Part shown: piece by piece, positions 1 through 64,000 of the stretch
Layout of the letters: every line of letters begins with the position of its first letter
How positions within the stretch are numbered: the first letter of the stretch is position 1
The notes under the pieces: model-generated
The model's database searches: none
Told to the model about the DNA's origin: nothing
What the model saw: the letters and a program-made list of their open reading frames with translations, nothing else
Program-made: the position numbers and the translations under genes
Assembly: GCF_036365525.1 (NCBI RefSeq)
Contig: NC_090404.1
Location: 5,456,001-5,520,000 of the forward strand
Length of the DNA: 64,000 nucleotides
From: Heterodontus francisci
Taxonomy: Eukaryota
Direction of reading: 5' to 3'

Positions 1-7
1 CCACACC

Positions 8-22
8 AGCGCCCCCTAGCGG
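8..22 (-). promoter_or_regulatory. CTCF-like motif
   Basis: CCGCTAGGGGGCGCT. Confidence 0.6.
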
Positions 23-747
23 TAGCGCTATCTGCAACTGCAGCCTAAATTTAACCCGAAAATCCCCTCAATGGCTGACATTGCCGCCTCTATCCCAGCT
101 CGAACAGTCCCCCCGCTCCTTCCTGCCATTGCGCTTCTCGCGGTCGCTCCCCACTGCCTTCCCTTAGCCACTCGCTCCGGCCTTGCTGCTGCCCCCGGCC
201 TGCGGGCGCTCGCTCCCTGGTTCCCCCACAACCCTCCCCGATCTCTGCCACTTGCTCCAAGCAAGCCGATTCCTTCCTCTCAGTCGCCCTCTCACACCTT
301 CGATCGCTCCCCGCTGCAATGCCCGAAGAAGTATTTGACGTGCAAAAATTACGGATCAAGCAGACAGTTTGTGCGTATTCTTCAACCGATGAGAATTAGA
401 TTTCGCAGTAGACATTGGGACCCTGCAGCAGCCCATCCGGCGGTCCTGTGAGGTCGATTAAACCCTTGGCTATGTTTGTGCCAGACTGTGCTCTGGAAGT
501 CCCCTTTTGCCCTGAGTAGCCCTATCCCCGTCTCCCTGTCATTATCCCAAAAACCTGGAACGCGGCCTGTTCACAGGGTTTATTTGATCAGAGCGTATTG
601 CTGGCTCAGAGATTGTTTATACACAATAAACAGATTTCACAAGTTAGTGGCTGTGATCTTTCAAACAAACGCCAAGAACAGAGATCCTCCAAAGTCATTT
701 GTCTTTCCGAGTGTAGCTTCAATCTGTCACTGCAACTGGAAACTCTG

Positions 748-2571
748 CCAAAAAGAGTGAGGAAATTAAGAATATTGATATCAGTCCAGAAAGGTATTGG
801 AGAAACATGAAGGACTAATATCTGACAAGTCCCTGGGACCAGATGGCCTACATCCTAGGGTTCGAAAAGAGATAGCTACAGAGATAGTGGTTGCACTGGC
901 TGTGATTCTCCGGAATTCCTTCGATTCAGGAAGTTGGAAAATGTCACACGCCTTTCAAGAAAGGAGGTAGAGAGAAAACGGGTAACTACAGGCCAGTTAG
1001 CCTGACATCAGTCGTTGAGAAGATGCTGGAAACTATTTATTAAAGAATTCTTAACATTGCAGTTGGAAAAGCATAGTATGATTAGAACAGGTCAGCATGG
1101 TTTTACTGAAGGGAGGTCCAGTTTGACAAGTTAATTAGAGTTTTTGAGGATGTATCTAGTAGGGTAGATAAAGGGGAGCCAGTAGATATAGTATACTTGG
1201 ATTTTCAAAAGGCATTCGATAAGGTGCCACATAAAAGATTAATAAGCAAGATAAGCGTTTATGGTGTTGGGGGTAATATATCAGCGTGGATAGAGGATTG
1301 GTTAGCAGAAAGGAAACAGAGAGTGGGCATAAATGGGTCATTTTCAAGTTGGTAGGCAGTGAATAGTGGGGTGCCACTAGGATCAGTGCTCGGGCCACAG
1401 CTGTTTACACTCTATATTAATGAATTGGATAAAGAGACAGAGAGTAATGTTTGCTGATGACACAAAGCTCGGTGGAAAGGTAAGCTGCGGGGAGGATGTA
1501 GAGAGGCTGCAAAAAGATATAGACAGGGTAAGTGAGTGGGCAACAAGATGGCAAACGGAGTATAACGTGGGAAAGTGTGAAGTTGTTCACTTTGGTAGCA
1601 AAAATAGAAAAACAGAATATTTTTTAAACGTATAAAACTGGTAAGTGTTGATGTTCAGAGAGACTTGGGGGAACTCGTACAAGGAACGCACAAAGGTAAC
1701 ATACAGACACAGCAGGCTATTAGGAAGGCAAATGGCAAGTTGGCCTTTATTGCAAGGGGATTGGAGTACAGAAATAAGTTACAAGTCTTGCTAAAATTGT
1801 ACAGGGCTTTGGTGAGATCGCTCCTGCAATAATGTGTGCAGTTTTGGTCTCCACATTTAAGAAAGAATATACTTGCACCAGAGGCAGGGCAGCGGAGATT
1901 TACTAAATTGGTAATTAAAACAAACAATTCTGGAAATACTCGGCAGATCTGGTCGTCAATGAAATGTCACTGACCTGAAACGTTAACTCTGCTTCTCTCT
2001 CCACAGATGCTGCCAGACCTGCTGAGTATTTCCAGCATGTTTTTGTTTTTATTTCAGATTTCCAGCATCTGTCGTATTTTGTTTTTATTTTACTAAATTG
2101 GACCCTGGGGTGAGGGGGTTCTCCTTTGATGAGAGGCTGAATAAATTGGGCCGATATTCTCTGGGGTTTAGAAGAATGAGAGGTGATCTAATTGAGACAT
2201 ACAAGATTGTGAAAGGGCTTGATAGGGTAGAAGCTGAGCGATTGTTCCCAGTGGTCAGGGAATCTAAAACACGGGGACACAGTCTCAGGATAATGGGTCA
2301 ATCATTTAGGACTGAGATGAGGAGGAATTACTACACTCAAAGGGTTGTGAATCTTTGGAATTCTCTCCACAAGAGGGTTCTGGATGCTCCATTACTGAAT
2401 ACTTCTAAGGCTGGGATCGATAGAGTTTTGATCTCGCATGGAATCAAGGGAAATGCGGTGTGGGCAGGAAAGTAAATTTGAAGCCCAAGATCAGCCATGA
2501 TCGTATTGAGTGGCGAAGCAGGTTCGATGGACCATGTGGTCTACTTCTGCTCCTATTTTTTGTGTTCTTGT
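748..2571 (+). mobile_element. 5'-truncated CR1-type LINE (ORF2 RT and 3' end), degraded
   Basis: RT motifs (MFADDTKLGG, RRMRGDLIETYKI) and a CR1-type 3' end. The paralogous cassette shows the empty site at ~29382 (ctggaaactctg|aatattac). Confidence 0.9.
1912..2088. mobile_element. Penelope-like element terminal fragment nested in the CR1
   Basis: Flanked by a 13-bp direct repeat (tttactaaattgg at 1899-1911 and 2089-2101). Has an internal inverted repeat and matches the ends of the PLE copies at 16.6 kb and 28.7 kb. Confidence 0.7.
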
Positions 2572-3327
2572 AATATTACCGATCTGGAAATCTATCATTA
2601 CTGAATTGATAAAACATTTTAAACACAAACCACTGTCGGAGAGGGCGCAGGAAGCATTTGTTTAAATGACAGGGAGAGTTCATTCTTTGCGTATATAGTG
2701 GATATCTACCTGGATATTGACAATGTCACTGGACTGGCTCATATTGTAACCTGACCCTCAGTTGCTGGACTGAGGGAAGCTACCGGGTCTGAGGCTCCGT
2801 CCTTCAATTCAGATGTTTAACTGAGGCCCCGCCAGCCCGTTCAGGGAGATGTTAAAGAATCCCCGGCACTATAGGAATAAGAGCGGGAAGGGAGGATTCT
2901 CCCGGTGTCCTGGGCCCACATTCCACCCTCAACAAACACCACCCAACAGAAACACATGCACCGACCTCCCAGCTCATTACTGTGGGTGAAAGGAGGACGG
3001 CAGCCTCTGCTGACAGAACAACTCCCCCAGCCCCACCCCCTGTACATCAGACTAATGTGGGAGGGAATTTCACATCGAGTTCATAGACCCAATGAAGCGA
3101 GAGAAAACTGCAAGTAACCTTTTTAAACCTGTCTCTCATTCACACAGCACACAGCCAGCCACCCGGGAACCGTGCGGCCCATCAAAGATCTCCGGAACAC
3201 TGCCCTCTGCAAATCGATCCCCCTGAAGTATTTCAGTCCAGCTCTGAGGTCCAGTCTCCCAGAGCAGTCCAGGACTGCAGTCTCCAGCTCCCCGTCATAT
3301 AAACCATCAGCTCCAGGCAGCAGAACG

Positions 3328-3800
3328 ATGGGAATCCTCCTTGTTTTCACCCTGTGTGTCTGTTTACCCCGTGAGTACCGATCAAACAAACCGACATTGT
3401 GTGGATTTAATATAAAACTGCCCGAGTCCATCCGAATTACAGTCACTTTCTGGGGTTTTAGCCCCGTTATGTGGTTCGGCTCTGATGGCCCATTAAACTC
3501 TCTCTGTTTAATTTCCAGGCTCTTTCAGTCAGTCAGTGACACAGACCCCGGCAGCGGTGACCAGGAAGGAGTGTCAGTCTCTCACCATCAACTGTGTTTT
3601 CTCTGGTGCTTCATGGGATTATTTCCAAAATGGACATTTCTTCAGACAAACCCAGACCAGCACAGAGCAGGAGCGGATCTCCAGCGGAGGACGATTTGAT
3701 GTGTCTGTGAATAAGGCAAAAAATACATTTTCGCTAGAAATTCTGGATATGAGAGTTGAAGACACCGCCACCTATTACTGTAAAGCTGAGTACAAAGACA
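3328..3800 (+). CDS. NAR-TCR V segment (IgNAR-like V), cassette 1; leader exon 3328-3370, V exon 3519-3800
   Basis: Leader MGILLVFTLCVCLP and a GT..AG phase-1 intron. V reads SVTQTPAAVTRKECQSLTINC...ISSGGRFDVSVNKAKNTFSLEILDMRVEDTATYYCKA: VNAR-like, with C'/C'' (CDR2) deleted and an extra Cys in the A-B loop. Confidence 0.92.
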
Positions 3801-3838
3801 CACAGTGATGGGCCTTGGCTTCCCGCGGTACAAAATCT
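3801..3838 (+). other. RSS of NAR-TCR V (22-bp spacer, 23-type)
   Basis: CACAGTG-22-ACAAAATCT. Confidence 0.9.
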
Positions 3839-4153
3839 CTCACTGCAGATTATCACAGAAACAAATTATTAAAAAGCGGATTGAATCTGCCGTCAAGCCC
3901 CACAGTTCCGTGTCGCACCGTCAGACCACAATCTAGTTTATAATGAGATTGGCATTTTCCAGGTAACATCTGGAGTTATATTAATGCAGAATGTGTGCAG
4001 ATGATGCCGCCATTGCCGGGATTGGTGTCAGTGAATGGTAATTGGGAATGACTGATCACAGTTACAAATCCCTAACACCAGATGGGATCCTGTTCTAACA
4101 GCTGGAACCGGGAACCCTTTAACAATTGTCCCCACATCTCGCCAAGTACAGGG

Positions 4154-4223
4154 GGATTTGATGCTGACTTGAAGCACAGTGTTTATTGGGCTGGCCACAG
4201 TGGGAGAGACCTGAGCAAATACC
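4154..4223 (+). other. NAR-TCR D segment (4182-4195, TTTATTGGGCTGGC) flanked by 12/12 RSSs
   Basis: GGATTTGAT-12-CACAGTG [D] CACAGTG-12-GCAAATACC. Confidence 0.88.
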
Positions 4224-4547
4224 TCTATACAATTGAAATAGAAATTCCCAGGGCTCGGATGCTAAATTGCAGGTTTGATGTTATTATCGCTGTAATATGG
4301 TTTCATTTTATTGTAATTTTCTCCTTTCTATTATCTTTCTCTGAAATTTTTCTCAATTTCTATGAAGCGTCCATCTCTGGCCCGTGTTTCTGGGCCATTT
4401 TACCAAGAGCTCAGAGTCTCACAAAGAACAGTTGGTATCGACAGGGAATATGAAACATGGAATATTGTTTATTAGTCTCAAATCCCTCGAATAATTGGGC
4501 AGCACCGACTGTCTGGTGATGTGTAACCAGCAGATTGAGGTGTCGGT

Positions 4548-4639
4548 AGTTCTTGCACAGGGATGACTGAGAGCGGTATCACTGTGTTCCAAGATTAAAT
4601 ACGTGGATGGATCCGGGACAGTGGTGACTGTCACAGCGG
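4548..4639 (+). other. NAR-TCR J segment (4587-4639) with 5' 23-RSS
   Basis: AGTTCTTGC-23-CACTGTG, then SKIKYVDGSGTVVTVTA (NAR-type xGxGT motif without W/F) and a phase-1 donor GTAAGT at 4640. Confidence 0.9.
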
Positions 4640-5329
4640 GTAAGTGACTGCAAACCCTGCCGTGCAGCTGACTGTCAGACTGAATGTTCACCCTCAGTTT
4701 ATTATTGCGAACAATATCACCTCAATCTCTTGAAAATAAAACAGAGCAGTTTCCTCATGGACATTTTCCACTGCAGTTTTAGATTCAGGGCAGACTATGA
4801 ACCGTGAGTCGGGTGCAGGTTTGGGTCTGGAGACATGAGGAGAAATTCCCACAGAGAAGGCAGTCTGTGGGGTGCGGACCTCATCTGGACCATCGCAGGT
4901 TTAGCGTGGACTTCGGAGGATCCCCAAAACATCCCAAACTCTTTCTCACTCTGATCCACAGTTGATTTCAATGAGTGCAGATTGTCGAGACTCCGGCCTC
5001 CGCTCACCCTCTTCACTGTGACTGAGTAAACTCTGCCTGTCCCTGTGAGCATGGGAGAGGGTGACAGAATATTCCATTCCGGGATGGGCAGTGTGAATGT
5101 GGTATCGGGAAACTGAGCCCACCACTGCAGCGGCTCCTTTGACACTTGCAGCCACATGTCTGATGCCGTCAGTTAAATAGGGGACATAGTATATTCCCAA
5201 TGCTAATTTAGCAAGTTTGAAAAGCTAAGTCAAGGCTGTAGAGCTGAGTACCGATTTGGGTGAAATCCAGCAGTTTGAGTCAGGAAGTGATGGATGGATT
5301 AATGAGAGTAATAGGCCCTGGACGACTAA

Positions 5330-8300
5330 GGCCAGATCAGGGAAAAATAGGAAAACACTAAAATGAAAGACGTTACATCTGAATGCACGAAGCAATTGTA
5401 AGACGACAGATTGATTAATGGCATAAATACAGATCAATGTAATTGATCTAGGAGGATTACTAAGACATGGATACAGAATGACAAAAGTTCGGAACTAAAT
5501 ATACAAGAGTACTTGACTTTTGGGGAAAAAACTAGGCAAAATGAAAAAGACAACGGGTAGGCCGGATAATAAAGGATGAGATAAAGGCAGTATTGAGAAA
5601 GGATCTAACACCAAAAAGTCAGGATCTAAAATCTGTATGGTGCAGCTAGGAAATAACAAAGCGCAGAAAATATCAGCACATTTAAAGTAATCATGTTGTT
5701 AGAGAGAGTATAAATCAGGAAGTTAGAAGAGCATGTACCATGATGAATACAATAATCATGGGGGCCTGTAATCTCTATGTAGAATGAGCAAAGTAAATTG
5801 ACAAAAGTAGATGGGAGAATAAGTTTCAAGACTGCATTCGAGACACCTTTCTCGAACAATATGTTGCGGAAAGTAACTTTGAAATTGACTATCTCAGATC
5901 TAGTGCTTTGACACGAGACTGTATCAATTCATTATCTGAAAGTAAAGGATATTCTGGGGAAGAGTGATCATAAGATGATAGCTGTCATCTTCAATTTGCG
6001 CGTAATGTGGTCAAGCCCGAAACTGGGTTCTTATTTTTAAAGGCCAATTACGGAGTTATGAAGGAAGTGCAGGGTGAGCTAGATTGGAAGTCCAGATTAA
6101 AATCTATAATGTTCGATGAACAATTGTAAACAATTAAATAAATAATTTACAATTCTCAACGAACATACATTCCATTGCGGAATGGACAACTCCATTGGAA
6201 AAATGGTATAGCCATGTATAGTTAGAGAAGTTAAAGATCGTGTAACATTCAAATGAGAACCTTACAATGTTGTCAGAGTAGTAAACCTGAAAATTAGGAG
6301 GCTTTTAAAAATCAGCAAAGAATGACCACAAAATGATGAAGAGGGAGTAAATGAAATATGACAGTAAACTAGCATGAAAAATGAAAACAGATTGTAAGAA
6401 CCTTTGCAATTTTGTTAAAAGGAAGAGAGCAGTGAAAGTAAACGTGGGCTCTTAGAAGCAGAGACAGGAAAAATCTCTTTCGATATTTTGTGTCTGCATT
6501 TACAGTAGAGGACATAAAGAACATAATGGAAATTGTGGAGAACCAAGTGAAGAAGTTAAAGCATTTAATATTAATAACAAAGACGCTGAATAAATTAATG
6601 GGGCTAGAAGCTACACATCTCCTAGAACTGATTGCCTAGTCCGAGGGTCTCAAAAGGGCGAATGAAATTATTGGTTTGATCTCAGAATTCTCTCGATTCT
6701 GGAACGGTGGATTGGAACTGAGAAAAAGTTATCCCGTTGCTCCAGAAAAGAGAGACAGAGACAACAGAGACATATAGGCCAGCTACCATCAGTAATATCC
6801 CAAATAATAACAAAAATGGGAGATGGTAATAGGACAACCGGAAAATCATAATAAAATTATGCAGAATCAACATGGCTTTATGAACAAGAAATGATACTTG
6901 AGAAATCTATTCGTCTTTTTTGAGGTTTCACTAGAAGGGTAGTTAAAAACGAACCAGTGGATGAAGTATATTTGGATTTTCAGAAGGCATTCGATAAGGT
7001 GCCACACAGCAGGCTGTTACACAGGAGTAGAGCTCATGGGATTAGGAGTATTATAATAGCATAGATTTAGGATTTGTTCAGTGACAGGAAACAGAGAGTA
7101 GGAATAAATAGACCATTTTGGGGATAACAGGGTGTAACTAGTAACATACGATCGGAGTTTGAGCCTTAGTTATTTCCAATCTATACCAATGACTTCGATG
7201 AGGGACCCAATATAGTATATCCAAGTTTGCTGATCATATAAAGCTAGGTGGGAAAATAAGTTGTGAGGAGGGTGCAAGCGTGCTGCAAAGAGACAAAGAT
7301 AGGTTAAGTGACTGGGAAAGAAAGTGGCAGAAGGAGGATATTGCGGGAAAGTGTGACATTATTACATACATAGGCTTACATAGTTTATGCGTGGGTTTCC
7401 TCCGGGTGCTCCGGTTTCCTCCCACAAGCCAAAAGACTTGCAGGTTGGTAGGTAAATTGGCCATTATAAATTGTCCCTAGTATAGGTAGGTGGTAGGGGA
7501 ATATAGGGACAGGTGGGGATGTGGTAGGAATATGGGATTAGTGTAGGATTAGTATAAATGGGTGGTTGATGGTCGGCACAGACTCGGTGGGCCGAAGGGC
7601 CTGTTTCAGTGCTGTATCTCTAAACTAAACAAGAAGCAGGCCTTTCGGCCCAAATAGTTCATGTTGGTGCTCATGCTTCACTCAAGCCTCCTCCCATCTT
7701 TCACCATCTAATCTATCATCGTAACTGGCAAATCCCGTCTTCCCCATATGCTTATCTAGCTTCCTGTAAATGCATCTATACTATTCACTTCAACCACGCC
7801 CCATGGTAGCAATTTCCACATTCTCCCCATTATCTGAGTAAAGAAGCATCTTCTGAATTGCCTATTGGATTTATTGGTGACTATCTTTTACCGATGGCCT
7901 CTAGTTATTCTTCTGCCCACAAGTGGAAACATTCTCTACTTTATGAAAACTTCCATAATTTTGAAGACCTCCATTAGTTCATCCCTCAACCTTCTTTATT
8001 GAAGAGCAATAAGACACAGCCTCTTCATCCTTTTCTGATATGTCGACCCACGCATTTCTGTTATCTTGTAAATTTTCTCCGCACCCTTTCCAGTGCCTCC
8101 GAATCCTTTTTATAATAAGACGACCTGAACTGCATGCATTACTCTTAGTGTGGTCTAATCAAGGTTCGATACAAGTTCATCAAAGCTTCCCTACTTTTCA
8201 ATTATATTTCTCTAAAAATAAAGCCTATTGCCTTGTTTGCTTTTTTACGGCCTTGCTAAACTATCGCTTAACTTTTAGCAATTGGTGCATTTGTACTCCG

Positions 8301-9075
8301 AGATCCCTTTGTTCCTCTACCCCACCGGGACTCGCACCTTCCAAGTGATTAGTGACCTCCTACCAAAAAGTATCATCTCACATTTATCTGTGTTGAATAT
8401 TATTTGCCAATTATTTGCCCATTCTGCAAGGTCATTAATGTCTTCCTGTAATTTGTTGCAGTCCTCCTCAGTATTGACTACCACCCATCCTCCCAGCACA
8501 GCAACAACACCCCCCCCTCCCCCCACCACCGTCAGCCCCACCTCCACCACCCCAGCACCCAAAATTTTCTGTAATCCACACATTTAAAAATTGATGTTTT
8601 GATTCTGAAGTTCAAATCGTTAATATAAATTGTGAACAGCAGTGGTCCCAGCTCTAATCCTTGGAGAAAAACAATTCCCAGCGTCTGACATTCTGATTAA
8701 CTATCCTTTTACTCCTGCTAAAGTTGTTTGCCAGGGTACAGTTGGAGAAAATGTTTTCAGTTATCAGCTGGCCGATAACAAAGAGCCATAAATGTAAGAT
8801 ATTAATTTACTGAACAAATAAAGACATTAGGAAGAATTTATTTACACAAATAGAAGTCAGGACGTGGAACTCGCTGTCACAGTGAGTAGTTGGAGAATAT
8901 GGCCTTGATGTACTTTAGGGGAGGCTTGTAAAATATATCAGGGAGAAAGGAATAAAGGGACAAAGAGGTCAGGATGGGAAAAGGTTATTAAAGTGTGAGG
9001 TGGCTCCTGTGGAGTATAAAATCAGACATAGGCCAGTTGAGCCGAAAGGCCTGTTCCTATTCTGCAGAGTCTGTA
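5330..9075. mobile_element. Cluster of old CR1 ORF2 fragments (+ 5330-7375; - 7630-8700; + 8720-9075) in the J-to-supporting-V intron
   Basis: Degenerate endonuclease and RT motifs (e.g. FQKAFDKVPH, EEDCNKLQEDINDLAEWANNWQ). Confidence 0.8.
7388..7630 (+). mobile_element. HE1-like shark SINE, 5'-truncated
   Basis: Same body and tail (gggcctgtttcagtgctgtatctctaaactaaac) as the full copy at 19472. Confidence 0.8.
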
Positions 9076-10029
9076 CAATATTAAAATGAGAGAAACTCTG
9101 CTTTGTGAACAGGATAACTACTCAGCCAATGGGTGTACGAATTGAAAATATCAGACAGCCGGAAGAGCTAGTTCCCAGTGAGTAACAGTTAAACCACTGC
9201 GGAAACTGCACAGACTGAACCCAACCGACAACTGAGAGAGTTTGGGACAAGTTCTCACGATGACAAAAACCGCAAACAATTGAGTGACCCAGATTTAGAA
9301 GTAAAATGAAAATACCAATATGAACTCGCAAGTAAAGGGAAACGGGACAAAACAGTACCCTTATTGTGAAAAACGCAAACAAATAGAGCTTCAGGGAGAC
9401 AAAAACTCTGTTGAAGAGTGAAACTACAATTAAATTCTGATCTCCTTAAATACAGATGTTAAGCATCACTTGGCTCCACCATGTTCATGAATCTCACTGC
9501 TTTCTGTTGGATCTTGCTGTGCTCAGTTAAACATAACAAAACTGGGCGACGATCGATCAAACATTGTGAATGGTGATTGTCTCCGTGAGGCCGAGAATAT
9601 TCTATTGACTGTTTCGACTGTCTGTCTTTCACAAAGAAATTAGAAACAGAAATGTCATAGAAACTTGAGTCTGATAGAGCACAGAATGAAGTCATTCGGT
9701 CCATCTTTCCCGTGCCGGCTCTGTGAAAGAGATAGTCAAATAGTTCCATTGCCCTGCTCGTTCCCCATAGCCCTGATAATTCTTCCATCTCCATTAACAA
9801 TCCAATTCCCTATTATTGAATCCGCTTCCACTGCCTTTCCAGGCAGCGCATTCCGGGTCATAACAGCACTCTGTGTGAATAATCTTCCCAGTAAAAATTA
9901 AGAAAGTTCGAACGGACTTCAAATGAAGAACAGCATTACCGCGGAAGGCGGTGCCCTGTCTGTGATTGACAAGTGTCTCCGGGTAAACAGCAACTAACAA
10001 CATAATAATATCATCTTTTCATTCTGCAG

Positions 10030-10335
10030 ATTCCAGTTCCCTGGTCTCCCAGAGTCCGCTTCGACAAACCGCTGCTGCCGGGGACACTGCTACTTTCAGC
10101 TGCAAATATTCCGGGATCTGTCAGTACACAGTAAACTGGTACAGTCAGTCCACAGGGCAGACTCCGAAATACCTGCTTCAAGTACTCAACTCAGGAGCGC
10201 AGAATAAAAAGACTGCAGCCGGGGGACGAATTTCTGCTTCTATCGATCCTGCCGAGAAAATCAGCCGGTTAGAAATCTCCAAATTACAACTGAGCGACTC
10301 CGCTGTGTATTACTGTGCACTGAGTCGGCGCATAG
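10030..10335 (+). CDS. Leaderless supporting TCR-delta V exon of NAR-TCR cassette 1
   Basis: Acceptor ttctgcag is in frame with the J donor (G|AT = Asp). V reads DSSSLVSQSP...FSCKYSGICQYTVNWYSQ...LSDSAVYYCALSRRI, with an extra Cys in CDR1. No hydrophobic leader exon was found upstream. Confidence 0.9.
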
Positions 10336-10693
10336 CACAGTGATACAGAGCACGGAGAGAGCTGTACAAAAACCTGAACATGGTGTGGATTACAGTCACA
10401 GTGATACAGAGCACGGAGAGAGCTGTACAAAAACCTGAACATGGTGGGGTTCACGGACATGGCACAGTGATACAGAGCACGGAAAGAGCTGTACAAAAAC
10501 CTGAACATGATGGGAATTACAGACACACAGTGATACAGAGCACGGAAAGAGCTGTACAAAAACCTGAACATGGTGGGGTTCACGGACATGGCACAATGAT
10601 ACAGAGCACGGAAAGAGATGTACAAAAACCTGAACATGTTGGCAATTACAGACAAACAGCGACACCGAGCAGGGAGGGAGCTGTACAAAAACC
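10336..10693 (+). repeat. Tandem array of six 23-RSSs
   Basis: Heptamers at 10336, 10397, 10463 and 10526 (CACAGTG), 10592 (CACAATG) and 10655 (AACAGCG). Each is followed by a 23-bp spacer and ACAAAAACC; periods are 61/66/63/66/63. Confidence 0.95.
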
Positions 10694-10724
10694 TGAACGT
10701 ACCAACAATAAATTCATGGCTGAA

Positions 10725-11500
10725 CTGTTTGCTCCACATTCCCTCCTATCCGCGATAACTTTCCACCCCTTCCTTATCAAGAATCGATCTACCTCTGCCT
10801 TAAAAATATTCAAAGACTCTGTTTCCACCGTCTTTTGAGAAAGAGAATTCCAAAGACTCACACCCTCTGAGAGAGAAAAAATTCCTCATCTCTGTCTGAA
10901 ATGGGTGTTCCTTTATTTTTAAACAGTGAACCCTAGTTCTAGATTCTCTCACAAGAGGACACATCCTTTCCACATCCACCCTGTCAAGACCCTTCAGGAT
11001 CTTATATGTTTCAATCAAGTCGCCTCTTACTCTTCTAAATTCCTGCGGATACAAGCCTAGCCTGTCCAATCTTTCCTTGTAATACACACATTCCAGGTGT
11101 TATTCTCTGTACTGCCTCCAACGCATTTACACCCTTCCTTAAATAAGGAACAATACTCCAGATGTGGTCTCACCAATGCCCTCTATAGATGAAAAATAAC
11201 CTCCCTACTTTATCATTCAATTCTCCTCACAATAAATGATAACATTCCATTCGCTTTCCGAATTACTTGCTGTACCTGCATACTAACCTTTTCTGATTCA
11301 TGCACTAGGACACCCAGATCCCTCTGCATCTCAGAGCTCTGCAATCACTCACCATTTAGATAATATGCTTCTTTTTTAATCTTCCACCCATAGTGGACAA
11401 TTCCACACTTGCCCACTTTATACTCCATTTGCCAGGACTTTGCCCACTCACTTAACCTATCTATATCCCTTTGTAGCCCCCCCTGTGTCCTCTTCACAAG
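10725..11500 (-). mobile_element. CR1 LINE 3' fragment
   Basis: ORF 10800-11087 reads RRVRGDLIETYKILKGLDRV. Confidence 0.85.
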
Positions 11501-11608
11501 ATAATCCAGAGATTATTGCCTTTGAGGTTCTACTTTTTTAATTTAGCCCGAGCTGCTCATGATCCCGAAACAGAAACTCTTTCCTGATCCTACCTATGTT
11601 ATGGGAAC

Positions 11609-13362
11609 TGTCAAGACCGAGGTGGGAGTAATGCACTGTCAATTCAGTGCCACCACTCCACAGGTCGCACCATAGTATTAAAGTTGTCCCACCCACCAGA
11701 AAACAGACACATTAAACATTTTATTAATCCCCAGAATAAAATACACTAAAACCTGGAAACTTTAGACGACAACAAATTAGCTATTTATTAATAAACTAAA
11801 TCTTAAACACTATTGAGATAACTTTATGGCTAAAGACCTTATAACTTCTTTATTGTCATAACCACCCTCCCCCCATGCACACACACATCGGGCTGAATTT
11901 TACCAGCACCTCGATGTCATGGGTCATGGAGCGGGGACCGGTAAAATTCTGCAAAGAGAGGCCCGCCTCGACCCGTGACCCGTGACATCGGTGAGGACCC
12001 GGAGCCTATTACCGGCAGCGTGGGAACCTTAGTTCAACCACTCACGCACGACCACCGCCACCACCACCCCCCCCCATCCCCTCCCACCGCCACCCCCGCC
12101 GCCTGGGTCATCTGCATATGCATATTGTACCAAATGTGATGCAAATAAATTTAACGGCCATCCCACACCGATTTTACGGCCACCGTTCATCTTTCGCGCA
12201 CCTTCGGAACTGCGCACCGAGTTCTGAGTTGAGAACCTGGGTGGATGAATACAATTTTCAGGGCGGGAGGGGTAGAGAAGCGGGGAGATCAATTTTTATT
12301 AGATGTGGGGATGGTTAGAAAGGGTTATAGGCCAAATGTTAGAAGTTGTGGGTAAAGTTCAGGGAGGGGAAAAAAGGCATGTTTTGATTATTCTGTGGAA
12401 TTGAAATGACCATTGATGGGTTGGGGAAGGGCCTCATATCTTTATTACCTGTTTAATAAAAAATGTCGTGTACTTTGCCTTTAAAAAATAAAACTTCATC
12501 TGTGGGCTTAAAGCCCTTTAAAAATGGCGCCGGCGCCTGTGCTGTGGCGCCTGACGCCGTTGCCGCTGGTCCACCCCGCATGTAATATCATGGGAGTTCC
12601 TCCGCGGCACCTCTGTGTCGGCGGCCGCCGAGTTGAAAGCATGTCGCCGCGGAAAACGGGCACGTGATTAAAATTCAGTCCAGATATTCAAAACTCAATG
12701 GTTAACCGGTTTTAAACATAGTATTTCTTGGGAATAAAATAAGTGGCTGCTTTTTAAGTCCTGCTGGGTTACGTTCCCGGTTGATGAGGTGTCCCAGAGT
12801 ACAATAAGCAGATGCCACTCGAAGTCTCCAGGCGACAAAACAGTCTTTAATAGATAGGTATTCAAAACATTTCAACTGCAGCAGGTGTCACACAATTCTG
12901 TCAACGAGGAATATAGCAACAGGTCTATTTGGATTTAGAAATTGGTAGTTTTTTAGTAGAAACTTTACTGAGAATTCCAGCACACACAAACAGACGAAAG
13001 AGAGTCACTCTTGAAGCAAATAATTCCGAAGTGAAAAGGAATTTCTAGCATCAACAATGCAAATGCTTTTTCCAGGGTTTCTTTCTCCTTCGACAATACA
13101 CAACCTAAACATAAATGTAGATTTTCCTGCTAAGTGTGCATTCTGCACACTTCGCTGATCTCAAGGTTAGTCTGGTTTTTGCTGGTTTTTACACACAGTC
13201 AAACGTTGCAGTACAACATGTGACCTCCCACTCCTGCTGTTGCCTAGGAAACATGTACAGCTGCTGGCACACTGTGCCCCTTCGTTTTTAAAAGAACACT
13301 GTTTTTAAACAGAGTGTTCAAGGCAGACTGTTTTAAATAGAAGGGGGGAAAGTTCCATGACA
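11609..13362 (-). mobile_element. Probable solo LTR inserted in a CR1 ORF1 relic
   Basis: TGTCA...TGACA termini with a near 4-bp TSD (gaac/gcac). One end resembles the sequence at 28855-28922. Confidence 0.55.
11890..12681. mobile_element. Non-autonomous DNA transposon (MITE-like) nested in the LTR
   Basis: Terminal inverted repeats gggctgaatttta / taaaattcagtcc. Confidence 0.55.
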
Positions 13363-13948
13363 GCACCCACATGGACCAGGACAACTGGATCCCCTCCCCC
13401 TCCCACTACAAGTTCCTCTCTGGCCACGAGTCGATGTCCTGAACCCTGGCACTAGGCAGGCAGCAGAGCCATGTGGACTGGCACACTCAGCTGCAGGGGT
13501 ATCTATCTATCCCCTTGACTGTACTGTCCCATACAGACATGCCATTTCTATGTACACCACTCACCACCCACACCCCCCCCCCCCCCCGCCCGCCCCACCA
13601 CCACCACCACAACTTGAATGGCTCCCTGCACCATGGTGCGATGGTCAGTTAACTCATACAGCTTGCAACCCCTACTCTCGTCCATACAAGCTGCAAAAGC
13701 CTCGAACTTGTTGGACCTTCTGAATCCCCATGCCTGCCTTAGTCACAGTTACAATCTCCTATTCCTGGTCACCAACAAAATCAGAGGACCCTAGCCTCCA
13801 GGGTGTGACTGCCTTCTGGAACAAAGTGCCCAGGCAACTTTCCCCTTCCCTGATGAATCTCTGTGTCCGAAGTCTAATGGTGACCATGAAACCATTGTTG
13901 ATTGTTGTATAAACAAACATCTGGTTCACTAATGTTTTTTAGGGAAGG

Positions 13949-16900
13949 CCTAGTCACTGGGGAGCAGAGGGAGAACGGACCCGGAGGGGCGGAGCATCGA
14001 AGCTATGATTATAAATAACGTACCTCGAGGATTTCACGGCCTAGTCACAGGGGACCAGAGGTAGAGCAGACCCGAAGGGGCGGAGCATCAGAGCTGTGAG
14101 TATAAATAACTTACCTCGGGAATTTCGCGGCCTAGTCACCGGGGAGTGGATATAGAGCAGACCCGCAGGGGCGGAGCTGCTTTCGCTGCTTCAGTGCTCC
14201 AACAGAAACTGAGAAAAATCTGAAATAAGTGACGTCACAGGAAAACTGGTCGGGAATCTGCACTAAATTTGACAAACTATTTGAAAATTTTGAAAGCCTA
14301 ATTAACTAAAATAAAGAAGAGATGGCAGGGTGGGCGACGTGCCACAGCTGCATGATGTTGGAGCTGGTAGATCCCATTGCGAGCCACAGTGACGACATCT
14401 GCAGCAAGTGCTTGCAGCTCAAAGAACTTCAGCTCAGAGTTGATGGGCTAAAGTCCGAGCTTCAGACACCGCGGCACATCAGGGAGGGTGAGAGGTTCCT
14501 GGACACTGTGCTTACAGCAGTCTCACCGTGTAGATTAAGCATCTCAAATTCGGCCAGTGGTCAGGGACAGGAGGATGTGACTGCAAGTGAGGCAGGTAGA
14601 GGGATCCTGAATTCAGCAATGGAGGTGCCTCAGCTCTTGACCTTGCCTAACAGGTATGAGGTACTTGCTCCCTGTGTGGATGAGGAAAAGGACTGTAGGG
14701 ATGATGAACAAACTGACCACTGCACCGTGGTACAAGAGGCCATTCATGCGGGGGGAGCAAAAAGAAAAGTGGTAGTGGTAGGGATTCCATAATTAAGAGT
14801 ACTGATAGCATCCTTTGTAAGCAGGACCGAGAGTCCCGCATGGTATGTTGCCTACCTGGTGCTAGGTGAGGGACAATTCTAACTCGTTTGAAAGGATATT
14901 GGAGAGAGAGGGAAAGGATCGAGTTGTTGTGGTCCACGTTGAGACAACCAACATAGGCAAGACTAGGCAAGAGGGCTTGTTTGGGGATTATCAGGAACTA
15001 GGAACACAATTAAAAAACAGGTCCTCAAGGGTTATAATCGCTAGATTATTACCCGAACCACGTGCACATTGGCATAGAGATAAGCAAATTAGGGAAGTAA
15101 CATGTGGCTAAAGGAGTGGTGTGGGAAAGACGGGTTCAATTTCATGGGGCACTGGCATCAGTATTGGGACATGAGGGAACTGTACCGTTGGGACGGGCTC
15201 CACCTGACCCGATCTGGGGACAGTGTCCTGGCGGAAAGGATAAATAGGGTGGTCACAAGGACATTAACCTAGTAAATGGGAAGGGGAGGGGGAGGCCTCA
15301 GGGGAAGTCAATACACTTTCAAAAGCAAGTAATAAGTCAGAGAGTAAAAAAACAGTCAGGAACCCTACTTCAAGAATTGCAGGTAATGACAAAACTGCAA
15401 GAAGTATACTGGATAAATCAGAAGAGAGAAATAATAATAACAGGTGAATAAAGCATCAGTGCTGAGGGACAGTTTAGGGGGTATAGCCCAAATAAGAGTT
15501 CTATATACAAATGCAGGAATAAACTAGATGAGCTGCAGGCGCAAATTCAAATGGAAGATTATGATGTGGTGGCCATTGCAGAGATGTGGCTGCAGGATGG
15601 TCGGGACTGAGAACTAAATGTACCTGGTTATAAAGTTTACAGGAGGGACGGGGAAAACGGCAGAGGGGGTGGAGTAGCCTTACTGATTAGAAATAATATC
15701 ACCTCATTGGTGAGGGAGGATATAAAGAGGGGAAAGCATCCAGTGGAGACCTAATGGGTGGAATTGAGGAACAGAAAAGGATCTAAAACTGTAATGGGTG
15801 TTGTGTAGCAGTTCTGAGGTGTTAGATTGTATCAATCCAAAAATTAGGCAAGTGTGAAACATAGGAAGAGTAGTATTAATGGTGGATTTTAACTTGCACA
15901 TAGATTGGGAGAGGCAGACTAACACCTGTCAGAAAGATTGTGAATTTCTGGAATGTGTCCGGGATAGTTTCCGACAGCAATATGTCCCAGATGTAACAAG
16001 GGGACAGGCAATATTAGATTTAGTTATGTGTAATTAGCCAAATTTATTTAGTAGCCTAATTGTGCGTGAACATTTATCAAATAGTGATCACAACATGATC
16101 GAATTCAAGGTAACGTTTGAAAGTGAAAAGCACAAATCAGCTATTAGAATTTTAGACTTGGGTAAAGCTGACTTTACCGGGAGACAGAGACTGTCCACGG
16201 TAAACTGGGTAGATCTGGTAATGGGTCAAACGACTGAAGAACAGTGGAGAATATTTAAAGAAACATTTAATGAAATACAGAGCGAGTATATACCCCTGAG
16301 AGGAAAAAGCTCCACTTCACAGAAAAAACAGCCATGGACAACTAAAGAGATTAGGGATAGCATAAAACAAAAAGAAATGGCTTACAAAAATGCAAAACGC
16401 AGCACAGATGCGGCCGAATGGGATCGATACAAAGACCAGCAAAGGGTCACAAAGCAGCTTATAAGAGCTGCTAAAAGAGATTATGAAAGGAAACTTGCAA
16501 GGGACATCAAAATCAATAAGAAGAAATTTTATAGTTACATAAAGGGAAAACGGGTGGTCAAGAACAATAACAAGAAATGCTGGATTCACTCAGCAGGTCT
16601 GGCAGCATCTGTGGAAAGAGAAGCAGAGTTAACGTTTCGGGTCAGTGACCCTTCTTCGGAACTGACAAATATTAGAAAAGTCACAGATTATAAACAAGTG
16701 AGGTGGGGGTTGGGCAAGAGATAACAAAGGAGAAGGTGCAGATTGGACCAGGCCACATAGCTGACCAAAAGGTCACGGAGCAAAGGCAAACAATATGTTA
16801 ATGGTGTGTTGAAAGACAAAGCATTAGTACAGATTAGGTGTGAATATACTGAATATTGAACATCAGCAAGTGCAAACCTGAAGAAAAACAACCTGAAAAA

Positions 16901-19022
16901 AACAGTGGGTAAGCAAACTGAACAAACTAAGATGAAATGAAATAAATGCAAAAAAAGATTGTAAAAAATGTAAAAGGGAATGCAAAAAAAAAGGAAGAAA
17001 AAATAACTAAAAATGACTAAAAATGAAAGTAAAGTGGGGGGCTGTCATGCTCTGAAATTATTGAACTCAATGTTCAGTCCGGCAGGCTGTAGTGTGCCTA
17101 ATCGGTAGATGAGATGCTGTTCCTCGAGCTTGCGTTGATGTTCACTGGAACACTGCAGAAATCCCAGGACAGAGATGTGAGCATGAGAGCAGGGGGGAGT
17201 GTTTAAATGGCAAGCAACCGGAAGCTCAGGGTCCTGCTTGCGGACTGAGCGGAGATGTTCCGCAAAGCGGTCACCTGCGGTTGCTTGCCATTTCAACACT
17301 CCCCCCTGCTCTCATGCTTGAAAAGGAGGATAACTCCCGAAAAAATTAATAGCCTATAGGGGACAGGGACTTAATACAATTAACGTAAGTAAAACATCAG
17401 TAACAAGGAAATTAATGGAACTAAAGAGTGAGAAATCCACAGGACCTGACGGTTTCCATCCAAGGCTGTTAAAGGAAGTAGGGGAGCACATTGTAGATGC
17501 CCTAACTATAGTCTTTCAGAGTTCCCTAGATTCAGGAGTGGTCTCTCTGGATTGGAAAGTTGCACATGTCACTCCACTTTTTAAGAAGGGTGAAAGGGGG
17601 AACCAAGGAAATTACAGACCAGTTAGCCTGATATCTCTGGTAGGGAAGTTGCTGGAGTCTATAATCAAGGATAGGGTGACTGAACACCTAGAAAAAATTT
17701 TGTTAATCAGGGACAGCCAGCATGGATTCATGATGGGAAGGTCATGCCTGACAAATCTCATTGAATTTTTTGAAGAGTTGACTAAGGTAGTGGACAGGGG
17801 AATGTCTATGGATGTTATTTATATTGACTTCCAAAAGGCATTTGATAAAGTCCCACGTAAGACACTGTTAACTGAGGTAGAAGCCCATAGAGATGAGGGC
17901 AAATTATTGACATGGTGAGGAAGTTGGTTGAGTGGCAGGCGACAGAGAGTGGGGGTAATGGGTAAGTACTCTGACTGACAGGATGTAACAAGTGGTGTCC
18001 CACAGGGATCTGTGTTGGTGCCTCAATTATTCACATTATTCATTAACAACTTGGATGATGACATAGTAAGTCATATATCCAAATTTGCTGATGATACAAA
18101 GTTAGGCGGCATTGTAGACAGTCTAGATGATAGCATAAAATTTCAAGGAGATATTGACAGACTAGGTGAATGGGCAAAACTGTGGCAGATGGATTTCAAT
18201 GCGGGCAAGTGTGAGGTTATCCATTTTAGACCAAAAAAGGATAGAGCAGGGTACTTTCTAAATGGGAAGAGGTTAAGTACAGTGGATGTCCAAAGAGACT
18301 TGGGGGTTCAGTTGCATAGATCTTTAAAATGCCGCGAGCAAGTGCAGAAAATAATCAAAAAGGCTAATGGAATGTTCGCCTTTATATCTAGAGGATTGGA
18401 GTATAAAGACACAGAGGTTATGCTGCAGCTGTACAAAACCCTGGTTAGACCCCACTTGGAGTACTGTGAGCTGTTCTGGGTACCACACCTTAGGAAGGAT
18501 ATATTGGCCTTGGAGGGAGTGCAACGTAGGTTTACAAGAATGATAGCAGGACTACAGGGATTAAGTTACAAGGAGGGATTACACAAATTAGGCCTGTTTT
18601 CACTAGAATTTAGAAGGTTAAGGTGTGATCTGATTGAAGTCTTCAAGATATGAACAGGAAAAGACAGGCTAGATAAAGATAAACTATTTCCACTGGTTGG
18701 AGATCCTAAAACTAGGGGACATAGTCTAAACATTAGGGCCAGACCGTTCAGGAGAGATGTTAGGAAGCACTTCTTCACGCAAAAGGTGGTAGAGGTTTGG
18801 AACTCGCTCCCACAAACAGCAGTTGACGCTATAACAGTTGTTAATTTTAAATCTGAGATAGATAGATTTTTGTTCAGCAAAGATATTAAGGGATATGGGC
18901 CAAAGGCAGGTATATGGAGTTAGGCCGTGGATCAGCCATGATCGTATTGAATGGCGGGACAGGCTCGAGGGGCTGAATGGCCTACTCCTGTTCCTATCTT
19001 CCTATGTTCCGATGTTCCTATG
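13949..19022 (+). mobile_element. Near full-length CR1 LINE, defective, inserted into a SINE-like element
   Basis: 5' UTR has three ~90-bp tandem repeats. ORF1 has a Cys motif and esterase-like VVVVHVETTNI; ORF2 has the endonuclease region and RT (KFADDTKLGG). The tail is (tatgttcc)n, and the flanks rejoin as agggaagg|aaagctgcc. Confidence 0.92.
16565..17320 (-). mobile_element. Penelope-like element 3' part (GIY-YIG C-terminus plus terminal repeat) nested in the CR1
   Basis: ORF 17045-17299 reads RFAEHLRSV...VACHLN...EQHLIYRLGTLQPAGLN. There is a short inverted 5' duplication at 17277-17318. Confidence 0.85.
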
Positions 19023-19471
19023 AAAGCTGCCGCCCTGACCTGGTCTGGCCTACATGAGACTCCAGCCCCACAGCAATGTGGTTGACTCTTAACTGCTGTC
19101 TGAAATGGCCTAACAAGCTACTCAGTTCAAGGGCAATTTGGGATGGGCAATAAATGCTGGTCTAACCAGTGACGCTCACATCCCACGGACGAATGAAAAA
19201 AGTTCAGCCTCCAGTCATTAAATTTGAACCATGGTTCCTGGAGCCAGAGACAGTCACTGCAGGTGTGGTTGCAGGAGATCACACTGGTGTTCACCAGCTC
19301 CCATGTAGTGCTGGATTGAGGGAAGCTACCGGGTCTGAGGCTCCGTCCTTCAATTCAGATGTTTAACTGAGGCCCCGCCAGCCTGTTCTACAAATTTTAA
19401 CACCCATTCTGTCAATATTCTCACAATATGGTTTAAGCTGATCCAGTGAGAAGTATGAAATCCACCGCATG

Positions 19472-19812
19472 GGGCGGCACAGCGGCGCAGTGGTTAGCAC
19501 CGCAGCCTCACAGCTCCAGCGACCCCGGTTCAATTCTGGGTACTGCCTGTGTGGAGTTTGTAAGTTCTCCCCGTGTCTGTGTGGGTTTCCTCCGGGTGCT
19601 CCGGTTTCCTCCCACATGTCAAAGACTTGCAGGTTGATAAGTTAATTGGCCATTGTAAATTGCCCCTAGTATAGGTAGGGAAATATAGGGACAGGTGGGG
19701 ATGTGGTTGGAATATGGGATTAGTGGAGGATTAGTATAAATGGGTGGTTGATGGTCGGCACAGACTCGGTGGGCCGAAGGGCCTGTTTCAGTGCTGTATC
19801 TCTAAACTAACA
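19472..19812 (+). mobile_element. Full-length tRNA-derived SINE (HE1-like)
   Basis: A box (ggcgcagtggttagc), B box (ggttcaattc) and tail ctaaactaa. Confidence 0.85.
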
Positions 19813-19849
19813 CAAAACATCCTTTGCAGAGTTATATTTCACCTTTGGG

Positions 19850-20310
19850 TCTGTCTCAGTTATCGCATGCACTCGACATGATCTCTGTTTATAACAAACT
19901 GAACCCTGTCTCAGGTATACTGCAGCAGACCATTTCCCTGTTCCTGTTACGCTTGGCACAATCACACTTATTAATGTTTATAACACAGTAGACACTGTCT
20001 CTCTTTATATTGCACTAGACCCTGTTTCAGTTATTACTGCACTGGACTATGTCGCTGCTTATTTTACCGTGCCGTGTAAAATACTTTACTAAACCCTGTA
20101 TCTGCTTATATTATGGGAGGCCCGGCCTCAGTAATTATGCATTAGGCCTGCCTCTGTTTATGCTACATTAAGGATTATCTTTGTTGTGACTAGATTGGGT
20201 CATGCCTCTGTTATATTACATTAGACCTTTTCACTTTTATACCACTCTAGGCCCTATCTCAGTTATTACTTCATTAGACCATACCTCTGTTTATATTCCG
20301 CAGTACATTA
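19850..20310. repeat. Degenerate minisatellite (~35-bp unit, ctctgtttatatt..actagacc)
   Basis: Recurrent imperfect units visible by eye. Confidence 0.5.
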
Positions 20311-21439
20311 TCAATATCTGTATCGTCAGATGGAGAGATAACGATACAGAGACATAAATCAACCTAACTGCAATTCAGTGACTCTAAATTCCCCTCATAT
20401 AGTAGAGGCTTGTCACTCAGACCCCTTCCTGTCCAAACTAGAACCCCTCACCTACCAAATAACAGCTTTCTGTGTCTCAGACTACGTCCCCCAGGTGCAG
20501 AAGAATCCAAGAGGAATTGTCTGTATCCAGGCTGGTTGTAGTGGGGGCCGGGGGAGGCTTATGCCATGTACCAGTGTCCCGACTGCTTCCTTCCTGGACC
20601 AGTCTGAGACTTCTGCCGCTGGGATCTGAGTAAAAGGACTGTTCCCTGGGATCATATTTTAACCATTGAGTTCAGACTGGCTCTGAGCTGATCCACTGAG
20701 GGAACATTGATCAGATCTTCCTGTTACATATATAATTGTTTATTTTAACCTGCTGTTTGTTTATGCCTGTTAATTCTCTGTTTTTGTTTCAATTTCGCTT
20801 TCTAATGATTTTCCCCAACTGTTCATGGCAACCGTGGGGGGGGGGGGGGGGGGGGGGGCTGGGGATGTGAAGCAAATGGGGAAGATAAGGTGAATGCAGA
20901 AAAATGAAGAGCAGAATGGATGGGAATAAATAGAGCTAAAAAAAAGATCAAAGCACAGATTTGCTGGTTAAAATTGTGAAAGAGTACAATGAAAGAAAAA
21001 GCTGAGCAATGTACCAGTGGAAGTGAGTGAGGCCCCCATGGTTGATCAATCCTATCCCTCTATGTACTCAATGTTTAAAATCTGATCTATGCAGCTGAGT
21101 GCGGCTCCCCAGCTCGGTGCCTCTCGACACTCAATCGTTAAAGACCTGAGTAATCCACCTTTCCGGGTGATTGATGCCCCTCACAATGGATCATCTCAGT
21201 GCCTGCCAGGTCTCAATGGTTTAAGAATTGAGATTTTTACCTATGGAGGTGAGTGAGGCCATCAACGGCCTATCAGATCAGTGCATGTCTGCTTTCAAAG
21301 GTTAAAGATTTAATCAATGGAGTTGTGCAGGTGATTGAGCCCTCTTCCCTCCCGATTAGATCGGCCCAGTGCCTGTCTGTACACTTTCAGAGAGCTGCCC
21401 AAATGAATTACGTAGATACAGGTGAGACTGAGTAAATAA

Positions 21440-22230
21440 TAGAGAGACGCCACCAAGAGAAAACCAAACCATCTTCCCTTGCCATTCCACGATATTGCCA
21501 TCGCTGAACCGCCCCCACCCCACCCCACCCACCCATCCCACCCCACCCACCCACAACCAATCCACATCATGGAGTTACCATTGATCAGAAGCTGAACTGG
21601 ACCTGCCACATAAATACTATGGCTACAAGAGCAGGTCAGAATCTGGGAATTCTGCGACAAGTAACTCACCTCCTGACTCCCCAAAGCCTGTCCATCATCT
21701 ACAAGGTAAACGTCAGGAGTGTGATGGAATACTCTCCACTCACCTGGATGGGTGCAGCTCCAATAACACCCAGGAAGCTTGATACCATCCAGGCCAAAGC
21801 AGCCCACTTGATCGGCATTCCATCCACCATCTTAGACATTCATGTCCTCCATCACCGATGCACAGTGGCAGTAACATTGGAGCAAGTCGCCAAGGCTCCT
21901 TAGACAGCACCTTCCAAATCCACGACCTCTACCAACTAGAAGGACAAGGGCAGCAAATGCATGGGAACACCACCACCTGCAAGTTCTCCTCCAATTCACA
22001 CACCATCCTGACTTGGAACTATATCTCTGCTTCTTTGCTGTAGCTGGGTCAAAATCCTGGAACCCCCGCCCCCACCCCCACGAACAGCACTGTGGGTGTG
22101 CCTGCACCAGATGGACTGCAGCCGTTCAAGAAGGCAGCTCACCATCACCTTCTTAAGGGCAATTAGGGATGGGCAATAAACGTTGGCCTAGCCAGCGACT
22201 CTGACATCCCGTGAAATGAATAAAATGAAA
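21440..22230 (+). mobile_element. L2/Crack-like LINE 3' fragment
   Basis: IYKVNVRSVMEYSPLTWMGA; tail agggcaattagggatgggcaataaa. Confidence 0.8.
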
Positions 22231-22377
22231 CAACAAAGGGACATGGATAAAGGTGAGACTGAGTACGAAGAGAGACCCCAACAAAAGAAGATAGATAAAG
22301 ACTGAGTACGATGACACAACTTGCATTTATGTACCACTGCGTCACCCTCTGTATTAGGTTTACCTAAGTACGGTGAG

Positions 22378-22620
22378 CAAGCGGTGGTCTAGTGGTAATG
22401 ACAGGGGACTGGTAGTTTTAGAGCCCAGGCTAGTGCATCCAGGACACAGGTTCGAATTCTTCCACAACACAGGGCGAAATTTAAGTTCGATTAATGATAA
22501 CCATATTTGATTGTTATAAAAACCCATCAGGTGCAGTAATGTCCTTTAGGGAAGGAAATTTGCCGTGCGTACCTCGTCTAACCTACATGTGACTCCAAAC
22601 ATAAAGCAAAGTGGTTCAAT
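22378..22620 (+). mobile_element. tRNA-headed SINE-like fragment
   Basis: A/B-box-like ggtctagtggtaa and ggttcgaatt; the body matches 13870-13948 and 61340-61455. Confidence 0.55.
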
Positions 22621-22624
22621 TCCT

Positions 22625-23660
22625 AACCTTTTACCCCGTGCATATTTCCGATACAGAGATGATACGTTTGCTATATTTGAATGTGCAGCTGATGTAAGAA
22701 TTCCTTTACACACCTTAATGCGATCCATCCCACGCTGAAATCCACCTTTGAAATATAGCAGTCCAATGAGCTCCCTTTCCTCGACGTGCTCGTTGAGAAA
22801 TGGCTTGCCGACTACTGTCTATCACAAGCCTACCTTCACTGCTCAATATATGTTCTGGGATTCCTACAGCTCCACACACGATCTCGTAAATAGGGCCTGG
22901 GTCATTTACTCACCGTGCAAGCTTGATGCTGAAATAAAGCAGATCAAAGCTATCCTGCAGAATAATGGCTGGACTGATCAGATGATTGTTCATTGTGAAT
23001 ACACATACTTACGAATGGGCCTAAGGCCATCACCTTTGGACCTGAAATGTGCCCAATCTGCCTCATATTACGCTGGAAGTGTCAGGTATCTCAAAAATTT
23101 GAGTAACAGGTGAAACTAGTCGTTTCCGACTGCTACTACGTAGGCGCAACACGAGTGGCATTTTCCACCGACAGTATTTTGCCGTCAAGCCAAAGAGACG
23201 TTCTGCCTACAACGCAAATGAATAATGTGGTATATGAATTTCAGTGCTTGTGTGATGCCATGTACGTAGGCTGTAAGTCCCAATGACAGGCGGATCATAT
23301 CAAACAGCACGTCCCTTCGGGTGTTCGCCATAGGCGGAGTACTGACTGTACTTAACCAGCCCGTACTTGCAAAACTCAGAATGCAATGTCTAACATTAAA
23401 TATAATTCCTCGATTGGACAGCACTTGCCGAACAATCCTGAGTGTACTAAGAATTGCACGAACAACTAACTTAAGACCATCAGTCGGCTTCGCCTTGTGA
23501 CTCACTAACACATGCTAGCCTGGACCAATCAGCACCCTTTTCTCATGCACTATAAATTGTTGCTCCCTTTGAAATTTGGCATTCTTGCAACTGTCCTGAT
23601 GAGTGCAAGATGGAAACATTCAATATCATGTCTCTTATACAACAATATTCAAATACCTGT
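22625..23660 (+). mobile_element. Penelope-like retroelement (RT C-terminus plus GIY-YIG), degraded
   Basis: FRYRDDTFAIF, TTVYHKPTFT, VVYEFQCLCDAMYVG; hammerhead-like core CTGATGA...GAAAC at ~23596-23617. Confidence 0.85.
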
Positions 23661-24979
23661 TAATGCACTTATGTTGATCCTGGTTGAAGGGAGGAATGTT
23701 GACCAGGATACAATGCGGAAACATGCGAGCCTTTAATGCCCATTTAATCAGACAAGGGGTGGAGGAGGGATTATTGGTTCAGATTGTCCCCAGAAAGATA
23801 GTGTCCTTTCAGCATTTGACCGATTGGAAACCTGGTTAATATACCCGGGTTCAGAAGTTGAAGTGGAATCCACAATCTCCTGATTCTGAAATCAGAACCA
23901 GGCCACAATAGCCAAGCAACTACAAAAATGCTTAATGAGCTAAGGTGCCATTTTATATCTACAGTTTCACCTTGACATTGGTTAATACCGTTACTGTTGA
24001 GCTTCCATATACTGATATCACAAATAGCAATTTCAGGAGAACAATTACGACAGCACAGAAGGAGGCCATTTGTCTCATCGTTGCGGCTCCTTGAACGAGA
24101 TATCCAATCAGTTTCATTCCCCTGGTCTTTCTCCAAAGCCCCGAAACTCGCAAGCTACAATAAAACCGAACTTCACAAATCCACCTGTGGCGGTGTAATT
24201 TACTTTTTTGTCCTTTGTTGCCCTTTCTGCGCCGACCTGCAATATGAAGCAACCCTTTCCCATCTCCCCCTGCCGCTTTTCCCAAGTCTTTGACCGCAGC
24301 CTGTTTGCAGGGTTTTTTTGATCAGAGTGTCTGGCTGACGCAGAGACAGTTCATGCACAATGAGCAGATTTACAAGGCAGTGACTGTGATCTTTAAAGCT
24401 AGCCCCCCCAAGCACAGAGTTCCCTCAATGTCCATTGTGCTTCTCCTCAGTGCTGGAATATTTTCTGTCACCGTTAATAATCCCGAGCTTGCTGGTGATA
24501 ATGGCCAGATCGGGGTTTCATTCCCTCCCTGGTCTCTAAAAGTGCAGCCATTTCCCTATCAGGACTCTGACTGGAGCCCAGCTCGAGGTTCATTCACTGA
24601 CAGGCAGCTCACGACCGAACAGTCTCACAGAACCACTGGAGACACAAGGAAATGATCTGAGAGCAGACTGAGATATGGCAGCAGATTAGTGGGGGTGGTG
24701 ATAAGAACGGGTGCCTTCAAATATGTTTCTGTGGTGGATGCGAATGCCCGATTGGATTCTGCAGCTTGTTTTCTCGGCCGCTCCTGGAAACAGTTGGGTG
24801 ACAGTTTGATCCGAGGTTAATTTGGTTTCCTCTCGGTGTGTATTTGAGCGCCTGACAGCGCGCTGCACATTGTGGCTGCATCTGCCCGCGATTCTACACA
24901 ACCCCCAACAGACAGGAGCTCCCACCCACAGTCCAAAGGCAGTTTTTGTACAGGGGTGAGACTGCTTTCCATCACTGTG

Positions 24980-25445
24980 AGTCTGAGAGCGCAGTAATAC
25001 ACGGCAGAGTCAGTCAGCTGCAGCCCCGAGACGGTTAAACTGGTGAATTTATTCGCGGTCTGGAGCTTTACAGAGAAACGGGTTTTAGCAAAATCTGCTT
25101 TATATTCATAATCATCATAATCCTTCCTAAGAATAAACTCGGGCTGTGTATCTGGGTGTTGTCGGTACCAGTATAAAGAATAGCTGCTCCTTGTAGTATC
25201 ATAGGTACAGCTTAAAGTCACCGCTTCTCCTTCTGTCTTAACATCTGAGGGCAGGAGCTGAGTGACAGAATCTCCATGACTCCGATCTGAAAAACAAGTT
25301 TAAACAGGAAAAGATCAGACTGACGACTGTTTAAAATTCAGATTTAAAACATGTTTGTGAAATGGGAGAAAAGATGAAATGTGTTTAATCCACAATTACC
25401 TGTCAGAAATGCTCCCCACACAACCCAGATGCTGAGCAGCCGCAT
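24980..25445 (-). CDS. TCR alpha/delta V segment, apparently functional; leader 25400-25445, V exon 24980-25286
   Basis: MRLLSIWVVWGAFLT / DRSHGDSVTQ...LSCTYDTTRSSYSLYWYRQ...LTDSAVYYCALR; RSS CACAGTG-23-ACAAAAACT at 24941-24979. Confidence 0.93.
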
Positions 25446-26640
25446 TGTCGCTGTCCGCTCTGTAAAAGGGGAGTTGGATATTTGAAGACACCCGTTCTAA
25501 TCCCCACCCTCAGTAATCTGCTGTCGAGACTCAGGATTCTCTCACCTCACTTCCTTGCGTCCTCAGTGGTGCTGACAGCTGGCTGTCAGTGAATGGAAAC
25601 ACCCCGAGCTGGGCTGCAGTCACTGTCCTTATATGGGGAATGGTTCCGCTGTTAGAGACCTGGGGCGGGGACTGAAATCCTTGTCTAGTTATTGTAACCG
25701 GAAACATGGGATTGTTAATGGATTTGGTTTATTCTGGCGTCCATTCTTCCTCTCAGATTCCAGTAACTTCACCATCAGCACACTGGTAACTGTGAATCCA
25801 GTGAGATTTCCCTCACCGATCAGTTAACTAGTGAACTCACAATGATTATATATTTTGTCGGAGTGATTTATAAGATCCGTCATATGAGAACGATGATATC
25901 TGCTGTTACTGAACAAACAACTGAATAGCCAAAAAACGTATAAACTCTCACTGTTATTTGAATAGCGTTTCCAGCACTTTTGTTTACATTTAACATGGTG
26001 TTTTCATCCTTGTTGTTGAATTCTGACACTCTTATTGTTCGTAATTGTTAATTTAAACACCCATAATCCTCAGAGTTTGGATTTGTGATTAGCGAGAACT
26101 GAGGTAACGCCACATCTGTGCTTTTGTTTTAGTAATTTCAGCTCATCCGCTGAAAGTGAGCGGGAGCAGGACACGGAGAGCGGGTTCAAAATCTGCAGGA
26201 TGAGGTGTAGGGCGGGTTCTCATTAACAAATACTCAACATCAGCAGGACATGAAGAACTGTTGTTAAACTTCCACTCACATTAGTAAAACATGTCGAGCA
26301 GAAAATGAACCGAACTACAGGTGGTTTCAATTTGTTTTTCGCTTCTTTAACATCGATCCCCACTAACGGTTCAGTTAATGTCTTCAGAAATCAGATCTCA
26401 GGGTATGTCTGTCATTGACATTTCAATATTCTTTACCCCATCCTCCAACCTTCCATTCGCTTGTCCTGCCCATTGGTTATTATCAATCCTTCGATAAGTG
26501 GATGCATCTTTGTGAGGATTGCTGTCCGATGTACTTTCCTAATTCATTGAGGAAAATTGATTTCAACTGTTAAACTTATTGGAGAAACAAACATCATCTC
26601 GCTGCCCGGGGTCTGATCCATAAAAGAAACATTGTTATCT

Positions 26641-26655
26641 GACGCCCTCTGGTGG
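26641..26655 (-). promoter_or_regulatory. CTCF-like motif
   Basis: CCACCAGAGGGCGTC. Confidence 0.6.
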
Positions 26656-27148
26656 ATATACTGAGAAGTGGTCAGATGGCAGTGTACAGGGTGTGAGAAA
26701 TTCTGCCTTAAGACATCGGTTTGATCCGGCAGCTCCTGTTTAGAGAAAGCCCGATTGCAGCCGTTCTGAATTTATATGCCGAGTAGACACAAAGGTCTTA
26801 AACCTTTAAACCTGAAGACTGCAAGAAGGAAATGTCTTCAATTATGCGTAAAGAATGGAGACAGGCGATACTGAGGAGCAAGTAGACAGGGAAAGGGCAT
26901 AGAAATTCACAAATAGTTTCAAGGCACCAGAGACTGAATAAAAAGTTCATTTTTCTTATAATTTTCCGTGGTAATCACACACTAATAGGAATACACAATG
27001 GACATCGGCTGTTGTTGTTGATTGTTTGTGTTTTCTTGCAATTTGCAGAAGGTTCCTGCGACTCTCACAGAGGAGGTTGAAATATTGCTTTCTGGTTATC
27101 GGTGTGAGGGCGTCCTCTTGTGAGCTCTAACTGGAACTTTCAGTGTGG

Positions 27149-27385
27149 GGTTTCTCTCCGGGATCCGCTGTTCTTCTGCAGGTAGGAGAGAATCAGTCAG
27201 TGAAGTCGGGGTTCCGGTTTACTATCCCTCGATAGAGATAAAACACGAATTGTGGAGGCAGCCCGGCGTGATGACTGTACCAGAATGGAGAAGGGTTAGA
27301 AGTGCTGTTTTCAAAGTACAGGTTAGTGTGATATTACTTTCCTCTTCAACCATCATTTCAGGAACCGGCTGTTCTGGTGGCTTCA
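27149..27385 (-). pseudogene. TCR V pseudogene, same family as the 56792 V
   Basis: EQPVPEMMVEEESNITLTC, a frameshift, then FWYSHHAGLPPQFVFYLY...NPDFT. The 3' end and heptamer are deleted; a spacer/nonamer remnant survives. Confidence 0.7.
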
Positions 27386-27699
27386 TATTAGAATACAAAA
27401 AGTAGTCTCAGTAATAATGAGCATCAACATCATATGGATGAATATAACTGTCAACACCACCATCACTGGCATTTCACCTATAATAACTGCTCCACTACAG
27501 CAGATAAGGTAGGAGGGGATGGGGGATTTCACTGCACTGCCGATCTAACGAATATCAAACAAGGAACAGCGGAAGCAATCTCTTCAATAAAACAGTGCAG
27601 GCAAGTCCGAGAGGGAGCAGCAAACTGAAGCTGTAGGACTGAAAAAGCAAAGAATTCCAAGGAAGAACAGAAGACCACAACCCAGCTCGTTTTCTCGCA

Positions 27700-28922
27700 A
27701 TTCCCTAAAAGATTCTGTGAAGGTCAGTGCCTTAATTCATCTTGTTTCCCGTATTTCAAGAAGGCCTGCTAAATTACTTTTCAACGCGGCCTGGAGACAA
27801 CTAATTCTGGACGATTCTAGAGATCCTGTCTACGTGTGCTCGGAGGTTTGACTGTGTGCCAATTGGTGCAGTGTGTCTCATCTGCAATTTTTTTCAGGGA
27901 TGGGCAAGTGATCTGTTTTTCTTTGTCTGTAATAGAACTCTGACCTAAAAAAAAATCCCTTTTCCTTTTCTTTCGGTTAACTGGAATATATATGTGTGCG
28001 TGTGTGTGTGTGAGTGAACTTCTAAGGTACAGGGGACGTTTTAAAATTTAATGTTGGATTTTTAAAACTTCGATCTACGTGATATTGTTTTACTTCATTA
28101 CTAGTTAAGACGTGTCTTATCATAAACTGTTAATTTGTTGTTATGTAAAGAGACCTGGTTAGTGTATTCTATTCTGGGGGGAAATAATGCATCTGATTGA
28201 CAGTTTCCAAAAGTGGGAAAACTTTAAACACTCCCCCCTGCTCTCATGCTCACATCTCTGTCCTGGGATTGCTGCAGTGTTCCAGTGAACATCAACGCAA
28301 GCTCGAGGAACAGCATCTCATCTACCGAACATTGAGTTCAATAATTTCAGAGCATGACAGCCCCCATTTAACTTTCATTTTTAGTTATTTTTTCTTTTTT
28401 CTTTTTTTACATTTTTTACAATTTTTTTTTTTTGCATTTATTTCATTTCATCTTAGTTTGTTCAGTTTGTTTACCCACTGGTTTTTTTTACATGTTTGCA
28501 CTTGCTGCTGTACAATATTCAGTACGTTAAAACCTTATCTGTACTAATGCTTTGTCTTTCAACACACCATTAACATATTGTTTGCCTTTGCTCCATGACC
28601 TTTTGGTCAGCTATGTGGCCTTGTCCAATCTACACCTTCCCCTTTGTTATTTCTTGCCCCACCCCCACCTCACTTGCTTACAACCTGTGACATTTCTAAT
28701 ATTTGTCAGTTCCGAAGAAGGGTCACTGACACGAAACGTTAACTCTGCTTCTCTTTCCACAGATGCTGCCAGACCTGTTGAGTGGTTCCAGCATTTCTTG
28801 TTTTTATTTCAGATTCCAGCATCCGCAGTATTTTGCTTTTATAATCTTTAAAGAATGTTGTGACCTGTGGGAAAGTGGGACTGAATTAACAGTGCACTCC
28901 TCCAGCCTCTGTTGTAATATAA
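27700..28922 (+). mobile_element. LTR-like relic interrupted by a Penelope-like fragment (28225-28845)
   Basis: The PLE part matches 16565-17320; the 3' end resembles the element at 11609. Confidence 0.55.
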
Positions 28923-28949
28923 CATTCAAATGTAAAAGACAATTGGATA

Positions 28950-31900
28950 AATACTTGACGTGTAAAACTTATGTATCAAACAGACAGGTTGCGTGTGCTC
29001 TTTAAAGTTGCTCCCATCAAGCAGATGAGAGTTGGTGTCTGCATGGACATTAGGACCCTGCGGCAGTCCATCCGGCGGTAACGTGAGGTCGATTCAACCG
29101 TCCGCCATGTTTGTGTGCTGAGCTGTGCTCCAGAGGTGCCCTCTTGCCCTGACTATCGTTTCCCCATCTCCCCTGTCAGATTACTGGAGCTTTTGACCGC
29201 GGCTTGTTCACAGGGTTTATTTGATCAGTGTTGCTGGCTCAGAGGCAGTTTATATGCAATGAACTGATTTCAGAAGATAGTGACTGTGACCTTTAAAACA
29301 AGCCCCAAGAACAGAGTTCCCCCAATGTACATTATCCTTCCAAGTGTCTCTTCATTCTCTGTAAATGCAACTGGAAACTCTGAATATTACAGACCAGGAA
29401 ATTAATCATTACTGAATTGAAACATCATTTCAAATACAAACCACAGAAGGGCGGGGTGGGGAGGTGGGGAGGTGGGGTGGGGGTGGGGAGGTGGGGTGGG
29501 GAGGTGGGGAGGTGGGGTGGGGGGTGGGGAGGTGGGGTGGGGCTGGTGGTGGGTGCTGAAGCATTTGTTTAAATGACAGGGGGAGTTTATTCCTTGTGTA
29601 CATTGTGTATATCAACCTGGATATTGACAATGTCACTGGACTGTCTCATTTTGTAACCTAACCCTCAGTTGCTGGACTGAGAGAAGCTGCCGGGTCTGAG
29701 GCGCCGTCCTTCAGATCAGACATTTAACCTAGGCCCCGCCAGCCCGTTCAGGGAGATGTTAAAGAAACCCCCGGCACTATTGGAATAAGAGCGGGGAGGC
29801 AGGATTCCCCCGGTGTCCTGGGCCCACATTCCACCCTCAACAAACACCACCCAATAAAAACACAGGGAGCGACCTCCCAGATCATTACTGTGGGGGAAAG
29901 GAGGGCGGCCGCCTCTACTGACAGAACAACTCCCCCAGCCCCACCCCCTGTACATCAGACTAATGTGGGAGGGGATTTCACATCGGACTCACAGACCTAA
30001 TGAAGCGACAAAAAACTGCAGGTTCCCTCTTTAAACCTGTCACTTATTCACATAACACACAGTCAGAGACCCGGGAACCGTGCGGCCCATCAATGATCTC
30101 TGGGACACTGTCCTCTGCAAATCCGCTAAAGTATTTCAGTCCATCTCTGAGGTCCAGTCTCCGGTAATAGCGTCTGAGCCGACGAAGGCCACAGCAGGGA
30201 AAAATAGGAAAAAATAAAATGAAAGGCTCTATATCTGAATTTACGCAGCATTTGTAAGAAGACAGATGAACTAACGACACAATTGGGGATTAATATATTT
30301 GATCTTGACGCCATTGCTATGACATGCTTACAGGGTGACTAAAGTTAGGAACTAAATATACTTGACTTGACTTTTGGAAAAACTAGACAAAATGAAAAAG
30401 GAAACGGGATAGGCCAGATAATAAATGATGAGATAAAGGCAGTCGTGAGAAAGGATCTTAGACCAAATGTTAGGATCAAAAATTAGTACGGAGCTACGAA
30501 ATAAGAAAGCGCAGAAAGCACGAGTGGATTTAAAGCAATCATGTTAGATGGAGTATAAATCAGCAAGTTAGAGGAGCATGTAATATGGCGAATGCAATAA
30601 TCCTGGGGGAACTGTAATCTCTATATAGGGTAAGCAAACCAAATTGACAAAAGTCGATTGGAGGACGAGATTCTGGAATGCATTCGAGACACATATCTCG
30701 AACAATATGTCGAGGAAACTAACTACGGAATTGACTATCTAATGTTTTGTAACGAGACTGTATTAATTCATAATCTTAAAGTAACGGATCCTCTGGGAAA
30801 GAGTGATCATAACATGATAGATGTCATACTTAATTTGAGAGTAACGTGGTTAAGCCCGAAACTAGGGTGTTAAAATTAAAAAAGGCCAATTACAGAGGGA
30901 TGAGGGGTACACAAGCTGAGCTAGATTGGGAGTTTAGATTAAAATATATAATGTTCAACAAGCAATGGCAAACATTTAAATAAATAATTCCCAATTCTCA
31001 ACGAACATACATTCCCTTGAGGAATAGAAAACTCCACTGGCAAACTGGTGTGGCGATGGATAGCCCGGGAAGTTAAGGACAATATACAATTGGAATAAGA
31101 AGAATACAATGTTGTCAGAATAGTAAGACTGCAAAGGATGATCACAAAATGATAAAGAGGGGACAAATAGAATATGACAGCAAATTAGCAAGAAGTTTGA
31201 AAACAGATTGTAAGAAATTCTACATGTATGTTCAAACGAAGGGAGTAGTGAAAGTAAACGTGGCCTCTTAGAAGCAGAGACAAGAGAATTTATAATTGGG
31301 AAGAAGGAAATGGCCGACACCTTAAACAGATATTTATGTGTCTGCGTTTGTAGTAGAGGAGGCAAATAACATAATGGAAACTGTGGAGAATCAAGTGTCT
31401 AATTAGAGAGAAGGAGTTAAAATAATTAATATCAATAAAGAAAAGATACAGGAAAAAATAATGATATTAAAATCTCACAAATCCCCTAGAAGCGATTTCC
31501 AAAGCCTAGGGTTTTTAAAGAGGTATCTACAGAGATAGTGGAATTATTGCTTTGATCTCAGAATTCTCTAGATTCTGGAACAATACCCGTGGATTAGAAG
31601 GTAGAAAATGCAACCTGTTGTTCCAGAAAAGAGATACAGAGAAAACATGGAACTATAGGCCAGCTAGCATCATTACGATATACAAAATACTAGAATCTAT
31701 TATTGGGAACATAGTGATAGGGAAATCGGAAATTCATAATACAATTAGGCAGAATCAAAATGGCTTTATGAACGAGAAATCCTACTTGACAAATCTATTT
31801 GCGTTTTTGAGATTTCACTAAAAGGTAGTTAATAAAGAAACCACATTCTCCAGCCTTATTCATTATCTGTTATGGGATACCTCTTGCAAGGCGTTTTGCA

Positions 31901-34100
31901 AAAAAAAAAACCCAGATACAGTGCATTCAGTGCGTTACCATCGCCTACTCTCTCTGTTACCTCCAAAAAATCAATAATACTATCCGTTTTGACAGGAATC
32001 ACAATCACAGAGCGTTAACGTGCCGGTACAGAAAGCAATTGGGAAGGGAATTGATATGTTCGCCTTTATTGCAAGGGCGTTGGAGTGCAAGAGTAAGGAC
32101 GTCTTGCTACAATTATCTAGCGCTTTGCTGAGACTAAATCTGTTGTTGTCATTGACTGAATATTCGCAGCACTTCAGTTGACAGGAGTCCAAATATTTAC
32201 AGTTCGCTGAATGAAGGAATTACTTTTGATCACAGCCCTTGGCTGCTTCAGAGAACCAACACGGACACGACGGGCCGAATGAGCTCCTTCTGACCTGTAA
32301 CCACATATTGAATCTATATCATTCATTGACCTTGGCCTTTGATCCCTAGTTCCAGGTTCTCCACATTGGCCATATGGTCTACTGTTTCTCATCGCTCTTA
32401 TATTGTTACCTTGTGTTCTTAATAATACCACAGGACAATTCAGGAGGAACGTCTTCACTCAGGGAGTGGTTGGAATGTGCAACTCGCTATCACGTCGAGT
32501 AGTTGATAGGAACAAAATCAATGCATTCAAGGGGAAACTACCATAACACATGAGAGAGAAAGAATGGAGTGATACCTTCATAATGTGAGGTAATATAGAG
32601 TTGTAAGTTGGCTCGTGTGGAGCATAAGCACCGCATGGACAGGTTAGGCCGAATGGCCTGGTTATGCTGTGCATCTGGGTTGGTCTATGTAATACATGTT
32701 TCTCGTGTATGAGAGATAGGTTTGCAGGAATCCATCTGTATCCTTGGTTGCTGTTAATGAAAATAACAATTGGCAGTGAGCGAGTCAGGTCGAGCTACTA
32801 ATGTTGTGACAAAAGGAGCACAGGAACAGCCGAGAGAACGAGTGCAGATTGGAAGAAAGTAAATTTAGAACCAGCAAGAAATAATTCACCGAAAGGGAGA
32901 AGAATACCGGACTTCGCCGGCCAGACGGGAGTCTGGAGATACCGATCTCAGGGCTGTTCAAATACAATACAAAGCCGGGAAGTGAGCTTTGCTGGAGGGA
33001 CGGACTGCGACTGGACTCTGGACTTTTCCTCAATTTTGGATTTCTAATACTCCTGAGAAAATACATCAACAGCAATCCACACCTATCTGGAAAGATTCAA
33101 TAGCCTGAGGTTTTTTTTTATCTCTGGTAAAGAGAAGACCTCGAGGAGACCTGGTGGACATAATTAAAATGCTAAAGTTGTTCGCTCGGGTGCAGGTGGA
33201 GAAAATGTTTTCACTTGTCGGCGAATCCAGAACAAAGAGCCATAAATATAAGAAATTCACCGACAGAATAAATAAAAACATTAGGAAGAATTTATTGACA
33301 CAGAGTGGAACTGTCTGCCACAAGGAGTAGTTGCAGAATATAGGATTGATGCACTTCAGGGGAGGCTTGAAAAATACAATAGAGAGAAAAGAATAAAGGG
33401 ACAAAGAGGTCAGGATGGGAAGAGGTAATGAAAGTGGGAGGAGCCTCCTGTGGAATATAAAATCAGGCACAGACCAAGTGGGCCAAATGTCTCTTTCCTG
33501 CTCTGCAGATTCTGTACAATATTAACGCACAGGGTAGATGTCAGCCAATGGGCTGTAGGAATTGAATTTGTCAGAGAGATGAAAGAGCAGGTTCCCAGTG
33601 AGTAACAGTAAAAACAACCGCGGAAACTGCACAGACTGAAACCAACCGACAACTGAGAGACTTTGGGACAAGTTCCCAGGATGGCAAAATCCCAAAATAG
33701 TCACAAAATGAACGACCCAGACGCAGAAATAAAATGAAGTACCCATATAAATCTGAGATTAAAGTGAAATGGGGCAAAACAGGCCCCTTCTTGGGAAAAA
33801 ATTAAACACATCGAGCTTGAGGCAGGCAGGAGTTCCCTTGAAGCGTGTAACTGCAGTTAAGCTCTGATCTTCAACACACAGATGTTAAGCGTCACTTGGC
33901 TCAGTCGTGCTCATGAATCTCACTGCTTCCTGTTGGAACTTTCCGTGCTCAGTTAAACATATCACAGTGAGACAGAGCACGACGAGAGCTGGACAAAAAC
34001 CTCAACATGGTGGGGATTACAGACACACAGTGATAGAGAGCACGGAGAGAGTTGTACAAAAACCTGAACAAGGTGGGAATTACAGACACACAGTGATCAC
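28950..34100 (+). pseudogene. Third, diverged NAR-TCR cassette lacking both coding modules
   Basis: Colinear with 330-747, 2572-3259, 5308-6940 and 8750-9535. It jumps over leader-V-D-J at ~30162 and over the supporting V at ~33962. Confidence 0.8.
33963..34095 (+). repeat. Orphan tandem 23-RSS array (two full RSSs plus a third heptamer)
   Basis: CACAGTG at 33963, 34026 and 34089; ACAAAAACC at 33993 and 34056; 63-bp period; truncated by a CR1 3' end. Confidence 0.9.
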
Positions 34101-36518
34101 AGAATTATAGAATTGTTACAGCGCAGAAGGAGGCCATTCGGCCCATCCTGTTCGCACCGGCTCTCTGAAACAGCAATTCCCTCAGTCCCACTCTCTTTCG
34201 TCTGTTTGTGTGTGCTGGAATTCTCCGTAAAGTTTCTACTAAAAGACTACCAATTTCAAAATCCAAATAGACCTGTTGCTATATTCCTCGTTGACAGAAT
34301 TGTGTGACACCTGCTGCAGTTGAAATGTTTTGAATACCTATCTATTAAAGACTGTTTTGTCGCCTGGAGACTTCGAGTGGCATCTGCTTATTGTACTCTG
34401 GGACACCTCATCAACCGGGAACGTAACCCAGCAGGACTTAAAAAGCAGCCACTTATTTTATTCCCAAGAAATACTATGTTTAAAACTGGTTAAACATTGA
34501 TTTTTGAATATCTGGACTGAATGTTAATCACGTGCCCGTGTTCCGCGGCGACGCGCTTTCAACTCGGCGGCCGCCGACACAGAGGTGCCGCGGAGGAACT
34601 CCCATGATATTACATGCGGGGTGGACCACCGGCAACGGCGTCAGGCGCCACAGCGCAGGCGCCGGCGCCATTTTTAAAGGGCTTTAAGCCCACAGATGAA
34701 GTTTTATTTTTTAAAGGCAAAGTATACGACATTTTTTATTAAACAGGTAATAAAGATATGAGGCCCTTCCCCAACCCATCAATGGTCATTTCAATTCCCC
34801 AGAATAATCAAAACATGCCTTTTTTTCCCTACCTGAACTTTACCCACAACTTCTAACATTTGGCCTATAACCCTTTCTAACCATCCCCACATCTAATAAA
34901 AATTGTTCCCCCCGCTTCTCTACCCCTCCCGCCCTGAAAATTGTATTCATCCACCCTCCCCACCAGGTTCTCAACTCAGAACTCGGTGCGCAGTTCCGAA
35001 GGTGCGCGAAAGATGAACGGTGGCCGTAAAATCGGTGTGGGATGGCCGTTTCCTGCAGTTAAATTTATTTGCATCACATTTGGTACAATATGCATATGTA
35101 GATGACCCAGGCGGCGGGGGTGGCGGTGGGAGGGGATGGGGGGGTGGTGGTGGCGGTGGTCGTGCGTGAGTGGTTGAACTAAGGTTCCCACGCTGCCGGT
35201 AATAGGCTCCGGGTCCTCACCGATGTCACGGGTCACGGGTCGAGGCGGGCCTCTCTTTGCAGAATTTTACCGGTCCCCGCTCCATGACCCATGACATCGA
35301 GGTGCTGGTAAAATTCAGCCCGATGTGTGTGTGCATGGGGGGAGGGTGGTTATGACAATAAAGAAGTTATAAGGTCTTTAGCCATAAAGTTATCTCAATA
35401 GTGTTTAAGATTTAGTTTATTAATAAATAGCTAATTTGTTGTCGTCTAAGGTTTCCAGGTTTTAGTGTATTTTACTCTGGAGATTAATAAAATGTTTAAT
35501 GTGTCTGTTTTCTGGTGGGTGGGACAACTTTAATACTATGGTGCGACCTGTGGAGTGGTGGCACTGAATTGACAGTGCATTACTCCCACCTCGGTCTTGA
35601 CAGTTCCCATAACATAGGTCGGATCAGGAAAGAGTTTCTGTTTAGGGATCATGAGCAGCTCGGGCTAAATTAAAAAAATAGAACCTCAAAGGCAATAATC
35701 TCTGGATTATCTTGTGAAGAGGACACGGGGGGGGCTACAAAGGGATATAGATAGGTTAAGTGAGTGGGCAAAGTCCTGGCAAATGGAGTATAAAGTGAGC
35801 AAGTGTGGAAATGTCCACTTTGGCTGGAAGAATAAAAAAGAAGCGTATTATCTAAATGGTGAGTGATTGCAGAGCTCTGAGATGCAGAGGGATGTGGGTG
35901 TCCTAGTGCATGAATCAGAAAAGGTTAGTATGCAGGTACAGCAAGTAATTCGGAAAGCTAATAGATTGTTGTTGTTTATTGCGAGGAGAATTGAATACAA
36001 AAGTAGTGAGGTTATTTTTCATCTATAGAGGGCATTGGTGAGACCACATCTGGAGTATTGTTCCTTATTTAAGGAAGGGTGTAAATGCGTTGGAGGCAGT
36101 ACAGAGAATAACACCTGGAATGTGTGTATTACAAGGAAAGATTGGACAGGCTAGGTTTGTATCCGCAGGAATTTAGAAGAGTAAGAGGCGACTTGATTGA
36201 AACATATAAGATCCTGAAGGGTCTTGACAGGGTGGATGTGGAAAGGATGTGTCCTCTTGTGAGAGAATCTGGAACTAGGGTTCACTGTTTAAAAATAAAG
36301 GAACACCCATTTCAGACAGAGATGAGGAATTTTTTCTCTCTCAGAGGGTGTGAGTCTTTGGAATTCTCTTTCTCAAAAGGCGGTGGAAACAGAGTCTTTG
36401 AATATTTTTAAGGCAGAGGTAGATCGATTCTTGATAAGGAAGGGGGTGGAAAGTTATCGCGGGTAGGAGGGAATGTGGAGCAAACAGTTCAGCCATGAAT
36501 TTATTGTTGGTACGTTCA

Positions 36519-36747
36519 GGTTTTTGTACAGCTCCCTCCCTGCTCGGTGTCGCTGTTTGTCTGTAATTGCCAACATGTTCAGGTTTTTGTACATCTCTTT
36601 CCGTGCTCTGTATCATTGTGCCATGTCCGTGAACCCCACCATGTTCAGGTTTTTGTACAGCTCTCTCCGTGCTCTGTATCACTGTGACTGTAATCCACAC
36701 CATGTTCAGGTTTTTGTACAGCTCTCTCCGTGCTCTGTATCACTGTG
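36519..36747 (-). repeat. Tandem array of four 23-RSSs
   Basis: Heptamers at 36741-47, 36680-86, 36614-20 (CACAATG) and 36551-57 (degenerate); nonamers GGTTTTTGT at 36709, 36648, 36582 and 36519. Confidence 0.95.
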
Positions 36748-37053
36748 CTATGCGCCGACTCAGTGCACAGTAATACACAGCGGAGTCGCTCAGTTGTAAT
36801 TTGGAGATTTCTAACCGGCTGATTTTCTCGGCAGGATCGATAGAAGCAGAAATTCGTCCCCCGGCTGCAGTCTTTTTATTCTGCGCTCCTGAGTTGAGTA
36901 CTTGAAGCAGGTATTTCGGAGTCTGCCCTGTGGACTGACTGTACCAGTTTACTGTGTACTGACAGATCCCGGAATATTTGCAGCTGAAAGTAGCAGTGTC
37001 CCCGGCAGCAGCGGTTTGTCGAAGCGGACTCTGGGAGACCAGGGAACTGGAAT
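36748..37053 (-). CDS. Leaderless supporting TCR-delta V exon, cassette 2
   Basis: ORF 36740-37078; the protein is identical to that of 10030-10335. Confidence 0.9.
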
Positions 37054-40000
37054 CTGCAGAATGAAAATATGATATCATTATGTCGTTAGTTGCTGTTTAC
37101 CCGGAGACACTTGTCAATCACAGACAGAGCTCTGCCTTCCGCGGTAATGCTGTTCTTCATTTGAAGTCCGTTCGAACTTTCTTAATTTTTACTGGGAAGA
37201 TTATTCATACAGAGTGCTGTTATGACCCGCAATGCGCTGCCTGGAAAGGCAGTGGAAGCGGATTCAATAATAGGGAATTGGATTGTTAATGGAGATGGAA
37301 GAATTATCAGGGCTATGGGGAACGAGCAGGGCAATGGAACTATTTGACTATCTCTTTCACAGAGCCGGCACGGGAAAGATGGACCGAATGACTTCATTCT
37401 GTGCTCTATCAGACTCAAGTTTCTATGACATTTCTGTTTCTAATTTCTTTGTGAAAGACAGACAGTCGAAACATTCAATAGAATATTCTCGGCCTCACGG
37501 AGACAATCACCAGAAAGCAGTGAGATTCATGAACATGGTGGAGCCAAGTGATGCTTAACATCTGTATTTAAGGAGATCAGAATTTAATTGTAGTTTCACT
37601 CTTCAACAGAGTTTTTGTCTCCCTGAAGCTCTATTTGTTTGCGTTTTTCACAATAAGGGTACTGTTTTGTCCCGTTTCCCTTTACTTGCTAGTTTATACT
37701 GGTATTTTCATTTTACTTCTAAATCTGGGTCACTCAATTGTTTGCGGTTTTTGTCATCGTGAGAACTTGTCCCAAAGTCTCTCAGTTGTCGGTTGGGTTC
37801 AGTTTGTGCAGTTTCCGCAGTGGTTTAACTGTTACTCACTGGGAACTGGCTCTTCCGGCTCTCTGATATTTTCAATTCGTACAACCCATTGGCTGAGTAG
37901 CTATCCTGTTCACAAAGCAGAGTTTCTCTCATTTTAATATTGTACAGACTCTGCAGAATAGGAACAGGCCATTCGGCTCAACTGGCCTATGTCTGATTTT
38001 ATACTCCACAGGAGCCACCTCCCACTTTAATAACCTTTTCCCATCCTGACCTCTTTGTCCCTTTATTCCTTTCTCCCTGATATATTTTTCAAGCCTCCCC
38101 TAAAGTACACCAATGCCATATTCTCCAACCACTCACTGTGACAGCGAGTTCCACGTTCTGTCTTCTATTTGTGTAAATAAATTCTCCCTAATGTCTTTAT
38201 TTGTTCAGTAAATTAATATCTTACATTTATGGCTCTTTGTTATCGGCCAGCTGATAACTGAAAACATTTTCTCCACCTGTACCCTGGCAAACAACTTTAG
38301 CAGGAGTAAAAGGATAGTTAATCAGAATGTCAGACACTGGGAATTGTTTTTCTCCAAGGATTAGAGCTGGGACCACTGCTGTTCACAATTTATATTAACG
38401 ATTTGAACTTCGGAATCAAAACATCAATTTTTAAATGTGTGGATCACAGAAAATTTTGGGTGCTGGGGTGGTGGAGGTGGGGCTGACGGTGGTGGGGGGA
38501 GGGGGGGGGTGTTGTTGCTGTGCTGGGAGGATGGGTGGTAGTCAATACTGAGGAGGACTGCAACAAATTACAGGAAGACATTAATGACCTTGCAGAATGG
38601 GCAAATAATTGGCAAATAATATTCAACACAGATAAATGTGAGATGATACTTTTTGGTAGGAGGTCACTAATCACTTGGAAGGTGCGAGTCCCGGTGGGGC
38701 AGAGGAACAAAGGGATCTCGGAGTACAGATGCACCAATTGCTAAAAGTTAAGCGATAGTTTAGCAAGGCCGTAAAAAAGCAAACAAGGCAATAGGCTTTA
38801 TTTTTAGAGAAATATAATTGAAAAGTAGGGAAGCTTTGATGAACTTGTATCGAACCTTGGTTAGACCACACTTAAGAGTATTGTGTGCAGTTCAGGTCGT
38901 CTTATTATAAAAAGGATTCGGAGGAACTTGGAAAGGGTGCGGAGAAGATTTACAAGATGATAACAGAAATGCGTGGGTCTACATATCAGAAAAGGATGAA
39001 GAGGCTGTGTCTTATTGCTCTTCAATAAAGAAGGTTGTGGGATAAACTAATGGAGATCTTCAAAATTATGGAAGTTTTGATAAAGTAGAGAATGTTTCCA
39101 CTTGTGGGCAGAAGTACAACTCGAGGCCATCGGTAAAAGATAGTCACCAATAAATCCAATAGGCAATTCAGAAGATGCTTCTTTACTCAGATAATGGGGA
39201 GAATGTGGAAATTGCTACCATGGGGCGTGGTTGAAGTGAATAGTATAGATGCATTTACAGGAAGCTAGATAAGCATATGGGGAAGACGGGATTTGCCAGT
39301 TACGATGATAGATTAGATGGTGAAAGATGGGAGGAGGCTTGAGTGAAGCATGAACACCAACATGAACTATTTGGGCCGAAAGGCCTGCTTCTTGTTTAGT
39401 TTAGAGATACAGCACTGAAACAGGCCCTTCGGCCCACCGAGTCTGTGCCGACCATCAACCACCCATTTATACTAATCCTACACTAATCCCATATTCCTAC
39501 CACATCCCCACCTGTCCCTATATTCCCCTACCACCTACCTATACTAGGGACAATTTATAATGGCCAATTTACCTACCAACCTGCAAGTCTTTTGGCGTGT
39601 GGGAGGAAACCGGAGCACCAGGAGGAAACCCACGCATAAACTATGTAAGCCTATGTATGTAATAATGTCACACTTTCCCGCAATATCCTCCTTCTGCCAC
39701 TTTCTTTCCCAGTCACTTAACCTATCTTTGTCTCTTTGCAGCGCGCTTGCACCCTCCTCACAACTTATTTTCCCACCTAGCTTTATATGATCAGCAAACT
39801 TGGATATACTATATTGGGTCCCTCATCGAAGTCATTGGTATAGATTGGAAATGACTAAGGCTCAAACTCCGATCGTACATAACGTTACTAGTTACACCCT
39901 GTTATCCCCAAAATGGTCTATTTATTCCTACTCTCTGTTTCCTGTCACTGAACAAATCCTAAATCTATGCTATTATAATACTCCTAATCCCATGAGCTCT

Positions 40001-42388
40001 ACTCCTGTGTAACAACCTGCTGTGTGGCACCTTATCGAATGCCTTCTGAAAATCCAAATATACTTCATCCACTGGTTCGTTTTTAACTACCCTTCTAGTG
40101 AAACCTCAAAAAAGACGAATAGATTTCTCAAGTATCATTTCTTGTTCATAAAGCCATGTTGATTCTGCATAATTTTATTATGATTTTCCGGTTGTCCTAT
40201 TACCATCTCCCATTTTTGTTATTATTTGGGATATTACTGATGGTAGCTGGCCTATATTTCTCTGTTGTCTCTGTCTCTCTTTTCTGGAGCAACGGGATAA
40301 CATTTTCTAAGTTCCGATCCACCGTTCCAGAATCTAGAGAATTCTGAGATCAAACCAATAATTTCATTCGCCCTTTTGAGACCCTAGGACCAGGCAATCA
40401 GTTCTAGGAGATGTGTAGCTTCTAGCCCCATTAATTTATTCAGCGTCTTTGTTATTAATATTAAATGCTTTAACTTCTTCACTTGGTTCTCCACAATTTC
40501 CATTATGTTCGTTGTGTCCTCGACTGGAAATGCAGACACAAAATATCGGAAGAGATTTTTTCTGTCTCTGCTTCTAAGAGGCCACGTTTACTTTCACTAC
40601 TCTCTTCCTTTTAACAAAATTGCAAAGGTTCTTACAATCTGTTTTCATTTTTCATGCTAGTTTACTGTCATATTTCATTTACTCCCTCTTCATCATTTTG
40701 TGGTCATTTTTTGCTGATTTTTAAAAGCCTCCTAATTTTCAGGTTTGCTACTCTGACAACATTGTAAGGTTCTCATTTGAATGTTACACGATCTTTAACT
40801 TCTCTAACTATACATGGCTATACCATTTTTCCAATGGAGTTGTCTATTCCGTAATGGAATGTATGTTCGTTGAGAATTGTAAATTATTTATTTAATTGTT
40901 TACAATTGTTCATTGAACATTATAGATTTTAATCTGGACTTCCAATCTAGCTCACCCTGCACTCCCTTCATAACTCCGTAATTGGCCTTTAAAAAAAAGA
41001 CCCCAGTGTCGGTGTTGACCACATTACGCTCAAATTGAAGATGACAGCTATCATCTTATGATCACTCTTCCCCAGAATATCCTTTACTTTCAGATAATGA
41101 ATTAATACAGTCTCGTGTCAAAGTACTAGATCTAAGATATTCAATTTCAAAATTACTTTCCGCAACATATTGTTCGAGAAAGGTGTCTCGAATGCAGTCT
41201 TGAAACTTATTCTCCCATCTACTTTTGTCAGTTTACTTTGCTCATTCTACATAGAGATTACAGGCCCCCATGATTATTGTATTCATCATGGTACATGCTC
41301 TTCTAACTTCCTGATTTATACTCTCTCTAACAACATGATTACTTTAAATGTGCTGATATTTTCTGCGCTTTGTTATTTCCTAGCTGCACCATACAGATTT
41401 TAGATCCTGACCTTTTGGTGTTAGATCCTTTCTCAATACTGCCTTTATCTCATCCTTTATTATCCGGCCTACCCGCTGTCTTTTTCATTTTGCCTAGTTT
41501 TTTCCCAAAAGTCAAGTACTCTTGTATATTTAGTTCCGAACTTTTGTCATTCTGTATCCATGTCTTAGTAATCCTACTAGATCAATTACATTGATCTGTA
41601 TTTGTGACATTAATCCATCTGTCGTCTTACAAATGCTTCGTGCATTCAGATGTAACGTCTTTCATTTTAGTGTTTTCCTATTTTTCCCTGATCTGGCCTT
41701 AGTCGTCCAGGGCCTATTACTCTCATAAATCCATCCATCACTTCCTGACTCAAACTGCTGGATTTCACCCAAATCGGTACTCAGCTCTACAGCCTTGACT
41801 TAGCTTTTCAAACTTGCTAAATTAGCATTGGGAATATACTATGTCCCCTATTTAACTGTCGGTATCAGACATGTGGCTGCAAGTGTCAAAGGAGCCGCTG
41901 CAGTGGTGGGCTCAGTTTCCCGATACCACATTCACACTGCCCATCCCGGAATGGAATATTCTGTCACCCTCTCCCATGCTCACAGGGACAGGCAGAGTTT
42001 ACTCAGTCACAGTGAAGAGGGTGAGCGGAGGCCGGAGTCTCGACAATCTGCACTCATTGAAATCAACTGTGGATCAGAGTGAGAAAGAGTTTGGGATGTT
42101 TTGGGGATCCTCCGAAGTCCACGCTAAACCAGCGATGGTCCAGATGAGGTCCGCACCCCACAGACTGCCTTCTCTGTGGGAATTTCTCCTCATGTCTCCA
42201 GACCCAAACCTGCACCCGACTCACGGTTCATAGTCTGCCCTGAATCTAAAACTGCAGTGGAAAATGTCCATTAGGAAACTGCTCTGTTTTATTTTCAAGA
42301 GATTGAGGTGATATTGTTCGCAATAATAAACTGAGGGTGAACATTCAGTCTGACAGTTAGCAGCATGGCAGGGTTTGCAGTCACTTAC

Positions 42389-42480
42389 CCGCTGTGACAG
42401 TCACCACTGTCCCGGATCCATCCACGTATTTAATCTTGAAACACAGTGATACCGCTCTCAGTCATCCTAGTGCAAGAACC
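42389..42480 (-). other. NAR-TCR J (42389-42441) with 23-RSS, cassette 2
   Basis: GGTTCTTGC-23-CACTGTG; FKIKYVDGSGTVVTVTA; GTAAGT donor. Confidence 0.9.
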
Positions 42481-42804
42481 ATCGACACCTCAATCTGCTG
42501 GTTACACATCACCAGACAGTCGGTGCTGCCCAATTATTCGAGGGATTTGAGACTAATAAACAATATTCCATGTTTCATATTCCCTGTCGATACCAACTGT
42601 TCTTTGTGAGACTCTGAGCTCTTGGTAAAATGGCGCAGGAACACGGGCCAGAGATGGACGCTTCATAGAAATGGAGAAAAATGTCAGAGAAAGATAATAG
42701 AAAGGAGAAAATTACAATAAAATGAAACCATATTACAGCGATAATAACATCAAACCTACAATTTAGCATCCGAGCCCTGGGAATTTCTATTTCAATTGTA
42801 TAGA

Positions 42805-42874
42805 GGTATTTGCTCAGGTCTCTCCCACTGTGGCCAGCCCAATAAACACTGTGCTTCAAGTCAGCATCAAATCC
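42805..42874 (-). other. NAR-TCR D (42833-42846) with 12/12 RSSs, cassette 2
   Basis: Identical to 4154-4223 in reverse complement. Confidence 0.88.
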
Positions 42875-43227
42875 CCCTGTACTTGGCGAGATGTGGGGAC
42901 AATTGTTAAAGGGTTCCCGGTTCCAGCTGTTAGAACAGGATCCCATCTGGTGTTAGGGATTTGTAACTGTGATCAGTCATTCCCAATTACCATTCACTGA
43001 CACCAATCCCGGCAATGGCGGCATCATCTGCACACATTCTGCATTAATATAACTCCAGATGTTACCTGGAAAATGCCAATCTCATTATAAACTAGATTGT
43101 GGTCTGACGGTGCGACACGGAACTGTGGGGCTTGACGGCAGATTCAATCCGCTTTTTAATAATTTGTTTCTGTGATAATCTGCAGTGAGAGATTTTGTAC
43201 CGCGGGAAGCCAAGGCCCATCACTGTG

Positions 43228-43702
43228 TGTCTTTGTACTCAGCTTTACAGTAATAGGTGGCGGTGTCTTCAACTCTCATATCCAGAATTTCTAGCGAAAA
43301 TGTCTTTTTTGCCTTATTCACAGACACATCAAATCGTCCTCCGTCCGAGATCGGTTCCTGCTCTGTCCTGGTCTGGGTTTGTCTGAAGAAATGTCCATTT
43401 TGGAAATAATGCCGTGAAATAGCAGAGGAAAACACACAGGTGATGGTGAGAGACTGACACTCCTTCCTGGTCACCGCTGCCGGGGTCTGTGTCACTGACT
43501 GACTGAAAGAGCCTGGAAATTAAACAGAGAGAGTTTAATGGGCCATCAGAGCCGAACCACACAACGGGTTAAAACCCGAGACAGTGTCTGTAATTCGGAT
43601 GGACTCGGGCAGCTTCATATTAAATCCACACAATGTCGGTTTGTTTGATCGGTACTCACGGGGTAAACAGACACACAGGGTGAAAACAAGGAGGATTCCC
43701 AT
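43228..43702 (-). CDS. NAR-TCR V segment, cassette 2; leader 43660-43702, V exon 43228-43512; RSS 43190-43227 (22-bp spacer)
   Basis: VTQTPAAVTRKECQSLTITCVFSSAISRHYFQNGHFFRQ...DTATYYCKA. Confidence 0.92.
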
Positions 43703-44303
43703 CGTTCTGCTGCCTGGAGCTGATGGTTGCTATGACGGGGAGCTGGAGACTGCAGCCCTGGACTGCTCTGGGAGACTGGACCTCAGAGCTGGACTGAAAT
43801 ACTTCAGGGGGATCGAGTTGCAGAGGGCAGTGTTCCGGAGATCTTTGATGGGCCGCACGGTTCCCGGGTGGCTGGCTGTGTGCTGTGTGAATGAGAGACA
43901 GGTTTAAAAAGGTTACTTGCAGTTTTCTCTCGCTTCATTGGGTCTATGAACTCGATGTGAAATTCCCTCCCACATTAGTCTGATGTACAGGGGGTGGGGC
44001 TGGGGGAGTTGTTCTGTCAGCAGAGGCTGCCGTCCTCCTTTCACCCACAGTAATGAGCTGGGAGGTCGGTGCATGTGTTTCTGTTGGGTGGTGTTTGTTG
44101 AGGGTGGAATGTGGGCCCAGGACACCGGGAGAATCCTCCCTTCCCGCTCTTATTCCAATAGTGCTGGGGATTCTTTAATATCTACAAATGGTCTCCAGGA
44201 ACCTTGGCTCAGCAGTTAATGGGCGACTCTGTGTGCGACCAGTATAATACTGGCAGAGATCAGCTTTTCCAAACAGATGCTGCAGGATGATTTCTGTGTG
44301 TTT

Positions 44304-44318
44304 GCTGCCATCTAATGG
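44304..44318 (-). promoter_or_regulatory. CTCF-like motif
   Basis: CCATTAGATGGCAGC. Confidence 0.45.
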
Positions 44319-45119
44319 AATAAATAAGAATTTCCTCCAGCATTTTTCCTTCAATCCGGAGAATTACGGTTTACCAGTTTCTTCTGCAAGACATTCTGAA
44401 GAACACGACACCCTAACGTTTGTGATAATTAAATAGTTGTAGTTAGTACAAGACAAAGCACAGTTAACACGTCATATTGCAAAGCATCTTACCGGCAATA
44501 GGTACAGCAGAAGAGACATTACCCGTTCCCTGTGGTAACAGTGTCGATCTCTTGCTCTGCACTGACTCAAGGTCGCATCTTTTACGTTTTTTGAGCTTTT
44601 ATGTGTTGCACATTTCATATTTTAGTTACATCTTGCCAAGTTGATAACATTTCAATGTCTTCAGGTTATTTTTTAAAAGTAATAATGAACATATTAAACC
44701 ATTGAACCATCGTGTAAATTATAACATCCTCTTTTGTGAGTCTGCGCGCCGTGTTCTAGTCTTTGCACAATGTCCTTTTCACGGTTTGTATCTCACTATC
44801 ACAACCTTTGGATACTTTTTGAATGGCCTTTTTGGATTCAGTCGGTCTTCTGACCTTCAGGTCCGATGCCTAGCACACACCACGTATGCCCTTACAAATC
44901 ATTAGTTCACGAATCATTATCCGTCAGCTTCTAATCCTGTCCTGAATATAACCGCTTAGAACCTGTTTATATTGTGGATTCTTACTTTTAATATGTGTAA
45001 GGATCTTTAGCATTAGGAAATATTTAATCATATTAGAATTATTAGGATCTTCCTCACCTGGCTTACCTCTGTTTACACTGTAGACTGACATTTTAAACCA
45101 AACATTATTTGTTCATTTA

Positions 45120-45822
45120 CAGTGGTTAGCAGTGCAGCCTCACAGCCCCAGGGACCTGGGTTCAATTCTGGGTACTGCCTGTGTGGAGTTTGCAAGTTCT
45201 CCCTGTGTCTGTGTGGGTTTCCTCCGGGTGCTCCGGTTTCCTCCCACATGCCAAAGACTTGCAGGTTGATAGGTAAATTGGCCATTATAAATTGTCCCTA
45301 GTTTAGGTAGGTGGTAGGGAAATATAGGGACAGGTGGGGATGTGGTAGGAATATGGAATTAGTGTAGGATTAGTATAAATGGGTGGTTGATGGTGGTTGA
45401 TGGTCTCCGTTATAAAGACGTCTGCAAACGCGACATGAAATCGTGTGACATTGATCACAAGTCGTGGGAGTCAGTTGCCAGCATTCGCCAGAGCTGGCGG
45501 GCAGCCATAAAGACAGGGCTAAATTGTGGCGAGTCGAAGAGACTTAGTAGTTGGCAAGAAAAAAGACAGAGGCGCAAGGGGAGAGCCAACTGTGCAACAG
45601 CCCCAACAAACAAATTTCTCTGCAGCACCTGTGGAAGAGCCTGTCACTCCAGAATTGGCCTTTATAGCCACTCCAGGCGCTGCTTCACAAACCACTGACC
45701 ACCTCCAGGCGCGTATCCATTGTCTCTCGAGATAAGGAGGCCCAAAAGAAAAGAAGATGGTCGGCACAGACTCGGTGGGCCGAAGGGCCTGTTTCAGTGC
45801 TATATCTCTAAACTAAACTAAA
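45120..45822 (+). mobile_element. HE1-like SINE interrupted by an RTE-clade LINE 3' fragment (~45405-45755)
   Basis: RYKDVCKRDMK...CSTCGRACHSRIGLYSHSRRC (RTE C-terminal zinc finger); direct repeat gatggtc on both sides. Confidence 0.85.
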
Positions 45823-46158
45823 TATCGGAAGTAGTGGTACACGGATATAACTAGTTCCAGGTCACCTGCTGGAGTTTGTATTCTCAATGTGAATGGCGAA
45901 TTCCCAGAGATACACAAATAAACAGCAGCCAATTCTGCCCTCACACAGTTAATGTGATAATCAGACTGAATCAGTGTTCGATGTGAATGATTTTAGATGG
46001 TGTTTATGTGGATTGTGCTCGGGTTCTGCCCGCACAGGAATGTATTCACGTGTCAGTGTGTGATCCGCTGTTATAAACAGCCCTCAGCAGACAGCAGCTG
46101 TGACCCAGAAACCTGCGGCACTTATTGTACGAGGCTGTAACTCGTTCCCATCACTGTG

Positions 46159-47192
46159 AGACTCGGTGCACAGTAATAGACCGCGGTGTCAGACAGCCGC
46201 AGCTCCGAGATGGTCAATCGGTACAACTTGTCTGACTGCTGGACTGTATCAGAAAACCGGTTCTGAGCGAAATCCGCCTTCAATTCATCACCGCCGCTCG
46301 TGTACCTCCGGACTGCAAACTCGGGCTGTCTGCCTGGGTATTGGCGGTACCAGAATAAGTAATAACCATCGCCGGGATAGGTGCAGGTTAAAGTGACATC
46401 TTCTCCCTCTGTCTGAGTGAGTGAGGATTCCCGCTGAATAACAGAATCTCCATCGCTCAGATCTGGAACACACGGTTAAAGAAAGCGAATATCAGCGACT
46501 AAAAGTTCAAAACGAACTGAACTGACGGTGAAGATTCGCAGTCAGAGATTCATAAAACTGAATAGAATTTGCAGCACAGGAAAGGTCATTCGGCCCAACT
46601 AGTCCATGCTAGGGTTCACACTCCTCACGAGCATCCTCCACCCCTCTTCATCTTACTCTATCAACATATCCTTTCATGCCTTCCTTCCCCATCTGTTTAT
46701 CTCGCTTCCCCTTAAATACATCAATGCTATTCACCATTGTCTGGGTGAAGAAGTTTCTCCTGAATTGCCTGGTGGATCTTTTGGTGACTCCTATATTTAT
46801 GATCTGTTGTTTTGGTATACTCCACAAGTGGAAACATCTTCTCCAGTTCTACCTATCGAACACCTTCATAATTTTAAAGACATCTATCAGATTTTCGAGA
46901 GAAAAGAGCCCCAGCCTGTACAATGTTTTCTGTCAGCTTTTATTTCTCTATTTGCCATCATCCTTGTAAATCGTTTTGGCATTATCTCCTTTGCCCCAAT
47001 ATCCTTGTTGTCATATGGCGACCAGAGCTGCTCACAATATCCCAATTGTGGTCGAACCAAGTTTGATGCAAGTTTCACATGAACACTCTGTTTTTCAAAT
47101 TTATTCCTCCAGAAATTAATCTCTTAGTAAAGTTTAAACTTCTTACCGACAATGACTGTGACCCAGAGCACGCCGAGAACGGGGAGCCGCAT
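46159..47192 (-). CDS. TCR alpha/delta V segment, open frame (not in the ORF track); leader 47147-47192, V exon 46159-46462
   Basis: MRLPVLGVLWVTVIV / DLSDGDSVIQRESSLTQTEGEDVTLTCTYPGDGYYLFWYRQYPGRQPEF...LSDTAVYYCAPS. RSS CACAGTG-23-ACAATAAGT at 46120-46158. The intron is enlarged by a CR1 fragment (~46560-47100). Confidence 0.9.
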
Positions 47193-47269
47193 TGCTGCTG
47201 CTCCGGAATTTCAGTGACTTTCTGTGTCTCAGAAACCTGCAGAACATCGAACGGAAAGTGCTGAGGCTG

Positions 47270-47350
47270 GTCAGACGTCACTTCCTGCAGAGCGTCAAAT
47301 AGAAAAAAAGCTGAGAGGATTGGCTCTGAGTGGTCTGATGTCACTTCCTT
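47270..47350 (-). promoter_or_regulatory. Putative V promoter: two ETS + CRE/decamer-like composite motifs
   Basis: GGAAGTGACGTCTGA and GGAAGTGACATCAGA on the minus strand, 80-160 bp upstream of the ATG; resembles the TCR V promoter CRE/decamer. Confidence 0.55.
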
Positions 47351-47992
47351 AACCACAAGTCCCTGTTTATTTCAGAGAATTGAGACATTGAAGTCGCATT
47401 CTGCTCATCAGAGCAACAGACTAATAAACGTGGACAGATGGATCTCGAATTGACCAGAGAGACAGTTTGATCTCCAATTGATCTGAGAGAAAGTTTTATC
47501 TTTGCTTGACCTGAAGGAAGTCCTCTCAAAGAAACAAAGAGAGGAGTTGAATGTAGATGAAGATGTTCAGTTTGTTTTAACGTCAGTGAGCTGGTTGACA
47601 GGGTTCGGATTTGATTAATTTTCAGCTGCAGATACACAAGAGGTAGATTTCGTCTGGTGTCTCTATGATAGTGACATATCAAACAGAACGGGAAAATGCA
47701 TGGGAAGTGAATTGGGGCAAACTTACAATTTACACCTATCACCCGGTAAGTTGGCCTATTAAACCTTGGCAGGTTTTCGCCTGTCGAATCTTCATTACAG
47801 AGTGAATGAAATCTGAAAGCTGACTCCTCAATTCGGAGTTAATGGGGAGCTGTCCTGCGGGACCATGCTTCCCGGAGAAAAACTGCCCAATTCAAAGCAT
47901 CGCAGAGCGGATGGTGTGGTCACACACGGTTCTAGTTTATCGCAGTGTGCTGAAGTTTTTGTGCAGGACGCACACAGAGCTGTGCAGCTGTG

Positions 47993-48434
47993 GGTTACAG
48001 AGCACAGTAATACACGGCGCTGTCTGACAGCTCCGCTCCAGAAACTCTCAGCTCAACCGCGCTCCCCTCTGCGCTCATCTCTGCTGTGAAACTGTCCTTG
48101 GCGAATTCGGCTGGGAAGGTGCCGAATTTGGTGATAAGCAACACGTTTACCGGAGCCCTTCCGGGAAGCTGCTGGTACCAGAAAAGGCGAGGCTCTGAAT
48201 GTGTTGTAAAACTACAATTCAACGTCACCACTCCTCCTTCCCGCACCGTCCTGGTCGAATGGTCTTGATGCACAGAATCGCCGCTAACGCTGTCGGCTGG
48301 AAGAGAAATTGAACATTTACAAATAGCCACCTCAGTAACCAGGCCTGTTAGTGTTTATTTGTAAACAGATTCCAACTGTACTTACACAGCACAGAGAGGG
48401 TTAAAGCCACGCTGAAATAAATAGGGAAAGACAT
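47993..48434 (-). CDS. TCR alpha/delta V segment with a stop codon 2 nt before the heptamer; leader 48386-48434, V exon 47993-48296
   Basis: MSFPIYFSVALTLSVL / SDSVSGDSVHQ...LNCSF...FWYQQ...LSDSAVYYCAL*; RSS CACAGCT-23-ACAAAAACT at 47954-47992. Confidence 0.85.
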
Positions 48435-49314
48435 CACTGTCCGCGGGTCACTGCGACACTTTCTGTACTGTGGCGAAAACCGCCTCCAGCACCGGAGCAG
48501 CCGCTGAGCTATTTAACCCTGTGACAGGGGCAGAAAGGGAACTGACTCTGCAGTCATGTCATATCCGTTTGTCACAACGTCACATCATCAGGGAACAGGA
48601 AGAATTGTTGTGGTTGCTGTGTGTGTAACAACATCAGAAATGTTTCAAGGAAGAGTTCTCTGGACAGTATTTCGAGTGAAATTGTAAACTCTTTAGTTTT
48701 CCAACAATTTAGTCTCAAACGGTGTATTTAAGGTTAGTTTAGAGAGGGGTCAAAGGAAACCATCGTGGAAAGATTTGCGATTCACTGTATTCAATGAGCA
48801 TGGAAATAATCCCCCTCACTTAGTTATTCAGTTCATTGCACATAGCAGAGGCATTTCACATTGACAGTACTGAGTAGCCCTTAGCGTTACCCGGGGACAG
48901 TAAATTATTTTTTAATCACTGAAAACGACAGAGAGTCTATGGGAAATCGCGCCAGAGCCACAATTGGCCAGAGGCTGAATGAAGCCAGTTTTCCTGGGTT
49001 GATGGCGCCCCTAGTCTCTCTTTAACTTCCCTTCTGAGCTCATTTCATAGCATCCTACTGCAATAGAGGAGGCCATTCGGTTCATCGTGCCTGTGCCGAC
49101 ACTTGATTCGTGACACTGCACTGCTCGTTCCCCACAGGCCTGTAAATTTGTTCTTTCCAAGTACATATCTCATTCGCTTCTGAGAATTCCTATTTCGACT
49201 GAAGGGCGTATTCTACAGAAGAATTGTGATAAGAGAGAGAGAGATAATGCAGCAGTTTAGTCCTCGGAAATTGCTCGGTGTTCTGAATGTGTGTGCCACT
49301 TTCTGTGGTAGTAT

Positions 49315-52300
49315 ATAGGAACAGAGGAATATAGCAACAGAGGAGCAGCAGTAGGCCATTCAGCCCATCGAGCCTTCCCCACCATTCAATATGATCATCC
49401 ACTTCAATGCCTTTTCCCCACACTATCCTCATATCCCCTTATGTCATTTGTATTTAGAAATCTGTCAATCTCTGCTTTAAACATACTCAATGACTGAGCT
49501 TCCACAGCCCTCTGGAGTAGAGAATTCCAAGGATTCACAACCCTCCACATAAAGAACTTTTCCTCATCTCTGTCCTAAGTGGCTTCCCCCTTATTTTGAA
49601 ATTGTGTCCCCTGGTGCTAGACTCCTCAACCAGGGAAAACATCTTACCTGTATTTACCCTCTCTATCCCTTTAAGCATTTCATAGGTTTCAATGAGACTA
49701 CCTCTCATGCTTCAAAACGCGAGAGAATAAAGGCCCAGTTTCCCCAATCTCTCTTCATAGGACAGTGCCGCCATCCCGGAAACAAGTCTGGTGAATCTTC
49801 GTTGCACTCCCTCTTTGGCAATAATATCCTTCCTAAGGTAAAAGGAACAAAACTGCACATAGTACTCTGAGTGCGGTCTAACCAAGGTTCTATACAATTG
49901 AAACAAGACTTCACTACTCCTGCACTCAAATCCTCTTGTGATAAAAGCTAACATACCATTAGCTTTCCTAATTGCTTGCTGCACCTGCATGTTAGCTTTC
50001 AGTGACGTATTGACAAGGCCACCTAGGTCCCTTTGTACATCAACACTTTCTAATCTCTTACAATTTAAGAAATACTCTGCACATGTATTCCTCCTACCAA
50101 ACTAGATAACCTCACATTTTCCACATTATATTCCATCTGCCACGTTCTTGCGCATTCACTAAGTCTGGCTCAATCCCCTTGAAGCCGCTTTGCATCTTCC
50201 TCACAACACACATTCCCACCTAGTTTTGCGTCATCTGCGAACTTGGAAAAACTACGTTTGGTCCCCACATTCAAAGCATTGATATATATTGTGAACAACT
50301 GAGGTCCAAGCACTGATCCCTGCGGTACCCCACTAGTCACAGCCCGCCAACGCGAGAATGACCCATTTATTTCTACTCTCTGCTTTCTGCCTGTTAACCA
50401 ATCCTTAATCGATGACAGTATAATACCTCCGATCCAATTTTGCTAACCAACCTCCTGTGGGGGACTTTATCAAAAGCCTGCTGAAAATCCAAGTAGACCA
50501 CGTCCACCGACTTCCCTTATCAATTCTGTTCGTAACATCCTCAAAAAACTCCAACAACTTCGTCAAACATGATTTCCCATTCATAAATCCATGTTGACTA
50601 TGCCCAATCAGATCATTATTATCCAAGTGTCCGTTTATCTCATTCTTTAGAATAGGTTCTAGCATTTTCCCAACGAATAATGTAAGGCTAACAGGTCTGT
50701 AATTCCCTGTTTTCTCTCTCCCTCCCTTCTTAAATAGTGGAGTGACATTCGCTACCTTCCCATTTGCAGGAAACGCTCCAGCATCTATAGAATTTTGGAA
50801 GATGATCACCAATGCATCCACTATCTCCATAGCTATCTCTTTCAACACTCTGGGACGTAGAATATCAGGTCCTGGGGACTTATCAACCTTCAGCCCCATT
50901 AATTTCTCCAATACAACCTTCTTACTAATACTAATTCCCTTCAATTCCTCATTCCCCCTAATCCCTTGGATCTCTAATTTTGGGAGATTTCTTGTATCTT
51001 CATCTGTGAAGACAAACACAAAGTAATTATTTAGCTTCTCTGCCATTTCTCTACTTCCCATTATAAATTCTCCTGACTCTGCCTGTAATGGACCCACATT
51101 TGTCTTAGCCAAACGTTTCCTTTTTACGTACCTGTAGAAGCTTTTACAGTCCGTTTCTATATTTGTGCTAGCTTACATTCATATTCCATTCTCCATTTCT
51201 TTATCAGTTTCTTTGTCCACCTTTGCCGTATTCTATACTCCTCCCAATTCTCAGGTTTACGGCTATTTCTGGCAAATTTATAGGCCTTTTTTAAATCTTA
51301 TACAATCCTTAACTTCCTTTGTTATCCACTGTTGACTGCATTTACTTTTGGGACTTTTGCCTTGAAGGAATGTGTAGTTGCTGTAAACTATGGAATATTT
51401 CTTTAAAGACTATCCATTGCCTATGTGCTGTCAAACCTTTTAATGTATTTTCCCAATCCACCTCAGCCAATTTTCCCCTCATACCTTCATAATTTCCTTT
51501 GTTCAAATTTAACACCCTGGCTTCAGATTGAACTACCTCACTTTCAAACATAACACAAAATTCTATCATATTATGGTCACCCATCCCTCAAGGTTCTTTT
51601 ACAGCAAGATTATTAATTAGCCCTTTTTCATTACATAAAACTAGATCTAAAATAGCCTGTTCTTCATTCCGTTCCTCAACATACTGCACTGGAAAACCAT
51701 CCCTAACACACTCCAGAAACACGTCCTCCATAGCATTAGTGCTCATTCGGTTTACCCAGTCTATATGCAGATTGAAGTCACCCATGATTACTGTATTACC
51801 CATGCCACATGCTTCACTAATCTCCTGAGCAATACCATGCCCCACACTACTACTACTGTTTGGTGGCCTATAAACAACTCCTACCAATGTTTGCTGCCCC
51901 TTGCTGTTTCTTCGCTCCACCCAAATAGATTCCACATTTTGCTCTTTCGATCTGAGATCCTCCCTTACTATTGTACTGATCTCATCCCTTATTATCAGCG
52001 CAACACCACTCCTTTTCCTTTTTGCCTCTCCTTCCTAAATGTCGAATATCTTTGAATTTTCAGCTCCCTGGCTTGGTCACCCTGTAGCCACGTTTCCGTT
52101 ATGGCAATTAGATCATACCCAGTTACCTCTATTTAAGTCTTTAAATCATCTAACTTGCTGCAAATGCTGTGTGTATTCAGGTAGAGTGCCCTTAACCTTG
52201 TCTTCTTGACATTATTCTGCATTCTAAACCTAGTTGACGCTCGCCTTTGTTTCACCTGCCTTCTTATGTCGCTTGCTACTTTTCTACCTCCTGTTACCAG

Positions 52301-54000
52301 CTTTACCTCCTTCCAATGTGAGCTATCCCTCAGGTTCCCATCCCCCTGACAAGCTAGTTTAAACTCTCCCCAACAATACGAGCAAATCTCCCTACGAAGA
52401 TATTAGTTCTGGTCCTGATAATGTGTAGCCTGTCCATTTTGTATAGGTCTCACCTGCCCCAAAACGGTCCCAATGCCCCAGACATCGGATGCCCTGCCTC
52501 CTACATCAATTGTCCAGCCACCTGTTCAATCGATCAATCCTCCTCTTTCTATGTTCACGAGGACGTGACACTGGGAATAATCCTGAGATTACTGCTTTGG
52601 AGGTCCTGCTTTTTAATTTCCTTCCTAACTCCCTAAAATCTGCTTTCAGGACCTTATCCCTCTTCCCACCTTGATACAACAACTTTATCGGCCTACTGCT
52701 GAAACCTTTGATCTTGGCAGCGGGGTTGTTCTCTCTGTTGGCTTGCCCCTGATTTCGCTTCCTTTTCTCCTTCTGTTGGAATGTTTCAATCTTGCGTTTT
52801 TTCGCTGCGGAGTCCTCCTCATCCTCTTCATCTGATTCAGGGACTTCCGGCTCTTCTGGAAGCAAGGCAGCCTTGCGTTGTGGAGCGTCGTCACCATTAT
52901 CCTGGTACATGCTGGACCACTTCACCGCCATATCCACACCCAATGGTGGCTTTTTCTCCTCCACTGCGTATGACTCTGGTGGGGGCACAGCATTCGTTTT
53001 CCAGACTTTGAATTCTTTTGGTGGTACCAATGTGGACCATGACCTCTGACAGTTCACCCTCCCCCAGAAGGATGCCCTGCAGCCGCTCCATGACATTCTT
53101 GACCCTGGCACCAGGGAGGCAGCACATCATCCTGGAGTCATGGTTACTGCCGCAGAAACCCCTTTCTGTCCTCCAGACCATCGAATCTCCTATCATTACT
53201 GCTCTTCCACTCTTCTTCCTCCCTTCCTGTGCAGCTGAGCCACCCGTGGTACCACGAAATTTGTTGTGGCTGCACTCCTCCAGGAACCATCGCTCTCACC
53301 GATTAGCAAGCAAGATAAGCTCAAGGGATTCCTGCACTGCCTGTCTGGTTCTCTTAAACTGCCTGGCGGTGATCCATTCCCTCTCTGCCTGCATGCTCCT
53401 AACCTGCGGTGTGACCACCTCGTTAAACGTGCTATCCACGTTTTCCACTGCCTCACGGATGCACAACAGTGATTCCAGTCACCGCTCGAGTTCCAAAAAC
53501 CGGAGCTCAAGCTTCTGCAGCCAGTAACACTTCATGCAGATATATTCGTCTCGGACACGTGCTGCATCCATGACTTCCCAGGTACCGCAGGATGTACATT
53601 CCACTTTGTCAAGCTGCCCCGCCATAATGTAATTGTAAAAACTTTTCATTACTATGAGAAGTAAAATAACTTATCAGTTACTCGCCAATCGACTTCTTCC
53701 CCGCTCCGAAGAAAGAGGCAACTACTGGAGGCTGAAAACGGTACAAGAGAGAAAGAAAGGAGTTGCTCCCTCATGCACCAAACTCCCATTTTACATTATG
53801 TGCACTCATATTTATTTTCTTCCTAATTTGTAGGTCCACCTCCTTACCAATCTCCCTCAACTACCAAACCCCCTTCTTAACACTCTGTGTCGTCCAGCAG
53901 CACTCAATGCAGACAAGAAGCACTGAGAGTCCCCTGAATTTATACACTGAAAACAATGTTGTGGCAGCTCTGCTAGAGCTCTGCTAAAGCTCAGAAACCA
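49315..54000 (-). mobile_element. Near full-length CR1 LINE, defective
   Basis: ORF1 (MIGDSMV...CCLPGARV...VMVHIGT), APE (VGVVYRPPN, IMGDFN), RT region (NYRPVSLT, SQHGF) and a CR1-type tail. Confidence 0.92.
52740..53024 (-). pseudogene. C1orf52: Intronless fragment of C1orf52 (UPF0690) coding sequence inside CR1 ORF1
   Basis: [19 protein letters not shown]...[27 protein letters not shown] matches the human C1orf52 stretch PPKEFKIWKSNYVPPPETY...[19 protein letters not shown] as recalled. Confidence 0.85.
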
Positions 54001-54204
54001 GTTTAAGCTAGCTACCAACATTCCTGGCTCAGTTATGTTGTGAAGTGCTTGTGCTGGTGATGATCAGCTTATTACTGGTGAAAAGATGGGCACAAGAGCC
54101 TCACCACTCCTCACCAAAGACTGCTTAACTGTTTCCATCCCGATCCAATACCGTGGGAAATAATCGTTGAAGATTTTGTATGTTTGTTTTGATCTGACGC
54201 TGTG

Positions 54205-54497
54205 CCTCACTGCACACTGCACAGTAATAGACTGCCCCGTCGTCCACATTTAGAGCGCTTATATTGAGGTAACCGTACTTCTTATACGTGTCAACAGTCG
54301 CCAGCTATTGTCCTGAGATGTCGTCTCCCTTCAGTCCTGCTATTTTGCTAATTACCTAACTTGAAGGCCCTGCCGTTGATACCATTGTATGTTGTTTATA
54401 ACCGGTGCTGTATATTTGCAAGTTAACTGCACCAAACCCTCTTCTGACCGGGTTACTGCCACTGGAGGTGCGGTTAGTATATCTGCACACTGTCTGC
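54205..54497 (-). pseudogene. TCR V pseudogene
   Basis: VQLTCKYTAPVINNIQWYQRQG, a frameshift and stop, then YLNISALNVDDGAVYYCAV. The RSS CACAGCG-18-ACAAAATCT has the wrong spacer length. Confidence 0.8.
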
Positions 54498-56149
54498 CTG
54501 TGAATATAGAGGAACAAGAGAACAGGGTGGTTGAACAGGATCAATCTAAACTTGTGTCTGCCTGTGTGAGCGTGTGCAACCTCCCATCACCCCAGTTCTC
54601 CACCAACTGGATGCTTCTGAATGATAGTTGCACTATGTCCCTGCACAAACTCTTTGTCTCAGTCTTTGTTGTGTAATCTAATCCAATACTGTCCAATACA
54701 GAAACATGCCAGACTAACTCCCTCACAATAAATGAAAGAGCTAACAATTGAGAAGCGGAGAGAGGTAACCCGGGGCCTGTCCAGCTCATTGTTCCACCCA
54801 CACACTGAAGGGAGCGACCCCATTGTGATCTCACTCAGGCGATGATCGGTATTGGCTGTGGCTTTGGCATCCCATGACTTGGCGCCCTCTTCTGGTGGAG
54901 TCTAGTTAATCCGATTTAGAGTGAGCACGTTGAGGGGTTTTCGGGCTCAAGGATCAAAACACGGACGTTTGATGTCGTCTACCAGAAATCGAAATTGGAG
55001 CCGATTGAGCCCAGTCATCAGTTTTGATGGTGTTTAAGCAGGAAGTTTATGGTAAACCTTTATGAATCACTGGTTACAGTTTGCTAGTGTATTATTTCCA
55101 ATTCTGGGCACCACTATTTAGAAATGAATTCAAGGCCATGGGGAGGATGCCGAGGAGATTTATTAGGATGGTACCAGGGATGAGCTACTTTGGGTACATG
55201 GCGAGACTAGAGAAGCTAAGAGTGTTCTCCTTATATGAAGGAAGGTTCAATGAGATTTAATTGAGGGGTGCAAAGTTTTTTAAGGGGTTTCTTAGACTGT
55301 ATTGCAAATCACTGCTTCCCCTTGGCAGGAAGCTTGATAACCCAAATGCTAAGATTGAAGAGAATTGGGAAAAAAGAAAGGAGGAGAGGAAATGTAATTT
55401 TTACATAACGATTTGTTATGATCTGTAGTTGTGTTGACTGAAAGAATGGCAGAAGCATATTCAGTGGTAACTTCCAAAGATTATTGCATTTGTACTTGAA
55501 CAGAATAAAAATACAAGGCTATGTGAAAAGCGAGTGGCGAGTAGTAATAAAAGGTTATGACTTTTCAGAGCCAGCGCATGCCCTGTAGGCTGAATGACAT
55601 CCTTCGGTGACTAAGATTTTATGATTCTTGTCTGCTCATTGCCATCCCACACTATTCGTTCCCAGTCACTTGAACAGAAACATTCTGGCCACAGAATTTT
55701 CGAAGGCCCAATGTCTCCGTTCCACTCCATCAACGCCGGGTCGAGCTGAGCGCGGCCGGGCACCTTCTCTTACTTAACCAAGTCTTGAATTCTCTCATAT
55801 GATAAAAGAAAATTACTGCGGATGCTGGAAATCTGAAATAAAAACAAGAAATGCTGGAAATACTCAGCAGGTCTGGCAGTACCTGTGGAGAGAAGCAGAG
55901 TTTGTCAGGGGGGGTTGTAATGAATACACGGCAAGGGGTCAGATCAGAAGGGGTGGGGTCAGAGGGAGGTGAAGGGGAAGAAGGATCCTGCGGGGCATTA
56001 GGCCCTATCAGCTGCTGGAGTTTGCCTACCCTAACACCTGAAAGAAAGAAAAGAAGTTTTTCTTATTGCGTCGGATAAGAGGAAGGATGAAATGAAACTG
56101 CGGAGTAGAACAGCTTTGAGATAATCTGAGGCGGTGCTGCTGCAGAGAG

Positions 56150-56535
56150 AAGTCCAGTGTGCACAGTGGCAGCAGTGTGTACCATCTACAAGATGCGCTG
56201 CAGCAATGCACCAAGGCTCCTTCGACAGCACCTTCCAAACCTGCAACCTGTACCAACTAGAAGGACAAGGGCGGCAAATACATGGGAACACCACCACCTG
56301 CAAGTTCCCCTCCAAGTCACACACCATCCCGACTTGGAACTATATCGCCGTTCCTTCACTGTCGCTGGGTCAAAATCCCGGAACTCCCTTCCTAACAGCA
56401 CTGTGGGTCTACCTACCTCACATGGACTGCAGCGGTTCAAGAAGGCAGCTCACCACCACCTTCTCAAGGGCAATTAGGGATGGGCAATAAATGCTGGCCT
56501 GGCCAGCGACGCCCACATCCCGTGAATGAATTTTA
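56150..56535 (+). mobile_element. L2/Crack-like LINE 3' fragment
   Basis: Same 3' end as the element at 58400-61455. Confidence 0.8.
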
Positions 56536-56791
56536 AAAGAACATGTGGCGGCACATAGAACTGAGTTCTCTCAATTTGGCAGTTCTGACAACCCCACCCA
56601 CCGTTATCATTTACTGCTCTCGCTCCGACCCGCTTTGCTTCTGCCATGTTATTGGAGAGATTGCTGCCCCCGTTCCTCGCTCCCGGTTTGGCATCGATTT
56701 AACCAACAGTGCAGTGGGACGGGAATCTGTATGTATGTCCACTCCGATAGGCGTTTTCCTCGACTGCAGAGTTGCAGATTCTGGGAACATC

Positions 56792-57301
56792 ATGCGGAAC
56801 CGTATCACGCAGTTCCCCATCGTTATATCACTTCTCAGTAAGTACTTTGTTCCCCATAACAATCGATTCTCCCCCCCCCCCCCCCCCCCCCCGACTGCTG
56901 TAACCTAGGTGTCATTATTGGTGAAATAATCTTGATGGTGATGACGAATATGTTTGTTCAATTGGCTGACGATCCTGATTGCAATTGTTTATATTATTTT
57001 ATGTTAGAATGGAGCCACCAAGATACAGCGGAACAGCCGGTTCCCGAAATAACGGCTGAACCGTTATGTGTTATGGGTCAGTCAGCAACCCGGGCAGCCA
57101 CCACAGTACGTGCTTTATCTCCATGCAGGGAGAATAAACTGGAACCCAGGCTTCACTGGCCGATTCTCTTCTACATTTGATAAAATCACCAAGATTAGCG
57201 AGTTAACGATCAGCCATGCGCTGATCTCCGACAGCTCCGTGTATTGCTGTGCCATGAGCCTCACAATGCTGCAGAGGTACCGCGGACCTCAGACAAAAAC
57301 T
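56792..57301 (+). pseudogene. TCR V pseudogene; leader 56792-56837, V exon 57008-57261
   Basis: Leader MRNRITQFPIVISLL. An internal deletion removes the first Cys and CDR1 and shifts frame, then QQPGQPPQYVL...ISDSSVYCCAMS. RSS CACAATG-24-ACAAAAACT. Confidence 0.85.
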
Positions 57302-57865
57302 CACGCTGACAGTTCCAGAGGGCGCTCTCGCACCAATAAACAGAAGCAAGAATTCACCCTGCACAGTGAGGCGCGCAAGGGGCCTCCTTAAATTTGCAAT
57401 AATGCACAGCACTGCACAGGAGCAGGTGAGGTCCAATCGTGCATTTTTTGTTAATTTGCTTCCAGCTTGCATTTATAATGAGCTGAACTTTACAAATCGA
57501 CATCTGATGCCTTTATTCAGCGTTTGACCTTTGCTGCTCTTTCCGTGCCAATTTGTTCTTTATCATCCCTGTCCCCACTCTTCACCCACTTTCCTTCTTC
57601 CAGACCGTATTTTAAAGATATAACCCGTTGCTACTTCTCCTTACATTAATTCAGAGCCGCTCCAACCCCGCTACAGATGAATCCAGCCTTGTTTTTTTTT
57701 CTCTTCATCACTGATAAGATTTCAGTATCTATTGAATAATATACTGATCCTGATTTCACGTCCAGTGTTTGCCCGCCCTCAATAAGGAATGAATGTGAAA
57801 GTAACACAATTCTTACAGAGAGGCAATGATATAATTTCCGATGAGCGCATTATTATTGAATCCAA

Positions 57866-58021
57866 TCGGCCTCACTGGCCGATTGATTTACGACATTCAA
57901 TAAAATTAACAAGTTTACCAAGCTATCGATCAGCAATGCTCAGATCTCCGACACCGCCCTGTATATCGGTGTTAAGAGCCCCATACTGCTGTTGAGATAT
58001 AGCGGATCCCAGGCAAAAACA
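57866..58021 (+). pseudogene. 3' relic of a paralogous V
   Basis: Aligns to 57148-57301 (KFTKLSISNAQISDTALY) with a decayed RSS and a shared 3' flank. Confidence 0.65.
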
Positions 58022-58044
58022 ATAATAAGAGTTCCAGTTAATGC

Positions 58045-58058
58045 TCACCAGAGGGCGC
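58045..58058 (+). promoter_or_regulatory. CTCF-like motif just 3' of a relic RSS
   Basis: TCACCAGAGGGCGC. Confidence 0.5.
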
Positions 58059-58399
58059 TCTCACACCGATAAACAAGCAATAATTCAACCTCCACAGCGA
58101 GAGTCACCGGCATATGTTCTCGCTTCAGCCGAAGTCACAAAGGCATTGCTCCTCATTACAGAGAGTTGGTTATACATAGGTTGAGACAGCAAACGCTGCA
58201 CACGTGGGGCAAGGCAAATACGAAGGTCTCCATGAACTACGAGAGGCAGTGCAGGAATTGATTTCACGCTGTTGGCATCATTCTGCATCGCATGCTCACC
58301 GGCTCGCTAACTGAGCTAAAGGACCCTCCACAGGCCGATGGTTTAAAGTAGAACAAAATACAGCATCCAAAAAGTCACTGCCTCCCGCTTTTGTTTATA

Positions 58400-61300
58400 C
58401 ACTCACGGGATGTGGGCGTCACTGGCCAGGCCAGCATTTATTGCCCATCCCTAATTGCCCTTGAGAAGGTGGTGGTGAGCTGAATTCTTGACCTGCTGAA
58501 GTCCATTTGGGGTAGGTATACCCACAGTGCTGTTAGGAAGGGAGTTCCAGGATTTTGACCCAGCGACAGTGAAGGAATGACGATATAGTTCCAAGTCAGG
58601 ATGGTGTGTGACTTGGAGGGGAACTTACAGATGATGGTGTTCCCATGGATTTGCTGCCCTTGTTCTTCTAGATGGTAGAAGTCGCGGGTTTGGAAGGTGC
58701 TGTCTAAGGAGGAGCCTTGGTGCATTGCTGCAGTGCATCTTGTAGATGGCACACACTGCTGCCACTGTGCGTCGGTGGTGGAGGGAGTGAATGTTTGTGG
58801 ATGGGGTGCCAATCAAGCGAGCTGCTTTGTCCTGGATGTTGTCAAGCTTCTTGAGTGTTGTTGGAGCTGCACCCATCCAGGCAAGTGGAGAGTATTCTAT
58901 CACTCTCCTGACTTGTGCTTTGTAGATGGTGGACAAGCTTTGGGGAGTCAGGAGGTGAGTTACTCACCGCAGTATTTCCAGCTTCTGACCTGCTCTTGTA
59001 GCCACAGTATTTATATAGCTGGTCCAGTTCAGTTTCTAGTGAATGGCAATTCCCAGGATGTTGATAGTGGGGGATTCAGCGATGGTAATGCCATCGTATG
59101 TCAATGGAGATGGTTAGATTCTCACTTATTCGAGATAGTCATTGCCTGGCACTTGTGTGGTGAAAATGTTACTTGCCACTCATCAGCCCAAGCCTGGATA
59201 TTGTCCAAGTCTTGCTGCATTTCTACACGGACCTCTTCAGTACCTGAGGAGTCACGAATGGTGCTGAACATTGTGCAATCATCAGCGAACATCCCCACTT
59301 CTGACCTTATGATTGAAGGAAGGTCATTGATGAAGCAGCTGAAGATGGTTGGACCTAGGACACTACCCTGAGGAACTCCTACTGTGATGTCCTGGAGCTC
59401 AGATGATTGACCTCCAACAACCACAACCATCTTCCTTTGCGCTAGGTATAACTCTCACCAGCGGTGAGCTTTCCCCCTGATTCCCATTGACTCCTGTTTT
59501 GTTAGAGCTCCTTGATGCTATACTCGGTCAAATGCTGCCTTGATGTCAAGGGCAGTCACTCTCACCTCACCTCTTGAGTTCAGCTCTCTTGTCCATGTTT
59601 GAATCAAGGCTGTAATGAGGTCAGGAGCTGCGTGGCCCTGGCGGAACCCAAACTGAGCGTCACTGAGCAGGTTATTGCTAAGCAAGTGCCTCTTGATGGC
59701 ACTGTTGATGACACCTTCCATCACTTTACTGATGATTGAGAGTAGACTAATGGGGCGGTAATTGGCCGGGTTGGACTTGTCCTGTATTTGTGTACAGGAC
59801 ATACCTGGGCAATTTTCCACATTGCCGGTAGATGTCAGTGTTGTAGTTGTACTGGAACAGCTTGGCTAGGGGCACGGCAAGTTCTGGAGCACAGGTCTTC
59901 AGTACTATTGCCAGAATATTGTCAGGGCCCATAGCCTTTGCAGTATCCAGTGCCTTCAGTTGTTTCTTGATATCACGTGGAGTGAATCGCATTAACAGAA
60001 GACTGGCATCTGTATTGCTGTGGACTTCAGGAGGAGGCCGAGATGTATCATCAACTTGGCACTTCTGGCTGAAGATTGCTGCAAATGCTTCACCCTTATC
60101 TTTTGCACGGATGTGCTGGGCTCCCCCATCATTGAGGATGGGGACATTTGTGGAGCCACCTCCTCCAGTTAGTTGTTTAATTGTGCACCACTATTCAGGA
60201 CTGAAGAGCTTAGATCTGATCCATTGGTTATGGGATCGCTTAGCTCTGTCTATTGCATGCTGCTTCTGCAGTTTGGCATGCAAGTAGTCCTGTGTTGTAG
60301 CTTCACCAGGTTAACACCTCATTTTGAGGTCTGCCTGGTGCTGCTCCAGGCATGCCTTCCTGCACTCTTCATTGACGCAGGATTGGTCCCCCGGCTTGAT
60401 GGTAATGGTGGAGTGGGGTATATGCCGAGCCATGATGTTACAGATTGTGGCTGAATACAATTCTGCTGCTGTTGATGGCCCACAGTGCCTCATGGATACC
60501 CAGTTTTGCATTGCTATATCTGTTCGAAATCTGTCCCATTTAGCACAGTGGTAGTGCCACACAACACGATGGAGAGTGCCCTCAATGTGAAGGTGGAACT
60601 TAGTCTCTGCAAGGACTTTGCGATGGTCACTCTTACTAGTTCTGCCATGGACAGATGCATCTGCGGCAGGTTGGTTGTTGAGGGAGAGGTCAAGTATGTT
60701 TTTCCCTCTTGTTCATTCCCTCACCACAGCTCTGTCCTTTAGGACTCGGCCAGCTCAGTTGGTAATGGTGCTCCCGAGCCACGCTTGGTGATGGACATTG
60801 AAGTACCCCACCCAGAGAACATTTTGCGCCTTGCCGCCCTCAGTGTTTCCTCCAAATGCTGTTCAACATGGAGGAGTACTGACTCATCAGCTGAGGGAGG
60901 GTGGTAGGTGATAATCAGCAGGAGGTGTCCTTTCCCATGTTTGACCTGATGCCATGAGACTTCATGGGGTCTGGAATCGATGTTGAGGACTCCCAGGGCA
61001 ACTCCCTCCTGACTGTATACTACTGTGTCGCCACGTCTGGTGAGTCTGGCCTGCCAGTGGGACAGGACATACTCGGAGATGAAGATGATGGTGTCTGGGA
61101 CATTGTAAGGTATGAGTCCGCGAGTATGACTATGTCAGACTGTTGCTTGACCAGTCTGTGGTTCAGCTCTCCCAACTTTGGCACAAGCCCCCAGATGTTA
61201 GTAAGGAGGACTTTGCAGGGTCGACAGGGCTGGGTTTGCCAGTGTTGTTTCAGGTGCCTAGGTCAATGCCGGGTGGCTCATCCGGTTTCATTCTTTATTG

Positions 61301-61455
61301 ACTTTGTAGCGGATACAACTGAGTGGCTTGCTAATGCTAGGCCATTTCAGAGGGTATTTTAAAGTCAACCACATCGCTGTGGGTCTGGGGTCACATGTAG
61401 GCAGACCAGGTAAGGACAGCCGATTCCTTCCCTTAAGGACATTAGTGAACCAGGT
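58400..61455 (-). mobile_element. Near full-length L2/Crack-like (CR1 group) LINE, defective
   Basis: NYRPISLLSIISKVMEG, ALDIKAAFDRV, VPQGSVLGP, MFADDCT. Confidence 0.9.
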
Positions 61456-61457
61456 GT

Positions 61458-61595
61458 ATTAACGCCTGAGGACAGCGGTTGGGTGACGGAATCTCCATGA
61501 CACAGAAGTGAAAAACATAATAAAACAGATCAAACCTGTGGTTTTTAAAATTCAGATTCAAACCCTTTTGGAAATGAGAGAAAAGATGACATGTG
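61458..61595 (-). pseudogene. 5' relic of a V of the 25-kb family, cut by the LINE
   Basis: Intron and start of exon (HGDSVTQPLSSGVN) align to ~25240-25385. Confidence 0.6.
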
Positions 61596-62103
61596 GTCGG
61601 TGCAGCATCATCACCGTCATTAATATCATTTAACCAATAACATCCGGCATACAGTAATCAGGGGGAGAAGGGGATTTTACTGAGAAGGAAATACGAATTG
61701 AGAAGTGATATAATGATGAGGAACGGTATGAGATGGTTCACATGATGCTCAGTGTGTCTGTAACATTGTAGTCCGGGAAATTATCTGTCGGAGCAGAGGC
61801 ACTGCACTGCTGAACCAACCAATGCCACACAGGGAACAGCGGCAGCAATCTCTCCAATAACACAGGGTAGGCAAGGCAGATCGAGCGAGAGCAGCAAACG
61901 GAAGCTCAGCCGGGCTGTTGAAGGGCAAGGGAAAGTGACAAAGAAACCAGTAGTCCTCTTTCTCTCGCTGCCATCCCTTCCTCTGAAGCTGCAATTTTAA
62001 TAAGAAGAAGAATATAAGTAACGCGAATAATCATGCAACGGTCTATTTAAGCAATGTGAGAATTCATTAATTTCCCAGGCAAAGGACCATTTCCCTCACT
62101 TCG

Positions 62104-62117
62104 CCACCAGAGGGAGC
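62104..62117 (+). promoter_or_regulatory. CTCF-like motif
   Basis: CCACCAGAGGGAGC. Confidence 0.6.
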
Positions 62118-62594
62118 TCCCTCTTCGTGTTTACAGGCTCACTGCGACAGATCAATAACTAGCGTTGACTCCTAGAGAGGCTGCAGTTCCACAGGCTCCA
62201 TAAGGAAAGGGATATTCAGACTACCCTGAATGTGTTGTTTACATTGCGAGGTACAGTTCCACAGGCTCTATTCATTTGGTAAGGAAAGGATTTTACTGGA
62301 TTCCAACACCCAGCGTCAGGTCTGTCCCTTTACAGAGTCACTTTCACAAAGCGATGGGATTCCCCTCAATTTCCTCCACAAGGAGGAGAGGAATAAGCTG
62401 ATCATTAGACAACTGACATGTCCAGATGTGAACTGCTGGTGAAGGTAGGAACGGATCAACAAACATCCTTACATCGGCTGAACAATATCCAGTTCCAGCC
62501 AATCGAAGAGAAGGAACCCCACGTGACTGAGACTTTAACTGGGCGGTGCTGCCTTTAAGATGCCAACATTTTAATGTGTTCACTCATTACAAGG

Positions 62595-63027
62595 ATGTAT
62601 TACTCGGTAAAAGTGAATCTATTGGCCGTCATTCTGGCACTGCTAACATGTAGGTACAGGAACTGTACTCAATAACCCGCTGTGTTTATTTGTTATTCAC
62701 GTTGCTTCAGTGTTTCATGATCTGAATGTTTTTACAGGTCGATGTCTCTCTGACCGAGTGTTCCAGTCTCCCGCTACGAAAACGGTCCAGAGTGGGGAAC
62801 CGGTGAAGCTAATCTGCAGCTATGACATGTCCAGCATTTACACCATGCATTGGTACAAACAGAAATCCGGTCAGAGACTGGAGTGGGTAATAACGCGAGT
62901 ATCGACTGGCAAAGAGAGAAGCGGGCGATTTGAACTGGATCTTTCCACTGCGGACAAACGCGGACAATTGGTTATTGAAAACACGGAGAGCGCGGATACG
63001 GCGGTGTATTACTGTGCGATAGAGCCG
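62595..63027 (+). CDS. TCR alpha/delta V segment, apparently functional; leader 62595-62649, V exon 62738-63027
   Basis: MYYSVKVNLLAVILALLT / CRCLSDRVFQSP...LICSYDMSSIYTMHWYKQ...ESADTAVYYCAIEP; RSS CACACTG-23-ACAAAAACC at 63028-63066. Confidence 0.92.
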
Positions 63028-63524
63028 CACACTGAGAGGAAACGCGGCAGTCACTGTACAAAAACCTCCCTCCTGTTTACAGTTCCGAAACAGCGGCAGC
63101 AATCTCTCCAATAACACAGGCCAGGCAAGGAAGGTCAGAGTGAGAGCAGCAAACGGAGGGTGTGAGTGGGGCTGCCGCGGGCAGGATTATTGCAGAGTCT
63201 GTCTCTATAATTCCCATTGGATAGCGGGTTTGATCAGAGATACTGACGGTCACAGCATAAAGTATCGGACTGAGGAGTCAGTCACTCAGTGAGTGCAGTC
63301 TATGGTGTGAGAATAGGTTCAACATTTCTTAATTGTGAGTTTATATTAAACGGTACCGAATCGGACATTTTCCTGAGAGTTTGTTTATTTTATGCCGCTG
63401 TGCGACGTCTCACCGACAACATTAACATCAATCTCCTGTACAATTCGTGTTTAAATTGAGGCGTTCACACTGTAAGATAGATTTCCTCTGGGACCGAATT
63501 CTAATGAAATAGTGAATGTTTTCT

Positions 63525-64000
63525 AAAACTGAAGCAGTCCGTGTAGAAATGCAGCAAGACCTGGACAATATCCAGGCTTGGGCTGACAAGTGGCAAGAAA
63601 CATTTACGCCACACAAGTGCCAGGCAATGACCATCTCCAACAAGAGAGAATCTAATCATCTCCCCTTGATATTCAATGGCATTACCATCGCTGAATCCCC
63701 CACTATCAACATTCTGGGGGTTACCATTGACCAGGAACTGAACTGGACAAGCACATAAATACTGTGGCTACAAGAGCAGGTCAGAGGCTAGGAATCCTGA
63801 GGCGAGTAACTCACCTCCTGACTCCCCAAAGCCTGCCCACCATCTACAAGGCACAAGTCAGGAGTGTGATGGAATACTTGCCTGGATGGGTGCAGCTCCA
63901 ACAACACTCAAGAAGCTCGACACCATCCAGGACAAAGCAGCCCGCTTGATTGACACCCCATCCACAAACATTCACTCCCTCTGCCACCGACGCACAGTAG
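63525..64000 (+). mobile_element. L2/Crack-like LINE fragment running off the window
   Basis: MQQDLDNIQAWADKWQ, IYKAQVRSVMEY. Confidence 0.85.

Follow-up and report, generated by a model that had tools for sequence, protein, structure and literature searches.

Tandem recombination signals behind a NAR-TcR supporting V-delta segment of Heterodontus francisci, probably an inherited minisatellite

The window, by which we mean the whole 64,000-nucleotide stretch of Heterodontus francisci DNA that was analysed, carries a NAR-TcR cluster with the following features:

3328 to 3370, plus strand: leader exon for the NAR-TcR V, with its ATG at 3328 and the splice donor gtgagt following at 3371, read from the sequence
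3519 to 3800, plus strand: NAR-TcR V exon (Pfam V-set, E = 3e-10), with a cysteine in the a-b loop (RKEC) and FFRQ in the place of WYRQ
3801 to 3838, plus strand: single recombination signal (RSS) of the NAR V, with a consensus heptamer, a 22-nt spacer and the nonamer ACAAAATCT
4154 to 4223, plus strand: NAR D segment (4182-4195) with 12-spacer signals on both sides
4548 to 4639, plus strand: NAR J, with a 23-spacer signal (heptamer 4580-4586) and a coding part (4587-4639), followed by the splice donor gtaagt
10030 to 10335, plus strand: supporting V-delta exon, leaderless (Pfam V-set, E = 1.3e-15), with a frame open to YYCALSRRIA

The 3′ signal of the NAR D (4196-4223) was obtained from a signal scan and its 5′ signal was read by eye. 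The exon at 3519-3800 is a NAR-TcR V, as it has a leader of its own, a cysteine in the a-b loop, no tryptophan in the WYRK motif and a relationship to VNAR, shark VNAR domains being its best solved relatives (E = 9e-21). The features that define this V family and its leaderless supporting V-delta are given in PMC1845163. The exon at 10030-10335 is a NAR-TcR supporting V-delta: a splice acceptor (cag, 10027-10029) stands immediately 5′ of it without a leader, it lies downstream of the NAR V-D-J, and its CDR1 contains an extra cysteine (motif SGICQY). The junctions at the NAR J donor (after 4639) and at this acceptor are both phase 1. The sole database protein relative of the exon (P0001, 65% identity) has SGICQ in common with it and ends within the V (DSALY), so it is uninformative on the signals. 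The original prediction had already taken this segment for a supporting V-delta of a NAR-TcR without a leader, and the acceptor, the CDR1 cysteine and the upstream NAR V-D-J all agree with that assignment.

The textbook arrangement is one recombination signal per V segment. Directly 3′ of the supporting V-delta exon there are six units, each made of a heptamer, a 23-nt spacer and a nonamer, arranged head to tail between 10336 and 10693:

10336 to 10374, plus strand: unit 1, heptamer CACAGTG, abutting the V and the sole unit able to join in frame
10397 to 10435, plus strand: unit 2, heptamer CACAGTG, the same as unit 1 over all 39 nt
10463 to 10501, plus strand: unit 3, heptamer CACAGTG, consensus nonamer and one spacer change, missing from the paralogue
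10526 to 10564, plus strand: unit 4, heptamer CACAGTG, consensus nonamer and one spacer change, missing from the paralogue
10592 to 10630, plus strand: unit 5, heptamer CACAATG with the CAC retained, a consensus nonamer and two spacer changes
10655 to 10693, plus strand: unit 6, heptamer AACAGCG without the CAC, a nonamer that remains consensus and four spacer changes

The spacer measures 23 nt in 6/6 units, within the 23 ± 1 nt of an RSS, and is followed in all of them by the A-rich nonamer ACAAAAACC. The CAC of the heptamer, described as important in PMC12711392, is present in units 1-5 and absent from unit 6. Only the heptamer of unit 1 abuts a coding segment; units 2-6 adjoin linkers in which nothing recognisable is coded. 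The array had been predicted as six 23-RSS units with linkers of 22-27 nt, four consensus heptamers, one CACAATG, one decayed heptamer and identical nonamers, a description that proved correct base for base. Linkers 1 to 5 are 22, 27, 24, 27 and 24 nt long and alternate between an ATTACAG type and a TTCACGGACATGG type, which results in a 129-bp higher-order unit. Tandem Repeats Finder reports both a period of 66 bp (5.7 copies, score 490) and a period of 129 bp (2.9 copies, score 603), and a pattern made of a consensus heptamer, 11-24 nt and a consensus nonamer is matched at 8 places in the window and at none in 100 dinucleotide-preserving shuffles.

The frame of the V (...DSAVYYCALSRRIAQ) ends in RRIAQ and runs into a stop codon, the TGA at 10341-10343, inside unit 1. 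Joins at any later unit would therefore carry this stop, and the earlier claim that the frame stops in the first RSS and leaves only unit 1 for productive joining is borne out. The distances between successive units are 61, 66, 63, 66 and 63 bp (10336-10698), with a mean of ~64 bp, or roughly six helical turns, so successive signals would face about the same side of the helix. We also considered the FR3 end of the V as the source of the linkers. Linker 1 agrees with TGTGTATTACTGT in 11 of 13 positions, a score reached by 12 of 500 shuffles, and the other linkers gave nothing, which leaves this derivation unproven.

The whole NAR-TcR cluster is contained in an inverted (tail-to-tail) 10-kb duplication, with one arm at 2847-13005 and the other at 34190-44183 (about 98% identity); the signal scan placed the NAR J signal of the second arm at 42442-42480. 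Together with a third array, the second arm adds the following features:

36748 to 37053, minus strand: inverted paralogue of the supporting V-delta exon, with zero substitutions relative to 10030-10335
36519 to 36747, minus strand: four-unit array of this paralogue, whose units equal units 1, 2, 5 and 6 exactly
33963 to 34103, plus strand: orphan array of two full units and a third heptamer, with no V in front of it and its 3′ side truncated by a transposable element

The original prediction had stated that no other V of the window has more than one RSS, a claim refuted by the paralogous V and its four units. Over 10 kb, 184 substitutions (1.84%) separate the two arms, and the arrays of the arms differ by exactly one 129-bp double unit, which the four-unit array lacks, the shared units being identical. 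The flank upstream of the orphan array matches the intron at 8716-9538 with 76% identity and then goes straight into a heptamer, while the orphan units themselves are 85-88% identical to those of the six-unit array. An equivalent of 9539-10335, that is, of the V exon and about 490 nt of the intron (~800 nt), is missing from the orphan copy, and the junction of this deletion lies at, or 1-5 nt from, the first heptamer. The tetranucleotide CATA occurs on both sides of the deletion (within AAACATA on the intron side and within GCATAG where the V ends), and either germline RAG cleavage or a microhomology-mediated deletion fits the loss of the orphan's V. The paralogue, for its part, is without 66 nt of the intron upstream of its V (9507-9572, compared with about 37475), and the left breakpoint of the orphan (about 9536) lies inside this same piece; the three homologous copies have three structures there.

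The three conventional Vs of the window (signals at 24979, 57262 and 63028) and both NAR Vs are followed by single signals, with unrelated spacers and flanks, which indicates that the array trait tracks descent within one V family. Among the conventional Vs, the one at 24941-25300 (signal 24979, minus strand) is intact (DSAVYYCALR), and so is the VH-like V at 62650-63066 (signal 63028; LEWV, TAVYYCA). The V at 56960-57301 (signal 57262) lacks a long open frame and contains a YCC motif; its heptamer is CACAATG, its spacer is 24 nt long, and it is probably a pseudogene. Two other tandem repeats were noticed in the window: just beyond the duplicated arm lie 2.5 copies of a 91-bp unit (13947-14177), and a G-rich repeat of 8/13/40 bp occupies 29453-29542.

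A search for runs with matching DNA gave some labelled as the same species and others bearing three further organism labels, and the array was compared, at 80% likeness, with the contigs of four runs. Contigs of one other organism (B) cover 10260-10445, from the V end through RSS1 and the linker to RSS2, and 10341-10515, from RSS1 to RSS3; those of another (C) cover 10320-10437 and 10410-10545. Tandem signals, two or three of them behind a related V in contigs of two other organisms, therefore exist outside the Heterodontus francisci assembly. The best-supported variants among those listed lie in the linkers (10386, 10396, 10449-10455, 10510 and 10515) and in the spacers (10484 and 10547). Among the variants listed none hits a heptamer and the nonamers display only one-base changes in the length of the A-run (10429, 10499 and 10501), which we regard as weak evidence. 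No contig of the four runs falls on 10580-10681, so that the count of six comes from the assembly, and short-word contigs cannot span such repeats; the same-species runs contain 0.38 of the sampled words. A few tens of nucleotides after unit 6 begins a transposable element of very high copy number (10716-10900), at which the summed contig depth reaches 10^5 to 10^6 in all four runs, other organisms included. A protein-guided scan and a scan with a generic tandem-RSS DNA pattern, both performed on metagenome contigs, produced no matches.

Regarding expression, one RNA-like contig matches 10029-10244 without any difference and continues for 88 further letters that lie off the stretch, as expected of a spliced transcript, which indicates that the supporting V, or its identical twin, is expressed. 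In run X5 there is almost no depth upstream of 10002, and inside the V-delta exon it is high. The RNA-like depth, several hundred in the body of the V, is 39, 27 and 22 across the stretch from RSS1 to RSS2 and about 4 or 0 further on. The drop at the border between the V and unit 1 is about 30-fold, which fits normal joining at unit 1, and the residual depth past the V could come from transcription of the germline locus, from carried-over DNA or from joining at distal units.

Next, we examined the conservation of the array, within itself and between the two arms. The number of differences from the RSS of unit 1 rises with the distance from the V, being 0, 1, 1, 3 and 6 for units 2 to 6. When the eight distinct units of the window are aligned, the variable columns are 3/7 in the heptamer, 10/23 in the spacer, 9/13 in the gap-free part of the linker and 0/9 in the nonamer, which remains invariant even in the decayed unit 6 and in the orphan array. 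A hypergeometric test of the nonamer against the other columns (0/9 versus 22/43) gives P = 0.004, a post hoc value derived from few and related units. The heptamers are kept no better than the spacers; only the nonamer is kept better. The invariant nonamer would be the sole hint of constraint, and its constancy may instead reflect a lower mutation of an A-rich motif without CpG.

Between the two arms, the longest interval free of substitutions extends from 10015 to 10749 and takes in the supporting V exon with its array and a further 50 nt or so. Over the 234 array bases that the arms share, 4.3 substitutions would be expected and 0 were seen (P about 0.013). The signals are no more constant between the paralogues than the linkers or the dead unit 6, so we read this lack of substitutions as gene conversion or regional constraint and not as selection on the extra signals. 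The second-longest interval of this kind (3724-4270, 546 nt) contains the 3′ end of the NAR V, its RSS and the D with both signals; it includes about 330 nt of spacer DNA and, like the interval of the V and its array, is centred on recombination signals. The NAR V exons of the two arms differ at 14 positions and by a 3-nt indel, mostly in or near CDR1, and the differences cluster at 3591-3617 (CDR1 and its vicinity) and at 3661-3684.

We consider it probable, with moderate confidence, that the array is an inherited minisatellite of signal plus flank, in which unit 1 works, the extra units being tolerated as by-products and not selected as a device. The properties of a minisatellite are found in it: its units, within a range of about 10-100 bp, follow each other head to tail beyond chance (Tandem Repeats Finder scores of 490 and 603; 0 pattern matches in the shuffles versus 8 in the window), and the copy number varies between the paralogues, the three arrays of the window having six, four and at least two units. 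According to this proposal, the repeat unit would be the V's own 23-RSS with about 24 nt of flank and would have originated by tandem duplication. The array would then have been passed down within the NAR-TcR supporting V-delta family while the clusters multiplied, with units being gained and lost continually through slippage or unequal exchange. Unit 1 would be the working signal. Units 2-5 appear competent by their sequence, so occasional cutting by RAG would be expected, and a joint at unit k would keep the V plus k-1 signals and be non-productive through the in-frame TGA of unit 1. Provided that a 12-RSS partner was left downstream, one of the proximal units in such a joint could serve for a second cut.

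Judged from the sequence, the balance leans towards a neutral repeat and away from the landing pad, the substrate for serial rearrangement and the decoy that the original prediction had put forward, given the decay of the units away from the V, the copy change of 129 bp, the survival of an array that has no V, and heptamers that vary like spacers. Three features speak against neutrality, namely the invariant nonamer, the substitution-free interval over the V and array, and orphan units that are more similar to their counterparts than the orphan flank is, and these fit constraint as well as they fit gene conversion. If competing signals were costly, one would also not expect so many of them to persist intact in different paralogues and organisms.

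A first alternative is that the extra signals are regularly used in thymocytes, either as decoys, by which productive joining of the supporting V would be reduced or delayed, or as a substrate for several tries, in which a distal unit would be joined first and the proximal units saved for a second join to a remaining 12-RSS. Units 2-4 would be suitable, as they match unit 1 in heptamer and nonamer and carry 0 or 1 spacer change, and in mouse and human TCR genes, signals lying 31-47 nt away from the canonical RSS are used in vivo as alternatives to it (PMC6857471). The same study reports that nearby signals of equal score are used at very different rates, so the sequence is no predictor of use, and the decay of the distal units also counts against this alternative. 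An RNA-like contig of a paralogue, with about 2-3% of the depth in the V body, continues past the V end across RSS1 and into RSS2. It would be compatible with regular use, but germline transcripts or DNA carry-over explain it equally well. Joints, loose ends and signal joints at units 2-6 were absent from the contigs, a form of data in which they would not show. Altogether we find regular use of the extra signals unlikely.

A second alternative is a selected pad for accessibility or recruitment, in which consensus nonamers spaced every 61-66 bp would bind the nonamer-binding domain of RAG1 or repel nucleosomes and in this way raise the use of unit 1 for a V without a promoter or leader of its own. 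It would explain why the nonamer is constant in every unit, even next to a dead heptamer, why no stretch is better conserved between the paralogues than the V with its array and why the trait is present in other organisms; in a published screen, moreover, functional nonamers are reported both to have affinity for the binding domain and to repel nucleosomes (PMC12711392). On the other hand, the intact heptamers of units 2-5 would divert cleavage from unit 1, the copy number varies with no sign of an optimum, the equally unchanged linkers and dead unit point to gene conversion, and an A-rich motif that lacks CpG may simply mutate less. We judge such a pad to be quite unlikely.

The third alternative concerns only the origin of the array and is compatible with the minisatellite that we favour. 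The duplications would be scars of RAG activity in the germline, where nicks or breaks at a signal, repaired by slippage or unequal exchange, would have duplicated the signal with its flank, and the same activity would have removed the V of the orphan copy. The structure of the orphan, in which the intron homology stops, the first heptamer follows at once and about 800 nt are gone, is congruent with this scenario, and rearrangement of Ig genes is known from shark germ cells (PMC2193156). However, the CATA microhomology makes an ordinary microhomology-mediated deletion sufficient, and nothing links the duplications themselves to RAG, so we assign this origin a low probability. Finally, that the array is real but its six units are an assembly miscount, by expansion in one copy or collapse in the other, as the lack of contigs on 10580-10681 in the four runs and the fraction of sampled words in the same-species runs might suggest, is highly improbable, since units 5 and 6 with their flank occur twice in the assembly, in paralogues otherwise 1.84% apart, units 3 and 4 copy no other unit (linker 3 differs from linkers 1 and 5), and a coverage hole proves nothing for short-word contigs that cannot span the repeat.

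The full-text literature searched, which did not extend to the original description of NAR-TcR, contained no description of tandem or multiple RSS arrays, in agreement with the statement in the original prediction that no such description was known. The NAR-TcR literature within the same reach describes the two V domains and not the germline signals of the supporting V. An array behind a V hence seems to be undescribed. There is a small chance that RAG uses the spare signals, or that the invariant nonamers keep the site open, in which case the array would be a genetically encoded dial, variable in copy number, on the use of a leaderless V. If so, it would offer this V several tries, a distal unit first and a proximal one later, in a receptor that needs two successful rearrangements. 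A V family with serial full-consensus signals, found across paralogues and in more than one organism, is in any event a natural competition substrate for RAG that requires no engineering, and three matters could be tested with it in the animal: the choice of RAG among equal neighbours, the re-editing of failed joints, and the effect of nonamer density on access. Should the extra units never be used, the position next to the coding flank or the local chromatin would outweigh the sequence of the signal. Such arrays can also mislead automatic callers of RSSs and V genes.

In secondary rearrangement or receptor editing (Ig kappa, TCR alpha) and in VH replacement, a failed or unwanted joint can be replaced by means of a remaining signal. 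Those systems employ the signals of other V or J segments, or, in VH replacement, one cryptic heptamer embedded in the V, whereas here the candidate spare signals would belong to the same V. [quoted passage not shown] As in those cases, the second signal of our array stands a few tens of nucleotides past the canonical one, on the same side of the segment. The signals in PMC6857471 are single, weak and dissimilar and lie mostly upstream of J segments, whereas the supporting V-delta is followed by up to five full-consensus copies of its own signal in a regular head-to-tail order, which are candidate signals by their sequence. With minisatellites, the array shares a unit of 61-66 bp, a 129-bp higher-order repeat, a change of copy number between near-identical copies and a degenerate last unit. 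What sets it apart from them is that its unit is a complete, functional-looking V(D)J recombinase site, placed where that enzyme acts.

What the first reader, a model, noticed from the sequence alone, without database searches (positions are those of the whole stretch)
33900..34100. Orphan RSS array whose V was deleted up to the heptamer
Seen: the sequence follows cassette 1 up to gctcagttaaacata (~9535) and then, 1 nt later, starts CACAGTG. About 0.8 kb including the supporting V is missing. Heptamers, nonamers and the 23-bp spacing are perfect, while spacers, linkers and the rest of this cassette are clearly diverged, so the array predates the split of the cassettes. Established: RAG cuts at the heptamer edge, and sharks carry germline-joined Ig genes. 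Inference: the signal elements were under selection, and the deletion may be a scar of germline RAG cleavage.
Basis: partly seen in the sequence, partly recalled or inferred. Interest (0 to 1): 0.72.

Follow-up and report, generated by a model that had tools for sequence, protein, structure and literature searches.

The report
Germline RAG scars in shark NAR-TCR
A dead shark T-cell-receptor gene cassette has lost its V segment exactly up to a recombination signal, likely because the lymphocyte DNA-cutting enzyme RAG cut there in a germ cell; sister cassettes carry the same tandem signal repeats and several ready-joined gene pieces, but the leftover signals show no good sign of being preserved by selection.

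Summary

Selection on the orphan signals is not supported. The contrast is 0/39 vs 9/96 (p=0.04, post hoc); 16 of 69 adjacent unit pairs in the family are equally perfect; a retroposon broke the third RSS.

The family is the stronger result. 24 of 26 NAR-TCR supporting V genes carry 63-bp tandem RSS arrays, and pieces from two other species show them too. 6 of 17 array breakpoints fall at the heptamer edge (about 1 expected). Palindromic (P-like) insertions sit at V ends, and the genome holds V-D, D-J and duplicated in-frame V-D-J joins.

A RAG-initiated germline break is the best reading (0.6), ahead of RAG-independent microhomology deletion (0.3). The junction is not confirmed outside the assembly. 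Two look-ups in the scan's own notes showed no earlier report of this array.

The parts
33963..34001 (+). Orphan 23-RSS unit 1 (heptamer, 23-bp spacer, nonamer); its 5' edge is the deletion junction
34002..34025 (+). 24-bp linker of the 63-bp repeat unit
34026..34088 (+). Orphan 23-RSS unit 2 (34026-34064) and linker
34089..34097 (+). Third heptamer plus 2 spacer bases; rest of the unit lost
34098..34189 (.). Retroposon-like tail that truncates unit 3 and is itself cut by the end of the inverted cassette 2; 5 copies among the fetched loci and window, this one included; class (CR1/SINE tail) recalled
   Evidence: (very high depth)
33962..33967 (+). Junction: one T (A in paralogues) plus CACA(G) shared by the upstream site and the heptamer
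33913..33952 (+). Likely vestigial leader exon of the lost supporting V (no GT donor); the break lies 10 nt behind it. Inferred from the sequence
   Evidence: NAR J is joined directly to the supporting V in an RNA-type run
30162..30163 (+). Second deletion in the same cassette (about 2 kb, NAR V-D-J lost); neither end at an RSS, 1-nt microhomology: internal control for RAG-independent deletion
28949..34097 (+). Cassette 3: dead NAR-TCR cassette lacking both V genes (left end approximate)
3527..4640 (+). Cassette 1 NAR V (RSS at 3801), D (RSSs at 4181- and 4196+), J (RSS at 4586-)
10030..10699 (+). Cassette 1 supporting V (10030-10335) and six-unit RSS array; TGG insertions at two heptamer edges
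36514..37053 (-). Cassette 2 (inverted, 97-98% alike to cassette 1) supporting V and four-unit array

Best explanation
The array is the leftover tail of a family-wide 63-bp tandem 23-RSS repeat in a dead NAR-TCR cassette, and its V was likely lost when RAG cut at the heptamer edge in a germ-line cell and the intact signal end was likely joined to a CACA(G) site at least 0.8 kb upstream. Shown: the array, the deletion, the microhomology, and joined V-D, D-J and V-D-J pieces in sister cassettes. Inferred: RAG made this particular break; the joint formed either by microhomology end joining on the first bases of the signal end, or as a hybrid joint with the upstream site acting as a weak 12-type cryptic RSS in the same orientation; the orphan RSSs have since drifted neutrally. 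The arrays likely expand by ordinary unequal exchange that re-seeds them from the selected first RSS, with RAG scarring them now and then.
For: (1) RAG-type joins in sister cassettes: V-D-J with the same junction in two copies only 92% alike (994/1080), one in frame and open; D-J with AA before a J starting TT; V-D with the D's 3' RSS kept. (2) 6 of 17 hand-listed independent array/foreign breakpoints lie at the heptamer edge; p=4e-4 at a 4/63 null, 1.5e-3 at an 8% microhomology null, 7e-3 with the orphan left out. All 3 V-less array starts begin at a heptamer. (3) Palindromic insertions at V ends with the heptamer intact: AG+CT (two haplotypes on separate branches) and CT+AG; 1/256 for the minimal two events. 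(4) The upstream site ranks 2nd of 24 and 2nd of 30 CAC sites under a family 12-RSS matrix. (5) P regions in germline-joined shark Ig (PMC2193156); hybrid joints arise in inversional geometry (PMC2699138); nearly half of RSS-end insertions hit cryptic RSSs (PMC2118463).
Against: A 4-5 bp microhomology explains the joint without RAG: 1-3% of V-deleting 5-bp microhomology pairs, and 5-10% of those ending in the array, land at a heptamer start. RAG-independent deletions occur in this very cassette (NAR V-D-J) and removed V plus array in L030. Four of the 6 edge breakpoints are LINE junctions, so a LINE-specific preference is not excluded. Array-internal small indels are only weakly enriched under minimal counting (3 of 11, p=0.03; 3 of 7 within the linker, p=0.10). 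The T at the junction is uninformative: it is not a P base of a full-length end, and the orphan's private substitution rate is 7.5%. The cryptic RSS needs a 13-bp spacer and scores low (1.2 and 4.4). Event lists and their independence were judged by hand, and gene conversion could merge some.
Confidence: 0.6

Rival explanations
1. RAG-independent microhomology-mediated deletion (end joining or replication slippage) between the intronic CACA(G) and a heptamer; the heptamer edge is a coincidence.
For: CACA at the upstream site in 7 of 13 paralogous loci and CACAG in the two most similar. Another large deletion in the same cassette ignores RSSs. Microhomology background of 5-10% within arrays.
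Against: Chance predicts about 1 edge breakpoint among 17, and 6 are seen; 78-88% of edge events are estimated to be edge-specific. RAG-type joins exist in sister cassettes. Microhomology at the very end of a break is also what end joining of a RAG signal end would use (established knowledge, recalled).
Confidence: 0.3
2. One reading: the orphan RSSs are kept intact by selection, for instance as RAG decoys or loading sites for the neighbouring cassette.
For: 0/39 vs 9/96, Fisher p=0.041; P(0 of 39 at 7.5%)=0.047. Raw family counts show slightly fewer changes in downstream signals (62/1075 vs 205/2522, p=0.007, units not independent). The array is retained in two other species.
Against: The test is post hoc. 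On distinct variants there is no protection (29/48 vs 74/141, p=0.87). Downstream heptamers change at 33/490 against 1/175 for V-adjacent ones. 16 of 69 adjacent pairs are equally perfect, and the orphan's variants recur in other units. The third RSS was broken by an insertion.
Confidence: 0.07
3. The junction is somatic (a lymphocyte clone) or an assembly chimera.
For: No contig from the source-like sample was seen to span it; only one individual's whole-genome data were listed.
Against: Both sides are unique in the genome (best other matches 88% upstream; 4-5 mismatches per unit). The junction occurs once. A single clone would not normally dominate an assembly consensus (inference).
Confidence: 0.03

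Closest known systems
Germline-joined shark Ig genes (nurse shark NS4 light chains; Lee et al. 2000, PMC2193156; abstract, section 17 and part 1 of section 20 read)
   Same: RAG-like joining fixed in the germline, with P bases and trimmed ends; partial VD joins are mentioned there; joined and split relatives coexist.
   Different: Here the locus is TCR alpha/delta (NAR-TCR), and the products include non-coding-joint types: a retained signal end, and P-like insertions with the RSS kept. In that paper the RSSs were completely excised.
NAR-TCR, the doubly rearranging shark TCR delta (described in PMC12227049, PMC6795676, PMC5931798, passages read; Criscitiello 2006 and Ott 2021 not held, not read)
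   Same: A VNAR-like V with D and J lies upstream of a supporting V; NAR J is joined to the supporting V in an RNA-type contig.
   Different: The passages read mention neither tandem RSS arrays behind the supporting V nor germline-joined NAR V-D-J.
Hybrid joints and RSS-end insertions at cryptic RSSs (PMC2699138, passages; PMC2118463, abstract); open-and-shut joints (recalled)
   Same: Signal end kept intact and joined to a coding-type end; same-orientation geometry; cryptic CAC target; no target-site duplication.
   Different: Described as somatic events in mouse lymphocytes; here they would be inherited. The cryptic RSS is weak and the joint is also explained by microhomology.

Membership tests
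NAR-TCR cassette | IgNAR-like V with its own D and J and RSSs upstream of a TCR V | tested here: met
   Top PDB hits are VNAR (E 8.5e-21); D and J with RSSs. In cassette 3 these parts are deleted, so membership rests on flank homology.
NAR-TCR cassette | NAR VDJ spliced onto the supporting V | tested here: met
   An RNA-type contig (X5, RNA is the tool's guess) joins J sequence to the cassette 1/2 V at 37054.
NAR-TCR cassette | Supporting V joined to delta D-J-C | tested here: inconclusive
   One contig leaves the V at 36748 into CDR3-like sequence; the C region was not identified. The PDB search gave only generic V domains.
RAG-mediated joint | Break exactly at the heptamer 5' edge, signal end intact | tested here: inconclusive
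   The heptamer is intact, but the break can lie anywhere in the 4-5 bp CACA(G) overlap.
RAG-mediated joint | P or N bases or trimming on the coding side | tested here: inconclusive
   A single A>T at the orphan joint fits a substitution equally well. Met at other family sites.
RAG hybrid joint | Partner RSS obeying 12/23 in inversional orientation | tested here: inconclusive
   CACAGCT + 13 bp + weak nonamer, rank 2 of 24 and 2 of 30, low score.
RAG signal joint | Two heptamers fused head to head | tested here: not met
   No CACTGTG upstream of the junction.
Germline-joined antigen-receptor gene | Join inherited rather than somatic | tested here: inconclusive
   Met by inference for L045 (same junction in two copies 92% alike). 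Not shown for the orphan junction.
Selected (functional) orphan RSS | Signals conserved over spacer and linker after loss of the V | tested here: not met
   Borderline p=0.04 post hoc; no protection on distinct variants family-wide; third unit broken.
Selected (functional) orphan RSS | Cleavage in thymocytes | not testable with these tools
   Needs ligation-mediated PCR or END-seq.

The most novel reading that the evidence does not exclude
Tandem RSS arrays behind shark NAR-TCR supporting V genes are germ-line RAG hot spots: RAG cuts them in germ cells and the breaks are fixed as open-and-shut scars, hybrid joints, deletions and LINE captures, so RAG drives the birth and death of these TCR cassettes and has also made an inherited, in-frame NAR V-D-J.
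Probability: 0.35. Interest if true: 0.8.

Novelty: new variant of a known kind. Interest (0 to 1): 0.55.

Why it matters
Germline RAG activity in sharks is known from coding joints in Ig clusters. If the reading holds, this locus shows the full range of RAG by-products fixed in the germ line of a TCR locus, including gene-destroying ones, so RAG acts as a heritable mutagen at RSSs and not only as a gene joiner. The 102 aligned repeat units give a measurable substrate for the old question of how often RAG acts in shark germ cells. The tandem RSS array itself, shared by three species, raises a testable question about how the two rearrangements of NAR-TCR are ordered. The single orphan array, taken alone, is only a remnant in a pseudogene.

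Tried and rejected
Independent confirmation of the junction: no RNA holder listed, and whole-genome holders from one sample only. No listed contig spanned the junction; holes prove nothing. The targeted-capture run of a second animal covered only the repeat.

Signal joint: rejected, no opposed heptamer.

'TG' after the linker in L023/L027 as P bases: rejected, those bases belong to the LINE. The TGG insertion in cassettes 1/2 is kept as ambiguous, because ACATGG occurs earlier in the linker. The L040-group array end was left out of the edge count (it may be a decayed unit), as were two ancestral-type ends; counting all three as non-edge gives 6 of 20, p=1.2e-3. Two AC-slippage-compatible edge deletions and one 10-bp deletion in L022 were dropped before the indel counts.

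Resumed arrays further downstream: none in 10 further stretches of about 9 kb.

Linker as a CTCF site or D segment: compared by eye only; poor CTCF fit, no 5' 12-RSS in the scan; not pursued. Read-through of a downstream RSS as coding sequence: stop codons in the heptamer or right after the nonamer. The open/broken V tally used a crude motif test and is not relied on.

Literature: 'tandem RSS'+shark 0 papers; open-and-shut+germline+shark+RAG 0; NARTCR 2 papers; searches listed nothing on the arrays (listings only). The two most relevant papers were not held. No supplements were read; those and unheld papers may describe the arrays.

Full report
Setting. The window is part of a shark TCR V array (G000:C34) with three related cassettes: c1 (about 2850-13005, +), c2 (44183-34190, inverted, 97-98% alike) and c3 (about 28950-34100, +, about 75% alike). 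c1 holds a VNAR-like V (best PDB hits VNAR), a D and a J with RSSs, then 6.5 kb on a second V followed by six tandem 23-RSSs. A contig from a run guessed to be RNA joins the J to that second V. This is the NAR-TCR layout (PMC12227049, PMC6795676, passages read).

Observation. c3 follows c1 to AAACATA, has one T, and then begins a perfect RSS at 33963. Two full units follow; the third stops 2 nt after its heptamer at a retroposon tail. c3 has also lost its NAR V-D-J by a separate deletion of about 2 kb with no RSS at either end, so it is a dead cassette.

Better references change the junction. The genome holds 26 supporting-V matches, all examined here. The two upstream regions most like c3 (88% and 87%) read AAACATAA|CACAGCTGG at the break; 7 of 13 loci have CACA and 2 have CACAG. 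The tree places c3 in an unresolved group with these two, away from c1. The joint therefore lies in a 4-5 bp microhomology made of the heptamer's first bases, and the T replaces an A. At a private substitution rate of 27/359 that base decides nothing.

Selection. Orphan signals differ from the consensus at 0 of 39 sites and the rest at 9 of 96 (p=0.041). The test is post hoc, all 7 variants checked recur in other units, and 16 of 69 adjacent unit pairs elsewhere are equally perfect. Family-wide, V-adjacent heptamers are conserved (1/175 changed) and downstream ones are not (33/490). Raw counts favour downstream signals slightly (62/1075 vs 205/2522, p=0.007, units not independent), but distinct variants do not (29/48 vs 74/141, p=0.87). 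I reject selection on the orphan.

The array. There are 29 arrays with 102 units, and 24 of 26 V genes have at least a second heptamer. All 55 exact hits of a 21-nt unit pattern lie on this contig. Contigs of two other species carry the same linker and repeat beside homologous V sequence, so the array is older than this species. The 14-unit array has a recurring higher-order pattern with clean junctions, which fits ordinary unequal exchange; distal units are often the most decayed, which fits re-seeding from the selected first RSS (inference). Its function, if any, is open. My best guess is extra RAG loading, or non-productive cuts that delay the supporting-V step; nothing here tests that.

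Footprints of RAG in the germ line. First, joined segments: a V-D-J with one junction in two copies 92% alike, one of them open and in frame through J (C34:7874158; the other has a stop in V); a D-J with AA before a J that starts TT; a V-D that keeps the D's 3' RSS. Second, palindromic insertions at V ends with the RSS kept: ATAG+CT, GGAG+CT and GGAG+CT+AG, on separate branches of the V tree. Indels are tolerated at V ends, so only the palindromy counts: 1/256 for the minimal two events. Third, breakpoints. From I listed 17 independent array/foreign junctions by hand. Six lie at the heptamer edge (the orphan, two other V-less array starts in L034, and array ends in L043, L023/L027 and L047) against about one expected; p=4e-4 to 1.5e-3, and 2.5e-3 to 7e-3 without the orphan. 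Four of the six are LINE junctions. Small indels inside arrays point the same way but weakly under minimal counting (3 of 11, p=0.03; p=0.10 within the linker).

Mechanism. RAG cutting leaves a blunt signal end that starts with CACAGTG (PMC2118463, abstract and opening text). Joining that end to an upstream CACA(G) by microhomology gives the observed sequence, and so does a hybrid joint with the upstream site as a same-orientation cryptic 12-type RSS (rank 2 of 24 and 2 of 30, low scores, 13-bp spacer; hybrid joints in inversional geometry, PMC2699138, passages). A RAG-free deletion gives it too: 5-10% of microhomology pairs ending in an array start at a heptamer, and RAG-free deletions are present in c3 and in L030. 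The family excess implies that about 80% of edge events are edge-specific. Discounting for the microhomology and for a possible LINE effect, I put RAG initiation at 0.6.

Limits. The junction is seen only in the assembly. Germline origin is argued, not measured, and is firmest for the duplicated V-D-J. Event independence is a manual judgement.

Comparison. Germline joining with P bases is known for shark Ig (PMC2193156; abstract, section 17 and part 1 of section 20 read). Eight paper searches found no description of tandem RSS arrays or of germline-joined NAR-TCR, but the two key papers were not held and no supplements were read. The scan's own notes showed other RSS-side repeats in this genome (CTCF-like) and no look-alike of this array.

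Verdict. The feature is real; the selection claim fails; the RAG-scar claim is probable but unproven at this site; the family-wide pattern is the result worth following. New variant of a known kind, interest 0.55.

Noticed in passing
L045, G000:C34:7874158 and 7875283 (-): Two tandem copies of a fully joined NAR V-D-J with identical junction; one is open and in frame, with a supporting V of open frame about 6 kb downstream. A candidate inherited, ready-made NAR-TCR domain.
   Followed up: partly
L040 G000:C34:7806625 (-) and L029 G000:C34:11269697 (-): Partial joins: D-J with two P-like bases; V-D with the 3' 12-RSS retained.
   Followed up: partly
NAR V 3' ends, D and J 5' ends of about 15 cassettes: Strong length variation right at the heptamer edge among paralogues otherwise about 88-92% alike; may be further open-and-shut scars or selected CDR3 diversity.
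   Followed up: no
window c3/c2; L030/L031; L026/L024; L034/L035; L046/L047: NAR-TCR cassettes recur as convergent (tail-to-tail) pairs; in two of the five pairs the + member has lost its supporting V.
   Followed up: no
L034 2997-5415 and 6924 to L035 3650: Two arrays interrupted by LINEs; both resume exactly at a heptamer with 29 and 21 bp of the unit missing, and one LINE appears to lack its 3' tail, as expected of capture at a double-strand break.
   Followed up: partly
window 37508-37512: Cassette 2 has its own deletion of about 60 bp that removes the site homologous to the orphan's upstream break and the end of the vestigial leader.
   Followed up: no
window 3801 and 43227: The NAR V RSS has a 22-bp spacer, as do the paralogues shown.
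   Followed up: no
window 24979(-), 46190(-), 47992(-), 54241(-), 63028(+): Five other TCR V-like segments with single RSSs or decayed ends; no tandem arrays behind them.
   Followed up: no

Follow-up and report, generated by a model that had tools for sequence, protein, structure and literature searches.

As a rule, each V segment carries one recombination signal sequence (RSS). Minisatellites, or variable number tandem repeats (VNTRs), gain and lose whole units, have degenerate ends and form higher-order repeats. The shark RSS array described here shares with them a 60-66-bp unit, whole-unit changes, degenerate ends and a two-unit higher-order repeat, but differs in that its unit is a recombinase target. 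Its setting is that of the NAR-TCR of cartilaginous fish, in which a NAR V-D-J cassette is followed by a supporting TCR-delta V; according to a published description, the supporting V has an extra cysteine in CDR1, and the NAR V has a cysteine in the a-b loop and no W of WYRK (PMC1845163). The consulted portions of the published accounts of this supporting V do not mention a repeated RSS (PMC1845163; PMC12227049), whereas 2-14 units were found here in 24 of 26 loci. The alternative RSSs of mouse TRBJ1-2 and TRBJ1-7 are similar in that a second usable RSS lies tens of bases from the gene border and germline DNA is left in the coding joint; as far as the excerpts of that study go, however, these are single, dissimilar and cryptic signals, while the shark units are near-perfect tandem copies in variable number (PMC6857471). 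Germline-joined shark immunoglobulin genes carry RAG-like coding joints fixed in the germline (PMC2193156, in part), which is paralleled here by VD, DJ and VDJ joints in NAR-TCR cassettes; that study is concerned with coding joints, whereas the V-less arrays reported below resemble retained signal ends and our main feature is the repeat. A repeated-RSS stack was without description in the titles and abstract openings searched, the term 'RSS' is absent from the main text of PMC5931798, and the supplement of PMC3964593 gave 0 matches; Criscitiello 2006, Ott 2021, Deiss 2019 or their supplements may already describe it.

The window analyzed is a stretch of 64,000 nucleotides of Heterodontus francisci (NC_090404.1, hereafter C34, positions 5,456,001 to 5,520,000). 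It contains two 10-kb NAR-TCR cassette copies in inverted orientation, at 2847-13005 (plus strand) and 34190-44183 (minus strand), with 98.1% identity. Each comprises, in this order, a leader, NAR V, D and J, an intron, a second V with a splice acceptor, and a tandem array. In cassette 1 (plus strand), the leader exon was located at 3328-3370, the NAR V exon at 3519-3800 with a single RSS at 3801, the D at 4182-4195, the J at 4587-4639 and the supporting TCR-delta V exon at 10030-10335. In cassette 2 (minus strand), the leader exon lies at 43660-43702, the NAR V exon at 43228-43512 (single RSS with a 22-nt spacer), the D at 42833-42846 (12-RSS on both sides), the J at 42389-42441 (23-RSS on its 5' side) and the supporting V exon, with its splice acceptor and extra CDR1 cysteine, at 36748-37053. 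The NAR V CDR1 sequences read GASWDY and SAISRHY, respectively, as given in the preliminary description. The window NAR V has the a-b loop cysteine (KECQS) and lacks the W of WYRK (HFFRQ), and the supporting V has the extra cysteine in CDR1 (SGICQY), in agreement with the published NAR-TCR features. The supporting V is 74% identical to Carcharodon LOC121270138, which is labelled NARTCRdV in table S1 of PMC12227049 (seen in part). A public contig (run X5, whose RNA status is a guess) matched 10029-10244 without difference, and its 88 upstream letters map elsewhere, as a spliced J would. Comparison of the two NAR V copies (3591-3724 versus 43440-43304; 285 columns) gives 14 substitutions and one 3-bp insertion, concentrated in CDR1 and the loop after it; the supporting V shows no difference. 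The window also holds conventional V segments with one RSS each at 24979, 46190, 47992, 54241 and 62995, those near 46190 and 54241 having weak signals that the RSS scan missed, and a 91-bp tandem repeat of 2.5 copies at 13947-14177, at the start of a LINE-like element.

The supporting V of cassette 1 is followed by an array of six 23-RSS units (61, 66, 63, 66, 63 and 44 bp; 10336-10698, plus strand) and that of cassette 2 by an array of four (61, 66, 63 and 44 bp; 36514-36747, minus strand), which bears out the unit numbers first reported. Each unit in the window arrays consists of a 23-RSS and a linker of 22-27 bp. Both arrays end in a degenerate partial unit of 44 bp with the heptamer AACAGCG, so that the usable RSSs number five in array 1 and three in array 2, the perfect ones four and two. 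It had also been noted that the inverted copy has an identical V protein and lacks exactly one 129-bp block (66 + 63 bp). Both observations hold at the DNA level: the supporting V exons differ at 0 of 305 aligned columns, and array 1 becomes array 2 letter for letter when 129 bp are excised, for which 49 placements are equivalent (start 10419-10467; possible span 10419-10595, plus strand). Within array 1, unit 2 differs from unit 4 at one site and unit 3 from unit 5 at four. Since four differences do not fit a fresh duplicate, the 129-bp change is read as a loss from copy 2, and the two-unit repeat most likely predates the state common to both copies. The loss may have occurred when unit 2 mispaired with unit 4 over a stretch of 48 identical bases.

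Alternatively, array 2 could have collapsed during assembly, or the two copies could be haplotypes placed side by side. We consider such an artefact most improbable. Public DNA contigs from one sample, possibly the source of the assembly, contain both cassette alleles of a 66-bp intron site (9505-9570, plus strand, present in copy 1 and missing from copy 2) together with the copy-2 substitutions, and therefore two cassette versions exist. In addition, the two copies are flanked by different sequence on either side, the sequence of unit 3 is unique, an array of 14 units is present in this assembly too, and other pairs likewise differ by whole units. What speaks for an artefact is that the 129-bp joint was unseen in the public contigs, which are built from 31-mers and cannot phase across the shared 48-bp stretch, and that the depth of copy-1-specific contigs is about half to two-thirds of that at the copy-2 joint (5.2 versus 11.5 and 3.6 versus 5.7), contig depth being no copy number. 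A hole in the public contigs at 10580-10643 proves nothing. The copy-1-specific contigs at 9525-9600 have less depth than the copy-2 joint; this might mean that only one haplotype carries copy 1, which contig depth cannot show.

The array had been proposed to expand or contract faster than point mutations accumulate. The cassettes are 1.9% divergent: over 9960 aligned columns, 187 substitutions were counted, and the 66-bp intron deletion is one of 15 indel events. A tract of 604 aligned columns over the supporting V and the array (10016-10748, plus strand) is free of substitutions, with p = 0.001 under uniform scatter and p = 0.07 when clustered substitutions are merged. The second-longest identical run measures 545 columns and extends over the signals of NAR V and D. 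The simplest reading is that the V-plus-array tract was homogenised by recent gene conversion; selection is possibly a partial alternative. In six close paralog comparisons from five clades (flank divergence 1.2-4.4%), unit number differed in four (6/4, 7/8, 4/3 and 3/2) and was the same in two (8/8, and 4/4 with one broken unit). The whole-unit changes measured 63 bp in L004/L005, 63 bp in L010/L015 and 64 bp in L011/L016. The break in L010/L015 falls at unit offset 15-21, in the middle of the spacer and away from the heptamer edge, so that homology alone suffices to explain it. By our own arithmetic, unit number changes about once per few per cent of divergence, well above the per-site rate. 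Accordingly, the proposal stands when counted per site and within the identical tract, but fails as a general statement. Beside the 187 substitutions there is a single array event, and the five other close pairs carry 3-25 mismatches inside the array, some of which are register effects, so that point mutation is not generally overtaken by length change. The array is nevertheless length-labile, with 1-14 units over the 26 loci, and the head-to-tail arrangement, with copies that differ by whole units, supports VNTR-like lability among paralogs.

To place the window arrays in their family, the 6.0-Gb genome was searched at the DNA level. Twenty-six V-bearing loci were found between 3.65 and 13.66 Mb of C34, together with three V-less arrays. 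The number of units per supporting-V locus ranges from 1 to 14 (median 3), at least two being present in 24/26, and a NAR leader-V-(D)-J lies within 20 kb upstream of 25 of the 26 supporting Vs. The exact pattern heptamer-23-nonamer-(20-28)-heptamer gave 31 matches in the 6.0 Gb, all on C34 and in the arrays of this family, and 0 in the reversed control; no perfect tandem 23-RSS was thus present in the genome outside the supporting-V family. Likewise, all 79 unit matches genome-wide fell inside the 29 known arrays, compared to 0 in the control. The tandem-RSS array is not a product of chance. For other sharks, read-through peptides were used, which come from gene models and not from DNA: among 50 homologous proteins, the 16 with read-through tails were tested, and eight tails span at least two units, in Pristiophorus, Hemiscyllium, Stegostoma, Rhincodon and one further record with five units. 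Two tails end at the start of the second unit, three reach one unit at most and three gave no match. By these gene models, the stack predates the divergence of sawsharks from horn and carpet sharks, more than 200 My ago. A metagenome pattern scan for the array returned 0 stretches, and when proteins were searched with the array portion of P0049, only the query itself matched, 1 among 7 candidates.

Constraint on the signals was assessed from mutation events counted once per clade, with 25% expected in heptamer or nonamer. In first units, only 7 of 66 events hit these motifs (p = 0.002), compared to 27 of 122 in middle units (p = 0.24); for the heptamer alone, the counts were 1/66 and 14/122 (Fisher p = 0.02). 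Purifying selection on the heptamer and nonamer of the extra units was therefore not detected in this test, which has limited power for middle units, may be blurred by homogenisation and is blind to selection on the number of intact signals; of L013, which has four units, one broken, it took in only the first two. Middle units are RSS-competent in most cases (CAC, 23-nt spacer and nonamer), 41/51 being intact by a lenient rule and 24/51 perfect, while last units are mostly degenerate (9/24 intact, with L013 taken as two units). Units diverge by 0.086 within an array and by 0.113 between clades. The spacer and linker of unit 1 diverge by 0.11-0.14, somewhat less than fourfold sites (0.153) or the intron (0.198), the V distances being taken from 15 same-length representatives of the 26 loci. 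In L013, a short (CTAAA)n insertion interrupts unit 3 (C34 ~8399050).

Our results give slightly better than even support to the reading that the array is an RSS minisatellite, likely ancient, in which whole units are gained and lost, the extra units are near-neutral passengers and only the first signal is conserved. Its unit would be the supporting V's own recombination signal plus ~24 bp, and units would likely be gained and lost by unequal exchange or slippage, with recent gene conversion having homogenised the V-plus-array tract in the window. In T cells, RAG could cut intact distal units, but the product would be non-productive: the V frame stops inside unit 1 in 25/26 loci, mostly at a TGA that ends the first heptamer, and because this stop would be retained, a cut at a later unit should give a dead chain. 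The cost of such cuts would have to be small enough to be tolerated. Two sets of observations do not sit easily with the passenger reading. At least two units are kept in 24/26 loci and in 8/16 protein tails, which implies long persistence, and against pure neutrality, 41/51 middle units are RSS-like and the spacer and linker are slightly more conserved than fourfold sites and intron. Continual renewal from the constrained first unit could account for the RSS-like middle units, the conserved spacer and linker and the old, family-specific stack. If the units are passengers, the difference between six and four is ordinary minisatellite turnover. The stack itself remains an interesting object, as its 1-14 units across shark orders form a natural dose series for studying how RAG chooses among neighboring signals and how two joins are ordered in a doubly rearranging receptor.

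The same counts bear on the suggestion that unit number tunes how often each cassette is used. Extra signals could load RAG near the supporting V and raise productive use, or act as decoys and lower it, with unit number setting NAR-TCR frequency. The stack is confined to the V class that needs a second rearrangement in the same chain (31/31 perfect tandem and 79/79 unit matches), it is kept in 24/26 loci and in other shark orders, and middle units are mostly still RSS-like, all of which would fit such a role. However, the middle-unit motifs are without constraint (27/122, p = 0.24), distal cuts would retain the in-frame stop in 25/26 loci, and unit number varies from 1 to 14 with no sign of an optimum. 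Tuning is thus not supported, the selection signal leans against it, and we regard it as rather improbable. In carpet sharks, the read-through peptides show QSAT or QNDT in the second unit where an intact heptamer gives HSDT, implying, as judged from protein, a broken CAC in that unit, which fits the passenger reading.

The turnover of the array may be linked to RAG in germ cells, where nicks or cuts at the stacked signals would trigger conversion, unequal exchange and V-deleting joins, so that the array feeds its own turnover. This is compatible with the minisatellite reading, but we judge it unlikely. Three different germline coding joints were found in NAR cassettes. A joined NAR V-D-J exon is present at L045 in two tandem copies, 6325-5964 and 7450-7089 (C34:7874064-7875550, minus strand), one with an open frame and the second with a stop; the tandem duplicate has the same junction, and the duplication points to a germline origin of this join. 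A joined D-J occurs at L044 3870-3741 (C34 ~7806600) and a joined V-D at L102 (C34 ~11269690); for these single joins a somatic origin could in principle be conceived. At L045, the V-D-J copies have an unjoined cassette on one side and the supporting V of that cassette on the other, and they could add or replace a fixed NAR domain.

The three V-less arrays also point toward RAG. The one in the window (33963-34095, plus strand; two full RSSs and a lone heptamer) forms the end of a dead cassette remnant at 29558-34095 that is without leader-V-D-J and supporting V. All three arrays start 0-1 nt from a heptamer edge although their flanks are unrelated (window 33963; L030 1501; L029, C34 ~10428920, minus strand), which by our own arithmetic has a probability of ~1 in 10,000 under uniform breaks. 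In addition, the two longest identical tracts between the cassette copies (604 and 545 columns) both cover RSSs. The consulted part of PMC2193156 reports germ-cell RAG-like joining of shark Ig genes, RAG nicks can start homologous recombination (PMC6101574), and in the section of table S1 of PMC12227049 available to us a great-white row is labelled 'NARTCR V(gj)', where we take gj as germline-joined. The joined segments and V-less arrays suggest that RAG cuts in germ cells at NAR-TCR segments. For array turnover, a part of RAG is suggestive only: the break of the window V-less array has a 5-nt CACAG microhomology, as judged from its nearest intron relatives, the L010/L015 change lies off the heptamer edge, the 129-bp placements include a heptamer edge only as expected by chance, and the identical tract reaches only p = 0.07 once clustered substitutions are merged. 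The accessible part of PMC2193156 raises the open question of the fate of signal ends under RAG action in shark germ cells, to which both the germline joins and the heptamer-edged relics are relevant.

The preliminary description had further proposed to compare the usage of cassettes 1 and 2. Two inverted delta-type C clusters were identified on C34 (3.30-3.46 Mb, L051-L070), the first at 3.30 Mb (minus strand) and the second at 3.46 Mb (plus strand). One D was found in each, and the J motifs number at least 19 in the first and at least 11 in the second; the delta assignment follows from D presence and position, with no named match, and the Ds were found by local scan, the strict D-segment pattern giving 0 matches. 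IgH-like V segments lie between the clusters, and further J segments are present at 3.27 Mb. Judging from signal orientation, cassette 2 should be joinable on the chromosome to both clusters and cassette 1 only to that at 3.30 Mb, because its join to the 3.46-Mb cluster would end on an excised circle. Since the two cassettes face the inverted D-J-C clusters in opposite orientation, a comparison of their usage would be confounded.

The same geometry would permit a different use of the stack, in which RAG cuts a distal unit first, the dead join keeps the proximal signals, and these are recut to a further J, allowing several attempts and delaying the productive join. Each cluster has many J motifs downstream (at least 19 and at least 11, with one D found each), so that a proximal unit kept in the first join could be cut again and joined to another J; distal joins would contain the stop; and in mouse, joining also proceeds from an alternative RSS situated 31-39 bases from a TRBJ, with germline DNA retained in the joint, as described in the part of PMC6857471 consulted. 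Such serial recutting is nevertheless very doubtful, since middle-unit heptamers mutate freely and a second cut would skip D. Combining the above possibilities, the array could be a self-renewing stack of RAG targets, in which germ-cell RAG drives gains, losses and V-less relics, and which acts in T cells as a reloadable magazine or rheostat, with stack length deciding when and how often the second rearrangement takes place. This would amount to heritable VNTR control of a receptor repertoire, and we hold it to be improbable; the passenger minisatellite remains our preferred reading.

Other roles of the units were considered and rejected. The RSS scan gave no reverse-strand signal inside the arrays, arguing against units as D segments, and of 19 window matches to the CTCF core consensus (at most two mismatches), 0 fell in the three arrays, arguing against an RSS-associated CTCF element. 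At L005 (C34 ~8579600-8580000), two contigs (run X5, RNA status a guess, depth ~21) extend from the end of the V into units 1-2, with the allele combination of L005; the L005 V is frameshifted, and sterile read-through and a distal join are indistinguishable in them. In-frame extension of CDR3 by the array is ruled out by the V-frame stop for 25/26 loci. The exception is L019 (C34:13659147-13659611), the sole supporting V that is open through its array, where every unit left in place by a distal cut would contribute 21 in-frame residues.
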